This document shows, one piece after another, positions 1 through 64,000 of a stretch of DNA of 64,000 bases. The DNA is taken from positions 12,725 to 76,724 of the forward strand of contig NIVC01000678.1 in NCBI GenBank assembly GCA_002269645.1. The letters are read 5' to 3'. A program made the position numbers and the translations under genes. The DNA comes from Macrostomum lignano (Eukaryota). Positions within the stretch are counted from its first letter, which is position 1. Each line of letters opens with the position of its first letter. The notes beneath the pieces are model-generated. The model did no database searches and had not been told where the DNA came from. It saw only the letters and a program-made list of their open reading frames with translations.

Positions 1-399
1 GGAGGACATTTAAAATTTAAAGTACTTTTAAGAGAAACTTAAAATTTCCATGGTGTGCCTAATTTATTAGGGTTGTATTGCATTGCATCGCCTTTTCATA
101 AATCTTTCACTTTTACAAACCATGCCAGATTGCCTTGATTTGCCAATTGCCATCCTCTGTTAAACTGCTGCAGAGTTTGCCAATATAGAGGTGAGGGCAG
201 TGGTTAGAATTTCTCACTAAACTGTTGTGGCTAAACGTAGCCTCCACGGGGGTGCAAAGAAGGATATAAAGAAAGCTATTCCAAAACACTGTACATTTGC
301 TATGTACATTGAGTCCCATTGCCTGACCCTTGGTCTGGCTCTGGGGGAATGAGTGAGTGAGTGGCACAAACAACAGAAAAAGCAGACAAACTTCACATG

Positions 400-995
400 C
401 TTACAGTTTCTGTTCTGATTGGGTTACAGAGTTGAAACTTTACATGTAAGCAGAGAATGAGTCAATGAAAAATTGTGTCAAGTTTGAAGTCAATCGCTTT
501 ACGTGAAGCAAACTTATGGCAGCTGAAAGTTAGTCAATTTTGAAACCCCTTTTACACATCTAGGCCCAGTTCAAGAAAGAGAGGCAGGCGGGCAGAGGTT
601 GGGGTGGTTGCTACGCTGAAAAAAACAGCCTAACTTAGAAAGTGCACAGCGCCGTTCAGAATTGACTTTGAGACTCAAAATTTTACATGATCGTGCCAAA
701 ATAGTTGAAGATTGTCTGTGTCAAATTTGAAGAGAATCGGTAGAAGTAGAGTGGCGCTATGGAGGATTTAGTGAAAAAATCGCGCATTTTGAGCAGTTTT
801 TTGTACTTTTAGGTAGGAAGACTCAAATTTAGGAAATTAAAAGGTAGCCTAAGACATTCTCTGTAGTAAGTTTAGGGTGGGTGTAAAGTTTGGTGTCATT
901 TGGTTGAGCGGTTTGGGAGTCCATAGCGAAGTAATTTGTCCACAGACAGACAGACAGACAGACAGACAGAGTTTTGATTTTTATATGTATAGATT
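400..995 (+). mobile_element. Probable non-autonomous Helitron/Helentron-associated (DINE-1/HINE-like) element with internal (ACAG)n
   Basis: Three variants of a TGTGTCAA(G/A)TTTG..AATCG-like motif (~474, ~716, ~882), then (ACAG)7 at 942-970 and a TTTTATATGTATAGAT end. This layout resembles microsatellite-carrying rolling-circle derivatives. Boundaries approximate. Confidence 0.4.
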
Positions 996-3155
996 CTTTT
1001 GAGCATTTGAGTTCATATCTCTCTAAAGCCTAGGTATTCTATTTAAAAGAATTTGAAACAAAATTAATAATTAGCTTCAATGGTAATGCTTATTTTCATG
1101 TTACCTTTTGAGTAATTGATACTTATATAAGAATAGGCCTAACCCTAAAGAGAATAAACTATTTAGAATTAAGATATTTACTTTAGAATCTAGTAAATTG
1201 CTTAAAGGGCAGAATTTCTACCAAAGGGCCACACTCCAGATCATGTAGTATATGCCAAAAAATTTGGGTATGCATTGGCCTTGCATACCAAAAGTTGGCA
1301 TACACAGTTGGTGTGTGGGACTCCCAAGAAAAAAGTATGCATATACACCTTATGTATATTAGATAGAATCAAGCAAAAAGAGTTAGTGTTACTTGTAAAT
1401 AGAAAAAAATCATTTAAAAAAGTTTGCTTTTATCCAGGGATATATATTTAAAAATCAGAATACTTGTATAATAGTATTTTGCATTGTCTACTTTGCAGTG
1501 TCTACTTTTACCTGAGATAAATCTTAGAACATTAACTTATTTATGTACTTTGCTTTACAAGCATTGCTATTTTATGTTGATTAATAATTATCAATATTAT
1601 ACTTATATGATTGTAATCTTATCTTAAAAGCTAATCTATAGAAATTTGCTCTAAGTATCCATAAAATAATCCAAATATATTAAATCTCTAATATTTGTAT
1701 GCTTGTCCATAATGCTTTAGAGCTTGCAATTCTTCACCAATTTTGATCACGTTTTCGCCAAAAGATAATTTACTAAATTCATAGACAAGAATATCTAGAT
1801 AAATATTTATAAATAGACAAAATGCTTGGTTAGGTCTATAGTGGCTTATAATATACCTTACTAGATAAGTTGTTAACATTTAAGTTTGGCAAATAAGCTT
1901 ACTTATATATCTTTTGGCAGACAATAATAGACAATGCAACAAAAAGCTATGTATATATATTTATATGCAATACCTCATCAACCTGGCCTATGGCTATTCT
2001 AGCTAAATTAAAGGCTATTAGCCAAGGTAAATTTTTAATTTGATTATTCCAAAAGTTTAAAGGCAATAAAGATGACAGAGAACCAATGCAAAAAAGATAA
2101 AAGAGAAAGAAAAAAAATTCAAAAAAAGATAATAGAAAAAGAGAAAAACCTAAAATTGACTTTTAAAATGAACTAAAGTTGCATAGCAAGTCTAAACTAT
2201 AGAATTTGCATGTGTATAGATAGGCATATACATGTAGGCATATGATATTTTCATGAGTGATTTAACCAAATACAATTTGTTATGTGGCTAAGATAAAATT
2301 GTTTTGAGACTAGAGACATGGCAGCCATATTATAGTAGCTTGTATCAAATATTGTAAAAGAGTAATTATGTTATGAAAAAAATTAAGAGTGAGGAACAAT
2401 AGGATGGATTGGAATTATATTACTCAAATTATATTAAAGAAACATCTATTGGTAAGCTAGGCTTATCTAAAAAGTAAAAGATGTAAACAAATTATTGAAA
2501 AAGTAAATTTTGATTTAAGACTTTTATTTTTTTATCAACTATAATGATAAATTGTCAATTTGTATTGTGAGTTGCCAAATTTTAACTTACTAGATCAGTC
2601 AGCAGTTGTATAAATATATGCCTCACTTTTATAGCCCCTAAGAGATCAATACTATTAGGTCAAATAAAGGTCTCAAATACAAAAAAATTGTTTGCTTTTA
2701 CTAATAAAGTAAATAGATTTAAAACTTACTAAACTATTGCTCTATTTAGTTAAATGTAATGTCAAAAGTTCACATTTATACTTTATTTTAAAAAGACAAT
2801 ATTTAGCTACAAAAGTTTTTGTAGGGAGTATTGCAAAAAGTGATTCTATTCATATCTTTTGTATTTCAGTTGAGGCATGGGTTTATTGCACTTAAATTTG
2901 GAGCGCGAGCTTCAAGTTATTGATGGGCTGATAGCTAGTCTAAATATTTCGCAGGTAAGCATTCCAATTGTATGGATTATACAACTATAGGTTTTTCTAG
3001 GGGACAGGATTTTTGTGAGCATAAAAACCAATAAATATGACTTGTCAGCTCAGCTTGTTAAAGAGAGTAGATTTTAGTCGATAAAAAAGGTCCCGACTGC
3101 AATGGTTAAAAGTTTCTGACTGATTCTCCTGTCTCGCAACTCGACCAGTCTGCAA

Positions 3156-3953
3156 TCAGAACACCTGCTGGCACTCGCAGATGAAAGCTATGGTCGAATC
3201 GCAAGCAAAGTCGTCAATTCCATTTGTAAACCCGCTAAACAGAGCCGTGCAGGCCTGGTCTGGGAATCCATTGTCCGGCTGTCCTTTACCTTTGTCCCAC
3301 ACGTGCTGGCTGATTGACAGGTTGCAGTCTGCCCAACGCCAGCCGTCAAGTTTTATGGTGTTGGCCGAAGCCTGACTGCCGCCCAGGTAGTAGTCCAATG
3401 CCCCCATCTCAGGAGTTGTCAGGCTTAGATTTGTCAGTCGCATTAGATAGGCCGCTTCGTCAGTATCGATTGCGTCAGCCAACTTGGTTAAGCCCGGATC
3501 TAAATTGCAATGCAGATGAGCATTCGCCCAGGTGGCTGGCGATTTGCTCACCAGCTTGTAGGCGGTGCCGTGCAGAGTGTGCTCGTATCCGGGCGGACAC
3601 AGGCGACCCGGAGGTAGGCCGGGTAGAGACCTCACATACACAGTCACCTGACGAGTGCAGCTCGGCACAGACTGCACCCGGTGACTGCACGCATCGAACA
3701 GGAACAGCTTGCACTGACAGGCGCTATCAGTCAGCAGTCGGAAGGCCTGACACTTGTTCTTCCTAGCGCAGGCGATGCTGCACTCTAGCGGAGTGCACAG
3801 ACCCGGCACAGTCTGGGTGAAGCTGGCGTTCACGCAGTCCAGTCCAACAGTTTGATGGAATGCCCTCCTGTGCTGCTCGCTGCAGGACTCCGAAAGATTC
3901 ACCGCTGTGCTTAGCAGGTGCAGCAGAATCGTTCTGATGATGAAGAGCGACAT
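3156..3953 (-). CDS. Secreted PAN/Apple-like + C-type lectin domain protein, intronless, 265 aa
   Basis: Hydrophobic N-terminus. Apple-like Cys spacing (LECSIACARKNKCQAF..C.L). CTLD motifs CPPGY, TWANAHLHC, YYLGG, GWRWAD, GQPDNG..C, IDDFAC..FICE. Confidence 0.85.
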   Translation of the reverse strand: MSLFIIRTILLHLLSTAVNLSESCSEQHRRAFHQTVGLDCVNASFTQTVPGLCTPLECSIACARKNKCQAFRLLTDSACQCKLFLFDACSHRVQSVPSCTRQVTVYVRSLPGLPPGRLCPPGYEHTLHGTAYKLVSKSPATWANAHLHCNLDPGLTKLADAIDTDEAAYLMRLTNLSLTTPEMGALDYYLGGSQASANTIKLDGWRWADCNLSISQHVWDKGKGQPDNGFPDQACTALFSGFTNGIDDFACDSTIAFICECQQVF

Positions 3954-5671
3954 TTTAGTCAGAAGGGTGCAAAAATTTATCGGAGGCCGTGTGACTCTGT
4001 CTCGGCTTTTATTGACTGATTAATTTTACTCGATTTTTCCTGTAAAACTGAGTCAATACTTGACCGATGCAAAGCCTTCCACTAGCTATTGTCCTATTGT
4101 CGTCCAACTTGGTAATCATCTAACAATGAATTTTTCCATTAGCTAGCGCTTCTTTCATCGCAAACACAATAGACATGGCCTGTCGTCATTCTGCTTTTTA
4201 TTAAAAATTTTCCCCCGTCTTATCAATGAATAGCGATCCGTGACCGAATCCTGTCTAAAAAATTGCAATAAAATGTTGGATTATTTGCCAATCAACTTTT
4301 CAGTGCAACTGCTAGCTCGCTCAGATAATTGACACTGGCATTGTCTGTATCCCTACTGTCTGTATTTGAATTGGATCTTGCCAATGATTGACAGAGTCTG
4401 TTTAGAAAATTTTCCCTGTTCATGGAAAAAATATGGCTGTACTACTGACATCAATCAACAGGAGAAAATCTTGACTTTCGCTGCAGCAATAGTAGGATCT
4501 GCGGCTTGTAATGATAGTTGAGGCTGAGAATTTAGCACAGACTTGGACAAAAAGGGCTGGACGCGCAATCTGGGCCTGGTGAAATGTGGTGCTGGGGCAC
4601 TCACAAAACACTTCTATGTAGCAATATTATAATAGTATAGTACCTAATGATAGCGAATCTACAGAACAGGCGTAAGGACGCGCTAGCCTTTACTGATACG
4701 GTACGGTAGCACAGTCCTGGCAATTCCAAAGGAGGAACACAGAAAAGGCAGCGCTTACCGGTCAAGTCACGTGAATCTCATATATCGTATATCTTTTATC
4801 TCGGGAAAAATCTCTTACTCGTATGTTCTCTTCGAAGAGATTCGCACTAGTTCTCTTAGTTTTTATATAACTCAACTTGACTTTTCAAGCTAAAATCGGA
4901 CGAAAACCAGAGTTGACTCAAACCCCGCAGAGTCGGCCAACATGTACCCAAAAAAGAGAGCATAAAAGACAAAAAACACAACCAATCGGCGTGGCCCGCA
5001 GGGCAGAGCTGACCAGCCAGGGAAGGGCAGAGCCAATCAAAGCACACAAAGGGGTGGGGCCTAAAGCCCCCTGCCAGAGGACACGGCCCCCAACCCCCCA
5101 ACCAGTCGGTACTGGTCTGGAGCAGCCGGTCCCGACAAACAAACAAAACAAGCAGTGCGCCTGCACTACAAAAGAACTGTTTTCCCAAACCATAAATTAA
5201 CTGTTTAAGTCTCTGGTACATTGCTGCATAAATGGCATTGCTGGCATCACATTCAAAGGCAACAAAAAGATCTTCGGATCTGTAGTAGTGATTCAAAGAA
5301 TACAAATTACAAACGGTTGCTACACAATTTGACACATCAATTTTAATCTTTAACAGATCCTTGGAATTTCTTCAGTCAGAGGCTGGCAAAATTCTGTTTG
5401 AAAGGGCAGCGTCAGACATAGCCAGATACTCGTAAAATGAGCGACTTCTGCAAAGCCGACATGAAAGACCAAATGTTCCAAAGCCAAGCGACATGTTTTA
5501 TATAATAATGGATCACAAGTGTACTTCCATTAAGTTTGTTAGTTTGCAACCAGCAATCTGTTAGGCCCATTCCGTTCGTACTTCTGAGCCACGTGGCTTC
5601 TGAGGGTGTACAGCAGCTCTGACTTTCTTTTCGTTGGGCATGCACGCTGTCTTTAGATAGCTAGCTCGTAG

Positions 5672-13586
<7,915 letters not shown>

Positions 13587-13749
13587 GGATAATTTTCCCC
13601 TTTTAACTGATTATTAATATTACTTTCATTGTGATTATCGAATGGGATTATAATCGCATTTATTTTAGAAATGCACTTATCGAATGTAAATAATATATTC
13701 ATTGGGATTTTTGGCTATTTGATTAAATAAAATAGGGTATTGTGAAGAT

Positions 13750-14230
13750 TTTTGGGATCTTTATCCTCAATAGTGATTATGGGATCTTTATCCTCAATAA
13801 TTGTTATGTGATCTTTATCCTCAATAATTGTTATGTGATCTTTATCCTCAATAATTGTTATGTGATCTTTATCCTCAATAGTGATTATGGGATATTTATC
13901 CTCAAAATTTTTATGGGATCTTTATCCTCAATAGTTATTATGGGATCTTTATCCTCAATAGTTATTATGGGATCTTTATCCTCAATAGTGATTATGGGAT
14001 CTTTTTCCTCAATAATTATATAGATATTTATCCTCAAAATTTTTATGGGATCTTTATCCTCAATAGTTATTATGGGATATTTATCCTCAATAATTATTAT
14101 GGTATCTTTATCCTCAATAGTGATTATGGGATATTTATCCTCAATAATTGTTATGGTATCTTTATCCTCAATAGTGATTATGGGATATTTATCCTCAAAT
14201 AATTGTTATGGGATCTTTATCCTCAATAAT
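13750..14230 (+). repeat. 27-bp intergenic minisatellite TTTATCCTCAATAGTTATTATGGGATC
   Basis: Direct reading; lies between the helical-protein gene and SLC25A26. Confidence 0.93.
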
Positions 14231-14417
14231 TTTCAATAAGTACAAACGTGACTTGCATAACTACTGTTCTGTTTATAGATTGCAACTCGCCATTACTCTT
14301 GTATTCAGTGTCACGTGATGGCATTTTGTTTGCTCAATTACACAGCTCTGCATTGCATACCCCAAATGCATTTTGTAGACTTCAGACCTCCGAAGTTTTT
14401 GGTAAATTTTTTTAGAA

Positions 14418-17400
14418 ATGTCAAAGCAGTTGGTCTCAGAGTTTGTCATTTGATATATCAGACTGTCTGCATTAAATAGTGTCGTTTTTCTGAGGGTGGG
14501 GTTTGTGAGGGTATCTCACTGATGCTGGATTATTTCTAATGGAGTTACTTATTGTCTGTACTAATTGTCCAGTCTGATCCAGTCTGTTCTGTGTGTCCTG
14601 TCTGATCCAGTCTGTTCTGTGTGTCCTGTCTGATCCAGTCTGGTCTGTGTGTCCTGTCTGATCCAGTCTGATCTGTGTGTCCTGTCTGATCCAGTCTGGT
14701 CTGTGTGTCCTGTCTGATCCAGTCTGATCTGTGTGTCCTGTCTGATCCAGTCTGGTCTGTGTGTCCTGTCTGATCCAGTCTGGTCTGTGTGTCCTGTCTG
14801 ATCCAGTCTGATCTGTGTGTCCTGTCTGATCCAGTCTGGTCTGTGTGTCCTGTCTGATCCAGTCTGTTCTGTGTGTCCTGTCTGATCCAGTCTGGTCTGT
14901 GTGTCCTGTCTGATCCAGTCTGTTCTGTGTGTCCTGTCTGATCCAGTCTGGTCTGTGTGTCCTGTCTAATCCAGTCCTTGTCTCTGCCACCCTGTCTGTG
15001 TGTCCTGTCTGATCCAGTCTGGTCTGTGTGTCCTGTCTGATCCAGTCTGGTCTGTGTGTCCTGTCTGATCCAGTCTGTTCTGTGTGTCCTGTCTGATCCA
15101 GTCTGGTCTGTGTGTCCTGTCTGATCCAGTCTGGTCTGTGTGTCCTGTCTGATCCAGTCTGGTCTGTGTGTCCTGTCTAATCCAGTCTGATCTGTGTGTC
15201 CTGTCTGATCCAGTCTGGTCTGTGTGTCCTGTCTGATCCAGTCTGGTCTGTGTGTCCTGTCTGATCCAGTCTGTTCTGTGTGTCCTGTCTGATCCAGTCT
15301 GGTCTGTGTGTCCTGTCTGATCCAGTCTGATCTGTGTGTCCTGTCTGATCCAGTCTGATCTGTGTCCTGTCTGATCCAGTCTGGTCTGTGTGTCCTGTCT
15401 GATCCAGTCTGGTCTGTGTGTCCTGTCTGATCCAGTCTGGTCTGTGTGTCCTGTCTGATCCAGTCTGGTCTGTGTGTCCTGTCTGATCCAGTCTGGTCTG
15501 TGTGTCCTGTCTGATCCAGTCTGGTCTGTGTGTCCTGTCTGATCCAGTCTGGTCTGTGTGTCCTGTCTGATCCAGTCTGGTCTGTGTGTCCTGTCTGATC
15601 CAGTCTGGTCTGTGTGTCCTGTCTGATCCAGTCTGTTCTGTGTGTCCTGTCTGATCCAGTCTGGTCTGTGTGTCCTGTCTGATCCAGTCTGTTCTGTGTG
15701 TCCCGTCTGATCCAGTCTGGTCTGTGTGTCCTGTCTGATCCAGTCTGGTCTGTGTGTCCTGTCTGATCCAGTCTGTTCTGTGTGTCCTGTCTGATCAAGT
15801 CTGGTCTGTGTGTCCTGTCTGATCCAGTCTGGTCTGTGTGTCCTGTCTGATCCAGTCTGGTCTGTGTGTCCTGTCTGATCCAGTCTGGTCTGTGTGTCCT
15901 GTCTGATCCAGTCTGTTCTGTGTGTCCTGTCTGATTCAGTCTGGTCTGTGTGTCCTGTCTGATCCAGTCTGGTCTGTGTGTCCTGTCTGATCCAGTCTGG
16001 TCTGTGTGTCCTGTCTGATCCAGTCTGTTCTGTGTGTCCCGTCTGATCCAGTCTGGTCTGTGTGTCCTGTCTGATCCAGTCTGGTCTGTGTGTCCTGTCT
16101 GATCCAGTCTGTTCTGTGTGTCCTGTCTGATAAAGTCTGGTCTGTGTGTCCTGTCTGATCCAGTCTGGTCTGTGTGTCCTGTCTGATCCAGTCTGGTCTG
16201 TGTGTCCTGTCTGATCCAGTCTGGTCTGTGTGTCCTGTCTGATCCAGTCTGTTCTGTGTGTCCCGTCTGATCCAGTCTGGTCTGTGTGTCCTGTCTGATC
16301 CAGTCTGGTCTGTGTGTCCTGTCTGATCCAGTCTGGTCTGTGTGTCCTGTCTAATCCAGTCCTTGTCTCTGCCACCCTGTCTGTGTGTCCTGTCTGATCC
16401 AGTCTGGTCTGTGTGTCCTGTCTAATCCAGTCCTTGTCTCTGCCACCCTGTCTGGTCTCTATCTCTATCCAGGTCTGGTTCGTTAATATTTTTCCTACTA
16501 CAATATGTTCTGCCCAGAAAAGAACAACCAACAGCTGATAGGGAATGCAGCTCAGACTCCTGATCCAGACTCTCCTCCCCATCAATTCCCCATCAAAATC
16601 TCCCGCACCAGGAGGCCCTGCTGAGCGGCGCCGCAGCGGGCCTGCTAGTGGACCTGTCCCTGTACCCGCTGGACACCCTGAAGACCCGCGCCCAGTCCAG
16701 CGCCGGCTTCTGGTCCTCGGGCGGCCTGCGCGGCCTCTTCCAGGGCGTCTCCGTTGTCTCCCTGCTGTCCATGCCGGGCGCCGCCGTCTTCTTCGTCACC
16801 TACGACACTGGCAAGCGGCGCCGACTGCCTCTGCCGGTCGCCGCTTGCCTCGGCGAAGCCGCCGCCTGCCTCGTCCGCGTGCCCTGCGAGGTGGTGAAGC
16901 AGCGCGCCCAGATCGACCGGCTGGGCCGTCGGCCCTACCGGATCTTCGCCGACTGCCTTCGCGAGGAGGGCCCGGCGGGACTCTACCGAGGCTTTCGCAG
17001 CACCATCATCCGCGAGCTGCCCTTCGCCAGCCTGCAGTTCCCGCTGTGGGAGGCCTTGAAGGCTCTGGCCGGGCCGGGCTGGGCCGACAAGCCCGCCACC
17101 TCCGCCGCCTCCGGGTTCGCCGCTGGCGGGCTGGCCGCCTTCCTCACCACCCCGCTGGACGTGGCCAAGACTAGGATTATGTTGGCGTCCAGGTGAGCAC
17201 TGCGGGTCGAGACCTTAGTGTCCCATAGATTGGCTGAATTCCCACGTAGGCTAAATGAATTCCCCCCAGTAGGCTGACAGAATTCCCCCTGTAGGCTGAA
17301 TGAATTCTCCACAGTCTGATTGAATTCCTCCAGTAGGCTGACTGAATTCCCCCTGCTGGCTGGCTAAATTCCCGCCAGTAGGCTGACAGAATTCCCCCTG

Positions 17401-17905
17401 TAAACTGAATGAATTCTCCACAGTCTGATTGAATTCCTCCAGTAGGCTGACTGAATTCCCTCAGTGGGCTGGCTGAATTCCCCCCCCCCGTAGGCTGACT
17501 GAATTACCCCAGTAGGCTGACTGAATTCCCTCAGTGGGCTGGCTGAATTCCCCCCCGTAGGCTGACGAAATTCCCTCTGTAGGCAGGCTGAATTGCCCGC
17601 AGTCTGATTGAATTCCCCTCAGCTTAAACGAATTCCCCATGCTCCATCTGAATTCCCTACAACCCAGTGTACAGCAAGCAATTTAACACAGAGGAACCTC
17701 TTCCTCAACTCCTGTCATTTGAAGCCACGACCGCCTGGCCTCCGGCAGCGTGCTGGCCGCCCTGTCCGCGGTGCACTCGGAGCGCGGCCTGCCGGGCCTG
17801 TTCGCCGGGGCGGCGCCGCGAACGGCCATGATTGCCATCGGCGGCGCCGTGTTTCTTGGCGTCTACGACACCGTGAGACTCCTGCTGAGCAGGCTGGCCA
17901 GTTAG
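14418..17905 (+). CDS. SLC25A26: Mitochondrial S-adenosylmethionine carrier (SLC25 family)
   Basis: Exons 14418-14432 (MSKQL, tentative), 16612-17192, 17725-17905. Carrier signatures YPLDTLKTR, VPCEVVKQR, TPLDVAKTRIM and the SAMC-like tail GGAVFLGVYD. Confidence 0.9.
14565..16450 (+). repeat. 28-bp intronic minisatellite TCTGTGTGTCCTGTCTGATCCAGTCTGG (~1.9 kb)
   Basis: Direct reading. The 28-nt period explains the long spurious minus-strand ORFs with a 28-aa repeat. Confidence 0.97.
17230..17640 (+). repeat. Degenerate intronic tandem repeat with CTGAATTCCCC..AGTAGG units
   Basis: Recurrent GAATTCCCC and GTAGGCTG in SLC25A26 intron 2. Confidence 0.85.
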
Positions 17906-18154
17906 TTACTGATAATGATCTGCATTTCCATCTTTGAATTTTATTGATTAATCTGAACGGCTCTACTTACAACTAGTATAATGATAGCTTGATTTTTGCA
18001 ACCTTTTAAATAAAATTGCCTCACTTCTCACTATTTTATTTGTACTTGTTGACTGCGTTGAATACTATTATGACTCGTTTTCGGTTGTGGATTATTGATT
18101 TTTTCCTTGTCAAGGCGGATAAGTTGACAATTGGTATTCCAATATTCATTCTGA

Positions 18155-18424
18155 GGGGGGAATCATGGTTTCAAACCCACGAGTCTCGCGGCCCCTGGTT
18201 CGACTCCTTGCGCGGCCACATTCATTTGGGGCTGATGTGCACGAAAATTGGCCGTGAGGGCAGGCCACCAAGGCACAGAGAGAGTGTACATGCCGGACAA
18301 TTAGACAGTCAGGGCCGCTGTACACCCGTGTGTACGCTGGTTGTGGGGCGTTGCGCCCGTTCCTGCAAACACATGACCGTATAATCGACCTTCGAATTCC
18401 AATACTTTGGGGGGAATCATGGTT
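18155..18424 (+). mobile_element. tRNA-like (B-box) SINE-type segment bounded by a 16-bp direct repeat
   Basis: GGGGGGAATCATGGTT at 18155-18170 and 18409-18424; internal GGTTCGACTCC B-box-like motif at ~18202. Confidence 0.45.
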
Positions 18425-21190
18425 AAGGTAATGTTTCTCATGCTAAGTCGCCTGTTCGCCTGTGGATGAATCTTGCGGTGCATATCAGCGTTGTCTACTA
18501 TCAGTAGTCTAAAAAGCATGTCAATTGACATTTTCAGCAGGCATCGGTCGGTGTTTATCACTACAGTCGGCGGCTCCAGCCGCTTCGCTGCGAGTTCTGC
18601 GGCGGCGTCGGTCGGTTCTCCGACATTGTGTCGCTCAGCCGGCTGGCTGTCACTGACTACGAGGCCCTGTTAAACCGCGGCTGGCGTCGAAGCGCCGGCA
18701 GGGTGTACCGGCTGCGGCCGGACCTGACCTGCTGCGCCAAGTTCCCAATGCGTCACCTGGTCGATGCGTTCCGGCCTAGCCGGAGCCAGCGGCGCTGTCT
18801 AAGGCGATTCGCCAGCGCTCTGTTTGGCAGCGCGCCAGTTGGGCCCGCTGGTGATTCCGATTTGCCAACCGGAAGTGGAATCTTTTATCAAACCGGAAGC
18901 GGAACTATCTATCAAGCCGGAAGTAGAACCAACTACCAAACCGAAAGCGGAACCAACTATCAAACCGGAAGTGGAACCAACTACCAAACCGGAAGCGGAA
19001 CCAACTATCAAACTGGAAGTGAAACCAACTATCAAACCGGAAGTGAAACCAACTATCAAACCGGAAGTGGAACCAACTATCAAACCGGAAGTGGAACCAA
19101 CTATCAAACCGGAAGTGAAACCAACTATCAAACCGGAAGTGGAACCAACTATCAAACCGGAAGTGGAACCAACTACCAAACCGGAAGCGGAACCAACTAT
19201 CAAACTGGAAGTGAAACCAACTATCAAACCGGAAGTGAAACCAACTATCAAACCGGAAGTGAAACCAACTATCAAACCGGAAGTGAAACCAACTATCAAA
19301 CCGGAAGTGAAACCAACTATCAAACCGGAAGTGAAACCAACTATCAAACCGGAAGTGGAACCAACTATCAAACCGGAAGTGGAACCAACTACCAAACCGG
19401 AAGCGGAACCAACTATCAAACTGGAAGTGAAACCAACTATCAAACCGGAAGCGGAACCAACTATCAAACTGGAAGTGAAACCAACTATCAAACCGGAAGT
19501 GAAACCAACTATCAAACCGGAAGTGAAACCAACTATCAAACCGGAAGTGAAACCAACTATCAAACCGGAAGTGGAACCAACTATCAAACCGGAAGTGAAA
19601 CCAACTATCAAACCGGAAGTGAAACCAACTATCAAACCGGAAGTGAAACCAACTATCAAACCGGAAGTGAAACCAACTATCAAACCGGAAGTGGAACCAA
19701 CTATCAAACCGGAAGTGAAAATATTTTACATTTTATCAGCAGCCGGATGCGCCCCGGAAAGGCCCGCTACAAGCGCTGGTCAGCCGGACTCGATGCACTG
19801 CGCGCCCGAGCCGGCGCCCTCGGCCAATCCGCCGACGCTCTGCTCGCCGAGCGCGCCAACCGTTGGCGCCGTCGTCGCGAGCTTCGCCAGCGCCGCCAGT
19901 CGGCGCCCAGCCTAGCCGAACTCGTCGACCCGCTGATGATTGGCGGTCCAGGCGGCCGCGGTCGCCTCCTGTGGCGCCTGGTGCCGTCGGACAGTCAGCT
20001 GGCCATCAGCTCCGGACACGCCTGCTACTCCGCCTACCAGTGCGCCGTCCACGGCGACTCCCCGGCCGACTGCGGCGAGGCCAAGTTCCGCCGATTTCTC
20101 TGCCTCAGTCCGCTGGCGGCGGAGGCGGCGGAGGCTGAGACCGACGTCCAGTGGCCGAAGGGATCCCACCATTCCCAGCTGCTGCTGGATGGCCGCCTGA
20201 TCGGCGTTGACGTCATCGACATTCTTGACAGGTTTGTTGGCGGGGACAGAGCGACCACACTAGCAGCTGCCTCTGCCATTCTCAAAGCTGCCACTCAGCC
20301 TGTTAAAAACTCCCCTCAGCCCCTCATCTACACTGAGAATCGCCCCTCAACCACACTGAGAATCGCCCCTCAACCACACTGAGAATCGCCCCTCATCTAC
20401 ACTGAGAATCGCCCCTCATCTACACTGAGAATCGCCCCTCAACCACACTGAGAATCGCCCCTCAACCACACTGAAAATCGCCCCTCATCTACACTGAGAA
20501 TCGCCCCTCAACCACACTGAGAATCGCCCCTCATCTACACTGAGAATCGCCCCTCATCTACACTGAGAATCGCCCCTCAACCACACTGAGAATCGCCCCT
20601 CAACCACACTGAGAATCGCCCCTCATCTACACTGAGAATCGCCCCTCAACCACACTGAGAATCGCCCCTCAACCACACTGAGAATCGCCCCTCATCTACA
20701 CTGAGAATCGCCCCTCAACCACACTGAGAATCGCCCCTCAACCGCACTGAGAATCGCGCCTCAACCACACTCCCTCAGCACCGTCTCCTCCGCCTACTTC
20801 TTTTTCGACCCGGCCTTCAAGCGCCTGCAGCTGGGCAAGGTCAGCGCCCTGCTGCAGCTGCGCCGCCTGCAGGGACACCCGAGGCTGAGGCACTACACCA
20901 TGGGCTCATACTCCCCGCTGTCTGTTAAGCTGGCCTACAAGGCGGAGTTTCAGCCGGCGCAGATCATGTGCCCCATCGCTCTGCGCTGGCTTCCATTCGA
21001 CAGAGACTATCGCTGTCGGCTTGAGGCCGGTCAGCTCAGAGGTCTCTATGCCGACCTCGGGGGTGCCGATGATGACGCTGAGGTTGGCGACTCCTCGGAC
21101 TCTGACGGTGTTCGGCGGGCTGGGCTGCGCCGGTTCGCCAGACTGGCTGGGCAGCAGTGCGCCTCTCGCTTTCGGCTGCTTGTTGACTGA
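18419..21190 (+). CDS. ATE1: Arginyl-tRNA--protein transferase 1
   Basis: N-domain RCEFC..DYEALLNRGWRRSAG..TCC. C-domain KFRRFLCLSPL, GSHHSQLLLDGRLIGVDVIDIL|STVSSAYFFFDP, YTMGSY..KLAYK. Exons: possible 18419-18427, 18541-20231 (contains a repeat that may be an intron), 20779-21190. Confidence 0.92.
18868..19720 (+). repeat. 24-bp minisatellite CCGGAAGT(G/A)GAACCAACTATCAAA, in frame within the ATE1 ORF
   Basis: About 35 copies; translate as GS(G/E)TNYQT without a stop. Confidence 0.97.
20290..20770 (+). repeat. 23-bp intronic minisatellite CACTGAGAATCGCCCCTCA(TCTA/ACCA)
   Basis: Direct reading in ATE1 intron 20232-20778. Confidence 0.95.
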
Positions 21191-21204
21191 TGGAGGTCAG
21201 AGAT

Positions 21205-21690
21205 GGAAGAGAGAGGGTGTGAAGGGAGAGGGGGTGAAGAGAGAGGGGTGAAAGAGAGAGGGGTGAAGGGAAAGGGTGTGAAGGGAGAGGAGTGAAGGGA
21301 GAGAGGTGAAGGTAGAGGGGTGAAGGGAGAGGAGTGAAGGGAGAGGGGTGAAGGGAGAGGGGTGAAGGGAGAGGGTTGAAGGGAGAGGAGTGAAGGGAGA
21401 GGGTTGAAGGGAGAGGGGTGAAGGGAGAGGGGTGAATCGAGAGGAGTGAAGGGAGAGGAGTGAAGGGAGAGGGGTGAAGGGAGAGGGGTGAAGGGAGAGG
21501 TGTGAAGGGAGAGGCGTGAAGGGAGAGGGGTGAAGGGAGAGGAGTGAAGGGAGAGGGGGGAAGGGAGAGGGGGGAAGGGAGAGGGGTGAAGGGAGAGGGG
21601 TGAAGGGAGATATGGTGAAGGGAGAGGGTGTGAACGGAGAGGCGGGTGAACAGAGAGGCGGGTGAAGGCAGAGAGAGTGAAGAGACAGAA
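21205..21690 (+). repeat. Polypurine ~14-bp repeat GTGAAGGGAGAGGG downstream of the ATE1 stop
   Basis: Direct reading; strongly strand-asymmetric. Confidence 0.92.
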
Positions 21691-22121
21691 GATGAAGCGA
21701 TTCCCTAGTCAACATGGATTCATGCACAGCTTATTCCGGTTTTATCCAATGTGTTTGCAGTCCATACCGTCAAACTGATAGAGCTACAATGTAAATTCAT
21801 TAACAAAATCAATCAAAAAAATAATAAACGAAAGAAGAAATTAATATGTTGATTTTTACTATTTTAAAGCAACGAACAAAAGCGCTCATTTAAAAAAATG
21901 GTTTGTTATATTTCTCTTGTCTTCTTGACTTTCTATGAAATGCGCTACAAAGCCGGAAAAAATCAAATATCGAGCATGCAACTAAAAGCGATGATTTGGA
22001 AGCAATAAAGTTTATAAAACCATTGCAGCAGCTACAGCACTTCTATTGTGTAAAAAGTAACAAGCCGTAAATCACATTAATTGCCATTCTAGAAAGCGAC
22101 TACATTTCTGGGTGGGAAAAT

Positions 22122-22421
22122 CTGTCAGACTCCACAGCTTCCACCCCATAGATCTGTCAGACTCCACAGCTTCCACCCCATAGATCTGTCAGACTCCACA
22201 GCTTCCACCCCATAGATCTGTCAGACTCCACAGCTTCCACCCCATAGATCTGTCAGACTCCACAGCTTCCACCCCATAGATCTGTCAGACTCCACAGCTT
22301 CCACCCCATAGATCTGTCAGACTACACAGCTTCCACCCCATAGATCTGTCAGACTCCACAGCTTCCACCCCATAGATCTGTCAGACTCCACAGCTTCCAC
22401 CCCATAGATCTGTCAGACTCC
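22122..22421 (+). repeat. 32-bp minisatellite CTGTCAGACTCCACAGCTTCCACCCCATAGAT
   Basis: About 9 near-identical copies. Confidence 0.96.
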
Positions 22422-22444
22422 AGAACCCCGTCAGCAGAATACTC

Positions 22445-23226
22445 TCAGCGCAATGTCAGCGCCGGCTCGGTGCGCAAATCCCGAGCCCGTTGACGCCCAG
22501 TCGGTGGCTGCGCTCCCCCAGCCACACCAGCCACACCCGCCTGCCGCGCCCCCTCGCTTCGGAACGTGTCCAGCCTCGGCTGCACCGCGGCCAGCTTTCG
22601 GCTTTTAGGTTTGTTGCTGCTGCTGGTGTTGCAGAAATTGCTTGAGCCTCTGACAGGCTGCTGCTGTTGCCGGCGCAGAAGAACTGCTCCGTTTCCCAAG
22701 GCCAATTCGGTGACTTTGCTCTGCTGCTGCTGTTCCTGGCCTCCCTGGCGTTGAAAAATTCATGTATGATTGGTTAGCCATTTTTGATTGATTAGCTACA
22801 CAGCTACCTTTGAATGAGAATTTTTCTTAGTCATTTTCTTTACTTGCTACTTAGTGTGAGTAGTGTACTGGTCCATCAAGATCAGGCACTTTTCTTCAGT
22901 CAACTTTCGCCTTACCTGAGCAGCTCCGTCGAGTCTGTCAGCAGAGAACTTGTTGGTCAGCAGCTGCTGCACAGAGTCGCCAAATCTGTTGAGTTTTTGT
23001 AGGAAATTAAATGTGCAGGTACGAGGCCGATAGAACATCATGTACTTTAGTTATTGATACGACATTCCTTACTTGGTCTTGTTGCCATGGCAACGCTCGT
23101 GCCGCTGCTGCCGAATCAGTCCGCATTCAACAGTTCTGCGATTCGATTCGATGAAGTTTTTCTGCAGGCAGCGTTTTGGCCGAATGAGCAGCGACTGCAG
23201 GCTGGACTCGATGATGGAGCGGGAGT
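22445..23226 (-). CDS. Uncharacterised spliced gene, three exons, no start exon identified
   Basis: Exons 23226-23073, 22985-22916, 22744-22445 have GTAAG donors and CAG acceptors. Phases match (2, then 0) and give one open frame: ..SIIESSLQSLLIRPKRCLQKNFIESNRR..KTKFGDSVQQLLTNKF..GGQEQQQQ.. Confidence 0.6.
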
Positions 23227-23597
23227 CTGCGTGGGGTCGCGATGCTCACTGCTAATGTCATGACGACATGCAGTATTACATCAACAACAATTTTATATCA
23301 AAATATAATTTTACCTTTTTGGGTCCCAGTTGATTGGTCTATTTGGCCGGGTTCGCTCCGAATATCATCCATTTTTTCTGAAACAATTGACAGTCCATAA
23401 TTTGTGAGTTTTGTTTAAATGTGCTGGTCAGCTGATTCACACAAAACTATAAATGAAAATGACAAAATGACCTGGCACCTGGGGAAAATTGATTTAAATT
23501 TCTGATAGAGCCAATGATTTTAATTGCATTACTATTATATTTATAATCATAAAATAAATTTGTTTTAACTTTCCTAAAATATCTTATCACTATAATT

Positions 23598-25271
23598 TTG
23601 AAATTTTTTTCGTTGGAAACCGAAAAACAACGGAATCCAGAACTGGAAAAACGAAAAGAAACCGCAATGCAGGACTTGGTCATGCCTACAGGCACGACAA
23701 TCAGGTCACAGGAGACGCAAACGTCAAACAAGGTGGCGACTCCAAATGAACAAACAATGGAACCAGTTTGTACGATCCCGATGAGTGAAGCAAGCGTGAA
23801 GACAAACACGACCATAAGAAGGCGAACTATGGAGAACAAGATGGTCGAAATGAGAGCGAACACAACAATAGCGCCAAGACAAACCCTACGAATCTGGCCA
23901 ATGATTCTGATGGGACTGCTCATTTTTGCCGGAAGTTTCTGCGAAATCGAAGCGATGCAAACGGAAGGTACGCACACGCAATATGTGGACAGTCCAAAAT
24001 TTCGCACCGACATTGGAGCCCCCATAGCAATTCGGCTGCCGGAACAACAGGACTGCAAAATTCCAAAGGAAGGACAAGACGGACGGATAAAGCTTAAATT
24101 AACTTTACACGATGAGAACGCCGAGACACATAAAAGTGTCATGAAGATATGCCACAGAGAAGACTACAGTTTCACAGCGCAACTGTACAAAATCGCAGGA
24201 AAAACAGTATTCGTGGACTTGACAGTAGCGATTAAGCCACGAACAGTCACAGTGGAACAATGTAACTCGTGGAATGCAGGAGCTACAACAGAAGATGGAA
24301 CATTGGAAGAAGACCTCAAAGTGGATGGTCGCATCAGCCGATACTCTACGAAAAAATGGGTTCGAAATGACCTAGATAATCTGGCTAAGACCGGAGAGAA
24401 ATTAGAAATAACAGTCAGCACTGTGTTGACGAATGTACCATACTACGTTTCGGAAAATGGAATGAACTCGTTGTATGTGCCAGTAGACAAATGCAAATAC
24501 AAGGAGAGCAAGTGCCAACGGGACGAGAAAGCGGCAAATTTTAAAATATGGCCACTAGAACGCACTTTACCAGAACGACTTTGGTCAGTGACAAACTTCT
24601 ACGACAGAGAATATCGAGTGCGAGGTTCAAGACTGTACCAGATGGTATGGACAGTGCATGAACATTACCAATGCCAGTACCAGAAAGGACGACAACTGGT
24701 CGGATACATGCACACGGACTGGTTTCAATCGGAAGATATGACATACGTGCTAACCTTTCAGAGACCAGTAAAACTGAATGCATCATGTGCAGAAGACAAG
24801 TATACTTTATACAAGGCGGAAGCTCTAAGATTAGCTCGAGAAATCGCCAGACACAATCTACAGCAAGCACAAAAGCGAACGCACAAACAAGCCAACAAGG
24901 GGCGACAGCAAACGACTCTACAAGTAGGTGACAGAGTCATGCTACAAGAACCACTAAGAACTGCAAAACATCAACCACAATTTTCGGGACCGTATAGAGT
25001 GATTCGGAAACTCAACGAAACGAATGTAGCCATCCGATCGGAAGACAATAACAAGGAACCAATGCGGGTACACGTCGACAGATTAAAAAAGATGCAGAAC
25101 CCGGAGGAATCTGTTTTCTTGCCCGATTTCCAACCGACGGACCCCAGAAGAATGGCACTACAGCAGAGGAAGCCGCTATATAGAACAATTGGCACGCAAG
25201 TCTCGGATGAACTGGAAGAGCATCCCGCTCATGCATACAACTTGCGGAGCAGGGACAAAATCCAACACTAA
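23598..25271 (+). CDS. Retroelement ORF: hydrophobic signal-like segment + Cys-rich glycoprotein-like region fused to an integrase C-terminus
   Basis: IWPMILMGLLIFAGSFCEIEA, then a Cys-spaced ectodomain-like region, then REIARHNLQQAQ..LQVGDRVML..FSGPYRVIRKL..VHVDRLKK..YNLRSR. Confidence 0.75.
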   Translation: MKFFSLETEKQRNPELEKRKETAMQDLVMPTGTTIRSQETQTSNKVATPNEQTMEPVCTIPMSEASVKTNTTIRRRTMENKMVEMRANTTIAPRQTLRIWPMILMGLLIFAGSFCEIEAMQTEGTHTQYVDSPKFRTDIGAPIAIRLPEQQDCKIPKEGQDGRIKLKLTLHDENAETHKSVMKICHREDYSFTAQLYKIAGKTVFVDLTVAIKPRTVTVEQCNSWNAGATTEDGTLEEDLKVDGRISRYSTKKWVRNDLDNLAKTGEKLEITVSTVLTNVPYYVSENGMNSLYVPVDKCKYKESKCQRDEKAANFKIWPLERTLPERLWSVTNFYDREYRVRGSRLYQMVWTVHEHYQCQYQKGRQLVGYMHTDWFQSEDMTYVLTFQRPVKLNASCAEDKYTLYKAEALRLAREIARHNLQQAQKRTHKQANKGRQQTTLQVGDRVMLQEPLRTAKHQPQFSGPYRVIRKLNETNVAIRSEDNNKEPMRVHVDRLKKMQNPEESVFLPDFQPTDPRRMALQQRKPLYRTIGTQVSDELEEHPAHAYNLRSRDKIQH

Positions 25272-25924
25272 CAGCAACAGGAGGGTAGAGGGATAGTTCA
25301 GAATGGACTATCCATGGCGACGGACTTACCACCAAGCGAATTAGCAGACGAAAATGTACATGTACGAGGACGAGTTTGATTACGAGACCTACCATGGAGA
25401 AGATCTACGACGCTATCAATATTTTGAGATGAACTATTACTGTCCGCCAAATGGGATTATCAAGCAAGTTGAGTTAAGTCATAAAGAGACATCAAACTAT
25501 TGAATAACTACGACACAAAGCGCCTGCAGTAGAAAACAGTTTAGACAGACAAAGTTATTACACGTGAAGCAAAGTCATAGTATGAATGCCCATTCCACGT
25601 GCAAGTACCTTTAAGTGGGATTGCCTGGTCTCGACTAACACTGCGATCGAAGCGAGACAGTTTGCCTGACTAAGGGTATAGTTAGTAGAACCCTTGTGTG
25701 TCGTGTGACTGAACTTAGGCAGTAGTAAGGCACTAGGCCTTTAGATTAGCGGTGGGACATAGGCGTGAAAAGTGGACGCCAAGACGACAGCCCTAGCAAG
25801 AAAATCAACACTATCGCGAAGGAGCATAACTCAAATCAAATGACGTGATGAGGATATCCAGCACTGATCAAGACGCCATCATCTTCAGACCAGGAGTGGT
25901 CTGCGTTTCAACAAGGGGCGGATA

Positions 25925-26322
25925 TGAGCCATAAGAAAATGCTCATAAGTCTAGGAACGGGGATAGGCTAGGTCACCTGGTCGTGTCACCTGGTCGAGTC
26001 ACCTGGCGAGGCTGGACGGCAACGAGAGGACCCAATGTGAGCCTGGAGCGAGGGGACCAAAGTTATGAAGTAGGCCCCAACGTTGCGGACGCTAGCTTTT
26101 GTCTAAGACACCCAACGTAGCTCGGCTCGCACCATCAGCAGCAGCAGCATCAACGATCTCAGCAGTACGCAACAATCAGCCGATCGGCTCAGGACAGCAA
26201 GACCAGTTCAGCAGGAGTTCATTGTGCTTCCCAACGCTCAATTGTTTGCACAAGTGAAAGTTAGAAAAGTTTAGCCGGCTGAAATTGGCTTGCACTAAGA
26301 ACGCCTGAACGTCTGGTTCTCA
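25925..26322 (+). mobile_element. Putative 3' LTR (~398 bp, TGAG...CTCA)
   Basis: Inverted 4-bp termini preceded by a polypurine tract. The right end is inferred only from the terminus match. Confidence 0.55.
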
Positions 26323-27634
26323 CGAAAACTGCTGAGATCAGCGCCCAAGATCTGCGACATCGATACAGCTGCAACACTGGTGGAGCCGCCGAATGACGCA
26401 CAACGGCGGTGTCCGATTTCGCTGTTCACATGAAACTGGCACGCAGGCATCCAAACTTTCGCACCAAAAAAATAATTCCCAGACTTTCTTGCAATTGCGT
26501 TGATCTAGAACTCTTTTGCTACAATTGCTATTGGTTTGAAATAACGCTGACTGAGGCAAATTTTGTTGTATAAATATAAGTGCGGAAAAGTAGAAATGGG
26601 CCAACTTGCGAGCGAGCAAACTGGCTGCCTAACAACTATCGTTCGAACAAAAACTTGTGTTCTAAACTTTCGATTGAACAGTAAAGCCAGTAAAGTTGAA
26701 AGGCTAATTGAAATCAAAAGGAGGCGCAAGCAAACATATTTAGCCGCTTAACTCGACAGGCAACCTCCTATAATATCTATTCGTATAATATATATTATTT
26801 GTATAATATGTAAAATATTAACATATTAGATTTAAAATTATAAAGGACAGAATAGAAGTTGCTAGCTAAAATATAACCGACTAGATAAATTTCACCTATG
26901 ATAATAAATAAACATTACTTTTTTGCAGATGAATGATTCTTAGAAATATTGCTTTTTAGTATGTGCATCTCGTGCGTGTAGCTTTACCTCAGAGTCCTGA
27001 CCTTTTTAAATGAAGTTTAATTTTGCAATAAAAGATTCTCTGATTCTTTAAAAACTTAAAAGCACCCGCTCTGACCCCTAAAACGGTGGATTAGATTTCC
27101 GATTGCGATTGAACATCATTTATAAAAAAACTGCTTACTTGCTCAATGTTCTTCCCACGAGTCCCAGACGATAAAAGTGATTTAAGTGAATTGTAGCTCA
27201 TATGTTAAAATGATCGCATCTACGATATCACTTATGATGTGTAGTCGTATGTGTTCTAATTCATATGAAAGCTTTAAAATTTAAATTATGTTCATTACAT
27301 TAACTAAAATTTATTTTCTTGGAATTAGAGAGCCAAGCAGACTTAAGAATCTATTTGTTATACGAGTATTTCTTGTTCAAAAAATGATTAATTCTTATAA
27401 TTATCCGTAGATTTGGCATTTAGCTCGTACATGTACGAGCGTATGTTTTCAATCAGAAACGGCAATAATTATCTGCTTTGCAACTGATCGCTTGCGCCAG
27501 AAGTGTTCCATTCCATGAGTGTATAAAAAAATTTATAGTTTATTTAATTGATTTATTAACAATTCCAATCTGTGTTCAAACGAATCATGAAGAATGTGTA
27601 CACTGTATAGTATGTTGTACTACATTGTATACAC

Positions 27635-27955
27635 AACAACAACAACAACAACAACAACAGAATACACAGTCAGCGTCACAGTGCGCGCCTCAAGGCCAGG
27701 TCCCGAATGAACGCCACGCCGCCGGCCAAATCCGGGACGTCAGCCAGCAGGCAGTCGACGAAACGCCGAGTGCGCGCCTGCCCCCACCGGCAGGGTGTCT
27801 GCAGCGTCAGCAGCAGCACCTCCTGCACCGGCTCTGGGCAGTACGACTCGGCGCGGATGATGTGGTCTGCCAGCTGGAGTCGCCGACTGCGCAACAGGTT
27901 GCTTGGACCGACTAGGCCGGCGCAGTGATACAAAGCCGCGTTGGTCACTCGTTTT
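27635..27955 (-). mobile_element. 3' fragment of an RTE-like non-LTR retrotransposon with a (TTG)n tail
   Basis: RRLQLADHIIR..EPVQEVLLL..RTRRFVDCLLAD resembles the post-RT C-terminus of RTE-clade ORFs. (TTG)8 tail. A related copy lies at 57590-57855. Confidence 0.75.
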
Positions 27956-27959
27956 TAAT

Positions 27960-28565
27960 TCAGAAAAGGTGTAACGAGCGTGTCCTCCGCGAGGCAAAAG
28001 GCAGAAACGCTTTGCGGCATCCCCAGAGAATGAGGCGCCGCAGAAATCTTGAGGAAGACTCTGCCAGGCATCTGTAATGACATTTTGTGGCGGATTCTCC
28101 CGCTAAATTTTGCGCTTCAGAAAGTCCCAGACATGTTCGATCGGGTTCAATCATGTTCGATCGGGAAGACAATTTCCGTCCCCGAGTGCAATGAGATCCC
28201 AGCCCAGACATGTAAGCTGACTGACTGTCTGCACATTGCACACATGCTTCTGCAACCATCTTCTGCCCGAGGTTCTCGCCACACACGAGTGCGACCGTCG
28301 GCTCGGAAAAGGCGAAACCGGCCCTCGTCGGTGAAGACGACACACGCCATCACTGCTGCTGCCTCCAGTGAATGCGCTGCACAGCCCACTGCTCACAGCA
28401 GGCAAAATGAGCAGGAATTAGCCGCGATTGCTTGCGATGTTTCGGGAGTGCAGCCCGGCTTCTCGGAGACGCCGTCGGATGGTCTGAGCACTCAGGATGT
28501 TTCCTCGCCTGCTTTTCTCGCCCCATTAGACTGCTTACGACTCTTGACATCCTCTCAAATTGCAT
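27960..28565 (-). mobile_element. Degenerate Tc1/mariner transposase relic
   Basis: Frameshifted pieces LIPAH..QWA..HW..(W)..VVFTDEGRFRLFRADGRTRVWR..VWAGISLHSGTEIVF match the Tc1 region around the first catalytic Asp. Confidence 0.8.
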
Positions 28566-29204
28566 GATGTACGGGCGGACGTGTAGATCGACCTTCCATG
28601 ATTATGTACATCGGCTTAAAAGTACATGCCAAGAAATTACCCCCATGAAAGTTTCAACGGAAATGAATGTATTTTATTATTCCGAACAACGATCGGATTT
28701 ATTCAATTTATAACTCGAGTTCAAATTATCAAAGTCAAGCGAAAAAAACGCATGGCAGCTTGTAGGAATTTCCGCTCGATCAAATTCATCGACAGATTAA
28801 TTTTTGGTGTTCAATCAAAGAAAATGTAGAATCGTGTCAGTGTTGAACAACCCTTGCAAATTTAGAAGCGATCGCTAAGGAAGCCATCTGCCCTGACATG
28901 GGAGGCAAAACAAGTTATTTTTTATCCCAGATAGCACGAGACAGGAATTGGAGAAACGCTGGAGTGGCAGGTTGCGCTGGATGCAGCGTGACTGGCACAG
29001 ATTCTGGACTGTCAGGAAGATGGAGGCGGGGCCAAGCTGCTCCTTTGTTTCAGCTCACCGCCCCACCCCATGAGATCAGCAAACAGCAGCTGGAGAGCAT
29101 AAAAGCCGATGTGTCCGGCGCTGGCATCGATGCTGCGCTCCTTCGCCAACTAAGCGTCAACCTTCTCCTCAAGTCAGAAATAACTATTGGAGTCTCGAGT
29201 TGCT

Positions 29205-29707
29205 ATGCACATCAAGCCGTCATCAGCAGGCCTGGCCGCTCTGCACCTGGCTCTGCTGCTGCTGTACGTCAGCGCCGACAAGGTCGAATCCGTCAGAGAC
29301 GACAAGGCGGCTTCCGTAGAGGACAAAATCGACTCAGGTGAGTTCTGTAAACTCGTGCGCTGTGCTAATTCAGCTGCCAATCAGAACTTATCAGGTGAAG
29401 CTTGATCGCCCCAACAAACTGTCCCGCAGGCTTCGACATTCTGGTGCCGGTCTCCGAGCCGGAGCGGCGCAAAATCTGCAGCAAGTGCGCCGACTGCCTG
29501 ATGTGCGCCAGCGACGCCGCCGGCTTCGAAGACGGCATCGACGCGTTTCCAGTGGCAGCCGGCAGCAAGTTTGAAATCCACTGGACGGACAGCGACCCGG
29601 TGGCTGAGAACCGGCGAAAGCGCATCGTGGACCTGACAAGGCCGGCCAGGTACCACTGCGGCAAGTGCCCGACCTGCTACTGCTACTACAGAGCCTGGCG
29701 CGGCTGA
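29205..29707 (+). CDS. Small secreted cysteine-rich protein (~136 aa), two exons
   Basis: Exons 29205-29337 (G|GTGAG) and 29430-29707 (CGCAG|), both phase 1. Signal-like AGLAALHLALLLLYVSA. Motifs CSKCADCLMC and CGKCPTCYC. Confidence 0.75.
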
Positions 29708-30053
29708 GCAGTCGGGGCTTTGGACCGACCTGCAGTGAACCATCCGTGAAAATTGACTCAAATATCTATATAAGACGCAACTGTTACCGCTTCTGTACTT
29801 CCTATACAAAAGTTTCCAGGGAAATACACGCCTCAAGCATTAGCATCTTACTGAATCATTTATCGAATAGCCAGTGAGCAATTAACTACCTAGTTAATTA
29901 ATAAATTACTAATTTAGTTAAGAGGCGCGAGCGATATGCATGAACGATATCGTCCCACAACCACATCTGAGGCAACTCTGCCAATTCCGACTGTGATCTG
30001 CAGTTACCCAAACCTTCATCCAAGAATTAGAGCTCGTGCTACGATTTTCTTCA

Positions 30054-30431
30054 TCACAATGCCCCTGGCCCATGCAAGTCCAGACAATTAGTGACCAAAT
30101 TCTTGGCTAAGAAATGCGCATCACAAATCCAGGAGTAATGTACGTGGGTCTTCGGAAGCTGCAGTGGATAGAGGCCTTCACCGAGTATGTAGGAAGTGCC
30201 TGCTTCGGAATGGTCAAACTGCCTCAACAGGTAGTTTGAGCAAATGCTATCGTGCATAATTGTCTCCTCGTTTGGAGAGCAGTGTGGTACTTTGAAATAA
30301 TTGACCGTCAGTAGCCTATCAACAACTACGAGAGTTACGTTCGGTTCGTAGTAGAGACACTTGCAGAGAGTCGTGAAACTTGCTGCTTCGGGGCCACCGT
30401 ACACCCTGTGTGAGCGTGTGTACGAGTGCAT
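30054..30431 (-). mobile_element. Probable PIF/Harbinger (DDE_Tnp_4-like) transposase relic
   Basis: MHDSI....LLRQF....YILGEGLYPL resembles the Harbinger HDS..LLGD.GYPL motif; degraded. Confidence 0.45.
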
Positions 30432-30705
30432 GCCTGAGTACAGTATTGGAGCACTTGTGTGTGCGGAAATGGGCGGAGTTGCCGTCAGCTCTGGTTGTTA
30501 TTCTGTCCAAATCAGTTAATAAAAATCAATAACAACAAAGACAGAATAGCAATGAACAGTTTCATGAACTGCAGTTGATGCACACATTTTTATTTATTAT
30601 TTTTTTAATCCAGCAGGCCAATCCGTCAAACGCTTGCCGCAGAGCGGCTGCCAACACTTTTTTTAAAGTCATAAATCTGCCAGCGCGCTTTCATCTCCGC
30701 CGAGT

Positions 30706-31852
30706 TTAGCGCTTCCTGCGCATCCTCAGGAAGTTGTTCTTGCGCCAGAAGGCGTGCCGACTACCGCCAATGGTCTGGTGGAACCGGTGACCCTTGCCCA
30801 GTCCGCGGCTCTTCTTAGAAGAGCTGGTCAGGCCGCGCATCTCCCTGTGCTTGTGCTTGGCGGTGCAGATCCAGTTGATGCGCGGGTCGCGCCTGATGGC
30901 CTTGTGGTTGGGATCCACCAGGATCACCTCGTAGAACTTGTAGGTGGAGTCCTGCGCGATCCAGTAGGAGCCCAGCACGCGGAGGGCGCCGATCTTGCGG
31001 CCGATTCGCTCCTGGTGTGTGGGAATTGGTTTGGGCATTGAATTGCAGAATGGAAGCCGCTTATCAAATTCATTTATCCCTTTATCATCCCGCTTCAGTT
31101 GTAGCCTAGTGCCACCCCTCCCTGTTCTTTTGTCATAGAGTGCCGCCACCCCCTGTTCTTCAGCCATAGAGTGGCGCCACCTCCTGTTCTTCAGCCATAG
31201 AGTGGCGCCACCCCCTGTTCTTCAGCCATAGAGTGGCGCCACCTCCTGTTCTTCAGCCATAGAGTGGCGCCACCCCCTGTTCTTCAGCCATAGAGTGGCG
31301 CCACCTCCTGTTCTTCAGCCATAGAGTGGCGCCACCCCCTGTTCTTCAGCCATAAAGTGGCGCCACCCCCTGTTCTTCAGCCATAGAGTGGCGCCACCCC
31401 CTGTTCTTCAGCCATAGAGTAGCGCCACCCCCTGTTCTTCAGCCATAGAGTGGCGCCACCCCCTGTTCTTCAGCCATAGAGTGGCGCCACCCCCTGTTCT
31501 TCAGCCATAGAGTGCCCTTTCCCCGGTCACACGTGACCCTGACCTCGGCGATGGCCTGATGGCTGCGCTGGTTCTTCAACTGGTTGACACCCTCGTGCAC
31601 CGGCTTGCCATAGGTGGCGCCCTTGGGCACCGGGCGCTTGCGACCGCCGCGGCGGATGCGGATCCGGTAGATGACGAAGCCCTGCTTGGCCTTGTAGCCA
31701 AGGCGGCGGGCCCTGTCCGGCCGGGTGGGCTTGGTGGCCCGGTGGATCACGTGCCTCTGGCGCAGGTGCCAGCAGCGCAGGCGCAAAATGAAGCGCATCA
31801 CATCGGATTGCTTTTTGCGGTACAGCTCCGAGATGAACTTGTAGGCGCCCAT
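30706..31852 (-). CDS. RPL15: 60S ribosomal protein L15
   Basis: Exons 31852-31544 and 31011-30706, phase 0. [28 protein letters not shown]|[24 protein letters not shown]. Confidence 0.98.
31140..31515 (+). repeat. 31-bp minisatellite CTGTTCTTCAGCCATAGAGTGGCGCCACCCC in the RPL15 intron
   Basis: About 12 copies. Confidence 0.96.
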
Positions 31853-31884
31853 GACGGCTGGAAGTGCAGCGGGGAAAGTGTGAG

Positions 31885-32280
31885 GTCAAGAAATACTTTA
31901 GCGGAATTATAAGGGACATCTGAGGTCAAGTTCTATTTAGGTCACTTACTGGGGTCATCTGAGGTCAAGGTTCTTTTAGGTCACTACTGGGGTCATCTGA
32001 GGTCAAGTTCTATTAGGTCGCTTACTGGGGTCATCTGAGGTCAAGCTCTATTAGTTTATTTACTGGGGTCATCTGAGGTCAAGTTCTATTTAGGTCACTT
32101 GCTGGGGTTATATGAGGTCAAGTTCTATTAGGTCGCTTACTGGGGTCATCTGAGGTAAAGTTTTATTAGAAGTTTATTTACTGGGGTCATTTGAGGTCAA
32201 GTTTTATTAGAAGTTCATTTACTGGGGTCATTTGAGGTCAAGTTTTATCAGAAGTTTACTTACAAGTCATCTGAGGTGAA
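31885..32280 (+). repeat. ~38-bp degenerate minisatellite GGGGTCATCTGAGGTCAAGTTCTATTAGGTCGCTTACT upstream of the RPL15 ATG
   Basis: Direct reading. Probably in a 5'-UTR intron or outron, with acceptor TTCCAG|CCGTCATG. Confidence 0.9.
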
Positions 32281-32574
32281 ATTCTAAAAATGCTGACTGT
32301 GCTTAAATTTCATTATTTATTGCAAAGCAAATACTAATCGAGCAATCAATGCGTCATTAAATTTATTGATCAACAGTAAACATTTCTACAGCAGAATAAA
32401 TGTGAGCGATACAGCCCCGAATAAGCGAGTCAAAAACCAAAAATTGATTATAAGCCGAGGCATTTGATAACTACAATAACCACCTTGTGCTAAAGTAAAG
32501 GGAAGAAGAAATTTAAATAAGTGGGGATTCGTGGGTTGATGAAAGTTTTATTATTAAACTGACAACCAAAAACA

Positions 32575-33045
32575 GACTGTAAAAGGGAATTGCCAATAGG
32601 ACACGGTAAAAGGGAATTCCCATAGGACACGGTAAAAGGGAATTCCCAATCTAGGACACGGTAAAAGGGAATTCCCATAGGACACGGTAAAAGGGAATTC
32701 CCAATCTAGGACACGGTAAAAGGGAATTCCCATAGGACACGGTAAAAGGGAATTCCCATAGGACACGGTAAAAGGGAATTCCCAATAGGACACGGTGAAA
32801 AGGGAATTCTCAGTAGGACACAGTGAACAGGGAATTCCCAATAGAACACAATGAACAGAGAATTCCCAATAGGACACGGTGAAAAGGGAATTCTCAGTAG
32901 GACACAGTGAACAGGGAATTCCCAATAGAACACAATGAACAGAGAATTCCCAATAGGACACGGTGAATAGGAAATTCCGTATAGAACATAGTGAACAGGG
33001 AATTCCGGTAGAACACACTGAACATGGAATTCCCAATAGGACATC
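32575..33045 (+). repeat. 26-28-bp minisatellite AGGACACGGTAAAAGGGAATTCCCAT between CTU1 and RPL15
   Basis: Direct reading; palindromic GGGAATTCCC core. Confidence 0.92.
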
Positions 33046-33120
33046 TGGTGAGATAGCTATTCCCAAAATAGACTCTCAAAACACTAGAAGGCGATTCCAA
33101 AGAACAGATTTAAAAAGTCA

Positions 33121-35240
33121 TCAAGAATCCGCCGCCGCAGCGCATGCCGATCCCGAGCAGCCGCGCCTGGCGCCGGCGCTACCGCAGCATTGGGCGCGAT
33201 TACGCCCAGCATCAGTAAGCATTCGCTGCTGCTGTTGCTTAGCCGAACAAGCCGAGGATTTGCCAACAGCCAGCCGGGGATTGCCGGAGTTCAAGCCGTC
33301 CAGCAGCACGCAGGCTTTGCACACTGGCTGGCTGCTGACGTAGCCGCACAACCGGCAGGTGTCCAGCTCCGGCATTCGAGCATCGGTACGGAATCGAATC
33401 TGTTCAGCGGCCTGGATAATGTGCAGCAGAGCGGCCGGCCTGGCCCGCTCCAGATCCTTCACCAGAGCCCTGGCGTGGCCCCTGTAGGCAGCCGGGGCGT
33501 ACAGGCACTCGGTGGCGAAGTAGTCAAGCCGTTTGAAATAGGCGTAGAGCACGATCTCCTTCTCGTAGGCGTACTTTAACGGCTTGCAGCGGGCCGGCAG
33601 GCCGCCGCCCGTGTGGGTGACGCCGTCGGCGCAGCGGGACAGCCTGGCCGCGTCGCCACGCAGGAGGTTCATCACGACGGTCTCGGCCACATCGTCAGCA
33701 TTGTGACCGGTGGCCAGTTTGTCAGCTTTAAGATGACCGGCGCCTCTGTCCAGGGCCTGGCGACGGAACACGCCGCAGAAGGTGCAATTGCTGCGCCGGC
33801 CAGCGGCCCGGACAACTTCGTCCATTGTCCAGCCGTACAGGTCGCGATAGGTGAAGATTGTGAGGGGCAGGCCGAGGCTGACCTGTACAATTTGATGGAA
33901 AAAGCCTGTTATACTACTTGATAATAAACAGCGTAAGTAGCTTTCTAATTTTATTTAACTTTTGATTCAATCCATAAGCTAAATTGTGAAGTTGATACCT
34001 GGACTTTAAAAGGTATTACCTGGGTTTCACAGGTGATACCTGGGTTGGACAGGTGATCCCTGGGTTTCACAGGCGATACCTGGGTTTCACAGGCGATACC
34101 TGGGTTTCACAGGTGACACCTGGATTTCAAAAGTGACACCTGGATTTCAAATGTGATACCTGGATTTCAAAAGTGACACCTGGATTTCAAATGTGACACC
34201 TGGATTTCAAAAGTGACACCTGGATTTCAAAAGTGACACCTGGATTTCAAAGGTGACACCTGGATTTCAAAGGTGACACCTGGATTTGAAATATGACACC
34301 TGGATTTCAAATGTGATACCTGGATTTCAAAGGTGACACCTGGATTTCAAAAGTGATTTCAAAAGTGATACCTGGATTTCAAAAGTGACACCTGGATTTC
34401 AAAGGTGACACATTGATTTCAAAGGTGATACCTGGATTTCAAAGGTGACACATTGAGTTCAAAGGTGATACCTGGATTTCAAATGTGACACATTGATTTC
34501 AAAGGTGATACCTGGATTTCAAAGGTGACACATTGAGTTCAAAGGTGATACCTGGATTTCAAATGTGACACATTGATTTCAAAGGTGATACCTGGATTTC
34601 AAAGGTGACACCTGGATTTCAAAAGTGATATCAAAAGTGATACCTGGATTTCAAAAGTGACACCTGGATTTCAAAGGTTACACCTGGATTTCAAAGGTGA
34701 TACCTGGATTTCAAAGGTGATACCTGGATTTCAAAGGTGATACCTGGATTTCAAAAGTGACACCTGGATTTTAAAAGTGACACCTGGATTTCAAAGGTGA
34801 CACCTGGATTTCAAAGGTGACACCTGGATTTCAAAGGTGACACCTGAATTTGATACAAAATGCTACACTGAGTTAAAACGATGACAAACCTCTGTGCGCC
34901 TCAGAGCGTCCAGAGAATCGTCCCGATAACCGGCAATGCCCTCATCAATAGCCAGCAGGCGCAGATCCAGCCCATAATTGTGCCTCTCATTTAGCGTCTT
35001 CAATAGGTAGGCCAGCACAGTGGAATCTTTGCCGCCGGATGCGCCAATAGCGACGCGTTCGCCGGGCGAGAACATCCGGCTGGAGACGATCGTGTCGTGA
35101 GTTTCAGCTTCGAATGCCCAGAAGAAGCAGTCGCGGCAGACTGCGTGGCCGGTTTTTGGCCGACGAAGCTGCGGCTTCTTCTCGCAGAAACGGCACCTGC
35201 GCTGCGGCTGCCGCTGCGGTTCAGCCTGCGGTGAGGCGGC
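33121..35240 (-). CDS. CTU1: Cytoplasmic tRNA 2-thiolation protein 1
   Basis: Exons 35240-34890 and 33882-33121, phase 0. CRFC..CRDC zinc site, PP-loop [32 protein letters not shown]-terminal CRLC..CKAC. No genomic in-frame ATG upstream of the zinc site. Confidence 0.95.
34015..34850 (+). repeat. 20-bp minisatellite CACCTGGATTTCAAAGGTGA in the CTU1 intron
   Basis: Direct reading; CACCT/AGGTG hairpin-capable unit. Confidence 0.95.
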
Positions 35241-35264
35241 CTGCAGTTCCAGAATGAGATGGCA

Positions 35265-36335
35265 TTGATGAGGCTGATGCTGGGGTGTGATTGATGAGGT
35301 TGATGCTGAGGCATGTGATTGATGAGGCTGATGCTGGGGAGTGATTGATGAGGCTGATGCTGGGGAGTGATTGATGAGGCTAATGCTGGGTGTAGAATAG
35401 ATGAGGCTGGTGCGGGGGAGTGATTGATGAGGCTGATGCTGGGTGTAGAATTGATGAGGCTGATGCTGGGGTGTGATTGATGAGGCTGGTGCTGGGGAGT
35501 GATTGATGAGACTGATGCTGGGTTGTGATTGATGAGGCTGGTGCTGGGGTGTGATTGATGAGGCTGGTGCTGGGGTGTGATTGATGAGGCTGGTGCTGGG
35601 TGTGATTGATGAGGCTGATGCTAAAGGTGTGGGATTGATGAGGCTGATGCTGGGGTTGGGATTGATGAGGCTGATGATGCAACATGTGATTGATGAGGCT
35701 GACGCTGGGGCATGTGAATGATGAGGCTGATGCTAAAGGTGTCGGATTGATGAGGCTGATGCTAAAGGTGTCGGATTGATGAGGCTGATGCTGGGGTGTG
35801 GGATTGATGAGGCTGGTGCTGGGGTGTGATTGATGAGGCTGGTGCTGGGGTGTGATTGATGAGGCTGGTGCTGGGGTGTGATTGATGAGGCTGATGCTGG
35901 GGTGTGGGATTGATGAGGCTTATGCTGGGGCATGTAATTGATGATGCTGGGTGTAGGATTGATGAGGCTGATGCTGGGGTGTGGGATTGAAGAGGCTGAT
36001 GCTGGGGTGTGGGATTGGTGAGGCTGATGCTGGGGTGTGGGATTGATAAGGCTGATGCTAAAGGTGTCGGATTGATGAGGCTGATGCTAAAGGTGTCGGA
36101 TTGATGAGGCTGATGCTGGGGTGTGGGATTGATGAGGCTTATGCTGGGGCATGTAATTGATGATGCTGGGTGTAGGATTGATGAGGCTGATGCTGGGGTG
36201 TGGGATTGAAGAGGCTGATGCTGGGGTGTGGGATTGGTGAGGCTGATGCTGGGGTGTGGGATTGATAAGGCTGATGCTGGGGCATGTGATTGATGAGGCT
36301 GATGCTGGGATGGGATTGATGAGGCTGATGCTTGA
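35265..36335 (+). repeat. 26-28-bp minisatellite GATTGATGAGGCTGATGCTGGGGTGT upstream of the CTU1 acceptor
   Basis: Direct reading. Confidence 0.94.
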
Positions 36336-36714
36336 TGTTTAAGGTGCTTTACTTTGCAAAGGATAACCGAAACAAAAAGTTAGTCTTAAAACGAATATGA
36401 AGAAGTCACAATATAATTTGGTTAGCTAGCAAAAATATGCATAATATACTCAAACAGCATTATAAAGATAACAAATGTGCTGCTAAAACCGGACACAATG
36501 AAATATGAAATGCTGCAACAGCTGAAAATCTACACTGCGCCTTACTTGTAACTTTTTTAACACAAAGCAATAAGTTTGAATTTGCTGCAGAAAGATATAA
36601 GAACATTTAAAGGTGGAAAATATTGAACCTCAGACTGCAGCAATGGTTGTATTGCAAAAAGTTACGCTCATAATTCACAGGCTTTAGCAAAAAAACAGAC
36701 AAATTATACACATT

Positions 36715-37085
36715 GACCAATAGGAGCACGGCATGGATTCCTCAGTTCTCTTGACCAATAGGAGCATGGCATGGATTCCCCAGTTCTCTTGACCAATAGG
36801 AGCACGGCATGGATTCCTCAGTTCTCTTGACCAATAGGAGCACGGCATGGATTCCCCAGTTCTCTTGACCAATAGGAGCACGGCATGGATTCCCCAGTTC
36901 TCTTGACCAATAGGAGCACGGCATGGATTCCCCATTTCTCTTGACCAATAGGAGCACGGCATGGATTCCCCATTTCTCTTGACCAATAGGAGCACGGCAT
37001 GGATTCCCCAGTTCTCCTGAACAATAGGAGCACGGCATGGATTCCCCAGTTCTCCTGAACCAATAGGAACATGGCATGGATTCCC
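36715..37085 (+). repeat. 38-bp minisatellite TTGACCAATAGGAGCACGGCATGGATTCCCCAGTTCTC downstream of the POLRMT stop
   Basis: About 9-10 copies, each containing CCAAT. Confidence 0.95.
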
Positions 37086-37211
37086 CTAACAATTGTGAAC
37101 GTCAGAATGCGCTATACGCTTGAAACGGAAAGACGTAGCGCTTCTCAGGCACACAATAACAAATCTAGAAGATAGTAAGTTATCTGTACAAAAAATATTG
37201 CCACAAGCATC

Positions 37212-40200
37212 TCAGGAGAAGAAATACTCGGACCGCAACACCTCGGACAGATCGAAGTCGCCCTTGTCGGGAATCTGCAGAATTCGAGAATTAAATCGCT
37301 TAGCAGCCTGCAGCTTCTGGCCGCTGAGGCTGGCCAATTCTGACTGACGAAATGAGAACACGCGATCAATATGCGAGCTGAGATCGGCTAGGATTGGCTT
37401 GCTGTGCAGCTGGACAAACTGCTGCCTACAGATCCTGCCCATGGCGTCCACGTCGCACGGATGCGTCCAGAAGCAGTCGTGCACCGCGGCAAAAGTGACG
37501 CCAAACTTCTGGCACTCCAATGCCGTTAGCATCATATGACACGAGTCGAGCGAGTGCACAAAATTAGGCGGAAACGCGTTGGACTGTTTGACCGGATCGG
37601 GCGGATACGGCTGCACAATGGGCAGGCCTAGCGGAGTTCGCCATTGGATTGAAGCCTGCCTCAGCTTGGCCACGTCCTTGGCCAGATCGGTGAACCAGTG
37701 CTGAATGTGGGTGGCGCTAGTGAAAATCCTGCCAATGCTGGACAGGGTCAGTTTAGCCAAATAGGCTGCTGCCTTGTGCCGCATCTCGCTAGGGAACTCA
37801 GCGTCCTTCAGCCTGGCCAGGATCTGCTGTATGGCGCCGTACTCCGTGACGCCGTAGACTGTGGTCATCACCGACTGCTTGATTGTGCGCCTAACTACGT
37901 AGCCTTGAAGCGACTGGGCAACCGCGTGACCTTGAGCGGCATCGGCTACTCTGGTAGACTCTACCAGATCTACAACAGCCTGGTAGACATCTTGCGGCCG
38001 GTCAACCGCTCGCAGATTGACAGCCAGAGCGCCGGCCACATCCCGGCCCATTGCGGCGTAGTGTTGCAGTCCGTTGCAGCTGCCGTCCTGGTGCACAGGG
38101 AACGAACTCACGTAGCGTTCCGGCCCGTCTGGATGCCTGGCAGCGGCGAGGATCTCAGAGCACGTGGCCAGAGTCTGCCAGGGAGCTTCGTCGTTCTGCC
38201 ACCAGCCGCGCCCGGTCCAGGGCCGTTCGGCGCTGTCGATGATATCCGGCAGCAGCGAGTCGGCCATGTCTAGCCGTTCGGCGTTTGTCAATTTTTTGCC
38301 AAGATCCGCCACATTGATGGCGTGAATGCGGAGCCAGCGCCAGCCGCGCTCGCCCAGAGGCTTGGCATTGTTGAAGCGAAGCAGCGAGCGGGACAGATCG
38401 CAGCTCATGTGGTTCAGATGGGGTGGCATTGGGTAGGCCCGGCCTCTGCAAAAGTTAATTTTACTTTTCGATACATATTGGCTTTTTGTGCAGTTTTGTA
38501 TTTTTCGATACATATCGGCTTTTTTGTGCAGTTTTGTATTTTTCGATACATATCGGCTTTTTTGTGCAGTTTTGTATTTTTCGATACATATCGGCTTTTT
38601 TGTGCAGTTTTGTATTTTTCGTTACATATCGGCTTTATTTCTCAGCCAGACGGTTCTCGAAAAATTCAAAGACAGACAGACAGCGCAAAACATATAGATT
38701 ATACTACGCTCGTAATTATAATAATTAATATATTATTACTAACCGACTACTCACCGAAAGTCCATATTATGCGGCAAGTAGAACGGCCGGTCCTTCAGCC
38801 AATCGGCAATGGACAGCCGGTAAAGCTCCGTGCACCAGAGAGAATAGCGCTCCCTTTCAGCTTTGCGCTCGGCCGCTTTCTCCCGGCGTAGGGCGGCAAT
38901 GTCGGCCCTCGACGCGCCCGGAGCCGGAGGCGCCAGGCGCTCTACAGATCGGGGTCGGGCAGGCAGCGCCAGGTGCTCGGCGCCGCCAGAATTGAAGCGG
39001 TCAGTTATCAAGCGGAGCATGGCTCTGTCAACTCGCCAGGCGCAGGAGCTCACGGTCTGGTCGCGGTTGTTGGGGAGAATTCAATTGATAGGATTAGCGC
39101 GTGAAAAAAGAAACAGATAAAATGAAATATAGGACTGTTTGAGTGTGAATATGGGGATGCTTAAGGAATTTGCAGCAGTATTTAGAAGTATGCATTGTAT
39201 AGTAGTATAGGTTTCTGGGAAGAATCAAATTTAGTGGATTCTGAGTCTGAGATGATGCTGATTTAAAGGATTCGGGGATAATGCAGATTTAAAGGATTAT
39301 GAGATGCAAATTTAGAGGATTCTGAGTCTGAGATGATGCAGAATTAGAGGATTTTAGGATGACGCCGGTTTAGAGAATTCTGATATGATGCAGATTTAGA
39401 GAAGATTCTGGGATGATGCAAGCAGATTTAAAGGATTCTGGGATGATGCAAGCAGATTTAAAGGATTCTGGGATGATGCAGATTTAAAGGATTCTGGGAT
39501 AATGCAGATTTAAAGGATTCTGGGATAATGCAGATTTAAAGGATTCTGGGATGATGCAGATTTAAAGGATTCTGGGATGATGCAGATTTATAGGATTCTG
39601 GGATAATGCAGATTTAAAGGATTCTGGGATGATGCAGATTTATAGGATTCTGGGATAATGCAGATTTATAGGGTTCTGGGATGATGCAGATTTATAGGAT
39701 TCTGGGAGGATGCAAATCTAGAAGATTATGGAAAGATGTAGAACTAGATGATTTTGAAGAATTAAAACCAATATATACTAAAACAGACGAAGCCAAGAAG
39801 CCACAGATATTCTAATTGGCTAAAGAAGAAATCAAGTGACATGGAAAGCAAGAAAATAAGCTAACTCATACTCACATGCAGTGCCTCAAGAACAGTCGGG
39901 GGCGGCCCAGACAGTCGGATTTCGCTCATCTGGGCCAGGGCATATTGCCTTAGCAATTCCGTATTTAAGGTCATGTAGCGAGCTGGCCAAAAAGGCTTAG
40001 TCAGCATTGGCAGCTTGGATGGCTGGAACATCAGCTTGGTGGCATCCTGCGCCTGCTGAAATGCTTTAGCGACTGTCGGATGAGCCCGGATGTGCTGCAC
40101 GTTGCTATCGGGATCCAGAACTCCGTACGTGGCCGGCACGCCTCGATAAGTGAGCTGGGCCAGGTGATCGGTCAGGTATTTGCCTAATTCGATGCGCCAA

Positions 40201-43200
40201 TGACGGGGCAGAGGCGGCCAGCCCAGGTCACCAGTTTCACGACCCAGCTCCTGGGGAATTATGGGAATTATTCGTATTGCAATTAATTGCTCGAAGCTTA
40301 GATGCCACCACTTTTAACATTTAGATGACAGCTGATTGAGGATTTCTTTGATGTAAGATCCCATCTACTGAGTGGATACTTACTGCGAATCTAAAATCCT
40401 ATTTTTTAGGATCCCACTACTTAAGATCCGACGATATCCGACGATATAAGATACTATCAGCTTAGGATCAGACAGATCTAAGATCCCATCAGTTTAGGAT
40501 CAAACAGATCTAAGATCCCATCAGTTTAGGATCAGACAGATCTAAGATCCCATCAGTTTAGGATCAAACAGATCTAAGATCCCATCAGTTTAGGATCAGA
40601 CAGATCTAAGATTCCATCAGCTTAGGATCAGACAGATCTAAGATCCCATCAGTTTAGGATCAAACAGATCTAAGATCCCATCAGTTTAGGATCCCACAGA
40701 TCTAAGATCCCATCAGCTTAGGATCAAACAGATCTAAGATTCCATCAGCTTACGATCAGACAGATCTAAGATCCCATCAGCTTAGGATCCCACAGATCTA
40801 AGATCCCATCAGCTTAGGATCAGACAGATCTAAGATCCCATCAGCTTAGGATCAGACAGATCTAAGATCCCATCAGCTTAGGATCAGACAGATCTAAGAT
40901 TCCATCAGCTTAGGATCCCACAGATCTAAGATCCCATCAGCTTAGGATCCCACAGATCTAAGATCCCATCAGCTTAGGATCAGACAGATCTAAGATTCCA
41001 TCAGCTTAGGATCCCACAGATCTAAGATTCCATCAGCTTAGGATCCCACAGATCTAAGATCCCATCAGCTTAGGATCCCACAGATCTAAGATCCCATCAG
41101 CTTAGGATCCCACAGATCTAAGATCCCATCAGCTTTCCCATCAGCTTAGGATCCCACAGATCAAAGATCCCATCAGCTTAGGATCCCACAGATCTAAGAT
41201 CCCATCAGCTTAGGATCCCACAGATCTAAGATCCCATCAGCTTAGGATCCCACAGATCTAAGATCCCATCAGCTTAGGATCCCACAGATCTAAGATCCCA
41301 TCAGCTTAGGATCCCACAGATCTAAGATCCCATCAGCTTAGGATCCCACAGATCTAAGATCCCATCAGCTTAGGATCCCACAGATCAAAGATCCCATCAG
41401 CTTAGGATCTCACAGATTTAAGATCCCATCAGCTTAAGACCCGCTACTAGAGGACCCAGCCATGGAAAATCCCATTGCAAAGAAGTGTAATCAAAGCAGC
41501 ACTGACCGCTCTAGCTTTGCGCTGAATTTTTTCATAGAACAAATCCGTCAGATCCCGCATAAAGTGAGGCTTTGGCATGTACTGCACAGCCTGTATAGAG
41601 GCCAGCATCACAGCCTGGCTGAGCAGAAACTGTACAGTCTCCTCTTCATCAAGCGCAATCACCAGCGGATAGATGGTCCGCCTAGCGGTTCTCTCGTCTC
41701 TGACTTTCAACTGACGCCGACGCTCCGGCACCAGGCGGCGCAGCTCGCGCAGCCAGTGGTCGCGCACCGCGGCGGCCTCTTTGGCTGCCTGACGCCGAGC
41801 CGCAGGCGTCACGGCCGGCAGAGGCTCTGAGACGCAAACGATGGACACAGCGGGTTCGGACTGCTCCAGCTGTGAGGTAGGAATGATTTATTTCAATATA
41901 TAAGGGGTTGCAGCCTAGTGGTTAAAGCGTCGGACTCGCGACTGAAAGGTCGGGGGTTCGATTCTAGACTCACTTAGAACAATTGTGTCCATGAGCAAAA
42001 GACACTTAACTCTGCATTGCTTCAGTTCACCCAGCTGTAAAATGGGTGCCAGCATTAGTTGGGGTAATTGACGGTGTGTGTGGCGACCCCCCCCCCCAGT
42101 CCTGAGCTGTCGGTTGCTTATCTGCCTATCAGGGCAGGTGTAATCAATTAATTTTATAGTATCGGAATAATAAACCAATCAGACTACTTTGCAGTTAGTG
42201 TTAATCAGTAGTGCTGGAGACATTTTCTCATTTATTCTGATTAATATGACAGCTAACAAAAGTCATGTTAACCTGCTCAGAAACTGGTCCTGGCCGGTAA
42301 CACTTGCAGAGGCCCACAGCCTACAGAAAGAACTTACAGACAACTGAAGCGCTCGGTCCCCAGCGCTGTTGTCCTCGGGAGCAACAGACTCCGATTGCTG
42401 CTTTGTCGATAAAAGCGAAGGAAGCCCAGCCAAGCGCAGACCAGCCATCAGCTCAGCATCCTGAGCTTCATCCGATAATTGATTTTGCCAATTGGAATCG
42501 GCCGCCAATCTTACTGTTAATTCGGCAACCTCGGCGCTGTTTAATCTGCCGGCTGCGCGTAGGCCGAGCGCCACCGCGCCTGCGCTCAACTGCTGACCAT
42601 CGCGAGCGGCGCCGGCCAAGGTGGACAGGCTGGCCGAGAGGGTGGGCCGGTGCAGCAGGATGGCGGCCGGGATCTGCGAGGGTAAAGTGCGGTAGACCGG
42701 CATGTAAGAGCAGTCCTGGGGACGCTTCTGAGTGGCGGTTGACTCTAAACGTGTAGGGTCTGGAGACAAGATTCTCAATGGTAGTCTAGGGGCGATTCTC
42801 AATGGTTGTCTAGGTTCGATTCTCAATGGTAGTCTAGGGGCGATTCTCAATGGTAGTCTAGGGGCGATTCTCAAGGGTAGTCTATGGGCTATTCTCAATG
42901 GTAGTCTAGGGCGAGTCTCGATGGTAGTCTTTGGGCGATTCTCAAGGGTAGTCTATGGGCTATTCTCAATGGTAGTCTAGGGCGAGTCTCGATGGTAGTC
43001 TTTGGGCGATTCTCAAGGGTAGTCTATGGGCTATTCTCAATGGTAGTCTAGGGGCGATTCTCAATGGTAGTCTAGGGCGAGTCTCGATGGTAGTTTTTGG
43101 GCGATTCTCAAGGGTAGTCTAGGGCGAGTCTCGATGGTAGTCTTTGGGCGATTATCAAGGGTAGTCTAGGGGCGATTCTCAATGGTAGTCAAGGGCGATT

Positions 43201-44565
43201 CTCAGTGTTAGTCTAGGGGCGATTCTCAATGGTGGTCTAGGGGCGATTCTCAATTGTAACCTAGGGGCGATTCTCAAAGGTAGTCTAGGGATGATTTGAA
43301 GGGTAGTTCAGTGCTTTTAGCGCCCTAGAAACGTCGGTTTCTAGACCAGCACAGGAACTAGCAGATCATTCAATAATTTTTACCTGTTCGTCCAGCACAA
43401 CCGCCCCGGACCACAGGCTGGCCAAGCTGCCAAACCTGGCCCGTTGCTCAGCCAAATAAGCCGCCGCTTTGTCATGCTCGCCTCGCAGACACAGGCACAG
43501 CAGCCAGGCCGCCAGCTCTTCATTATATCTATCGGATTTTTGAATAAAGGCCAGGCCAATGTTGGGCGCGAACTGGGCCGGGTCCGGCCGCTGACGGGGC
43601 GGCGGCACCCGAGCTTGGAGCAGCTCGACGGCCCGTCTACAACGCCGGCGTAGATTGGCATCGAGCCAGAGCAGCTCGGACATCTGGCTGAGCTGCTGGA
43701 CGAGTACAACGGCCAGAGTGCGAGGACAGCGCACATTTTCTAGCCGCTGGGCCCAGTCAAAAACTGCCGCAATCTCCTTGGCTGACGCTTTTGCTTTCGC
43801 TTGGCTAGCAACGGGCGGCGATTTCGACTGCCCGCTCTGACGATGATCGTCGCCTGCTTCGCCTGTCGAGCGTCGACGCCTGGCAACAGAGGCGGCGGGC
43901 GCAAGCGCCGCTGTGCTCCGCTGTTGCCGGGCCGCAAAGCCTGCGAGATTAGTGAATTGGTGGTTTTGTAAGAAATATTCATTATTAAAACAACAAAAAT
44001 GGCTCTATCTTACTGTTAGTAGACCAAAGGGATATTAAATGACAGTAAATTAAAAAACATTGACATAGACATAGACAGTAATTCTAAGCATTGTGTACGG
44101 GTTTTATGCTGTGCAGACAGGATTTTCTGTTGGTCTAGAGGCGATTCTTAAGGATAGTCTAAGGGTGATTATCAAGGATAGTCTAACGGTGATTCTCAAG
44201 GATAATCTAGGGGCGATTCTCAAGGATAGTCTATGGGCGATTCTCAAGGATAGTCTAGGAGTGATTCTCAAGGAAAGTCTAATGGTGATTCTCAAGGATA
44301 GTCTAACGGTGATTCTTAAGTATAGTATTAGAGTGATTCTGAAAGGTAGTCTAGGGGCGATTCTGAAAGGTAGTCTAGGGGCGATTCTGAAAAGTAGTCT
44401 AGGGGCGATTCTGAAAGGTAGTCTAGGGGCGATTCTGAAAGGTAGTCTAGGGGCGATTCTGAAAGGTAGTCTAGGGGCGATTCCAAGCTACAAACGGCAA
44501 AACTTACAGTGCCGACAAATATGTTGTGTCTCTGATAAGGCAAAAATGCGAAGCAGCGGCAACAT
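37212..44565 (-). CDS. POLRMT: Mitochondrial DNA-directed RNA polymerase (T7-like), ~1074 aa, 7 exons
   Basis: Exons 44565-44508, 43940-43384, ~42673-42338 (acceptor uncertain), 41869-41507, 40250-39876, 39056-38755, 38445-37212, all phase-consistent. Motifs HNMDFR|GRAYP, HQDGSCNGLQHYAA, RRTIKQSVMTTVYG, FPPNFVHSLD, AVHDCFW. Confidence 0.95.
38465..38640 (+). repeat. 38-bp intronic minisatellite TTTCGATACATATCGGCTTTTTGTGCAGTTTTGTATTT
   Basis: About 4-5 copies in the last POLRMT intron. Confidence 0.9.
39230..39720 (+). repeat. 26-bp intronic minisatellite GGATTCTGGGATGATGCAGATTTAAA
   Basis: Direct reading; degenerate at both ends. Confidence 0.92.
40400..41440 (+). repeat. 32-bp GATC-rich intronic minisatellite GATCTAAGATCCCATCAGCTTAGGATCCCACA
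   Basis: Direct reading. Confidence 0.96.
41903..42140 (+). mobile_element. tRNA-derived CORE-type SINE, antisense in a POLRMT intron
   Basis: A-box-like TAGTGGTTAAAG and B-box GGTTCGATTC. Then TGTGTCCATGAGCAAAAGACACTTAAC..CAGCTGTAAAATGGG, which resembles the CORE domain. Confidence 0.8.
42765..43305 (+). repeat. 24-bp intronic minisatellite GATTCTCAATGGTAGTCTAGGGGC (POLRMT intron 2)
   Basis: Direct reading. Confidence 0.93.
44130..44482 (+). repeat. 24-bp intronic minisatellite GATTCT(C/G)AA(G/A)G(A/G)TAGTCTAGGGGC (POLRMT intron 1)
   Basis: Same family as the intron 2 array. Confidence 0.93.
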
Positions 44566-47500
44566 TCCTGAAATTTGTATTTTAAATCAAGTATTGCATT
44601 GTCGTTAGGAAATTATTAATGATTTTATAATTTCAGGAATTCCAGCCATCCATCTTTAAATGGGCTTAATAAGCAATTTTACATTTTCCAAAAAATGTTG
44701 CATTGATGCAAAACAGTCAATAAGCTTTATCCTATGTGAACATTTAGTGCTTTGTGACTAGGAATTAATCTAGTGATATAAGGTTTTGGTAGATAGAGCA
44801 TAAACCTAAGTTTTTTATCATCAAGATGACAGTCTCATTTGGCACCCTAGGTCTAGTCTAAACTTAGGATGCTAAATTGAAAACAGGAATTCTAGCTGGC
44901 ATCAATAGCAAATTCAAAGTCAAATAAAATGCCTAAGTCTAGCTTATCATTAAAATTTACATTTCCAAGATTCTCTAATGTACATAGGTTCAAAAAATCT
45001 AGACACCAGGTTTATAGAATCAAGGTTGAAAATCAATACACAAAAAGTCTTTAAACCCCAAGGATCCTAGCAATCCAAGAAGCTAAAGCACCTTTCAAGC
45101 TTACCACAAAAAAGACTATATGGCCAGAGGAAAATATGCAAAAAATGAAAAAAACCAGTAGAATTGCTTTGAATTCAAGCTGGTAATATTGGTATTTTTA
45201 AAATAATGTTTTATAACTAATTGGCCAAAAATGTGCTGCATACACCAAGGACTTCCATAGGCACTATGATTTTTATACCAGAGGTTAGCAAACTTTTTGC
45301 TTTGTAGTCTAAATACAAAACCTAGCATATGATTGTAGGCCAATAGAGAAAAGAGAGGAAGAAATAGAGAAGGGAGTAAAGATAGGAAAAGAAAAAAGAG
45401 AAAATAAAATAAAGAGGAGACACAAAAAGAGGAAGGATAAAATAAAAAGGGGAAAGTAGAAGAGAAAGGAAAGAAGATTTCTTAATATAGGCCTATATAA
45501 TTTTTGTGGTAAAGCCTATAAAGGCTAGGGCAAATTGAAAAAGTTTATGAGAAAGGGAAGAAGGACCAAGCTATACTAAATACTATAATCCAATATTATA
45601 GAAAATAGACCTTACATAGTTATATAGACCTTACATAGACCTTATCTAATTTTTTGCCTTAGCTAAAGGGGGGGGGGCAATAGCCTCCTGCCCCCCTTAG
45701 CCTAGATCTGCCTTTGGCAAGGACTACTTCTTAAGTATGGATATTTTTATATGTTGAATAGCTTGAAGCTGCAGATCTACTAAATCTATTCATTCATCTG
45801 ATATATTTCTTTATCTTTTCTAAAGTTACTATTATAATTTTGCTTTGTGCATCCTTGTTTAATGTTAACCTACCATAAACTTGAAAATTTGGCCATTAGA
45901 CTATTAGGCTAGTAGATAATAAAATACTTAATAGTCATTATCTAGATAAACTCAAATATAAAAATAATTACACAAAGCAAATTGCAAGATTGCCAAATAA
46001 GAAAAGTGGTTAACATGACAATAGCACTGTTAAAAAGCATGATTTAAAAAAATTAATGGCACAACATTTAATAGAAGATAAGAAACATATATAGATCTTA
46101 GGTTTTTTATGTGTAGAATGTGTGTACTTTAAATTTTAAAATTGCACTTTGAAATTGGGCATAAGTTAGGATTTCATACCTTGTCTGAGGCAAAAACCCA
46201 ATATATATGCAAAATGCAAGCTATGCAACATGTTTAGTATATAGATAGATCCTAGTCAAATTATCAACTGGCATTTTGTTACTGGGAAGCCATTGCTCTT
46301 ATGTCACTTTGTTGACTAGCCAATTAGTAGACCTCATAAATATGGTCACTTTATCAATTGCCAAACTATAATAGTTTGAAATAGTATAATGGGTTACACT
46401 GAATTCATCAACATCTAAGTTGTCAACAAATCTAAAATCCTAGAAATTGAAGGAAATTGAATTCATCAACAGTTAAAACAAGCTGAGCAAATTCATCAAC
46501 AACAAGACAAGACTTTTCCTAAAGTTGTTCTTTAATGCAATAACTGTAAATTTCTATAATTTAATGAGCAAAATGTTGCCAAAGACTTCAACAAGACGAA
46601 CTTGAGTGCACATTCTAAATGCTATTATGCATACACAACTCAAAATTTAATGAATTGGGCAATCAATGCTATGTACATAATTACTACCTTCTACATAGTT
46701 GTATATTCAGATGCAAATATATCAAGAGCTAGTCTATTGGGTGTTTTGTGCTGCATATGCTTTATTGCATCTTTAAAGTCACTTTAATTCAAGTTTTATA
46801 CCAAGTTTGTTGATTTCCTTAACCATTACCAAAGGTTTTGTTTGAGTATGACTTCAGATTTCTAAATTTATGCAAAAATAGTTCTCTGGATTTATTGCAA
46901 TTCAGTGGGTTTAAGATCTGCAGGTTTTAACAGGTTGTAAAAAAATATATATCAAATAAAAACCATTCACTTTTGTTATCTTATATGTACAAGTATCTTC
47001 TCAATATGCTTTTGTCTTTCATTTTTTTGCATATAGTAAAAAATATATACTAGCTACATGGTCAATAGTATATTGTCAGGTAACCAAATTTGTCAAACAG
47101 TGCATGATAAGGTAGACCGAATTGGTCAATAGAGTTGACAAATTAGATGTTGACAAATTTGGTGGCACCCAATATAATAATCACTTTGTCAACTATTCAT
47201 TATGTAAACATATATGTAATGCAATATTATATATATATATATATTAATGGCTATCTATGCCAAGAATTTTTCTATTAAACTCTGATATGAATGAAGCAAG
47301 TGAAGCAAGCAAGTGAGTTAATTTTGAAGTGCAATATACTACATTGACATATTGTTTTCAAATTGTATATGTTTAAATTTTCTTAAATTGACTTGAATTG
47401 ACTTATATTACAACAAAAAATATTTTAAAAAGAATAATAAATAATTATAAATAATTAATTAACCTAGCACTAAATATTGACCTTCCTTCAATTAAAAAAT

Positions 47501-47623
47501 TACTAAAAAAACTTTTATATAAAGCTTAATTCTCTAAACATATTTGGTACCAAAGACAAAGTAGGCCTAACTATAACTAAAAACAAGGTCACTTTGTCAA
47601 TTGCAAAAACTGCTAACATAACC

Positions 47624-48610
47624 GGCAATCCTACAGTTTTCCGCTTTTAATTATTTTTTGGCTTTTTTCTTGATTTCAGCTAAGCTGCAATGGCCGGTCG
47701 TCCATCTGCACCAACGATAGTCATTTCACCTGCAGAAATTGAACCTGCCGATGCATTGGCTGCCCTGGATATCAGTTATCGGGAGCTGGTACTGGAGATA
47801 CGGTCTGTGTAAACATCGCAATAGACGCAACAGACTGCAACAGGACCGCAACGGACCTCAAGAAACTGCTACAGACTTTAGGGTCTACCTAAAACACGCC
47901 CCGCACCGCCCCGAACCGCTACACATTATAACATTTTTTGTCAATGCAGTATTTGATTGCAAAGAAAACTATTTGTTGTAAGAGTAATGGAATAAATATC
48001 TTTAATTATTATTATAAATATTGTCATAATTTTTTATATTCTCGTTTTCATTATTAAATTATATTATTATTATTTTATTAATATTATTATTAATATCACT
48101 TATTATTCACCGAATTTTATATTTCAAATTAAAGAAACTAAATTTAATAAAAACTTTAAAGCTTAACAGAAAACGCATTTTTTAGTGTCTTCAGTTATAG
48201 TCCAATTTGTTTTAATGTGTAGCGCTGCAGGGCGGTGCGGGGCGTGTTTTAGGGAGACCCAGACTTTAAACGAAGTAAAATCGTACCTACAAGTATAATA
48301 AATTAGATTTCTGCCTAGCATTAGCTGGTAGATCGTTTTTATATTTATTACTTTGGTATTTTTTCATTCTGCATGTATTTTAATACATGTACCTCCATAT
48401 GTACCTCCAAGAGTTTTTATGGCGCCGGCTGTTCCAAGAGTGTCAATTCGGGAACATGTTGTATTGGATACGCCATTATTATCCATGTAAACTGTTGTGA
48501 CCATCATGAGTGACTATTATATAAGTTTATTGTAATTTCTTATTCCTGCTATGTCGTAATTTTTCAAAAAAGCCGAAAAATAATTAAAAGCGGAAAACTG
48601 TAGGATTGCC
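47624..48610. mobile_element. Non-autonomous TIR element (987 bp), GG termini, 8-bp TSD; Merlin-like
   Basis: ~44-bp TIR GGCAATCCTACAGTTTTCCGCTTTTAATTATTTTT(T/C)GGCTTTTT at both ends. TSD ACATAACC at 47616-47623 and 48611-48618. Confidence 0.88.
47881..48260. mobile_element. Nested MITE (380 bp), GG termini, 8-bp TSD; Merlin-like
   Basis: 31-bp TIR GGGTCT(A/C)CCTAAAACACGCCCCGCACCGCCC. TSD AGACTTTA at 47873-47880 and 48261-48268. AT-rich interior. Confidence 0.9.
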
Positions 48611-49830
48611 ACATAACCAAATAGGGCCTAGTCACTTTATCAAAGTAAATGGTTAACAAAGTGACTAGTACCTTAGCATATAGCCATAACTATTTAAAAC
48701 ATATTTGTAAGAGTTTCTATAGTGCAATAAATTCTTCCCTATGCCCTTACCACTATATGCAATTTGTGATCGCGCTCAGAGACAAAAAATCTTTCGTAAG
48801 TTTATTGTACAAATAATATATTTTTTGCGTAGAAGTTACACAAACTTCAAAATTACCCGGATGAAAATGTTACTGTATGAAATATCGTTATGGAAGACTG
48901 ATAGTAATCAGGAAAAGGATGACTTATGAAGTTAGAGAAGTAGCGGATTTAGAAGGCGGCACAAAAGGCGTCTCTATTGAGTTTGATATTTTTTCTATGG
49001 GTATAACCACATTATGGAAAAATCAATGGAGTAATCCAAACGCAAAGTATACCTTTTTAGAATTCTGCACTGTTCAAACTGGATCCGTGCCTGGACGTGT
49101 GCTAATTCTTTTAAAAGACCTCGATCAACATGTATTCCAATTTAGCTGCCTCGATAGACTTGTATCAAATTAAGGAGGGATCAAAGTTGAAAGCATCTGC
49201 ACTGTGGTGGAAATACAATATTCCATCATTGTACATATGTATGTTGTAGTACAGTACAACGCATGCAGTACAATTCGTAACGCGTATGCATGCTAATTTT
49301 TCGTTAGCCTCTGTACATTATTACGAGTCAGTATGCAGTAAAGCGTTCCTATAGAGCCAGCTACACCTAAAAGGACTTGCTTTCACAAATTTCTTGCCAT
49401 AGTTCTTGTATTTCAGAGAGCAGATGAAAGAGGATGTGAACTTAATAATGATAGCACTTTTATAATGATAATCACAGTATTATTAACACACTCAGCGTCG
49501 GCCACGCAAATGTACATGCAGTGCACATATGGGTGCGGGATTCAGATTGCGTAATCGATACTTAAATGCTCGTTGCCCAGCAAAAAGAAAGTTCAAGGTG
49601 TCAGGGGGCAATAAAAAGTGAAGAACACTCATTATAAAATGATATTGGCTAGCCAAGAATTACTTCGGCCCTCGATATAATGAGGATTTCAATATTAGGT
49701 CCATAAGATTTAGGCATATGATTACAAAGGCACAGCACCCTCGGCATCTCTGTCAGCCTATCTTGCCTACTAATGTATAATCCCATCAGTACTCGAAATA
49801 TGGCCCGTAAAAAATCATCAACGCAAGAGG

Positions 49831-50127
49831 GATGCGGTTTTCAACGATTCTTTTCTCATTGTCGGTCCAGTAGAGAGATCCGATAGAGAAACCGGCTCAA
49901 TCGGCCACCGCTTCCATTTCAGAGCCTTAAGTTCACATGAAATCCCCGTTTTCCCCATTTATCCCATTCAGGGAGACCAAATGATAGAGAGATGCGGTTT
50001 TCGACGATTCTTCTCTCATTGTCGGTCCAGTAGAGAGATCCGATAGAGAAACCGGCTCAATCGGCCACCGCTTCCATTTCAGAGCCTTAAGTTCACATGA
50101 AATCCCCATTTTCCCCATTTATCCCAT
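49831..50127 (+). repeat. 137-bp tandem duplication (period 160 bp)
   Basis: GATGCGGTTTTC..TTATCCCAT at 49831-49967 and 49991-50127 with few substitutions. Confidence 0.93.
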
Positions 50128-51057
50128 GCGGAAGCGGCCGGGAAGCTATGAGTAAAAATGAGTTTTGCCTTTATGGAAGGATCAAGGATATCATGCAAGG
50201 TTCATGAATCTGTAAATCCTGCATTATTTCAGTACGAGTGACCCGATCGTTATAGCAAAATATATATACAAACCCAATATACCTTGACTAATTGCATGTG
50301 CTTTTTGTCCCCATAAAATGTCATGTAACAATTTTTCGACAGTTTGATCGTGCTCAAGCCTCGATATATATACAATACAAGGATCACTGCCTCGATATTT
50401 AGAGGAAACGTGCATTCAAAATTTCTGAAAATCCAACTTTTAGGTTGTAAAAACCACCTGACGCTACAGAATCGAGAACTTATAGGTGCCACAATAAGAG
50501 AAGCAAAGAAAAATAGAAAAAGCAAATATAGCTAGGGCAGTGATCAGAAAAAGAACGGCCAAGGGCCACACATACAGAGGTGCTTTCACTGTATAACACT
50601 ATATAACGAGAGTGCAGACATCAAAGTCATGAAGCGCGTAGGGCACATGTTACAAACGGCATCATTGTTTGGTTTAAATTCATGAATTGAAATTGGAGAA
50701 GAAAGTATACTGAATAATGTATGTACTTTAATGTACTCATACATACATGGCCACATGTATGCGTACAACAAATATACCATTTTATTTGATCTGTGGCGCA
50801 TCAAAAATGCACGCACACGTACAGTACATGTATATGTTACATTACAAGCTAAGTACACAGAAACAGGACAGAATCAGATTATTTTTGCTGATTATATTGT
50901 AAAATCATAATAAAAAGCAAAAGCTCGAATCAGCCTTTCACGGGTAGATATCACAGGCGATTGCTGATAATTTTCGTTGAATGAATTTACCGCATGCCCA
51001 AGCCTTACATAAAGACTGCATGAAAGTAATCCCGTCTCCATGGTTGCTCCAGCTTAT

Positions 51058-51881
51058 TTACTCAGATTTTGGGTCATCTCCATCAACAACTTGGCGCCTC
51101 CGCTTGTTGTACAGCTCGTAGACAACAACAATGACCAGAATGGCGACAATTTCGCAGCCAATCGCCACGAGCGGAGTCAGGAAGCTCAGCGGACTCTTCA
51201 CCCGCAGGAACAGCCTGGCGGTGTTCTCTCCGTACCTGTTTTTGGACGCGCAGGTGATGTAACCCCTGTCGGCTTCGTAGCTGACAGAGCTCAGGTAGAG
51301 CGTATTGTTATTTGTCAAATTGAACGCCGGGTCTACAGACTTCGCCAGCGAATGTCGCCCATCGGGTTGCCTTCGACCAGGCACAGTATTGCCACGCTTT
51401 CTCCGGGCCACATCGCCACGTCGTACTCGTTCGCCCCGTCCACCTTCATCGTCAGGAGCGGCGCGGACAAGAATCGGCCAGTGGCGGAAGCCGTCTGGTT
51501 GACAATGCAGACAAAGTTAGTGATGTCAGACTTGACCGGGTAGTTGATGTTGAGCACCGAGGTACCAGAGAGGCCATTGTCAGCCAGTTTTGTGTCAACG
51601 GTGATTCTGGCGTCAACGGTTGCGCTGGAGTTGGAGTTTTCCAAACGCCAGAAGAAACTACTCGGGCTCAGCACCCCAGAGCTGCTGGCCCTGCAGGTAA
51701 TGGCCAGACGTTTCAGCTTGCCAAGGGTGTACCTCTCGCCTGTTGAACTGCCAGAGTCTTTAAGACTCACCGAAACGTCGTCTACAGTAACATTGATGTG
51801 CTGAGCGGACACCACAGCAGCCAGCAGGAGCTGCAGGACAGCGGCAGCAATCGGGCTCTGGCAGGCGAACATTATCGACAT
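51058..51881 (-). CDS. Basigin/neuroplastin-like two-Ig-domain type I membrane protein; intronless, with a 1-nt frameshift near 51342
   Basis: Signal peptide; Ig1 (ITC..FFW..FVC); Ig2 (ILC..GNP..W | ..YITC..N.YG); TM LTPLVAIGCEIVAILVIVVVYE with the intramembrane Glu typical of the basigin family, then KRRR. Split across ORFs 51333-52031 and 51058-51411. Confidence 0.8.
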
Positions 51882-53392
51882 CCGGGCTGCAACTGGCTTC
51901 GATCGGGAAAAAAATTCTGGCTCTGCCGGAGCAGAAAATTGCGTCAAAATGAAAAATAAGGGGGCAACTGGAAAGAGAGGAGATGAGCAAGCCAGTGAGC
52001 GATGAGGCTCGGTTGGCTTTATACTGGGCAAAGAAATCTGCCCACTTCCCGCCCGCCTCCTCCGTCTACCTGCCTAAACTCGTTTCCCAACTTCCCATTT
52101 GACTCGGGGCGGTTCATTACCGAGCGGAAACTGCCATTGGCCGTGCAGATCTAGAGGATATTTTTCTGCGCAGAACGCACACCCTGATACGTCCTGTTCG
52201 CTTAGGAGAGAAAATCAAAGAAAAGGGAACAAGGGATAGACCAATGAAGGGGAAATGTCTTCACCTATGCATATTGTCAAGCAACTGCCTTTTTACCGCG
52301 TTTTCTATCCCTTCCCCAGCTCTCCAACAGCCGATGCAGAGTGGCACGCCGGTCTGGTCAGACTCCGACCACTTTGTGCCGCTTTGAACCAGCGAGATCC
52401 GCCTCGCCACAGGGCTCTCTGTCCTCAACCACTCCACCTCAGCGTCCAGGATAGGAAAGCAATAGCACGCCACGTACTAGGGGGTCAATAGAGACTCAAT
52501 AGAGAAATAATACAGACAAGCGGCTGAATTTGCAGTCTGGACGAACAGAAATGTTTGTGGCTCACATTCCTACATTGTCAATTGGAATGATTAACTGACT
52601 TATCTATTAATAACCCTTTATTAAAAATCTATCGCTTAAACTTTAAATGTCACATCAGTCACGGAGCCCTTAGTTTTCAAAACTGGTATTGGATTTTTTT
52701 ACCTTATTGAAATCGGGCTTAAACATCTATTTCCATGCTATAATGGATCAGAATTCTCAACCTGCTCGCCTTTTTCCGTCGATGTCTATGGGCAAGACCG
52801 AATCTACTGCCTGCCAAATGGGATTTTCAACTTGGTTGGACTTACTATCAACTTGCCTGACAAAAGCAATGTTAGCAGAAAGGAGCTAAAAATAACTTTA
52901 AAATTGTTGAACACAAAAGAACATTGAGACCTAACGGGCGTTCAAACTTTCGCCCAATTCAGTTCTAGAACTGGTTGGAACAGCATTTTTTTCCCGAAGG
53001 GGCAGCAGCAGTTTGTGTGCGTGAGAATGTTTCACTGTACAGTTTTAATTTTTACCTCACTGAGAGCTTTAGCAGCAACGCAATATTGTGTATGAATTGG
53101 TGAGAGAAGGTGAGAGAGAAAGCCGCCCCTGCTCCCATGGTTTCCGAGAGGGTGGGGGCCGACCAGGGCAGATACGCTGAGAAACGGGCATTGTACAGTT
53201 CAGAACTAGCTGCACAGCGGGGCTAGAGAGTACACCCATGTCCAAACCCACGCTAGCAAGCTGCATGCCAGCGAAGTACAGTCGGGCGAGTAAAACAGTT
53301 GCTGGGCATGCAGTTTAGCTGACTGATGCAGCTGAAATCGACAAGAAGACTCTACTTTGGTCACAATACATGCCGCTGAATCCGATAGCGTC

Positions 53393-56071
53393 ATGTACAA
53401 GCGCTTCGTTCGCGAGTCCTCAGAACTGGAGCCCTTCCGAGCTCAATGTGAGTCCTCCGGCGCCCACGGCAATCCAGAAGTCGACGATCTGTGGGCCCGA
53501 ATCGACGCGCGCAACCGTCGGCAGGCTTTCCAGACTGCCGCGCAGGAGCCAAAAATTGCTGGTGGCTCCTCCGATTTGAACGCGGCGGCACGGGCGCGTT
53601 ACCAATGGGGCACCGTGCGAATCTTCATCTCGTCCACATTCAAGGACTTCTTTGCTGAGCGCGAGAGTCTGGTCAAGCGGGTTTTCCCCAGCCTGCGAGA
53701 GTGGTGCGAGAAGCGCAGGATTGCCCTATACGACTACGACCTGCGATGGGGAGTGCCAAAAGACAGCACAAGCTCCGAAGCAGTTCGCACCTGTCTCGAA
53801 CTGCTCGATCGCTGCCAGACGGAAGCTGGCGGGCGCGTCTTCTTTCTGGGCCTGGTTGGCGACCGATTCGGCTGGGTGCCCGGGCCTGCTGACCTTGACG
53901 AGGAGCTGCAGCTTCAGTATGACTGGACGTTCGGCAGCTCGGTGACGCAGATGGAGGTCGTGCACGGCGCCATGGCGAAGCTGAGCCCCAACGCGCTCTT
54001 CATGGTTCGCGACTCGGCCTGCTACGCGGATATTCCGGACGCTCAGCGCAAGGACTTTGTTGAGCCAGCCGGCTCCGTCACCGCTCGTCACGTAGCTCGA
54101 CAGAAGCTGGAGTTAGCCAAGCGGTTCCCGCCAAGCCAGGTGCGCCTGTACTCGGTGCGCTACGCAGGAAGTGTCAAAGAGGGCAAGCGCGAGCGCGTTC
54201 AGTTCTCCGGCTTTGAAGAATTCGAGCGGCAAGTGCTGACCTTCTTTCAGAAAACAATTGCAGCAGAGTTTCCGCTGCACGTGGCCAGTGAGCCGCCAGA
54301 GGAGCCGGTGACTTCTAGTGAGAAGCCGACATCAGAAGCGGCAAGCGACAGTGGCGAGTCGAATGAGACCCACATCTGCTACATGTTTGCCCTGGCTGGC
54401 AATGCTCAGGGTCAGACGGCTTGCCTGAACTTGATGCGGGACTTTGCATCAGCCGACGATCCCGATGCCAGCAAGCTGCCGCCACTTTTTGGGGACCTGG
54501 AGGAGGCCAGCGAGACATCCGGCCTGAGGGCTCTGGCGATCTGCGGCGACACTGGGGCCGGGAAAAGCACAGTTCTGGCACGGCTGGGCCAGCTCTTCGT
54601 TGACAAGAAAGGCTTTGATGTGATGGCGCACTTTTCGCAGTTCAGTCCGACCTCAGGCGACGCACAAGCGCTTCGAAAGAAGCTAAGAGACTTTTTCCTT
54701 GACTTCGTGCCAAAAGAAAATGTGACTGCCATAACGAAGGATACAAGCGTTGAAAACATATTGGAATTGGTGTCCAAAATTACGAGTCGACGATTTATTG
54801 TTCTGATTGATGCCTACGAGTGCTTCTTCGAGTCCAGCCACCCCCGAGACCTGCTGCCAGCTGCCTGGCCAGCAAATGTTCGCTGCATCCTCACCTGTCA
54901 CAAATCGGAGGCGGCTCGCTGTTTCGGCGATCGAGTTGTGCACCTGTACAACCTGGAGCCTCTGGAGCCGGAAGCTTGTCGGGCTGTGTGCCGCGGCTAC
55001 CTGGACGCGTTCGGCAAGCGTCTGGACGCGGCGCAGCTGACCTCCCTGCTCGGCAAGGCCAGCGCCACCAACCCGCTCTGGCTGACGCAGGCCTGCGAAG
55101 AGCTGCGCGTATTTGGCGACTACGCGGCTCTGTCGCAGATGATCGCCAATTTCCCGGACGACACGCACGAACTTCTAAAAACCATCGGTGCTCGAATTCT
55201 CAAAGACGACAAACCGGACGGTCTGGTGGCCACCCTGCTATCGCTGGTCAGCGTCTCGCGCGTCGGCCTCTGGGAGAAGCACGCGAGACGGTTGCTCCAT
55301 TTTGCGTCCAATGGGCAGGAGACGAAAGACGAGAGCGAAAACGATGAAGTGCCCCTTGCGGAGTACCTGAGGCTCCGGCGGGAAACCAAAGCTTTTCTGC
55401 GTAGCATCGCTCGTGAGTCCACCTGTTTGACCTTTCAGCACCGAGCCTCGCGCGCCGCGGTACAGGAGCTGCTCCTGGCAGAGCCCGAGGCTGTCATCCG
55501 TTGGCACAGCCTCGTGGCCAACTTCATCTTGTCTAGGCTTCGGAATGGCTTTGACGCTGTGTTGTCTCGTGACCTGCCGCATCACCTGTACTATTGCGAC
55601 CGAAGGTCAGAGCTGCACAAGATCCTGTCATTCGACCAGAGCAGCAGACACATCGCTATTCGCATCCCGACCATCACGTCAAGCTACGTTTACAATTCTT
55701 GGCGCTGTCGCCAGGTGAAGGTGACGCCGGAGAGCAAGCAGGCTTCATTGGTGGTGTGCACCTTCTGCAAGAACCTGCCAACTCGAGTCGGCACTCTGAG
55801 GTCGGCCGGCTGCGCCTACTGCGGCATGATGATCATGCGGGGCCACTCGGTGCCAGCGGGCACCTGCCAGATGCACCAGGCCCCACATGCCAGCATGCTT
55901 CGCTGTTGGTTCTGCGGCAGGACTGACTCAAACGCAGCGCAGTTGTCGATCTGTTCGATGTGCAACAACATGTCCAGCCCGATGTGGTGCTGCCAGCCCG
56001 TATTGGAAACTGACAGGCAGTTCCGATTTCTTCAGCGTGGTCAGACTAAGCGGTCAAATCTGTTTTTTTGA
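53393..56071 (+). CDS. Intronless DUF4062 + NACHT/STAND NTPase (TEP1/NWD/NPHP3-like) with a C-terminal Cys-rich zinc module
   Basis: VRIFISSTFKDFFAERESL..DLRWGV (DUF4062). Walker A GDTGAGKS at ~54545-54568; Walker B FIVLIDA. TEP1-like LGK..ATNPLWL..ACEELRVFG. First in-frame ATG at 53393. Confidence 0.9.
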   Translation: MYKRFVRESSELEPFRAQCESSGAHGNPEVDDLWARIDARNRRQAFQTAAQEPKIAGGSSDLNAAARARYQWGTVRIFISSTFKDFFAERESLVKRVFPSLREWCEKRRIALYDYDLRWGVPKDSTSSEAVRTCLELLDRCQTEAGGRVFFLGLVGDRFGWVPGPADLDEELQLQYDWTFGSSVTQMEVVHGAMAKLSPNALFMVRDSACYADIPDAQRKDFVEPAGSVTARHVARQKLELAKRFPPSQVRLYSVRYAGSVKEGKRERVQFSGFEEFERQVLTFFQKTIAAEFPLHVASEPPEEPVTSSEKPTSEAASDSGESNETHICYMFALAGNAQGQTACLNLMRDFASADDPDASKLPPLFGDLEEASETSGLRALAICGDTGAGKSTVLARLGQLFVDKKGFDVMAHFSQFSPTSGDAQALRKKLRDFFLDFVPKENVTAITKDTSVENILELVSKITSRRFIVLIDAYECFFESSHPRDLLPAAWPANVRCILTCHKSEAARCFGDRVVHLYNLEPLEPEACRAVCRGYLDAFGKRLDAAQLTSLLGKASATNPLWLTQACEELRVFGDYAALSQMIANFPDDTHELLKTIGARILKDDKPDGLVATLLSLVSVSRVGLWEKHARRLLHFASNGQETKDESENDEVPLAEYLRLRRETKAFLRSIARESTCLTFQHRASRAAVQELLLAEPEAVIRWHSLVANFILSRLRNGFDAVLSRDLPHHLYYCDRRSELHKILSFDQSSRHIAIRIPTITSSYVYNSWRCRQVKVTPESKQASLVVCTFCKNLPTRVGTLRSAGCAYCGMMIMRGHSVPAGTCQMHQAPHASMLRCWFCGRTDSNAAQLSICSMCNNMSSPMWCCQPVLETDRQFRFLQRGQTKRSNLFF

Positions 56072-56864
56072 AACTGAAAATTTTAATTCGGTGTTTTTTG
56101 AGTGGAATGACACCTTCAAAGTGAGCAAATAAACAATTCCATTAACCTTCATTTAATTAACCCACTCTTGTTTTTATTTTAACGCAAATCTGCACAGTTC
56201 CGTCTGAAATAAAATGACCTTCGTTGTCCGCTAATTTTCTTAACGAGGCTGCGCACTAATTGCATCGAGTCATGTCTAGCCTATAGTCTTGTCTGCACTC
56301 GCTATGAAGAAGATAAAGCGATCCGACAACTGTAATTAAGGTGAGAACTCCGCGCTCACGCAGGTCTCCCTGTCACGCATTCGGTGACTGCATGGCATTC
56401 AGAATCCCTATTGGGGATAATGGGCTTGTTAAACGAAGCTTCAAATGAGGACACTGCTGCCATCTAGTCTGTCCATTTAAGTCGGAAAACTGTTCTCGAG
56501 TGATGGACAAGGAGGTGGATTTCAAACGAACTTTCTTTCCTGCCCCTTCTACTGATTAACAGTGGGATTACCGGCTTATGCAGAGCTGCTCAATACTCCT
56601 TTGTGAAGAAAATGCTTCTCACTAACTTTTTCGACTTAAGAAATGTTGCACAGCTCGTACTGGGTGGGGATGGGAATCCATGAGTCTTCTATTCTCACCG
56701 AGGCTGCACTCATGCGCTAAACTCTGCAGTTTTGTTAAGAGACGCTCTATTGCAAGCAAAGACAGATAAAAATACTTACTACCTGAGTAGCTTAAATGAG
56801 TCATATTCCTGAGTAGTTTAAAAGCGTATCATGATTACACGCAGTTGTATATTTGCGTCCTGGG

Positions 56865-57240
56865 TAGTTTTAATGTCGCATCCTTAGTAGCTCTAATCTC
56901 GCATCCTGGGTAGCTCTAATCTCGCATCCTGGGTAGCTCTAATGTCGCATCCTGGGTAGCTCTAATCTCGCATCCTGGGTAGCTCTAATCTCGCATCCTG
57001 GGTAGCTCTAATCTTGCATCCTGGGTAGCTCTAATCTCGCATCCTGGGTAGCTCTAATCTCGCATCCTGGGTAGCTCTAATGTCGCATCCTGGGTAGCTC
57101 TAATCTCGCATCCTGGGTAGCTCTAATCTCGCATCCTGGGTAGCTCTAATCTTGCATCCTGGGTAGCTCTAATCTTGCATCCTGGGTAGCTCTAATGTCG
57201 CATCCTTAGTAGCTCTAATCTCGCATCCCGAGTAGCTCTA
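56865..57240 (+). repeat. 23-bp minisatellite CATCCTGGGTAGCTCTAATCTCG
   Basis: About 15 copies, intergenic. Confidence 0.95.
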
Positions 57241-57589
57241 GGGTCGCAATGCCCGGATCCGTCGTCATGTACAGAATAGGTCTGCTTGAGCCTTTGAATG
57301 CAGCTTGCGTGGCATTTAATAATAAAGCAAAAGGGGCACTTTTGAGTGGTGTTTAGTTCATTGATTTTATACACAATTGATCTGAAAATCTAGCTCCGTA
57401 GGGATATGGTGCTCTGAAAGGGGAGCAATGTTGACTAAGTCCTAGTTTTTGCCTTGCACTTTATTTCAGTAGCTCGTAGGTCTCAGGCCAACAATGCTCA
57501 AGATAATCGAGGTACATCGTACTTCAGCAACTCCCTCAACCCCCGTCAGTAATTAAAGTTAGACCTTCAACCTTCCACCTCCCTATGAA

Positions 57590-57855
57590 CTGTTGCGCCG
57601 TTGGCGACTCCAGCGCCTGGTAGGCTATATCATCCGAGTCAAGTCGTACTGTCCGCAACCGGTGCTGCTGCTGAAGCTGCAGGCACCCTACCGGCGGTGG
57701 CAGGCGCGCACTCGGCGTTTCGTCGACTGCCTGCCGGTTGAAGCCGGCGCCCCGGACACTGCCGGCGGGGCGGCCTATGTTCGCGCCCAGGCCCTGAAAC
57801 GCTCAATGTGACATTGTCCCACGCTTGACTGGCTGACGTATTTTGTTGTTGTTCC
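57590..57855 (+). mobile_element. Second 3' fragment of the RTE-like LINE family
   Basis: RRWRLQRLVGYIIRVKSYCPQPVLLLKLQAPYRRWQARTRRFVDCL aligns by eye with the 27676-27948 ORF; short (TTG)3 tail. Confidence 0.75.
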
Positions 57856-59092
57856 AACAAGAATCGACATTTCAAACCAGTTTAATCGCCAGTTGAAATC
57901 GACGCTTTGCTGAAATTTTCCTTGAAACAAAACCGTCCACTTGAGAGACTGCATCGACCAATGATAAAGTTCTCGTCCAGCTTGACGCATTCTCAGGATA
58001 TCTGTGCCAAAAATTCTGGAATGGACAGCTTAAATTTTCTCGTCGTCGTGACAGTAAATCAATTCGCGATAGAAACACAAGATAATAACGGATATTTGCG
58101 TGATTGAGAGGACTCGTAAAACTGCGATTGAGTAGCCATGCAATGCAGGTCCTGCAGTCTGTTTTGCATAGTTTGCTCTTCCCGTTATTGTTGTTCCATT
58201 CAGCAATCCTTTGAGCCTCCGGCAGGCCCATTCTGCCTGCTGACGATTTCTTCAATCTGAAAATTTCTTCGTTGTCTTGCACGATTCAAATCTTTATTCG
58301 TCTACTTTTCTCAGTAGTCTAAATTGAGTCTTTCACTGAGACTATTGGTCCAGAGCGCTGCTGAAGATCTGAGAGAGAATGGGCATGGATGAACTGTTCA
58401 GATCAACAATTCAAATAAACGGAGTACATGAAGTGTAAAACCGATTTAATGCAATCAATGCAATCTACAATCAGTGACAAATTTGTTTATAAAAAAAATG
58501 CGTCACTTCTGTGTATTGGCATTTCTGATTTCCTTTTATTCAAGATTTAAACTGGCAGCTGATGCAACTTTTTATACATTCGTGCATTTACATCTGAACG
58601 CTGAAAACTTTATAATTCGAAGCAAGATTGGGTCTTGTCGTCACGTCACGTGACTTCCAGAATCTGTTGGCTTTTCGTCCTTTGCCTGCTATTTTAATCA
58701 GTAGTTACAAACAAGCTACTGTTAGTAGACGGTTAGTCGCAGATTTAACTCCGTTTAATGACTCATTTAAACAAACGCACTTACGGAACGGAATAAAATT
58801 ATTTATACTTTGAAGTGAAATCGGCAGGTGCAGTTGACATAACAGCTCTTCCCATCTGTCTTCGTGACGACGCCCGCAATACCACATTTAGGCTACCATA
58901 ATAAATTTGTATTAAAACTGTGTCTATATTGAAAGTTTGCAACTATATAGAGTCACTAAACACGACGATTAGAAGCGCTCTATATATACCCTATAATACA
59001 CATATTAGTGATGAATATAACATGGTTATATAATATTAATAATAATGATGATAATGAAAAAAAACTACAAAATTGCGGAACCACAAACACAT

Positions 59093-60951
59093 CTAAGTAA
59101 TAAAAGCGGTCACTGCGGCTGCTATGCTAGCATTGCATTTCGGACACCGGGTCAGCGGCTCCAGGCAGCGGTCGCACAGGAGGAAATGCGCGCAGGGCAG
59201 CGTGACCCGGTTCCTTGTCCGGTTGCGGCACCGGATGCACCGATCGTCAACTTCCGATTCGCCAGCCGGATCGGACAGATCCGTGTTTGCTGGGCCGCCG
59301 CCGCCGCCAAAACCAACTATTGCTGAGACAGACGAGGCTGCGAAGCTGGGCACCGCGTATGCGTCGACTGAGGATCCTCCACCGCCGCGGCCGGCACTAC
59401 CGTCGTGAGACGCCGAAGTCTCGGAGCCGCCAGCCGCAGGGTCAATCAAGCAGGAGTCGATCAGGCGGCGCAGGTCGAACCGAGCGGCAACAGCCGGAGC
59501 TCTGGGATCGGCATCTTCAACAGACTGCGCCAGGCGGAGCAGATCGCCCGGCCGCTCGATGCCGGAGCTGCCGCCGCCGCTAGCCGTGGAGGCGGCGCTG
59601 CGCAGGAACTGCCTGGCCAGGCAGACCTGCAGAAACGCCGGATCGAAGCCGTACGAAGCGGCCGCGCCAACAACCGGCGAGTCCAGCAGTAAGCGGAGCC
59701 GCCGCGTCGAGGGCAGGTGAAGCCGGACGGCGGAGTCGGCGGCTGACGGCCACTCGGCTGAGGTGGACGGCGCCGAGGCGAGGCTGACAAGCCGGGCGGC
59801 GAGACAGTCGGGCCGGTGCTGCTGCTGACTGGCCAGGCCGGCCTCTGCCTCACAGCAGAAGCAGATCAGTAGCCCAGATTCGTTGGCAAACCAGCCAGAC
59901 GAGGCGAGGGCCTCGCGGGTGGACTCGTCAACACCAGCCAGTCGCTGCGTGGTGGCCAAACGGTCAGCGTACAGCAGCCAGCCAGTGCGGGCGGACGAAG
60001 ATATGATCATCAGCACGATGACTGCAGGGGATATTGCAGAGGAATAACTGTGACCATGTACGATAACAATCCCAAATCTAATAGTCTGTGATCCCGAATC
60101 TATTAGTCCATGATCCCAAATCTAATAGTCTGTGATCCCGAATCTATTAGTCCATGATCCCGAATCTAATAGTCCATGATCCCGAATCAAATAGTCCATT
60201 ATCCCGAATCTAATAGTCCATGATCCCGAATCAAATAGTCCATGATCCCGAATCTATTAGTCCATGATCCCGAATCTAATAGTCCATGATCCCGAATCTA
60301 ATAGTCCTTGATCCCGAATCTAATAGTCCTTGATCCCGAATCTAATAGTCCTTGATCCCGAATCTAATAGTCCTTGATCCCGAATCTATTAGTCCATGAT
60401 CCCGAATCTAATAGTCTATGATCCCGAATCTAATAGTCTATGATCCCGAATCTAATAGTCCTTGATCCCGAATCTAATAGTCCTTGATCCGGAATTTAAT
60501 AGTCTATGATCCCGAATCAAATAGTCCTTGATCCCGAATCAAATAGTCCTTGATCCCGAATCAAATAGTCCTTGATCCCGAATCTAATAGTCCTTGATCC
60601 GGAATATAATAAGTCTCCATCCAGAATCTAACAGTCCCCGATCCGTGCCATTATTACGTTTTTAATTCTAGAATCTAAAAAGCCTGTTCAAAGAGAGAAA
60701 TCCCACAAAAAGCTAGATTTTAAACTTCGAAATAAAAAATTTAATGAAACAGTAAAGCTGTTACAGAAAGCTTGGGTCAGAGAAGAAGCAATCCTTGCTT
60801 TATAGCGCTACAAAAATACACCACTTCACCGCTTACCCGTTATTCCAACGCGTCGATTTTCGCTCAGAGCCAGAAACGCTGCACGGAATTGAGCCGGGTT
60901 TGGCGAGCCAATGACATCTTTAAATAATGCTGAGACAACTTCTTCAGACAT
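59093..60951 (-). CDS. IAP-like protein: degenerate BIR, UBA-like segment, C-terminal RING; two exons
   Basis: Exons 60951-60837 (G|GTAAG) and 60021-59093, both phase 1. RLATT..LASSGWF..CFCC..H.PDC; YGFD..LQV.LARQF; RING CIRC..LPCAH..CDRC..CPKC...I..F at the C-terminus. Confidence 0.82.
60065..60645 (+). repeat. 22-bp intronic minisatellite ATCCCGAATCTAATAGTCC(A/T)TG
   Basis: Direct reading in the IAP-like gene intron. Confidence 0.94.
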
Positions 60952-62322
60952 TTAATACGGTTCAAGTCTGACCTGAAATGATCGATGGGAGATGGCAGTT
61001 GCTGCTCCTGTATGAATTTAACCTTCGCGTACATGCAATTCAATGCAAAACCAGGTACAAGCATAGACAACATGAGGAGTTTCTCACACTTTAGAATTGT
61101 TTTTCGGAACATTAAAATGAAGAGCAATTTCTGTTCCTAAATTTCTGCACAAATATAGCCATTGTCCTTGCATGACAGCTCATCTAACAATTATAAAAAG
61201 TGTCATTGCATTAATTTAACACCTCAACTCAAGCAGCCGTTAGCATGATGTTGGTGACAGACAACTTTGCGAGACTAAATTAAATAATAAACGCGCGTCA
61301 ATCATCAATTACTTGACCGGCTGCGCTGCGTCATATTTATAGCAAGACACAGGCTAATTGTCCGCACAGGCTACAGTAAGCAGCCATGCCAAACTCTGAC
61401 AGCCTACGATGCGACAAGAATCACAGGCTGGTAAGAAAGACGTCAAGATACACCCAGACTGAGTCGAGCCTCACACGGGTTGCACTAACGAATAGTTCAG
61501 AGGCCAGCCTGACTACAGCTTGCATTCTGATGCCCAGCAACATGTCGAAACTGGACAAAAACGAGGAAGTCGACGAAGTGAAAAATTTAGCAGCGGAACT
61601 GGTTCACGGCGCGCTGGACAGGAGCTTCGAATTGCTAACCAAACCCTGACTAAGAATCAGCTGTCAATCTGTGTGTTTAAGCTGTGTTTTATTGAATTTA
61701 GTGCTGAAAATATCGTACCTCTTTCGTTGATAGATTTTTGCAAATACGCGCGGCAAGGATGCTTTTCTGTTTCTAATTTGTCAAGAGGTAAACCGTTAAA
61801 AGGAGAAACTTAATGCTTAATAACAGTATGGGGTTGCATTCAGTGGTTACAGAATGCGGCACTATGCATGTGCGATAACACTGCTTGTACATTATTTTTC
61901 GTCGCTTTGTAAATTAGTCGCGTGATTTTATATCGGTGTGAACGAGCCATAATATGTAAAAGCGCACCTAATTTTATCCTTTGTGCAATTTCTAATTCTA
62001 GCTGTATAAATAGGGTTTTATACTGAGAGCAATTTAAATATTTAATGAGCCAAGTGCGCAGAATACTAACGGTCCGCTAGTTGTAGCAAACCAATCAGTG
62101 CTCGAAGGCGTTGGTCTGTGTTTATTAGCTCACATTAAATTCGTCGCCATAGCCGTGGAGCACGTAGCGACAACAGGACTTGTTTAATTAAGGCGTCGAT
62201 AGTCCTAGCTTTGAAGCGCTGTACAGGCGATAAAGTGAGCAAGGAACATTGTACACAAAGCCGATAGATTAAATTACAAAGTCAGAAAGCATTAAGGCTA
62301 TTCTGAGAGTTGAGAAACCAGC

Positions 62323-62770
62323 ATGTCTGTCGTCAACAAAGGAAGTGCAGACGAAACGGAATCCAAATGTCAAATGCAAGCCAAGAAAAGTGAAGGAAAC
62401 ACGCGCAGCACCACAGAGAGCAATGACCAAACTAAGGGTACGCACAGATCACGTGGACTTTCTGTAACTAGCAAGACGTTAATTAATTGAAGGTTAAGAC
62501 TTCCATCGTGTTCAACACCTGTTTTTAGCAGGTCGCAGCTATACAGGTGATAGCAAAAAGAGCAATAACAGCGGATGCGTGTGTCTGATCGGCTGCACCC
62601 TGGACCTGGTGCAGGATGTTGCAAAGCAACTTCGCCAACTGCACAAAGATGACGTGCAGCTGCCAAAGGAGAGCAGGACTAATCGAGATGCCTTAGTGAA
62701 CCGATTGGAAGAAGAAGTAAGGCAGCACAAGGCGGAACAACAGTGCGTGTGTGAAAACTTGAAGAACTAG
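62323..62770 (+). CDS. Small orphan two-exon protein (~117 aa) with a C-terminal helical segment
   Basis: Exons 62323-62437 (AAG G|GTACG) and 62532-62770 (TTTTTAGCAG|), both phase 1, giving one open frame MSVVNKG..CVCENLKN. Confidence 0.55.
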
Positions 62771-63972
62771 CGCAGCACGTCAATCTGATGTTTAATACAG
62801 CTACTGACTACTCACTGATACAGTAAAATGAACTGTTCAAGTTGTGAAATGCGAATCATGACAAAAATACACAACCTATGTGCAGACAGTGCAACAATTG
62901 GTTAATAGTTTATAGTATACTCCAATTATATCCTTTGAAATGGGCGTGTTTGGCCTTTAAGGAAAACCCAAAGCTTTCATCTATCTGATATTAGAAAAAC
63001 GACAAACGAGTCATCCTAAGTTTTTAATTAAATTTTTTCAACAGACTACTAAAAGTAGATAAGTAGTATTGTTTTTGACAATCTAAATGATAATTTGGAC
63101 ATTCATGGCCAATAGCTGCTCTATGGCTGCTGCAGCTCGCTCCGTGGACAGAGTCTGTGGACAATCTAATCGATAAATGCTCTCATTGCGCGCCACTACA
63201 GTAGCAGCAGCAAATTACACACAGAAGCAGCAGAATGCTGCCTCAAACAAGTGAATCAGTCGCCGTCGCCTGATTGATGGCATCAACGTTGGGCACTTCA
63301 TCAAAGAGGCAGCAAGGGTGCTGCAGCTGCCAATTCTTCCATCCTTTGTTGTCTTTTGTTGTCTGCCTTTTAATCACTATAGATTGACTTTTAGCTGAGT
63401 TATTGTTCCATTAATGAATCAGTTAAAAATTCAAACAGTCTGTTGAAAACATTTGGCAGCAAAAATTATCACTTAAAATGAATGGCTTTTTCTTCTTTTG
63501 AATGTCCAAATTATCATTTAGAATGGCTTTTCATCGATTAGATTGCTCATGGACTCTATGTCCAATACCAGTTTGCCAGCAAGTTGCTGCAGCTTGCTGT
63601 ATGCATTTCTCATTTTGAATGTCCAAATTCTCATTTAGATTGTCAAAAACAATATTAAATATATTTAAACTGTTTTAGAGGCTAATCAGTAAGGGGCAAC
63701 CTATACTAAGCCTTTCCTACAGTTCATACATGTATAGCTAAATAGCATCATAGGGGCCCAGCTACTTAAGTAGCAACAGTATAGTCTAGATCTAGCCTTG
63801 TGAAATTTTATTGCATTATTCTCATAGATCAATTGCCTATTCAAGGGAATCCTATGGATACTACTTTTGGAATAGCCAAAGTAAAAAAGCTGAGGATGCC
63901 TATGCTAAGCATGCAAGGGCACAGGTGAACAAGAAACCTGTGTTATCCTATCCTATTAAATCGAAATGTTGT

Positions 63973-64000
63973 GGGTAAACAGCGGGAGCAACTATGACTT
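63973..64000 (+). other. 28-nt 28S rRNA-like fragment at the window edge
   Basis: GGGTAAACAGCGGGAGCAACTATGACTT vs the conserved LSU GGGTAAACGGCGGGAGTAACTATGACTC (25/28, recalled consensus). Confidence 0.55.

Follow-up and report, generated by a model that had tools for sequence, protein, structure and literature searches.

In nematode SL1/SL2 operon genes, a polycistronic precursor is resolved by a spliced leader (SL), and the upstream AUGs are lost together with the outron that carries them. Nematode SLs are not known to end in AUG, and thus they supply a cap and a leader and not the initiator codon. In flatworms, all of the SLs that have been reported carry a terminal ATG (PMC12582326), and it has an established use as initiator codon (Cheng et al. 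2006, cited in PMC9851317 and PMC12582326). In Schistosoma mansoni, 28% of trans-spliced mRNAs carry the SL AUG in frame, and over 40 cDNAs rely on it for translation start (Cheng et al. 2006, cited in PMC9851317). The slORFs of slORFfinder, which are defined by SL reads and ribosome footprints, also take their start codon from the SL and not from the gene (PMC9851317).

Macrostomum lignano has one SL of 35 nt, CGGTCTCTTACTGCGAAGACTCAATTTATTGCATG, and its 3' end is ATG (PMC8629364). The first-pass annotation of the DNA studied here had stated that flatworm SLs end in an AUG that can act as the initiator, and this agrees with the SL of M. lignano (...ATTTATTGCATG; PMC8629364) and with the cases of Cheng et al. 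2006. SL-AUG initiation in Macrostomum was graded only as 'likely' by PMC10468722. The trans-acceptor motif is [T/C]TNCAG (PMC8629364), and conserved genes are over-represented among the trans-spliced genes (PMC5730564 and PMC8629364). Adjacent genes on the same strand are counted as an operon when the repeat-adjusted spacer is below 1 kb and the downstream gene is trans-spliced (Ustyantsev & Berezikov 2021, PMC8629364). The TBONE pipeline splits transcriptional units at poly(A) sites and where SL-containing reads peak (PMC5730564).

The window analysed here is a stretch of 64 kb, the final 64 kb of M. lignano scaffold NIVC01000678.1 (100% identity over the 8093 nt compared). It encodes the cytoplasmic tRNA U34 2-thiolase catalytic subunit (CTU1/Ncs6/NcsA, a PP-loop ATPase), which is 99% identical to the M. 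lignano UniProt entry 'Cytoplasmic tRNA 2-thiolation protein 1'. The gene and its start region contain the following features:

33121-33882, minus strand: CTU1 exon 2, with the remaining PP-loop domain and the C-terminal zinc ribbon; stop codon TGA at 33123-33121
33883-34889, minus strand: CTU1 intron 1 (gtttgt...gtacag), with a minisatellite of 20-nt period at 33989-34851
34890-35240, minus strand: CTU1 coding exon 1, 117 codons, with the zinc finger and the PP-loop SGGKDS; donor GAG/gtttgt
35073-35075, minus strand: first in-frame genomic ATG of CTU1, at codon 56, behind the zinc finger and 13 residues before SGGKDS
35127-35195, minus strand: N-terminal zinc-finger cysteines, CRFC at 35195-35184 and CRDC at 35138-35127, spaced CRFC-x15-CRDC
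35201-35240, minus strand: Pro/Gln-rich N-terminal stretch with four further in-frame CAG codons
35241-35246, minus strand: CTGCAG, the strongest candidate for the trans-splice acceptor, which would put the exon start at 35240 (phase 0)
35263-35265, minus strand: out-of-frame ATG in the presumed outron (frame +1), a dead end of 14 codons
35260-36332, minus strand: minisatellite forming the bulk of the presumed outron, 28-nt period, 39.7 copies, with no ATG in the CTU1 frame
35733-35735, minus strand: first upstream in-frame stop, TAG, 165 codons above exon 1

These features agree with the first-pass description, in which the exon opens with CTGCAG/GCC GCC TCA in phase 0 and encodes CRFC..CRDC, the zinc site precedes the first in-frame ATG (35075), the nearby ATG at about 35265 is out of frame, and about 1 kb of minisatellite lies upstream. 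On the minus strand the exon begins ...ggaactgcag/GCC GCC TCA CCG CAG...; the AG occupies 35242-35241, and 35240 is the first exon base. The Cys codons of the zinc site are at 35195, 35186, 35138, and 35129. Upstream of it, the CTU1 frame is open and ATG-free for 165 codons, up to the TAG at 35735-35733. Only two ATGs are found near the exon start, at 35265 (frame +1) and at 35314 (frame +2). The four public models of the gene and its homeolog (PAA78570.1, PAA69784.1, A0A1I8I9C7, A0A1I8H5K8) all lack a Met and an upstream exon. A genomic in-frame AUG able to yield full-length conserved CTU1 is therefore absent from exon 1, from the 165 upstream codons, and from the public models. The GenBank transcript-based model on this scaffold (PAA78570.1, BOX15_Mlig006805g2) is tagged 'partial', and its CDS starts at window position 35213, directly after an in-frame AG (ccgcAG). 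The homeolog model starts 9 nt past CTGCAG and not after an AG.

CTU1 lies between two genes on the same strand:

37212-44565, minus strand: POLRMT, upstream gene, 1074 aa; its short first exon carries a genomic ATG at 44565
30706-31857, minus strand: RPL15 (BOX15_Mlig006805g3), downstream gene; genomic ATG at 31852, probable acceptor ttccag/CCGTC

By their locus tags, CTU1 is g2 and RPL15 is g3 of one unit, Mlig006805, and POLRMT is presumably g1. The spacer from the POLRMT stop (37212) to the candidate acceptor at 35241 is 1970 nt. Tandem repeat makes up 1447 nt of it, and the remainder of about 523 nt is below 1 kb.

We consider it probable (about 0.8) that the 5' end of the CTU1 mRNA is made by SL trans-splicing and that the SL AUG is the initiator codon. 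Trans-splicing at exon 1 is suggested indirectly, by the way in which the published pipeline cuts units and by where the GenBank 5' boundary lies, and CTU1 would be translated from the SL AUG. The primary transcript would probably be one unit, POLRMT-CTU1-RPL15, in which the CTU1 outron includes the 1-kb minisatellite and the out-of-frame ATG. The ATG at 35265 lies in this presumed outron and would be removed by trans-splicing. The 35-nt SL (...UUGCAUG) would be joined to an AG acceptor at the first coding exon, either at 35241/35240 or at one of four in-frame CAG sites down to 35202/35201. Each of these candidate acceptors is in phase 0, and the AUG at the end of the SL would thus serve as the CTU1 initiator codon. 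The product would be the M-AASPQ.. form or one 5-13 residues shorter, with the N-terminal zinc finger intact.

CTGCAG at 35246-35241 is the sole AG in the CTU1 start region that matches [T/C]TNCAG. There are six AGs between 35242 and 35197, of which five, including CTGCAG and the GenBank boundary, are in phase 0, and the candidate exon starts in this phase are 35240, 35225, 35213, 35207, and 35201. Annotated 5' ends in this assembly are imprecise, and for RPL15 and ATE1 they fall 0-39 nt past the likely acceptor; the RPL15 copies are annotated 2-23 nt downstream of it, even within the true CDS. The first-pass annotation had proposed an SL-derived M-AASPQ.. product. The phase-0 acceptors and the AUG-ended SL favour this proposal, while the junction at 35240 is uncertain and the GenBank model starts 27 nt further in. 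Because there are five phase-0 AGs and the annotated 5' ends are displaced to this extent, the N-terminus may be M-AASPQ... or shorter, for example M-RQPQRRC.... The homeolog keeps the CAG run in frame, a 12-nt indel notwithstanding. One could combine these points and propose that the CAG run is a selected 'landing pad' that guarantees an in-frame SL AUG whichever acceptor is used, that synthesis of this essential enzyme is strictly SL-conditional, and that wobble-uridine thiolation and translation tuning are coupled to trans-splicing activity in stem cells. We regard this combined proposal as unlikely.

Similar to the class described by Cheng et al. 2006 (cited in PMC9851317), CTU1 has an AUG-ended SL, a candidate phase-0 acceptor at the start of a conserved ORF, and a full-length protein without a genomic AUG, and it is a conserved housekeeping gene. 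It differs in coming from a free-living macrostomorph and not from a trematode, and in having several tandem in-frame acceptors. Moreover, the Cheng et al. class is known from cDNA or translation assays, whereas CTU1 is known here from the genome and its annotation. CTU1 would resemble the slORFs in taking its start codon from the SL, whereas they are defined by SL reads and ribosome footprints and CTU1 by the genome and its annotation. With the M. lignano SL and operon genes (Wudarski et al. 2017, PMC5730564; Ustyantsev & Berezikov 2021, PMC8629364) CTU1 shares the organism and the SL. It is also conserved like them, annotated as internal (g2), separated by a repeat-adjusted spacer below 1 kb, and preceded by a CTGCAG that fits the motif. 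The passages of these two papers that were searched hold no discussion of the dependence of single proteins on the SL AUG, and such CDSs were deposited as 'partial'. The nematode operon genes would be alike in precursor resolution and in outron removal. We therefore regard CTU1 as a fresh instance of a mechanism that has been known in flatworms since 2006, and thus no concept is changed.

In a rival reading, a short cis-spliced first exon upstream of the minisatellite would provide the ATG. POLRMT in the same window has this very layout, with the ATG at 44565, a first exon of 58 nt coding, and then a minisatellite-bearing intron, and thus caution is needed, as a real ATG exon can hide behind such an intron. 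The first-pass annotation had suggested searching upstream of CTU1 for a phase-0 ATG exon, and this search gave a single weak candidate that was no better than chance:

36666-36671, minus strand: two-codon mini-exon in phase 0, ATG AGC/gtaact, the only passable cis-spliced alternative

Spliced to 35240, it would give M-S-AASPQ.... This sole phase-0 ATG..GT candidate has a partial donor match and a TATAAT-like motif about 35 nt upstream, and CTU1 itself uses a weak donor (gtttgt). However, the donor score of the candidate is about the chance expectation among 36 phase-0 ATG..GT combinations. The exon is missing from all four of the public models, which are all 5'-incomplete and include the genome-guided transcript-based one; a cis-spliced upstream ATG exon, which the first-pass annotation had named as evidence against SL addition, does not appear in any of them. 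The 5' boundary of the GenBank model falls within exon 1, and this would be unexpected if spliced reads reached an upstream exon. Conservation of the mini-exon is uninformative either way, because the two genomic copies are 98% identical there. We consider a cis-spliced start quite improbable.

The CTU1 protein bears on another possibility, in which translation starts at ATG 35075, the codons upstream form an untranslated leader, and CTU1 lacks the N-terminal zinc finger. This is the sole in-frame genomic ATG, and leaky scanning may give such a form as a minor product. However, the 55 upstream codons are clearly coding, being 60-70% identical to homologues through RPKTG..C..C..FE.E. In the 119 CTU1 homologues compared, the strict CxxC..CxxC pattern was present in 102, with a Met standing 4-78 residues (median 14) ahead of the first Cys. 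GGKDS was at least 45 residues from the N-terminus in every one of the 119 (median 68), while a start at 35075 would leave 13 residues before the PP-loop. The zinc finger also belongs to a solved fold, as the alignment with the archaeal enzyme 6SCY starts at residue 5 of that enzyme, opposite RCRFC, and sets KCRKC...CKEC against CRFC-x15-CRDC. By sequence comparison, this predicted zinc finger is N-terminal and is conserved from archaea to plants and animals. The PP-loop domain (ATP_bind_3, PF01171, E=3e-13) contains SGGKDS, the conserved catalytic-domain cysteines, in NCTFCG and ECLY, are matched by cysteines in 6SCY, and residues 293-322 form the C-terminal zinc ribbon (PF16503, zn-ribbon_14, E=3e-15). 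A start at 35075 as the main source of CTU1 is very unlikely. Exact look-ups of CTU1 as SL-Met versions and as codon-56-start versions gave no match, and the gene ids concerned are not listed in the supplements of PMC5816591 and PMC5730564.

A non-trans-spliced mRNA might instead be initiated at a non-AUG codon, such as the in-frame CUG at 35246 or 35252 or the AUU at 35255. These near-cognate codons are within 15 nt above the exon start, and the UniProt models read across them. However, scanning ribosomes would be intercepted by the out-of-frame AUG at 35265, a short way upstream, and we found no feature in favour of any of the three codons. A ready AUG donor exists in the organism, and in the annotation CTU1 is one of the internal genes of a transcriptional unit that was cut. 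Non-AUG initiation thus has a very low probability. The probability is negligible that an assembly indel masks an ordinary start at ATG 35265: this ATG is merely 25 nt upstream and the assembly is PacBio-based, but the long ORFs elsewhere in the window are intact, an equal 'error' would be required in ATE1 and in the carrier gene described below, and the frame relation of the window recurs in the homeologous copy (NIVC01001291.1) and in two UniProt models of an independent earlier assembly (A0A1I8I9C7 and A0A1I8H5K8), so that the missing ATG is no assembly error.

SL-AUG initiation would make CTU1 a clean, checkable example, in a free-living model flatworm, of a conserved enzyme, presumably an essential one, that needs the SL AUG to be made in full length. 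It would explain the Met-less 'partial' entries of CTU1 and ATE1 in GenBank and UniProt, and it may lie behind other 'partial' M. lignano entries as well. Each of them needs its own check, because RPL15, which has its own ATG, is also called 5'-partial. For annotation, the SL Met should be added, rather than the CDS being truncated or read into repeats. The design of transgenes and knock-ins in M. lignano and the ortholog sets built from these proteomes would also be affected.

The no-ATG pattern of CTU1 is repeated in ATE1 in the same window. The likely acceptor of ATE1 is cattttcag/CAG at 18537/18538, with an in-frame TGA three codons upstream and no ATG, and the ATE_N domain begins at residue 19. 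The GenBank model (PAA78567.1, 'partial', 'g7') starts 39 nt past this acceptor and retains a minisatellite as coding sequence. Five spliced ATE1 models from which the minisatellite was removed had no exact database match. An SLC25A26-like carrier gene, which is absent from the GenBank annotation, may also follow the CTU1 pattern; exact look-up of eleven predicted proteins of this gene gave no match.

An Rfam scan of the 64-kb window at the gathering threshold gave zero matches, and the best match to the 3' half of the SL in the window was at chance level, with 3 mismatches. Thus, there is no SL RNA gene inside the window. For POLRMT, we had considered a start from the SL AUG at ggcaacag/CGG, and this was wrong, as the annotated gene has its genomic ATG in the upstream mini-exon. 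In a neighbour-joining tree, POLRMT grouped with three parasitic flatworms (bootstrap 79/100).

By homology, the gene at 35240-33121 on the minus strand is CTU1, the catalytic subunit of the cytoplasmic tRNA U34 2-thiolase. Its protein contains PF01171 (PP-loop domain, E=3e-13) and PF16503 (C-terminal zinc ribbon, E=3e-15). Residues 16-315 align with the NcsA structure 6SCY, a [4Fe-4S]-dependent U34 tRNA thiolase (E=4e-46), and in this alignment the first segment, RCRFC of CTU1, pairs with the archaeal chain from its residue 5. The full-length query is 99% identical to the UniProt entry 'Cytoplasmic tRNA 2-thiolation protein 1, Macrostomum lignano'. The window is the final 64 kb of NIVC01000678.1 (assembly Mlig_3_7, GCA_002269645.1; record position = window position + 12724), and 38213-30121 is 100% identical over 8093 nt to the GenBank locus of the deposited CTU1 model.

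Structure of CTU1 and its upstream region (slashes mark splice junctions).
35260-36332, upstream of exon 1: 28-nt-period minisatellite, recorded in the first-pass annotation as about 1 kb long; the CTU1 reading frame runs open into it
35240-34890, minus: exon 1, 117 codons, donor GAG/gtttgt at 34890/34889
after 34890 and before 33882, minus: intron 1, 1007 nt, mostly a 20-nt-period minisatellite
33882-33121, minus: exon 2, ending in TGA; the whole CDS has 370 codons

Exon 1 opens ...ggaactgcag/GCC GCC TCA CCG CAG GCT GAA CCG CAG CGG CAG CCG CAG CGC AGG TGC CGT TTC TGC..., with base 1 at 35240. This agrees with the first-pass annotation, in which the exon opened CTGCAG/GCC GCC TCA in phase 0 (35241/35240) and encoded CRFC..CRDC. 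The earliest in-frame ATG (35075) does lie behind the conserved zinc site, as had been claimed: it is codon 56, 13 residues ahead of SGGKDS, and both CxxC pairs precede it (Cys codons 35195, 35186, 35138, 35129). Upstream of 35240 the frame has 165 open codons and no ATG, up to a TAG at 35735-35733. The ATG at 35265, rightly called out of frame, is in frame +1 and reaches a stop after 14 codons, and that at 35314 is in frame +2. The absence of a genomic start codon ahead of the zinc site is confirmed.

M. lignano has a single 35-nt spliced leader (SL), CGGTCTCTTACTGCGAAGACTCAATTTATTGCATG. Trans-splicing affects about 30% of its genes, with conserved genes over-represented among them, and the commonest motif at trans-acceptors is [T/C]TNCAG (PMC8629364). 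A terminal ATG is common to all reported flatworm SLs (PMC12582326), and that of Macrostomum has been termed a 'likely' start codon (PMC10468722). Schistosoma mansoni has an in-frame SL AUG in 28% of its trans-spliced mRNAs, and over 40 cDNAs depend on it (Cheng et al. 2006, cited in PMC9851317), so the general premise that a flatworm SL AUG can act as initiator is borne out. The start codon of CTU1 is probably supplied by the SL AUG (probability about 0.8). ATG 35265, which is out of frame, and the minisatellite would both lie in the CTU1 outron (the pre-mRNA part removed by trans-splicing); the SL would take the place of this outron, and its terminal AUG would become codon 1.

Of the six AGs present between 35242 and 35197, the CTGCAG site and four in-frame CAG codons account for the five that are in phase 0. 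Only CTGCAG/GCC (35241/35240) fits the species motif, and the GenBank boundary is the third AG (exon start 35213). The SL-AUG reading is supported by models lacking a start codon, phase-0 acceptors and an SL ending in ATG. The proposed start M-AASPQ.. is one of several candidates, the junction at 35240 not being the only one possible. Since there are several phase-0 AGs and annotated 5' ends are inexact, the N-terminus may begin at exon codon 1 or be up to 13 residues shorter. The predicted zinc finger is intact with every candidate phase-0 acceptor.

Alternatively, a short cis-spliced exon, ATG AGC/gtaact (36671-36666), could supply the start. The upstream region had been pointed to as a place for a phase-0 ATG exon, and among 36 phase-0 ATG...GT combinations in 35241-37211 only this one has a passable donor. 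One in 36 is about the chance expectation, and the mini-exon is in none of the public models; with 98% identity between both genomic copies at this place, conservation is silent on it. We regard it as improbable. Translation from ATG 35075 is very unlikely, as it would remove the conserved N-terminal domain. The codons upstream of it are 60-70% identical to homologues and are thus coding. GGKDS lies at least 45 residues from the N-terminus in all 119 full-length homologues (median 68), and CTU1 equals this median if exon 1 is read from its first codon; a Met stands 4-78 residues (median 14) ahead of the first CxxC..CxxC Cys in 102 of the 119. In-frame CUG and AUU codons are present just upstream of exon 1, but they stand behind an out-of-frame AUG, and initiation there is similarly hard to credit. 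An assembly frameshift concealing an ordinary start is contradicted by the second CTU1 locus and by protein models of an earlier assembly, and is extremely improbable.

The sequence cluster contains four M. lignano CTU1 proteins, two from GenBank and two from UniProt, and none of the four models has a start codon or upstream exon.

Public models of M. lignano CTU1.
PAA78570.1 (BOX15_Mlig006805g2), NIVC01000678.1: starts at window 35213, directly after ccgcAG; 'partial'
PAA69784.1 (BOX15_Mlig015290g2), NIVC01001291.1: starts PQRQPQRRC, 9 nt past the homeolog's CTGCAG/; 'partial'
UniProt A0A1I8I9C7, window-type copy: no Met, extends back into the repeat
UniProt A0A1I8H5K8, homeolog-type copy: no Met, extends back into the repeat

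GenBank M. lignano models derive from a genome-guided transcriptome with ORFs called by TransDecoder, and TBONE split 'transcriptional units' into g1, g2 and so on at SL-read peaks and poly(A) sites (PMC5730564). In unit Mlig006805, CTU1 is g2 and RPL15 is g3; the same strand carries POLRMT upstream. The 5'-partial CDS of PAA78570.1, which starts within exon 1 beside an AG, is the expected outcome of a cut at a trans-splice peak. With a cut at the POLRMT poly(A) site alone, the in-frame TAG would be part of the transcript and ATG 35075 the start picked by the ORF caller. In the homeologous CTU1, 12 nt are missing (GCTGAACCGCAG, one P-Q unit including one in-frame acceptor; locus L002 2992-3010 versus window 35240-35201). 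Its frame changes near the 3' end of the deposited CDS, and PAA69784.1 ends in unrelated sequence.

CTU1 may be likened to the SL-AUG-dependent S. mansoni mRNAs: of the five class-defining features, four are found if trans-splicing, for which the support is indirect, is counted, and the fifth would be initiation at the SL AUG. The mechanism is already known from these mRNAs, and CTU1 is a probable further case, of value mainly for annotation and construct design in M. lignano, a model flatworm. Databases carry CTU1 simply as 'partial', and the passages searched of the cited SL literature contain no discussion of its SL-AUG dependence.

About 15% of M. lignano genes are in operons, by repeat-adjusted spacers below 1 kb (PMC8629364); the POLRMT-CTU1-RPL15 spacers are about 0.4-0.5 kb after repeat subtraction. 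Both neighbours have their own ATG:

43981-44565, minus: 5' part of POLRMT; first exon with 58 coding nt (MLPLLRIFALSETQHICRH), ATG 44565 and donor T/gtaagt
31834-31857, minus: start region of RPL15, ATG 31852, 5 nt past the probable acceptor ttccag/CCGTCATG

From its exon 2, POLRMT looked like a similar start-less gene, but the annotated genomic ATG ruled this out. An ATG-less exon opening with an in-phase AG is thus insufficient by itself, since POLRMT has its ATG in an upstream exon. Its first intron holds a minisatellite (44133-44487), and tttcag stands 2 nt ahead of the ATG. A neighbour-joining tree built on the C-terminus of POLRMT places the window sequence beside Fasciola, Paragonimus and Hymenolepis (bootstrap 79/100). 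The five RPL15 copies in GenBank, all 'partial' (198, 199, 200, 201 and 205 residues), begin at five different codons, so annotated 5' boundaries in this assembly are imprecise. The models begin 2-23 nt past the probable acceptor, four of five inside the true CDS beyond the real ATG. Trans-splicing of RPL15 at ttccag/, if it takes place, would bring in the SL AUG out of frame, as the start of a short overlapping upstream ORF.

Two other genes open similarly. ATE1 (arginyl-tRNA-protein transferase; plus strand, to about 21190) opens cattttcag/CAG GCA TCG at 18537/18538 and has no genomic start; an in-frame TGA (18526-18528) lies three codons upstream with no ATG between, and an ATG at 18518 is out of frame. 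Residue 19 is the first of its ATE_N domain (PF04376). The reconstructed protein exactly matches PAA78567.1 (BOX15_Mlig018227g7, plus, 'partial'), which starts QPLRCEFCGG at 18577. The SLC25A26-like mitochondrial carrier (16545-17902, plus) opens cccgcaccag/GAG GCC CTG at 16611/16612, an acceptor that does not match [T/C]TNCAG; an in-frame stop lies 17 codons upstream with no ATG, and ATG 16545 is out of frame. The SL AUG would yield M-EALLSGAAAGLLVDLSLYPLDTLKTR. This gene is absent from the GenBank annotation of the scaffold. The SL-AUG pattern is partly general within the window. All three candidate genes have an out-of-frame ATG 20-70 nt upstream of the acceptor (35265, 18518, 16545), within sequence that would be lost on trans-splicing, which fits trans-splicing clearing upstream AUGs (n=3, no statistic).

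The deposited ATE1 (688 aa) retains a 24-nt-period minisatellite (18867-19720, plus) as coding, which separates ATE_N from ATE_C by some 280 residues of GSxTNYQT repeats. The second ATE1 copy has 588 aa, 100 residues fewer. The repeat has several open frames on both strands and may represent either an intron that escaped recognition or a coding repeat that is truly polymorphic.

Other coding ORFs in the window, judged by eye only.
53357-56071, plus: 904-aa ORF with P-loop NTPase motif GDTGAGKST, possibly NACHT-like
59093-60016, minus: possible BIR + RING (IAP-like) protein
3156-3953, minus: secreted Cys-rich protein, possibly C-type-lectin-like
23553-25268, plus: long ORF, perhaps part of a retroelement

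Tandem repeats form 38 arrays covering 16,515 of the 64,000 bases (26%); nearly all are intronic or intergenic, and they flank CTU1 on both sides.

What the first reader, a model, noticed from the sequence alone, without database searches (positions are those of the whole stretch)
37575..37625. POLRMT appears to lack the promoter-specificity loop
Seen: the contiguous exon reads WRTPLGLPIVQPY-PPDPV-KQSNAFPPNFVHSLD, with only 5 residues between QPY and KQ.N. Established: in T7 RNAP and human POLRMT this interval (about 30 aa in human, from memory) is the specificity-loop beta-hairpin that contacts promoter DNA. All catalytic motifs are intact here, so this is not general decay. Inference: mitochondrial transcription initiation in this lineage may be promoter-independent or delegated to other factors.
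Basis: partly seen in the sequence, partly recalled or inferred. Interest (0 to 1): 0.78.

Follow-up and report, generated by a model that had tools for sequence, protein, structure and literature searches.

The report
Mitochondrial RNA polymerase lacking specificity loop
An apparently intact animal (probably flatworm) gene for the mitochondrial RNA polymerase has cleanly lost the protruding hairpin that this enzyme family uses to recognise promoters, so this animal must choose where to start mitochondrial transcription in some other way.

Summary
The last exon of a six-exon POLRMT gene on the minus strand (38445-37212) reads ...WRTPLGLPIVQPY-PPDPV-KQSNAFPPNFVHSLD. Only 5 residues separate the Y of QPY from the K of KQxN.

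The same interval is 31 residues in human (Y1082-K1114) and 33 in T7. It is 10-69 residues (median 29) in 251 homologues. Human residues 1083-1108, which include the whole specificity loop (1085-1108), have no counterpart.

This is the only indel longer than one column in the catalytic domain. D922, K991, Y999, H1125 and D1151 equivalents are kept. Conservation is within the range of other orthologues. An AlphaFold model closes the gap confidently.

The TFB2M-binding lever loop is also about 12 residues shorter, the shortest of 75 full-length homologues.

Neighbour-joining trees place the gene beside parasitic flatworms, whose loops are long (47-61). The loss therefore looks lineage-specific.

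It is the extreme of a continuum rather than unique. A wasp and an ostracod have 10 residues, several unnamed sequences 13-15, and nematodes 17.

It was not tested here. No transcripts, other gene copies or initiation factors could be examined.

The parts
37212..38445 (-). POLRMT last exon (residues 559-969 of the model, stop included). It encodes the C-terminal two-fifths of the protein, the catalytic palm and fingers part. The thumb helix lies upstream in exon 5.
   Evidence: Contiguous ORF. tblastn with five homologues covers 38447-37215. AG acceptor and phase fit the DFR|GRAYP junction. Pfam RNA_pol PF00940, E 4.9e-138. Human POLRMT structures, E about 1e-123.
37590..37604 (-). PPDPV: all that remains between the Y of QPY (human Y1082, T7 Y739) and the K of KQSN (human K1114, T7 K773). 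This is the site of the deleted specificity loop.
   Evidence: In the MAFFT alignment human 1083-1108 has no counterpart, and PPDPV aligns with human K1109-R1113. The P-x-P-[ND]-P-[VI]-KQ base motif is shared with Fasciola, Paragonimus, Hymenolepis, Taenia and Dibothriocephalus.
37605..37643 (-). WRTPLGLPIVQPY: the conserved strand leading into the loop site.
   Evidence: W, P, Q-P-Y invariant or nearly invariant. Strand 501-503 in the model.
37548..37589 (-). KQSNAFPPNFVHSL: the conserved helix start after the loop site. It contains the H1125 (T7 H784) equivalent at 37554-37556.
   Evidence: Helix 510-539 of the model, pLDDT 89-94.
38085..38087 (-). Catalytic Asp of motif A (human D922, T7 D537) within VHQDGSCNGLQHYAA.
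   Evidence: Invariant column.
37854..37880 (-). Motif B residues K748 and Y756 of the model (human K991 and Y999; T7 K631 and Y639).
   Evidence: Invariant columns.
37476..37481 (-). Motif C His-Asp (human H1150-D1151; T7 H811-D812) within AAVHDCFWTH.
   Evidence: Invariant columns.
38755..39056 (-). POLRMT exon 5 (residues 459-559): thumb helix and NMDFRGR.
   Evidence: tblastn. GT/AG boundaries. Alignment to human 598-717 of chain 6erp_A.
39876..40250 (-). POLRMT exon 4 (residues 334-458): N-terminal domain with the intercalating hairpin and the remnant of the lever loop.
40080..40139 (-). Intercalating hairpin, VPATYGVLDPDSNVQHIRAH (human about 603-624). It is retained and is 2-3 residues shorter than usual.
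   Evidence: Aligned to human SRLVPVLYHVYSFRNVQQIGILKPHP. Interval is 17 residues against a mode of 19. Two strands, 41-46 and 51-56, in the model, but pLDDT is only 51-61.
40140..40151 (-). TYRG: what remains of the lever loop, also called the B2 or TFB2M hairpin (human 588-604). About 12 residues corresponding to human 588-599 are absent. The R601 equivalent is kept.
   Evidence: Y368 aligns with human S600; the interval from the G of ELGK to the P of VPxxY is 15 residues, against 18-222 with mode 27 in 75 full-length homologues. Element defined.
41507..41869 (-). POLRMT exon 3 (residues 213-333): start of the conserved N-terminal domain, including the G-helix region.
   Evidence: Aligned to human about 410-486. 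GT/AG boundaries.
42338..42673 (-). POLRMT exon 2 (residues 101-212): an N-terminal extension with no detectable similarity to known sequences.
   Evidence: Open frame with canonical AG and GTAAGT boundaries in phase. No homology support.
43384..43683 (-). POLRMT exon 1 as modelled from the first in-frame ATG. The true start is uncertain.
   Evidence: The frame stays open upstream to about 44004 with no ATG, and there is an acceptor-like CAG near 43941.

Best explanation
The feature is the nuclear gene for the single-subunit, T7-like mitochondrial RNA polymerase (POLRMT) of an animal that groups with flatworms. The gene looks functional. Its specificity-loop beta-hairpin has been cleanly deleted: 26 residues relative to human, 1083-1108. 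The strand ...IVQPY is joined through PPDPV directly to the KQSNAFPPNFVHS helix.

Shown here: the deletion is real in this sequence. It is the only sizeable indel in the catalytic domain. The catalytic residues and overall conservation are normal. The gap closes in a confident structural model. The neighbouring TFB2M-docking lever loop is also truncated, while the intercalating hairpin is kept. The nearest sampled relatives have long loops.

Inferred: the enzyme still elongates normally. It cannot make the loop's contacts with the melted -4/-3 template bases or with the upstream duplex around -5 to -10. Start-site choice must therefore rest on other elements, such as a TFB2M/TFAM-like factor, the intercalating hairpin, the G-helix or the N-terminal extension, or it is much less sequence-specific than in human, yeast or T7.
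For: Contiguous ORF and peptide at the stated coordinates. Six-exon model with GT..AG at every intron. Pfam RNA_pol E 4.9e-138. Human POLRMT structures E about 1e-123, with the alignment split exactly at the loop.

Loop interval is 5 residues against 10-69, median 29, in 251 homologues, and 15-29 in three metagenome loci. The only consensus deletion longer than one column is the 25 majority columns after Y839, and there are no insertions in the catalytic domain.

The window matches 117 of 125 columns that are at least 90% conserved (93.6%). The median for the others is 96.7%, and 18 of 82 orthologues score lower. D922, K991, Y999, H1125, H1150 and D1151 equivalents are kept.

AlphaFold2 gives mean pLDDT 85 and pTM 0.81, with pLDDT 89-94 at the junction. 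The best structural match is the human POLRMT elongation complex, TM 0.82. The lever-loop interval is the shortest of 75.

NJ trees place the window with Fasciola, Paragonimus, Hymenolepis and Schistosoma, whose loops are 47-61.

Literature: the loop contacts the -7 to -3 region and reads -4G/-3G through T1101 and N1103 (PMC11642874; 10.1101/2025.04.03.647028; PMC8934621). Human del1087-1099 is active on a scaffold but dead on promoters (PMC4402542). The element was described as 26 +/- 3 residues in most or all phage-type RNAPs (Nayak 2009, as cited in PMC5040748).
Against: There is no expression evidence and no second sample of this lineage. The exact ORF is not on record in the assembly index. 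The junction DNA pattern is absent from metagenomes. No relative above 53-56% identity exists in any collection searched.

The 5' end of the gene is unresolved. The N-terminal domain is divergent: RPOL_N scores 16 bits against a cut-off of 30.1, and no PPR domain was detected.

Strongly shortened loops in other invertebrates (10-17 residues) suggest the loop may matter less outside vertebrates, yeast and phage. That would weaken the expected functional consequence.

The genome could hold another POLRMT copy outside this 64-kb window. Nothing here shows how initiation is actually achieved.
Confidence: 0.6

Rival explanations
1. Ordinary length variation. The specificity loop of metazoan POLRMT is a hypervariable surface element, and in many invertebrates it already contributes little. 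This gene is simply the short end of a continuum, and nothing special follows for initiation.
For: The interval ranges from 10 to 69 residues in 251 homologues. Values of 10 occur in the wasp Ampulex compressa, from two independent sources, and in the ostracod Cyprideis torosa. Values of 13-15 occur in several unnamed sequences and 17 in eleven sequences that include the named nematodes. Parasitic flatworms carry unrelated long insertions of 47-61 at the same site. Human initiation-complex contact residues R1003, R1007 and W1026 are only 40-60% conserved across the alignment.
Against: No other sequence goes below 10, even though the second search was centred on the junction and so favoured short loops. 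At 5 residues not even a turn of hairpin remains, and human K1109-R1113 accounts for all five. In every system tested (T7, yeast, human, plant) the loop is needed for promoter-specific initiation. The lever loop is co-truncated.
Confidence: 0.25
2. Redundant or decaying paralogue. A loop-bearing POLRMT elsewhere in the genome does the real work, and this copy is a pseudogene in the making or has a restricted role, for example priming only.
For: An element that is essential in model systems is missing. The N-terminal domain is divergent and no start codon could be fixed. Only 64 kb of the genome was visible.
Against: The reading frame is intact across six exons with canonical splice sites. All 40 invariant positions and 93.6% of the highly conserved positions are kept, which is within the orthologue range. 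There is a single clean in-frame indel and no frameshifts or stops. POLRMT is normally single-copy in animals (general knowledge, not tested). No second copy of the exon is present in the window.
Confidence: 0.12
3. Assembly or sequencing artefact, or a rare haplotype. About 75-78 nt were dropped in frame from an otherwise normal gene.
For: The genome is full of minisatellites, which can trouble assemblers. No independent sequence of this locus could be found.
Against: The deletion is exactly in frame and bounded by the conserved QPY and the flatworm-type P-P-D-P-V-KQ base motif. There are no repeats or low-complexity sequence around the junction. The second truncation in the lever loop, in a different exon, would need a second independent artefact.
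Confidence: 0.05

Closest known systems
Human POLRMT (for example PDB 4BOC, 5OLA, 6ERP, 9MN4)
   Same: The fold and domain order are the same: TM 0.82 over the modelled 636 residues and about 50% identity over the last exon. The catalytic residues are identical. The intercalating hairpin and thumb are present.
   Different: Residues 1083-1108, including the whole specificity loop 1085-1108, are absent. Lever-loop residues 588-599 are absent. R1003->E, R1007->I, W1026->H, R1113->V and K1116->S. The N-terminal extension is unrelated in sequence, with no recognisable PPR domain or tether helix. Total length is about 970 residues against 1230.
Engineered human POLRMT del1087-1099 (Morozov et al. 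2015, PMC4402542)
   Same: Both lack the tip of the specificity loop while keeping an intact catalytic core.
   Different: The laboratory mutant removes 13 residues and cannot support promoter-driven transcription, although it is active on a scaffold. The natural protein removes twice as much, and if it is the only copy it must sustain mitochondrial gene expression.
POLRMT of neodermatan flatworms (Fasciola hepatica, Paragonimus, Schistosoma, Hymenolepis, Taenia)
   Same: They are the nearest relatives in NJ trees. They share the P-x-P-[ND]-P-[VI]-KQ motif at the C-terminal base of the loop.
   Different: Their loop interval is 47-61 residues, about twice the usual length. In Fasciola it lies within a single exon.
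Short-loop invertebrate POLRMTs (Ampulex compressa and Cyprideis torosa, 10 residues; nematodes, 17)
   Same: They show independent, strong shortening of the same element in an otherwise conserved enzyme.
   Different: They keep 5-12 more residues, enough for a turn or a mini-hairpin. Their lever-loop intervals are 20-39 against 15 here. None has been studied functionally as far as the searched literature shows.
T7 RNA polymerase
   Same: It belongs to the same Pol A-type single-subunit family and has the same motifs A, B and C (E about 4e-40, TM about 0.72).
   Different: The T7 loop Y739-D770, with N748, R756 and Q758 reading bases -11 to -7, is its main promoter-specificity element (T7 sequence and residue roles recalled from general knowledge; loop role cited). 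It has no counterpart here.

Membership tests
Single-subunit phage-type (T7-like) DNA-dependent RNA polymerase, Pfam PF00940 | Significant match to the family profile. | tested here: met
   PF00940 scores E 4.9e-138 and 461 bits against a cut-off of 22. T7 RNAP structures score E about 4e-40.
Single-subunit phage-type (T7-like) DNA-dependent RNA polymerase, Pfam PF00940 | Catalytic residues of motifs A, B and C, and the H784 equivalent (T7 D537, K631, Y639, H784, H811, D812). | tested here: met
   All are present at invariant alignment columns. They correspond to human D922, K991, Y999, H1125, H1150 and D1151.
Single-subunit phage-type (T7-like) DNA-dependent RNA polymerase, Pfam PF00940 | Right-hand polymerase fold (palm, fingers, thumb). 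| tested here: met
   The AF2 model has pLDDT 85. Foldseek TM is 0.82 to human POLRMT and about 0.72 to T7 RNAP elongation complexes.
Single-subunit phage-type (T7-like) DNA-dependent RNA polymerase, Pfam PF00940 | Specificity-loop beta-hairpin between the QPY strand and the KQ..PNF helix, described as 26 +/- 3 residues in most or all members. | tested here: not met
   Five residues remain, and all align with the loop base. Human 1083-1108 is absent. The feature is defined.
Metazoan mitochondrial RNA polymerase (POLRMT orthologue) | Best reciprocal similarity to POLRMTs and placement among metazoan sequences. | tested here: met
   All 120 top hits are mitochondrial RNAPs, and those that carry a name are mostly animal, with two fungal entries near the bottom of the list. 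NJ placement is inside Spiralia, next to flatworms.
Metazoan mitochondrial RNA polymerase (POLRMT orthologue) | N-terminal domain with the intercalating hairpin. | tested here: met
   It aligns to human 600-625 and is 2-3 residues shorter. The model shows a hairpin, but at low pLDDT.
Metazoan mitochondrial RNA polymerase (POLRMT orthologue) | Lever loop, also called the B2 hairpin, which docks TFB2M (human 588-604). | tested here: not met
   About 12 of 17 residues are absent. The interval is 15 against a mode of 27, the shortest of 75 homologues.
Metazoan mitochondrial RNA polymerase (POLRMT orthologue) | PPR domain and TFAM tether helix in the N-terminal extension. | tested here: inconclusive
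   There is no Pfam PPR hit and no similarity upstream of model residue about 221. These regions are poorly conserved in sequence, and the 5' end of the gene is unresolved.
Metazoan mitochondrial RNA polymerase (POLRMT orthologue) | Mitochondrial targeting and actual transcription of mtDNA. | not testable with these tools
   The N-terminus is uncertain. No expression or localisation data are available.

The most novel reading that the evidence does not exclude
This animal's only mitochondrial RNA polymerase works with no specificity loop at all and with a vestigial TFB2M-docking hairpin. The promoter-reading module shared by T7, yeast, plant and human enzymes has been discarded. Mitochondrial transcription would then start by a different logic: recruitment purely by factors, or loosely specified initiation in the non-coding region of a genome whose genes all lie on one strand. 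Together with the wasp, ostracod and nematode cases, it would show that loss of this 'universal' element is recurrent in animals.
Probability: 0.45. Interest if true: 0.72.

Novelty: new variant of a known kind. Interest (0 to 1): 0.55.

Why it matters
The specificity loop is described as a conserved promoter-recognition element of all single-subunit RNA polymerases. Removing its tip from the human enzyme abolishes promoter-driven transcription.

A natural, otherwise well-conserved POLRMT that lacks it entirely, and that also lacks most of the TFB2M-binding lever loop, is a ready-made natural experiment. It shows which parts of the initiation machinery can be dispensed with, and it points to a lineage where initiation factors or promoter architecture must have changed to compensate.

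The survey made here also shows that the length of this element varies roughly 14-fold across animals, from 5 to 69 residues, with several independent near-losses. No paper noting this turned up in the literature searches. The variation bears on how mito-nuclear co-evolution of promoters and polymerase is modelled.

The practical value is modest until expression and gene copy number are confirmed.

Tried and rejected
1. Independent copies of this exact ORF. The 433-aa and 405-aa versions were looked up in the public assembly index and neither is on record.

2. A degenerate DNA pattern for QPYPP[DN]P[VI]KQ across 241 million metagenome records gave 0 matches.

3. Protein-guided metagenome scan. 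It returned 38 loci, none above 53% identity over the full length. Only three were readable across the loop, at 15, 28 and 29 residues.

4. Exon-loss hypothesis, that the loop was once a separate exon. In Fasciola the loop lies in the middle of a single exon, so there is no support.

5. Hidden exon or alternative exon in the window. tblastn finds only one copy of the region, and the junction lies inside a contiguous ORF.

6. Repeat-mediated deletion or an assembly slip at the junction. Nothing but chance-level 12-13 nt repeats lies within 200 nt on either side of it.

7. General streamlining of the protein. Rejected for the catalytic domain, where the loop is the only indel longer than one column. 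The N-terminal domain is shorter.

8. Organism identification through tRNA or Rfam features. No hits. The tRNA-like stretch seen in intron 2 is not a recognisable tRNA.

9. Literature. No paper describing natural loss of the loop, or mitochondrial promoters in flatworms, was found in the library.

10. Very short loop intervals in Ditylenchus dipsaci (P0232), P0255 and P0242 were set aside as probable gene-model artefacts. They also lack the conserved flanking strand, and other nematodes uniformly have 17. Neoechinorhynchus agilis (P0264) may be a second near-complete loss but comes from a single gene model.
Full report
**1. Observation**

On the minus strand, window:37557-37655 translates to ASIQWRTPLGLPIVQPYPPDPVKQSNAFPPNFV. 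The stretch lies in a single uninterrupted ORF, 37212-38513. The conserved part of that ORF starts at an AG acceptor, so the exon is 38445-37212. tblastn with five homologues covers 38447-37215 in one piece.

**2. The gene**

I reconstructed a six-exon model on the minus strand:
- 43683-43384
- 42673-42338
- 41869-41507
- 40250-39876
- 39056-38755
- 38445-37212

Every intron has GT..AG and every junction is in phase. The product is 969 aa.

The 5' end is not settled. The frame stays open upstream of the first ATG as far as about 44004 and contains no ATG there.

Pfam gives RNA_pol PF00940 at E 4.9e-138. RPOL_N is below threshold at 16 bits against 30.1. Against solved structures, the last exon matches human POLRMT at E about 1e-123, yeast Rpo41 at 3e-91 and T7 RNAP at about 4e-40. 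The upstream part matches human POLRMT from about residue 410 onward.

**3. What is missing**

HMMER splits the human alignment exactly at the loop. I anchored human numbering on T1101/H1102/N1103 and R1113/K1114. With that numbering:
- Window Y839 corresponds to Y1082.
- PPDPV corresponds to K1109-R1113.
- K845 corresponds to K1114.
- Human 1083-1108 has no counterpart.

Recent cryo-EM papers define the specificity loop as 1085-1108 (PMC11642874), so the whole hairpin is gone. The equivalent T7 interval, Y739-K773, holds 33 residues (T7 sequence recalled from memory; the register was checked against known residue numbers N748, R756, Q758, H784 and D812).

**4. Is it unusual?**

I measured the number of residues between the Y of QPY and the K of KQxN. 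Two searches supplied homologues:
- A word-indexed search with the whole last exon returned 120 hits, none above 53% identity.
- An exhaustive HMMER search of 1.84 billion representatives used a 125-residue query centred on the junction, which favours short loops. It returned the best 150 of 4800 hits.

Across these, 251 sequences have both anchors. Their range is 10-69, with median and mode 29. The window has 5. Three metagenome loci add values of 15, 28 and 29.

The shortest credible cases are:
- 10 residues: the wasp Ampulex compressa, seen both in an NCBI gene model and in an independent Logan contig, and the ostracod Cyprideis torosa.
- 13-14 residues: four unnamed clusters.
- 17 residues: eleven sequences, including the named nematodes Meloidogyne and Angiostrongylus.

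A few still shorter entries also lack the flanking conserved strand and are probably gene-model artefacts.

The window is therefore the most extreme case seen, but it sits at the end of a continuum of repeated shortening.

**5. Specific excision, not decay**

I aligned the window protein with 82 homologues.
- It retains all 40 invariant positions.
- It matches 117 of 125 columns that are at least 90% conserved (93.6%). The median for the others is 96.7%, and 18 of 82 score lower.
- In the catalytic domain, the only deletions relative to majority columns are one single column and the 25 columns of the loop. There are no insertions.
- Equivalents of D922, K991, Y999, H1125, H1150 and D1151 are present.

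An AlphaFold2 model of residues 334-969 has mean pLDDT 85 and pTM 0.81. At the junction a strand (IVQ) runs through a six-residue linker into the long helix that starts at KQSN, with pLDDT 89-94. The best structural neighbours are human POLRMT elongation and initiation complexes, TM up to 0.82.

**6. A second truncation**

The lever loop, or B2 hairpin (human 588-604), forms the TFB2M docking site together with the intercalating hairpin. In the window, helix ...HLAQLT runs almost directly into YRGVPATY. Y368 aligns with human S600, so about 12 residues (588-599) are absent.

The interval from the G of ELGK to the P of VPxxY is 15 residues. In 75 full-length homologues it is 18-222 with mode 27, so the window is the shortest.

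The intercalating hairpin itself is kept, at 17 residues against a mode of 19.

Some human initiation-complex contact residues are substituted: R1003->E, R1007->I, W1026->H, R1113->V and K1116->S. These positions are only 26-60% conserved among animals, so this is weak evidence. Model confidence in the lever-loop region is low (pLDDT 51-61), so this point rests on alignment.

**7. Lineage**

Neighbour-joining trees on 358 and 379 well-occupied columns, with loop columns excluded, place the window as sister to Fasciola, Paragonimus and Hymenolepis or Schistosoma (names).

Its PPDPVKQ matches the P-x-P-[ND]-P-[VI]-KQ base motif of trematodes and cestodes. A sponge also has that motif, so it is not diagnostic on its own.

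A flatworm origin is likely but not proven. All named flatworm sequences carry long insertions at this site, 47-61 residues, and these are conserved among cestodes. The deletion is therefore specific to the window's lineage. The site seems unusually labile in this phylum.

In Fasciola the loop lies in the middle of one exon, so exon loss does not explain the deletion.

**8. Mechanism**

Established from the literature:
- In human initiation complexes the loop inserts beside the upstream duplex at about -7 to -5. Together with the G-helix it reads the melted -4 and -3 template bases through T1101 and N1103.
- The loop is also used in yeast, plants, T7 and N4.

Inferred for this protein:
- Elongation chemistry is intact.
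- Loop-mediated promoter contacts are impossible.
- TFB2M docking through the lever loop is altered.
- Start-site selection must be carried by other protein elements or factors, or it is relaxed.

Platyhelminth mitochondrial genomes encode all genes on one strand (general knowledge, not tested here). A single initiation region with low demands on specificity would be enough. This point is weakened because long-loop parasitic flatworms share that genome organisation.

**9. Rivals**

- Ordinary variation of a hypervariable element with little consequence. This is supported by the continuum. Against it are the complete absence of the hairpin and the co-truncated lever loop.
- A redundant paralogue. 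This cannot be excluded from 64 kb of sequence, but the conservation pattern argues for purifying selection.
- An assembly artefact. This is unlikely, given the clean frame, the conserved flanks, the repeat-free junction and a second truncation in another exon.

**10. Verdict**

The identification of the missing element is correct. The functional inference is plausible but untested.

I class this as a new variant of a known kind: a POLRMT orthologue that fails two family-typical features, the specificity loop and the lever loop.

Interest is moderate. A specialist would be surprised that the loop can be dispensed with entirely, and the case makes the question experimentally approachable. It rests, however, on one genomic sequence with no expression data or gene-copy information, and it sits at the end of a previously unremarked continuum of loop shortening in invertebrates.

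Noticed in passing
window 40140-40151 (minus strand, POLRMT exon 4): The lever loop, or B2/TFB2M-docking hairpin (human 588-604), is reduced to a few residues. The interval is 15 residues against a mode of 27, the shortest of 75 full-length homologues. The adjacent intercalating hairpin is retained.
   Followed up: partly
homologues P0136/P0268 (Ampulex compressa), P0154 (Cyprideis torosa), P0098/P0101/P0107/P0130 (unnamed), L002:1501-2802, nematode sequences: Strong shortening of the POLRMT specificity loop recurs in unrelated invertebrates: 10, 13-15 and 17 residues against a median of 29. Parasitic flatworms instead have 47-61-residue insertions at the same site. No paper noting this was found in the searched library.
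   Followed up: partly
window 43684-44004 (minus strand): The POLRMT reading frame stays open for about 105 codons upstream of the first in-frame ATG. This stretch has no ATG, is arginine-rich and presequence-like, and has an acceptor-like CAG near 43941. The true start may lie in an upstream exon, or may be supplied by trans-splicing.
   Followed up: no
window 18628-20382 (+): An arginyl-tRNA-protein transferase (ATE1) ORF has Pfam ATE_N and ATE_C at its two ends. It is interrupted by about 300 codons of an in-frame 24-nt minisatellite (TNYQTGSG/E repeats). This is either an in-frame repetitive intron or a repeat expansion within the coding sequence.
   Followed up: no
window 5561-6545, 7712-8390, 9292-9843, 14472-16585, 32554-33066, 36684-37092, 38460-38640 (POLRMT intron 5), 42780-43320 (POLRMT intron 1), 44093-44608: The window is crowded with long minisatellite arrays in introns and intergenic DNA. 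They create spurious long ORFs on both strands, and one array begins about 120 nt downstream of the POLRMT stop codon.
   Followed up: no
window 41925-42000 (POLRMT intron 2): A stretch resembling the 3' half of a tRNA (GGTTCGATTC-type T-arm on the plus strand) may be a tRNA-derived SINE remnant. Neither ARAGORN nor Rfam recognises it.
   Followed up: partly
window 23598-25271 (+): A 557-codon ORF ends in a retroelement integrase C-terminal domain (Pfam Integrase_p58_C). It is probably a fragment of an LTR retrotransposon.
   Followed up: partly
window 53357-56071 (+): A 904-codon single-exon ORF carries DUF4062 followed by a weak STAND/AAA NTPase match. This is an NLR-like architecture of unknown role.
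   Followed up: partly
window 16648-17196 (+), 30706-31852 (-), 33121-35075 (-), 59093-60016 (-): The neighbouring genes are ordinary housekeeping genes: a mitochondrial carrier, ribosomal protein L15e (two exons), a CTU1-like PP-loop tRNA thiolation protein, and a C-terminal RING-finger protein. Exons have 55-60% G+C and lie among AT-rich spacers.
   Followed up: partly
POLRMT model residues 760, 764, 782 (window about 37776-37844, minus strand): The positions equivalent to human R1003, R1007 and W1026 contact the template and the +1 base in the human initiation complex. Here they are E, I and H. These positions are only 40-60% conserved across animals.
   Followed up: partly

What the first reader, a model, noticed from the sequence alone, without database searches (positions are those of the whole stretch)
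53393..56071. NACHT/STAND protein ending in a PHF5/Rds3-like triple-zinc module
Seen: an intronless DUF4062-NACHT ORF whose last ~120 aa carry C(RQ)..CTFC..CAYC..CQMH..RCWFCG..CSMC..CC. Established: PHF5A/Rds3, an SF3b spliceosome subunit, binds three zincs through a single C, five CxxC pairs and a final C, and has CRKQ and RCVICG in the matching positions. TEP1/NWD/NPHP3-type proteins normally end in WD40 or TPR repeats. Inference: the usual repeat sensor is replaced by a PHF5-like knot. This could be an undescribed nucleic-acid- or spliceosome-sensing STAND receptor. Lack of introns hints at retroposition or recent assembly.
Basis: partly seen in the sequence, partly recalled or inferred. 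Interest (0 to 1): 0.88.

Follow-up and report, generated by a model that had tools for sequence, protein, structure and literature searches.

The report
NADase-NACHT receptor with PHF5-like zinc tail
This flatworm gene encodes an intact member of an ancient, so far undescribed animal/choanoflagellate family of NLR-like switch proteins that carry a probable NAD-destroying head and, where the usual repeat sensor would be, a small three-zinc tail whose predicted fold most resembles the spliceosome protein PHF5A.

Summary
Window 53393-56071 (+) is one uninterrupted 892-aa ORF in Macrostomum lignano. It has DUF4062 (aa 72-282), a NACHT-type P-loop (aa ~352-537), a helical linker, and a ~100-aa tail with 12 metal ligands (C772, C789/792, C807/810, C825/H828, C838/841, C854/857, C866).

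The tail is a conserved module. 120 representative clusters match its profile, the ligands are invariant in 85-87 of 87 aligned sequences, and it always ends DUF4062-NACHT proteins. It occurs from choanoflagellates to lamprey, lungfish and amphibians. It has no Pfam model, and I found no literature on it.

The PHF5 claim is partly supported.
- Sequence tests fail at database level: no PF03660 hit, no PHF5A in a PDB profile search, hhalign probability 22-26%.
- A confident AF2 model (pLDDT 87) finds PHF5A/Rds3 as the only PDB family aligned over nearly the whole domain (TM 0.41-0.55, rmsd ~4 A). Foldseek E-values are weak (0.2-1.8).
- Ligand order is identical to PHF5A. The profile score beats a Cys-fixed permutation null (0 of 100).

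2026 preprints show DUF4062 is a TIR-like NADase. The catalytic Glu (E188) is conserved. The likely mechanism is NACHT-driven oligomerisation activating NAD+ hydrolysis.

Spliceosome sensing and retroposition are unsupported.

The parts
53393..56071 (+). Complete single-exon CDS (892 aa plus TGA stop) of a DUF4062/NIR-NACHT-zinc-tail STAND protein
   Evidence: ORF list. Coordinates checked by translation. The same gene is called in GCA_002269645.1 contig NIVC01000678.1.
53393..53605 (+). N-terminal leader, aa 1-71, no recognisable domain
   Evidence: No Pfam or PDB match. This region is variable among homologs (alignment).
53606..54238 (+). DUF4062 / NIR (TIR-like NADase) domain, aa 72-282
   Evidence: phmmer against the crystallised human TEP1 fragment 11gz_A gives E=3.5e-25 over aa 72-282. 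Pfam PF13271 scores above its gathering cut-off.
53954..53956 (+). Codon of E188, the equivalent of the catalytic Glu E1008 of human TEP1
   Evidence: The alignment to TEP1 pairs 'TEMEV' with 'TQMEV'. This Glu is present in all 28 family members aligned. The catalytic role of E1008 comes from bioRxiv 10.64898/2026.09.04.749371 and 10.64898/2026.05.01.722283.
54446..55003 (+). NACHT/NPHP3_N-type STAND P-loop NTPase, aa ~352-537
   Evidence: Pfam NACHT, AAA_16 and nSTAND5 matches are below gathering score in this protein. NACHT and NPHP3_N score above gathering in orthologs.
54545..54568 (+). Walker A GDTGAGKS (aa 385-392)
   Evidence: Sequence and family alignment.
54794..54820 (+). Walker B FIVLIDAYE (aa 468-476)
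   Evidence: Sequence and family alignment.
55004..55678 (+). Linker between NACHT and tail, aa 538-762, no Pfam domain. By analogy with relatives it is presumably winged-helix/helical.
   Evidence: No Pfam hit. It aligns to orthologs over about 89% of the protein. The structure of this part was not predicted here.
55679..56014 (+). C-terminal Cys-rich module with enough ligands for three zincs, aa 763-874. Ligands: C772; C789, C792; C807, C810; C825, H828; C838, C841; C854, C857; C866.
   Evidence: 87-sequence alignment with invariant ligands. AF2 model pLDDT 87.2, pTM 0.78. The best structural matches are PHF5A/Rds3.
56015..56068 (+). Lineage-specific basic C-terminal extension, aa 875-892 (RQFRFLQRGQTKRSNLFF)
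   Evidence: Most family members end about 5 residues after the last ligand. In the first AF2 model this region had low confidence.
56128..56133 (+). AATAAA, candidate polyadenylation signal 57 nt after the stop. No genomic poly-A tract follows it.
   Evidence: Sequence only.

Best explanation
The ORF is an intact, functional-looking gene of the flatworm Macrostomum lignano. It belongs to an ancient choanoflagellate-plus-animal family of STAND (NLR-like) NTPases with a fixed three-part architecture.

1. An N-terminal DUF4062/NIR domain, which is a TIR-like NAD+ hydrolase fold.
2. A central NACHT/NPHP3_N P-loop switch followed by a linker.
3. A ~100-residue basic C-terminal module, where its paralogs carry TPR or WD40 repeats. 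Its 11 Cys and 1 His could bind three zincs. Its predicted fold is most like the triangular PHF5A/Rds3 triple-zinc knot.

Proposed mechanism: the zinc module acts as the ligand-binding or autoinhibitory end of the switch. Ligand binding lets the NACHT domain exchange nucleotide and oligomerise. That brings the NIR domains together and turns on NAD+ hydrolysis to ADP-ribose and nicotinamide. The output would be NAD+ depletion or signalling, as in bacterial Avs-NIR systems and human TEP1.

Shown here: the domains, the conserved catalytic Glu and Walker motifs, the invariance and phyletic spread of the tail, and its best structural match. Inferred: zinc binding, PHF5-type interleaved ligation, the sensor role, NADase activity and its activation by oligomerisation.
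For: **Gene and organism.** The ORF is intact. The organism is identified from the contig accession NIVC01000678.1, which belongs to M. lignano assembly Mlig_3_7.

**NIR domain.**
- PF13271 scores above its cut-off.
- The TEP1 crystal fragment matches at E=3.5e-25.
- The equivalents of catalytic E1008 and of R976 are conserved in all 28 family members aligned.
- NADase activity of DUF4062, and its concentration-dependent activation, is shown for TEP1 and bacterial systems in two 2026 preprints.

**NACHT domain.** Walker A and B are intact. NACHT and NPHP3_N score above threshold in orthologs.

**Tail as a real domain.**
- An exhaustive profile search finds 120 representative clusters at E<=1e-3 and 57 at E<=1e-10.
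- 96 of 116 carry the strict ligand motif, mostly at the C-terminus.
- Eight of the ten long members scanned show DUF4062 plus a NACHT-type NTPase. The other two each show only one of the pair at E<=0.001.
- Ligand columns are invariant.
- The tail is basic throughout the family, with median pI 9.1.

**PHF5-like fold.**
- The AF2 model has pLDDT 87.2.
- Foldseek against the PDB aligns PHF5A/Rds3 chains over 91-111 columns with TMq 0.41-0.48, TMt 0.47-0.55 and probability up to 0.69. Every other family has TMq <=0.26.
- The viral-library control gives TMq <=0.29 and probability <=0.09.
- hhalign against a 49-sequence PHF5 profile gives score 22.6 and P=7.5e-4, with motifs 2-5 in register. Reversed controls score about 11.5. 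A permutation null that keeps the Cys columns fixed gives 13.6 +/- 2.5, with 0 of 100 reaching the real score.
- Ligand order is identical to PHF5A's 12 ligands as described in PMC5458519.
Against: **Against PHF5 homology**
- No sequence method reaches significance at database level. PF03660 is absent for the window protein and matches 1 of 12 members at E=0.12. PHF5A is absent from PDB profile hits at E<=10. hhalign probability is only 16-26%.
- Foldseek E-values are 0.2-1.8, and TM of about 0.5 is borderline.
- All inter-ligand loops are longer than in PHF5A, and the N-terminal third does not align by sequence.
- Weak alternative matches exist: an eS27-type zinc ribbon for motifs 1-2 and a C1 domain for motifs 3-5.
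- I could not obtain model coordinates. The interleaved zinc ligation and the knot are therefore unverified.

**Against the NADase effector**
- Full-length human NWD1, NWD2 and NPHP3 showed no NADase activity in vitro, so having the domain does not guarantee activity.
- The TEP1 R908 equivalent is Lys here and variable in the family.

**Other gaps**
- No expression or ligand data exist for this gene.
Confidence: 0.6

Rival explanations
1. The tail is a composite of ordinary zinc fingers unrelated to PHF5. One example would be an N-terminal zinc ribbon (motifs 1+2) followed by a binuclear cross-braced treble-clef, C1 or RING-like unit. On this reading the PHF5 resemblance is convergence of a C-(CxxC)5-C ligand pattern. 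The tail would then most likely serve as a protein-protein docking or oligomerisation domain. The rest of the protein (NIR-NACHT) works as in the best explanation.
For: - The best sequence-level PDB matches are an eS27 zinc ribbon for motifs 1-2 (E=0.006 and 0.035) and the PKC-theta C1 domain for motifs 3-5 (E=0.037), not PHF5A.
- Pfam noise hits are C1, DZR, RING and others at the same level as PHF5.
- Foldseek E-values for PHF5A are not significant.
- Loop lengths differ everywhere, and the global hhalign probability is 1.3%.
Against: - The AF2 model aligns to PHF5A/Rds3 over almost its whole length with TM of about 0.5. Zinc-ribbon, RING and LIM hits cover about half of it with TMq <=0.26.
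- The profile score against PHF5 exceeds both the reversed null and the Cys-fixed permutation null.
- The eS27 and C1 matches are themselves not significant.
Confidence: 0.3
2. The tail is an integrated PHF5A mimic or decoy, so the receptor monitors the SF3b spliceosome, SF3B1-binding factors, or pathogen effectors that target them.
For: Only the fold-level resemblance to PHF5A and the basic charge shared with PHF5A, pI 8.8 vs 8.8. The general precedent of integrated decoys in plant NLRs is established knowledge and was not tested here.
Against: - Identity to PHF5A is about 12-17% in structural alignments. PHF5A itself is more than 90% conserved from animals to plants. A decoy would be expected to track its target's surface.
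- The module is ancient and diverges freely, with 25% mean column identity.
- Nothing here links the protein to SF3B1.
Confidence: 0.05
3. The locus is a processed retrocopy or pseudogene, or a recent chimeric assembly, with no function of its own.
For: The gene is single-exon, whereas the coral and crinoid orthologs span 10.7 kb and 9.3 kb and do not translate contiguously.
Against: - The 892-codon ORF is uninterrupted, and the catalytic Glu, Walker motifs and all 12 ligands are intact.
- No genomic poly-A tract follows the AATAAA.
- A diverged M. lignano paralog is also single-exon at two loci, so the intron loss is old.
- The three-part architecture is shared with choanoflagellates.
Confidence: 0.03

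Closest known systems
Human TEP1 (vault/telomerase protein component 1), NIR-NACHT part
   Same: - The N-terminal effector domain is the closest solved relative (11gz_A, E=3.5e-25).
- The equivalents of catalytic E1008 and of R976 are conserved.
- A NACHT NTPase follows the NIR domain.
- NCBI names the orthologs 'telomerase protein component 1-like'.
   Different: - No TROVE or vWA domains before the NIR domain, and no WD40 repeats after the NACHT.
- It ends in a ~100-aa zinc module instead.
- The R908 equivalent is not conserved.
- It is about one third the size of TEP1. The size comparison rests on my own knowledge of TEP1's length and was not checked here.
NWD1/NWD2, NPHP3, TTC41 and invertebrate 'TPR repeat-containing protein DDB_G0287407-like' NIR-NACHT proteins
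   Same: Same NIR-NACHT (NPHP3_N) core. These are paralogs found in the same search and are described as NLR-like NIR proteins in the 2026 preprints.
   Different: Those proteins end in WD40 or TPR arrays. This family ends in the Cys-rich module and has no repeats.
Bacterial Avs2-NIR and other NIR-STAND anti-phage proteins
   Same: Same logic: an N-terminal NIR NADase effector, a central STAND NTPase and a C-terminal sensor. Activation leads to NAD+ depletion.
   Different: Those are prokaryotic, with repeat or terminase-sensing C-terminal domains. Here the protein is eukaryotic with a zinc module, and neither activity nor trigger has been tested.
PHF5A / Rds3 (SF3b subunit; Pfam PF03660)
   Same: - Twelve ligands in the same linear order: one Cys, five CxxC-type pairs, one Cys.
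- Similar size and basic charge.
- Best structural match of the AF2 model.
- Motifs 2-5 and the last Cys align in register.
- Some shared non-Cys preferences: hydrophobic residues inside CxxC motifs 2 and 4, Pro at +6 of motif 4, and A-Y-hydrophobic before motif 5.
   Different: - No significant profile match.
- One ligand is His.
- All loops are longer (about 95 vs 75 residues between first and last ligand).
- It is a C-terminal domain of a 900-aa protein rather than a free 110-aa subunit.
- It evolves fast, whereas PHF5A is nearly invariant.
- The knot and the interleaved ligation are unverified.

Membership tests
DUF4062/NIR-NACHT STAND NTPases (TEP1/NWD/NPHP3 clade) | N-terminal DUF4062 (NIR, TIR-like) domain | tested here: met
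   PF13271 scores 35.9 bits against a cut-off of 24.7. The TEP1 crystal fragment matches at E=3.5e-25.
DUF4062/NIR-NACHT STAND NTPases (TEP1/NWD/NPHP3 clade) | Catalytic glutamate of the NADase (TEP1 E1008) | tested here: met
   E188 in 'TQMEV' aligns with 'TEMEV' of TEP1. It is conserved in all 28 family members aligned.
DUF4062/NIR-NACHT STAND NTPases (TEP1/NWD/NPHP3 clade) | NACHT-type P-loop with Walker A and B | tested here: met
   GDTGAGKS and LIDAYE are present. Pfam NACHT is below gathering in this protein at 18.5 vs 26.7 bits, but above it in orthologs.
DUF4062/NIR-NACHT STAND NTPases (TEP1/NWD/NPHP3 clade) | C-terminal WD40 or TPR repeat sensor | tested here: not met
   No repeat domain was found in this protein or in the tailed orthologs scanned. 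A zinc module takes its place.
DUF4062/NIR-NACHT STAND NTPases (TEP1/NWD/NPHP3 clade) | NAD+ hydrolase activity triggered by oligomerisation | not testable with these tools
   This needs an enzyme assay. Only TEP1 among the human members was active in vitro.
TEP1 proper | TROVE and vWA domains N-terminal to the NIR domain, and a WD40 array C-terminal | tested here: not met
   None of these was found by Pfam at E<=10.
PHF5/Rds3 (PF03660) | Match to the PHF5 sequence profile | tested here: not met
   - No PF03660 hit for the protein or its last 156 aa at E<=10.
- 1 of 12 family tails matches at E=0.12.
- PHF5A is absent from PDB profile hits.
- hhalign probability is 16-26%.
PHF5/Rds3 (PF03660) | Twelve zinc ligands in the order C, five CxxC, C | tested here: met
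   The ligands are C772; C789/792; C807/810; C825/H828; C838/841; C854/857; C866. They are invariant in the family. One position is His rather than Cys.
PHF5/Rds3 (PF03660) | Triangular three-zinc fold (overall backbone similarity) | tested here: inconclusive
   PHF5A/Rds3 is the top and only near-full-length structural match, with TM 0.41-0.55 and rmsd 3.4-5.5 A. However, E-values are 0.2-1.8. The viral-library control is much lower.
PHF5/Rds3 (PF03660) | Interleaved ligation (CxxC 1+4, 2+5, 3 plus first and last Cys) and a left-handed trefoil knot | not testable with these tools
   The definition comes from PMC5458519.
PHF5/Rds3 (PF03660) | Free ~110-aa SF3b subunit, almost invariant across eukaryotes, binding SF3B1 | tested here: not met
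   Here it is a C-terminal domain of an 892-aa protein with 25% mean column identity. PHF5A is more than 90% identical across eukaryotes. SF3B1 binding could not be tested.

The most novel reading that the evidence does not exclude
The tail is a genuine, anciently diverged PHF5-type knotted triple-zinc domain. It would be the first such domain outside the spliceosome. On this reading it is the ligand sensor (plausibly for nucleic acid, given its uniformly basic charge) of an NADase-armed NLR-like receptor that arose before animals, persists from choanoflagellates to amphibians, and turned up in no amniote or teleost among the hits whose names I looked up.
Probability: 0.35. Interest if true: 0.8.

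Novelty: new variant of a known kind. Interest (0 to 1): 0.62.

Why it matters
DUF4062/NIR was shown only in 2026 to be a TIR-like NADase shared by bacterial anti-phage systems and human TEP1. What eukaryotic NIR-NLR proteins sense is still unknown. This family offers an unusually simple case: the large repeat sensor is replaced by one small, rigid, highly conserved zinc module. That makes ligand hunting, structure determination and mutational dissection tractable.

If the PHF5-like knot is confirmed, it ends the status of PHF5A/Rds3 as a fold seen in only one protein family (PMC5458519). It would also show that a knotted zinc scaffold can be reused as a receptor domain. The phyletic pattern (choanoflagellates, cnidarians, spiralians, ambulacrarians, amphioxus, lamprey, bichir, lungfish, amphibians) also makes the family a marker for the early history of animal NLR-like immunity. 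M. lignano is a transgenic and RNAi-amenable model in which it could be tested.

Tried and rejected
1. **Word-indexed homolog search with the 12-sequence tail profile.** It returned nothing. The module is too short and diverse for that tool. The exhaustive profile search worked instead.
2. **First AF2 run with 12 sequences.** It gave pLDDT 48.7 and was discarded. The 87-sequence run was used.
3. **Global hhalign of tail vs PHF5.** It mis-registers the N-terminal third because of the long insert between motifs 1 and 2, and gives probability 1.3%. Only motifs 2-5 and the last Cys align by sequence.
4. **Co-loss of the first and last lone Cys as an indirect test of shared zinc ligation.** Uninformative, because the ligands are essentially never lost. 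My selection regular expression also required the last Cys.
5. **Multi-copy profile hits** (P0175, P0196, P0211, P0214, P0223, P0227). These are multihaem cytochromes, EsV-1-7 Cys repeats, bacterial surface proteins and one protein (P0223) with no Pfam match. I treated them as false positives, not new architectures.
6. **Exon mapping of the coral and crinoid orthologs by tblastn.** It failed because those loci were not exported to the script sandbox. I relied on gene span against CDS length and on 'does not translate contiguously'.
7. **The Rds3p NMR paper (PMC2474504).** It is not held. The zinc topology was taken from PMC5458519 instead.
8. **Literature searches.** Searches for 'telomerase protein component 1-like' and for PHF5 with NACHT found nothing relevant.
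9. **Retrocopy hallmarks.** None were found.
Full report
**1. What is there**

Window 53393-56071 (+) is a single uninterrupted ORF of 892 codons from ATG to TGA. It is 904 codons if read from an upstream TTG, and in-frame stops lie further upstream. The identical protein is a called single-exon gene on contig NIVC01000678.1 of assembly GCA_002269645.1. The NIVC accession belongs to the Macrostomum lignano Mlig_3_7 genome (PMC5730564). The window is therefore flatworm nuclear DNA.

It contains ordinary eukaryotic genes:
- an ATE1-like exon
- a CTU1-like PP-loop protein
- a mitochondrial-type RNA polymerase exon
- an Ig-domain protein
- a RING protein
- a retroelement integrase fragment

It also holds about thirty minisatellite arrays, which generate most of the other long ORFs.

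**2. Domain anatomy**

- Pfam finds DUF4062 above its gathering score (aa 76-163). It also finds a set of sub-threshold P-loop matches (NACHT, AAA_16, nSTAND5) at aa 352-537.
- Against PDB sequences, aa 72-282 match the crystallised DUF4062 fragment of human TEP1 (11gz_A) at E=3.5e-25.
- Walker A (GDTGAGKS, aa 385-392) and Walker B (FIVLIDAYE, aa 468-476) are intact.
- In orthologs the NACHT and NPHP3_N models score above threshold.
- Residues 538-762 have no Pfam match.

**3. The tail is a conserved domain, not a chance Cys cluster**

The best non-self homologs are only about 30% identical. They come from coral, scallop, oyster, brittle star, crinoid, amphioxus and newt, are 800-960 aa long, lack TPR and WD40, and all end in the same pattern.

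- A 12-sequence alignment has 14 invariant columns, 12 of them the ligands.
- An exhaustive profile search of 1.84 billion representative proteins found 120 clusters at E<=1e-3 and 57 at E<=1e-10.
- 96 of 116 carry a strict ligand regular expression. In most of them it ends within about 10 residues of the C-terminus.
- In an 87-sequence alignment, ten ligand columns are 100% invariant and the first and last lone Cys are present in 85 and 86 of 87.
- Of ten long representatives scanned, eight show DUF4062 plus a NACHT-type NTPase. One shows the NTPase only. One choanoflagellate protein shows a PH domain and DUF4062 but no NTPase hit at E<=0.001.
- The few multi-copy hits are false positives such as multihaem cytochromes.

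Named members come from these groups:
- choanoflagellates: Monosiga, Choanoeca, Hartaetosiga
- cnidarians
- molluscs
- Macrostomum
- echinoderms
- a hemichordate
- amphioxus
- lamprey
- bichir and reedfish
- lungfish
- frogs and a newt

NCBI calls them 'telomerase protein component 1-like' or 'TPR repeat-containing protein DDB_G0287407-like'. No Pfam model covers the tail. I found no paper that mentions it.

**4. Is the tail PHF5-like? Sequence tests**

- PF03660 does not hit the protein or its last 156 aa even at E<=10.
- Among 12 family tails it hits one, at E=0.12. That is no better than C1, DZR, RING or NinF noise.
- Profile searches of the PDB with 12 or 87 sequences never list PHF5A or Rds3 at E<=10, although both are in that library. 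The best weak hits are an eS27 zinc ribbon (motifs 1-2) and the PKC-theta C1 domain (motifs 3-5).
- hhalign gives probability 15.6%, 22.3% and 25.5% against PHF5A or a 49-sequence PHF5 profile.

By normal standards this is not a match. Two controls nevertheless show a small real signal:
- Reversing either profile keeps the palindromic Cys pattern. It drops the score from 22.6 to about 11.5, and P rises from 7.5e-4 to about 0.15.
- Permuting all non-Cys columns of the PHF5 profile while keeping every Cys and every spacing gives 13.6 +/- 2.5, with a maximum of 20.5. None of 100 permutations reached the real score.

The aligned register puts motifs 2, 3, 4, 5 and the last Cys of the tail on C30/33, C46/49, C58/61, C72/75 and C85 of PHF5A. 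Shared non-Cys preferences are modest: hydrophobic residues inside motifs 2 and 4, Val at +7 of motif 2, Pro at +6 of motif 4, and A-Y-hydrophobic before motif 5.

In the family the conserved Arg precedes the first Cys. Gly after motif 4 occurs in only 15% of members.

**5. Is the tail PHF5-like? Structure test**

- With 12 sequences AF2 gave an unusable model, pLDDT 48.7.
- With 87 sequences it gave pLDDT 87.2 and pTM 0.78, with all five models at 83-87.
- Foldseek against 350,542 PDB chains returned nothing at E<=1e-3.
- Eleven of the top 30 hits come from SF3b, U2 snRNP or spliceosome entries. Seven of them I could verify as PHF5A or RDS3: 5gm6_J, 5zya_D, 6en4_D, 5ife_D, 5lqw, 6ff4 and 7oqb.
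- The other four (7q4p_G, 9k1w_D, 7qtt_D, 7dvq_6) have the right length and complex, but I did not verify the chains.
- These eleven hits align 91-111 columns with TMq 0.41-0.48, TMt 0.47-0.55, rmsd 3.4-5.5 A and probability up to 0.69.
- Every other hit (ribosomal proteins, RING, LIM) has TMq <=0.26, usually with rmsd near 10 A or half-length coverage.
- Against the viral structure library, used as a negative control, the best TMq is 0.29 and the best probability 0.09.

PMC5458519 states that PHF5A uses 12 of its 13 Cys to bind three zincs in a left-handed trefoil knot:
- ZnF1 comes from CXXC motifs 1+4.
- ZnF2 comes from motifs 2+5.
- ZnF3 comes from motif 3 plus the first and last lone Cys.

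If the analogy holds, the sites would be {C789, C792, C838, C841}, {C807, C810, C854, C857} and {C825, H828, C772, C866}. I could not read the model's coordinates. This prediction, and the knot, remain untested.

My estimate is about 55% that the fold is PHF5-type and about one in three that the two are homologous.

**6. The effector half**

Two 2026 preprints show that DUF4062 (renamed NIR) is a TIR-like NADase:
- In bacteria it is the effector of Avs and other anti-phage systems.
- The activity depends on E1008 and rises with protein concentration.
- Most eukaryotic NIR proteins are NLR-like, with the NIR domain at the N-terminus.

In the window protein the E1008 equivalent is E188, and the R976 equivalent is R158. 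Both are conserved in all 28 family members aligned. The R908 equivalent is K84 and is variable.

One caveat applies. Full-length NWD1, NWD2 and NPHP3 were inactive in vitro.

**7. Mechanism proposed**

By analogy with STAND proteins in general and NIR-STAND proteins in particular:
- The C-terminal zinc module is the sensing or autoinhibitory end.
- Ligand binding releases the NACHT switch.
- Oligomerisation juxtaposes the NIR domains.
- NAD+ is hydrolysed.

The tail is uniformly basic, with median pI 9.1 and net charge +9, similar to PHF5A. That is compatible with nucleic-acid binding but does not show it. Every step after 'the domains are present and their key residues are intact' is inference.

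**8. Intronlessness**

- The coral and crinoid orthologs span 10.7 and 9.3 kb and are not contiguous ORFs, so the ancestral gene had introns.
- The flatworm gene has an AATAAA 57 nt after the stop but no genomic poly-A tract.
- A diverged M. lignano paralog (P0216, 31% identical in the tail) is also single-exon at two loci.
- Intron loss is therefore old in this lineage.
- The architecture predates animals, so 'recent assembly' is excluded.

**9. Verdict**

The PHF5 link fails every conventional significance threshold and rests on a predicted structure plus hypothesis-driven controls. Spliceosome sensing and retroposition have no support.

The gene is a new variant of a known kind: a NIR-NACHT STAND protein with an undescribed sensor domain, in a widespread but unstudied family.

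Noticed in passing
window 5692-6300, 7732-8372, 9074-9690, 11031-11970, 12382-13218, 14566-16361, 18867-19720, 33989-34851, 35264-36332, 40436-41436, 56858-57240, 60069-60644 and others: About thirty unrelated minisatellite arrays (units of 14-38 bp, 0.3-1.8 kb each, 83-99% matches) plus an (ACAG)153 array fill the window. They explain the extreme AT and GC skews and most of the long ORFs with no Pfam hit, for example 14969-16585.
   Followed up: partly
window 18628-20379 (+): An ORF with the N- and C-terminal domains of arginyl-tRNA-protein transferase (ATE1). A 24-bp tandem array (18867-19720) lies inside it.
   Followed up: no
window 23598-25268 (+): A 557-aa ORF with an integrase p58 C-terminal domain. 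It is probably a retrotransposon remnant.
   Followed up: no
window 33124-33825 (-) and 37215-38513 (-): Exons of a CTU1-like PP-loop tRNA thiolation protein (with zn-ribbon_14) and of a mitochondrial-type single-subunit RNA polymerase (PF00940, E=1e-139). Both genes clearly contain introns, unlike the gene studied.
   Followed up: no
window 51336-52031 (-) and 59096-60016 (-): The immediate neighbours of the gene are a small Ig-domain protein with a hydrophobic N-terminus and a C3HC4 RING-finger protein. Nothing links either of them functionally to the NIR-NACHT gene.
   Followed up: no
L004 3001-5655 and L005 3001-5655 (M. lignano contigs NIVC01000658.1 and NIVC01002561.1): A diverged paralog (P0216; PAA56888.1 and PAA78975.1; 884 aa; single exon; two loci). 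Its NIR motifs are degenerate (SSALAD, DLAEAL), Pfam no longer calls DUF4062, and it lacks the first lone Cys of the tail. It may be a regulatory or decaying copy.
   Followed up: partly
proteins P0229 (Hartaetosiga), P0198 (Monosiga XP_001748142.1), P0224 (Choanoeca): Choanoflagellate proteins carry the same tail profile. DUF4062 was confirmed by Pfam only in Hartaetosiga, which also has an N-terminal PH domain. Monosiga is named DUF4062-containing by UniRef. In my alignment Monosiga lacks a canonical Walker A. Hartaetosiga showed no NTPase hit at E<=0.001.
   Followed up: partly
proteins P0122, P0123, P0129, P0130 (Protopterus XP_043924600.1, 201 aa) and about 50 other representatives of 80-250 aa: Many database entries consist of little more than the zinc tail. 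They may be fragments of gene models on short contigs, or free-standing versions of the module. I did not resolve which.
   Followed up: no
protein P0221 (501 aa): A weak tail-profile hit (E=3.6e-5) has the ligand motif at the N-terminus, followed by ankyrin repeats and a UBA-like domain. It may be a second architecture for the module, or a chance match.
   Followed up: no
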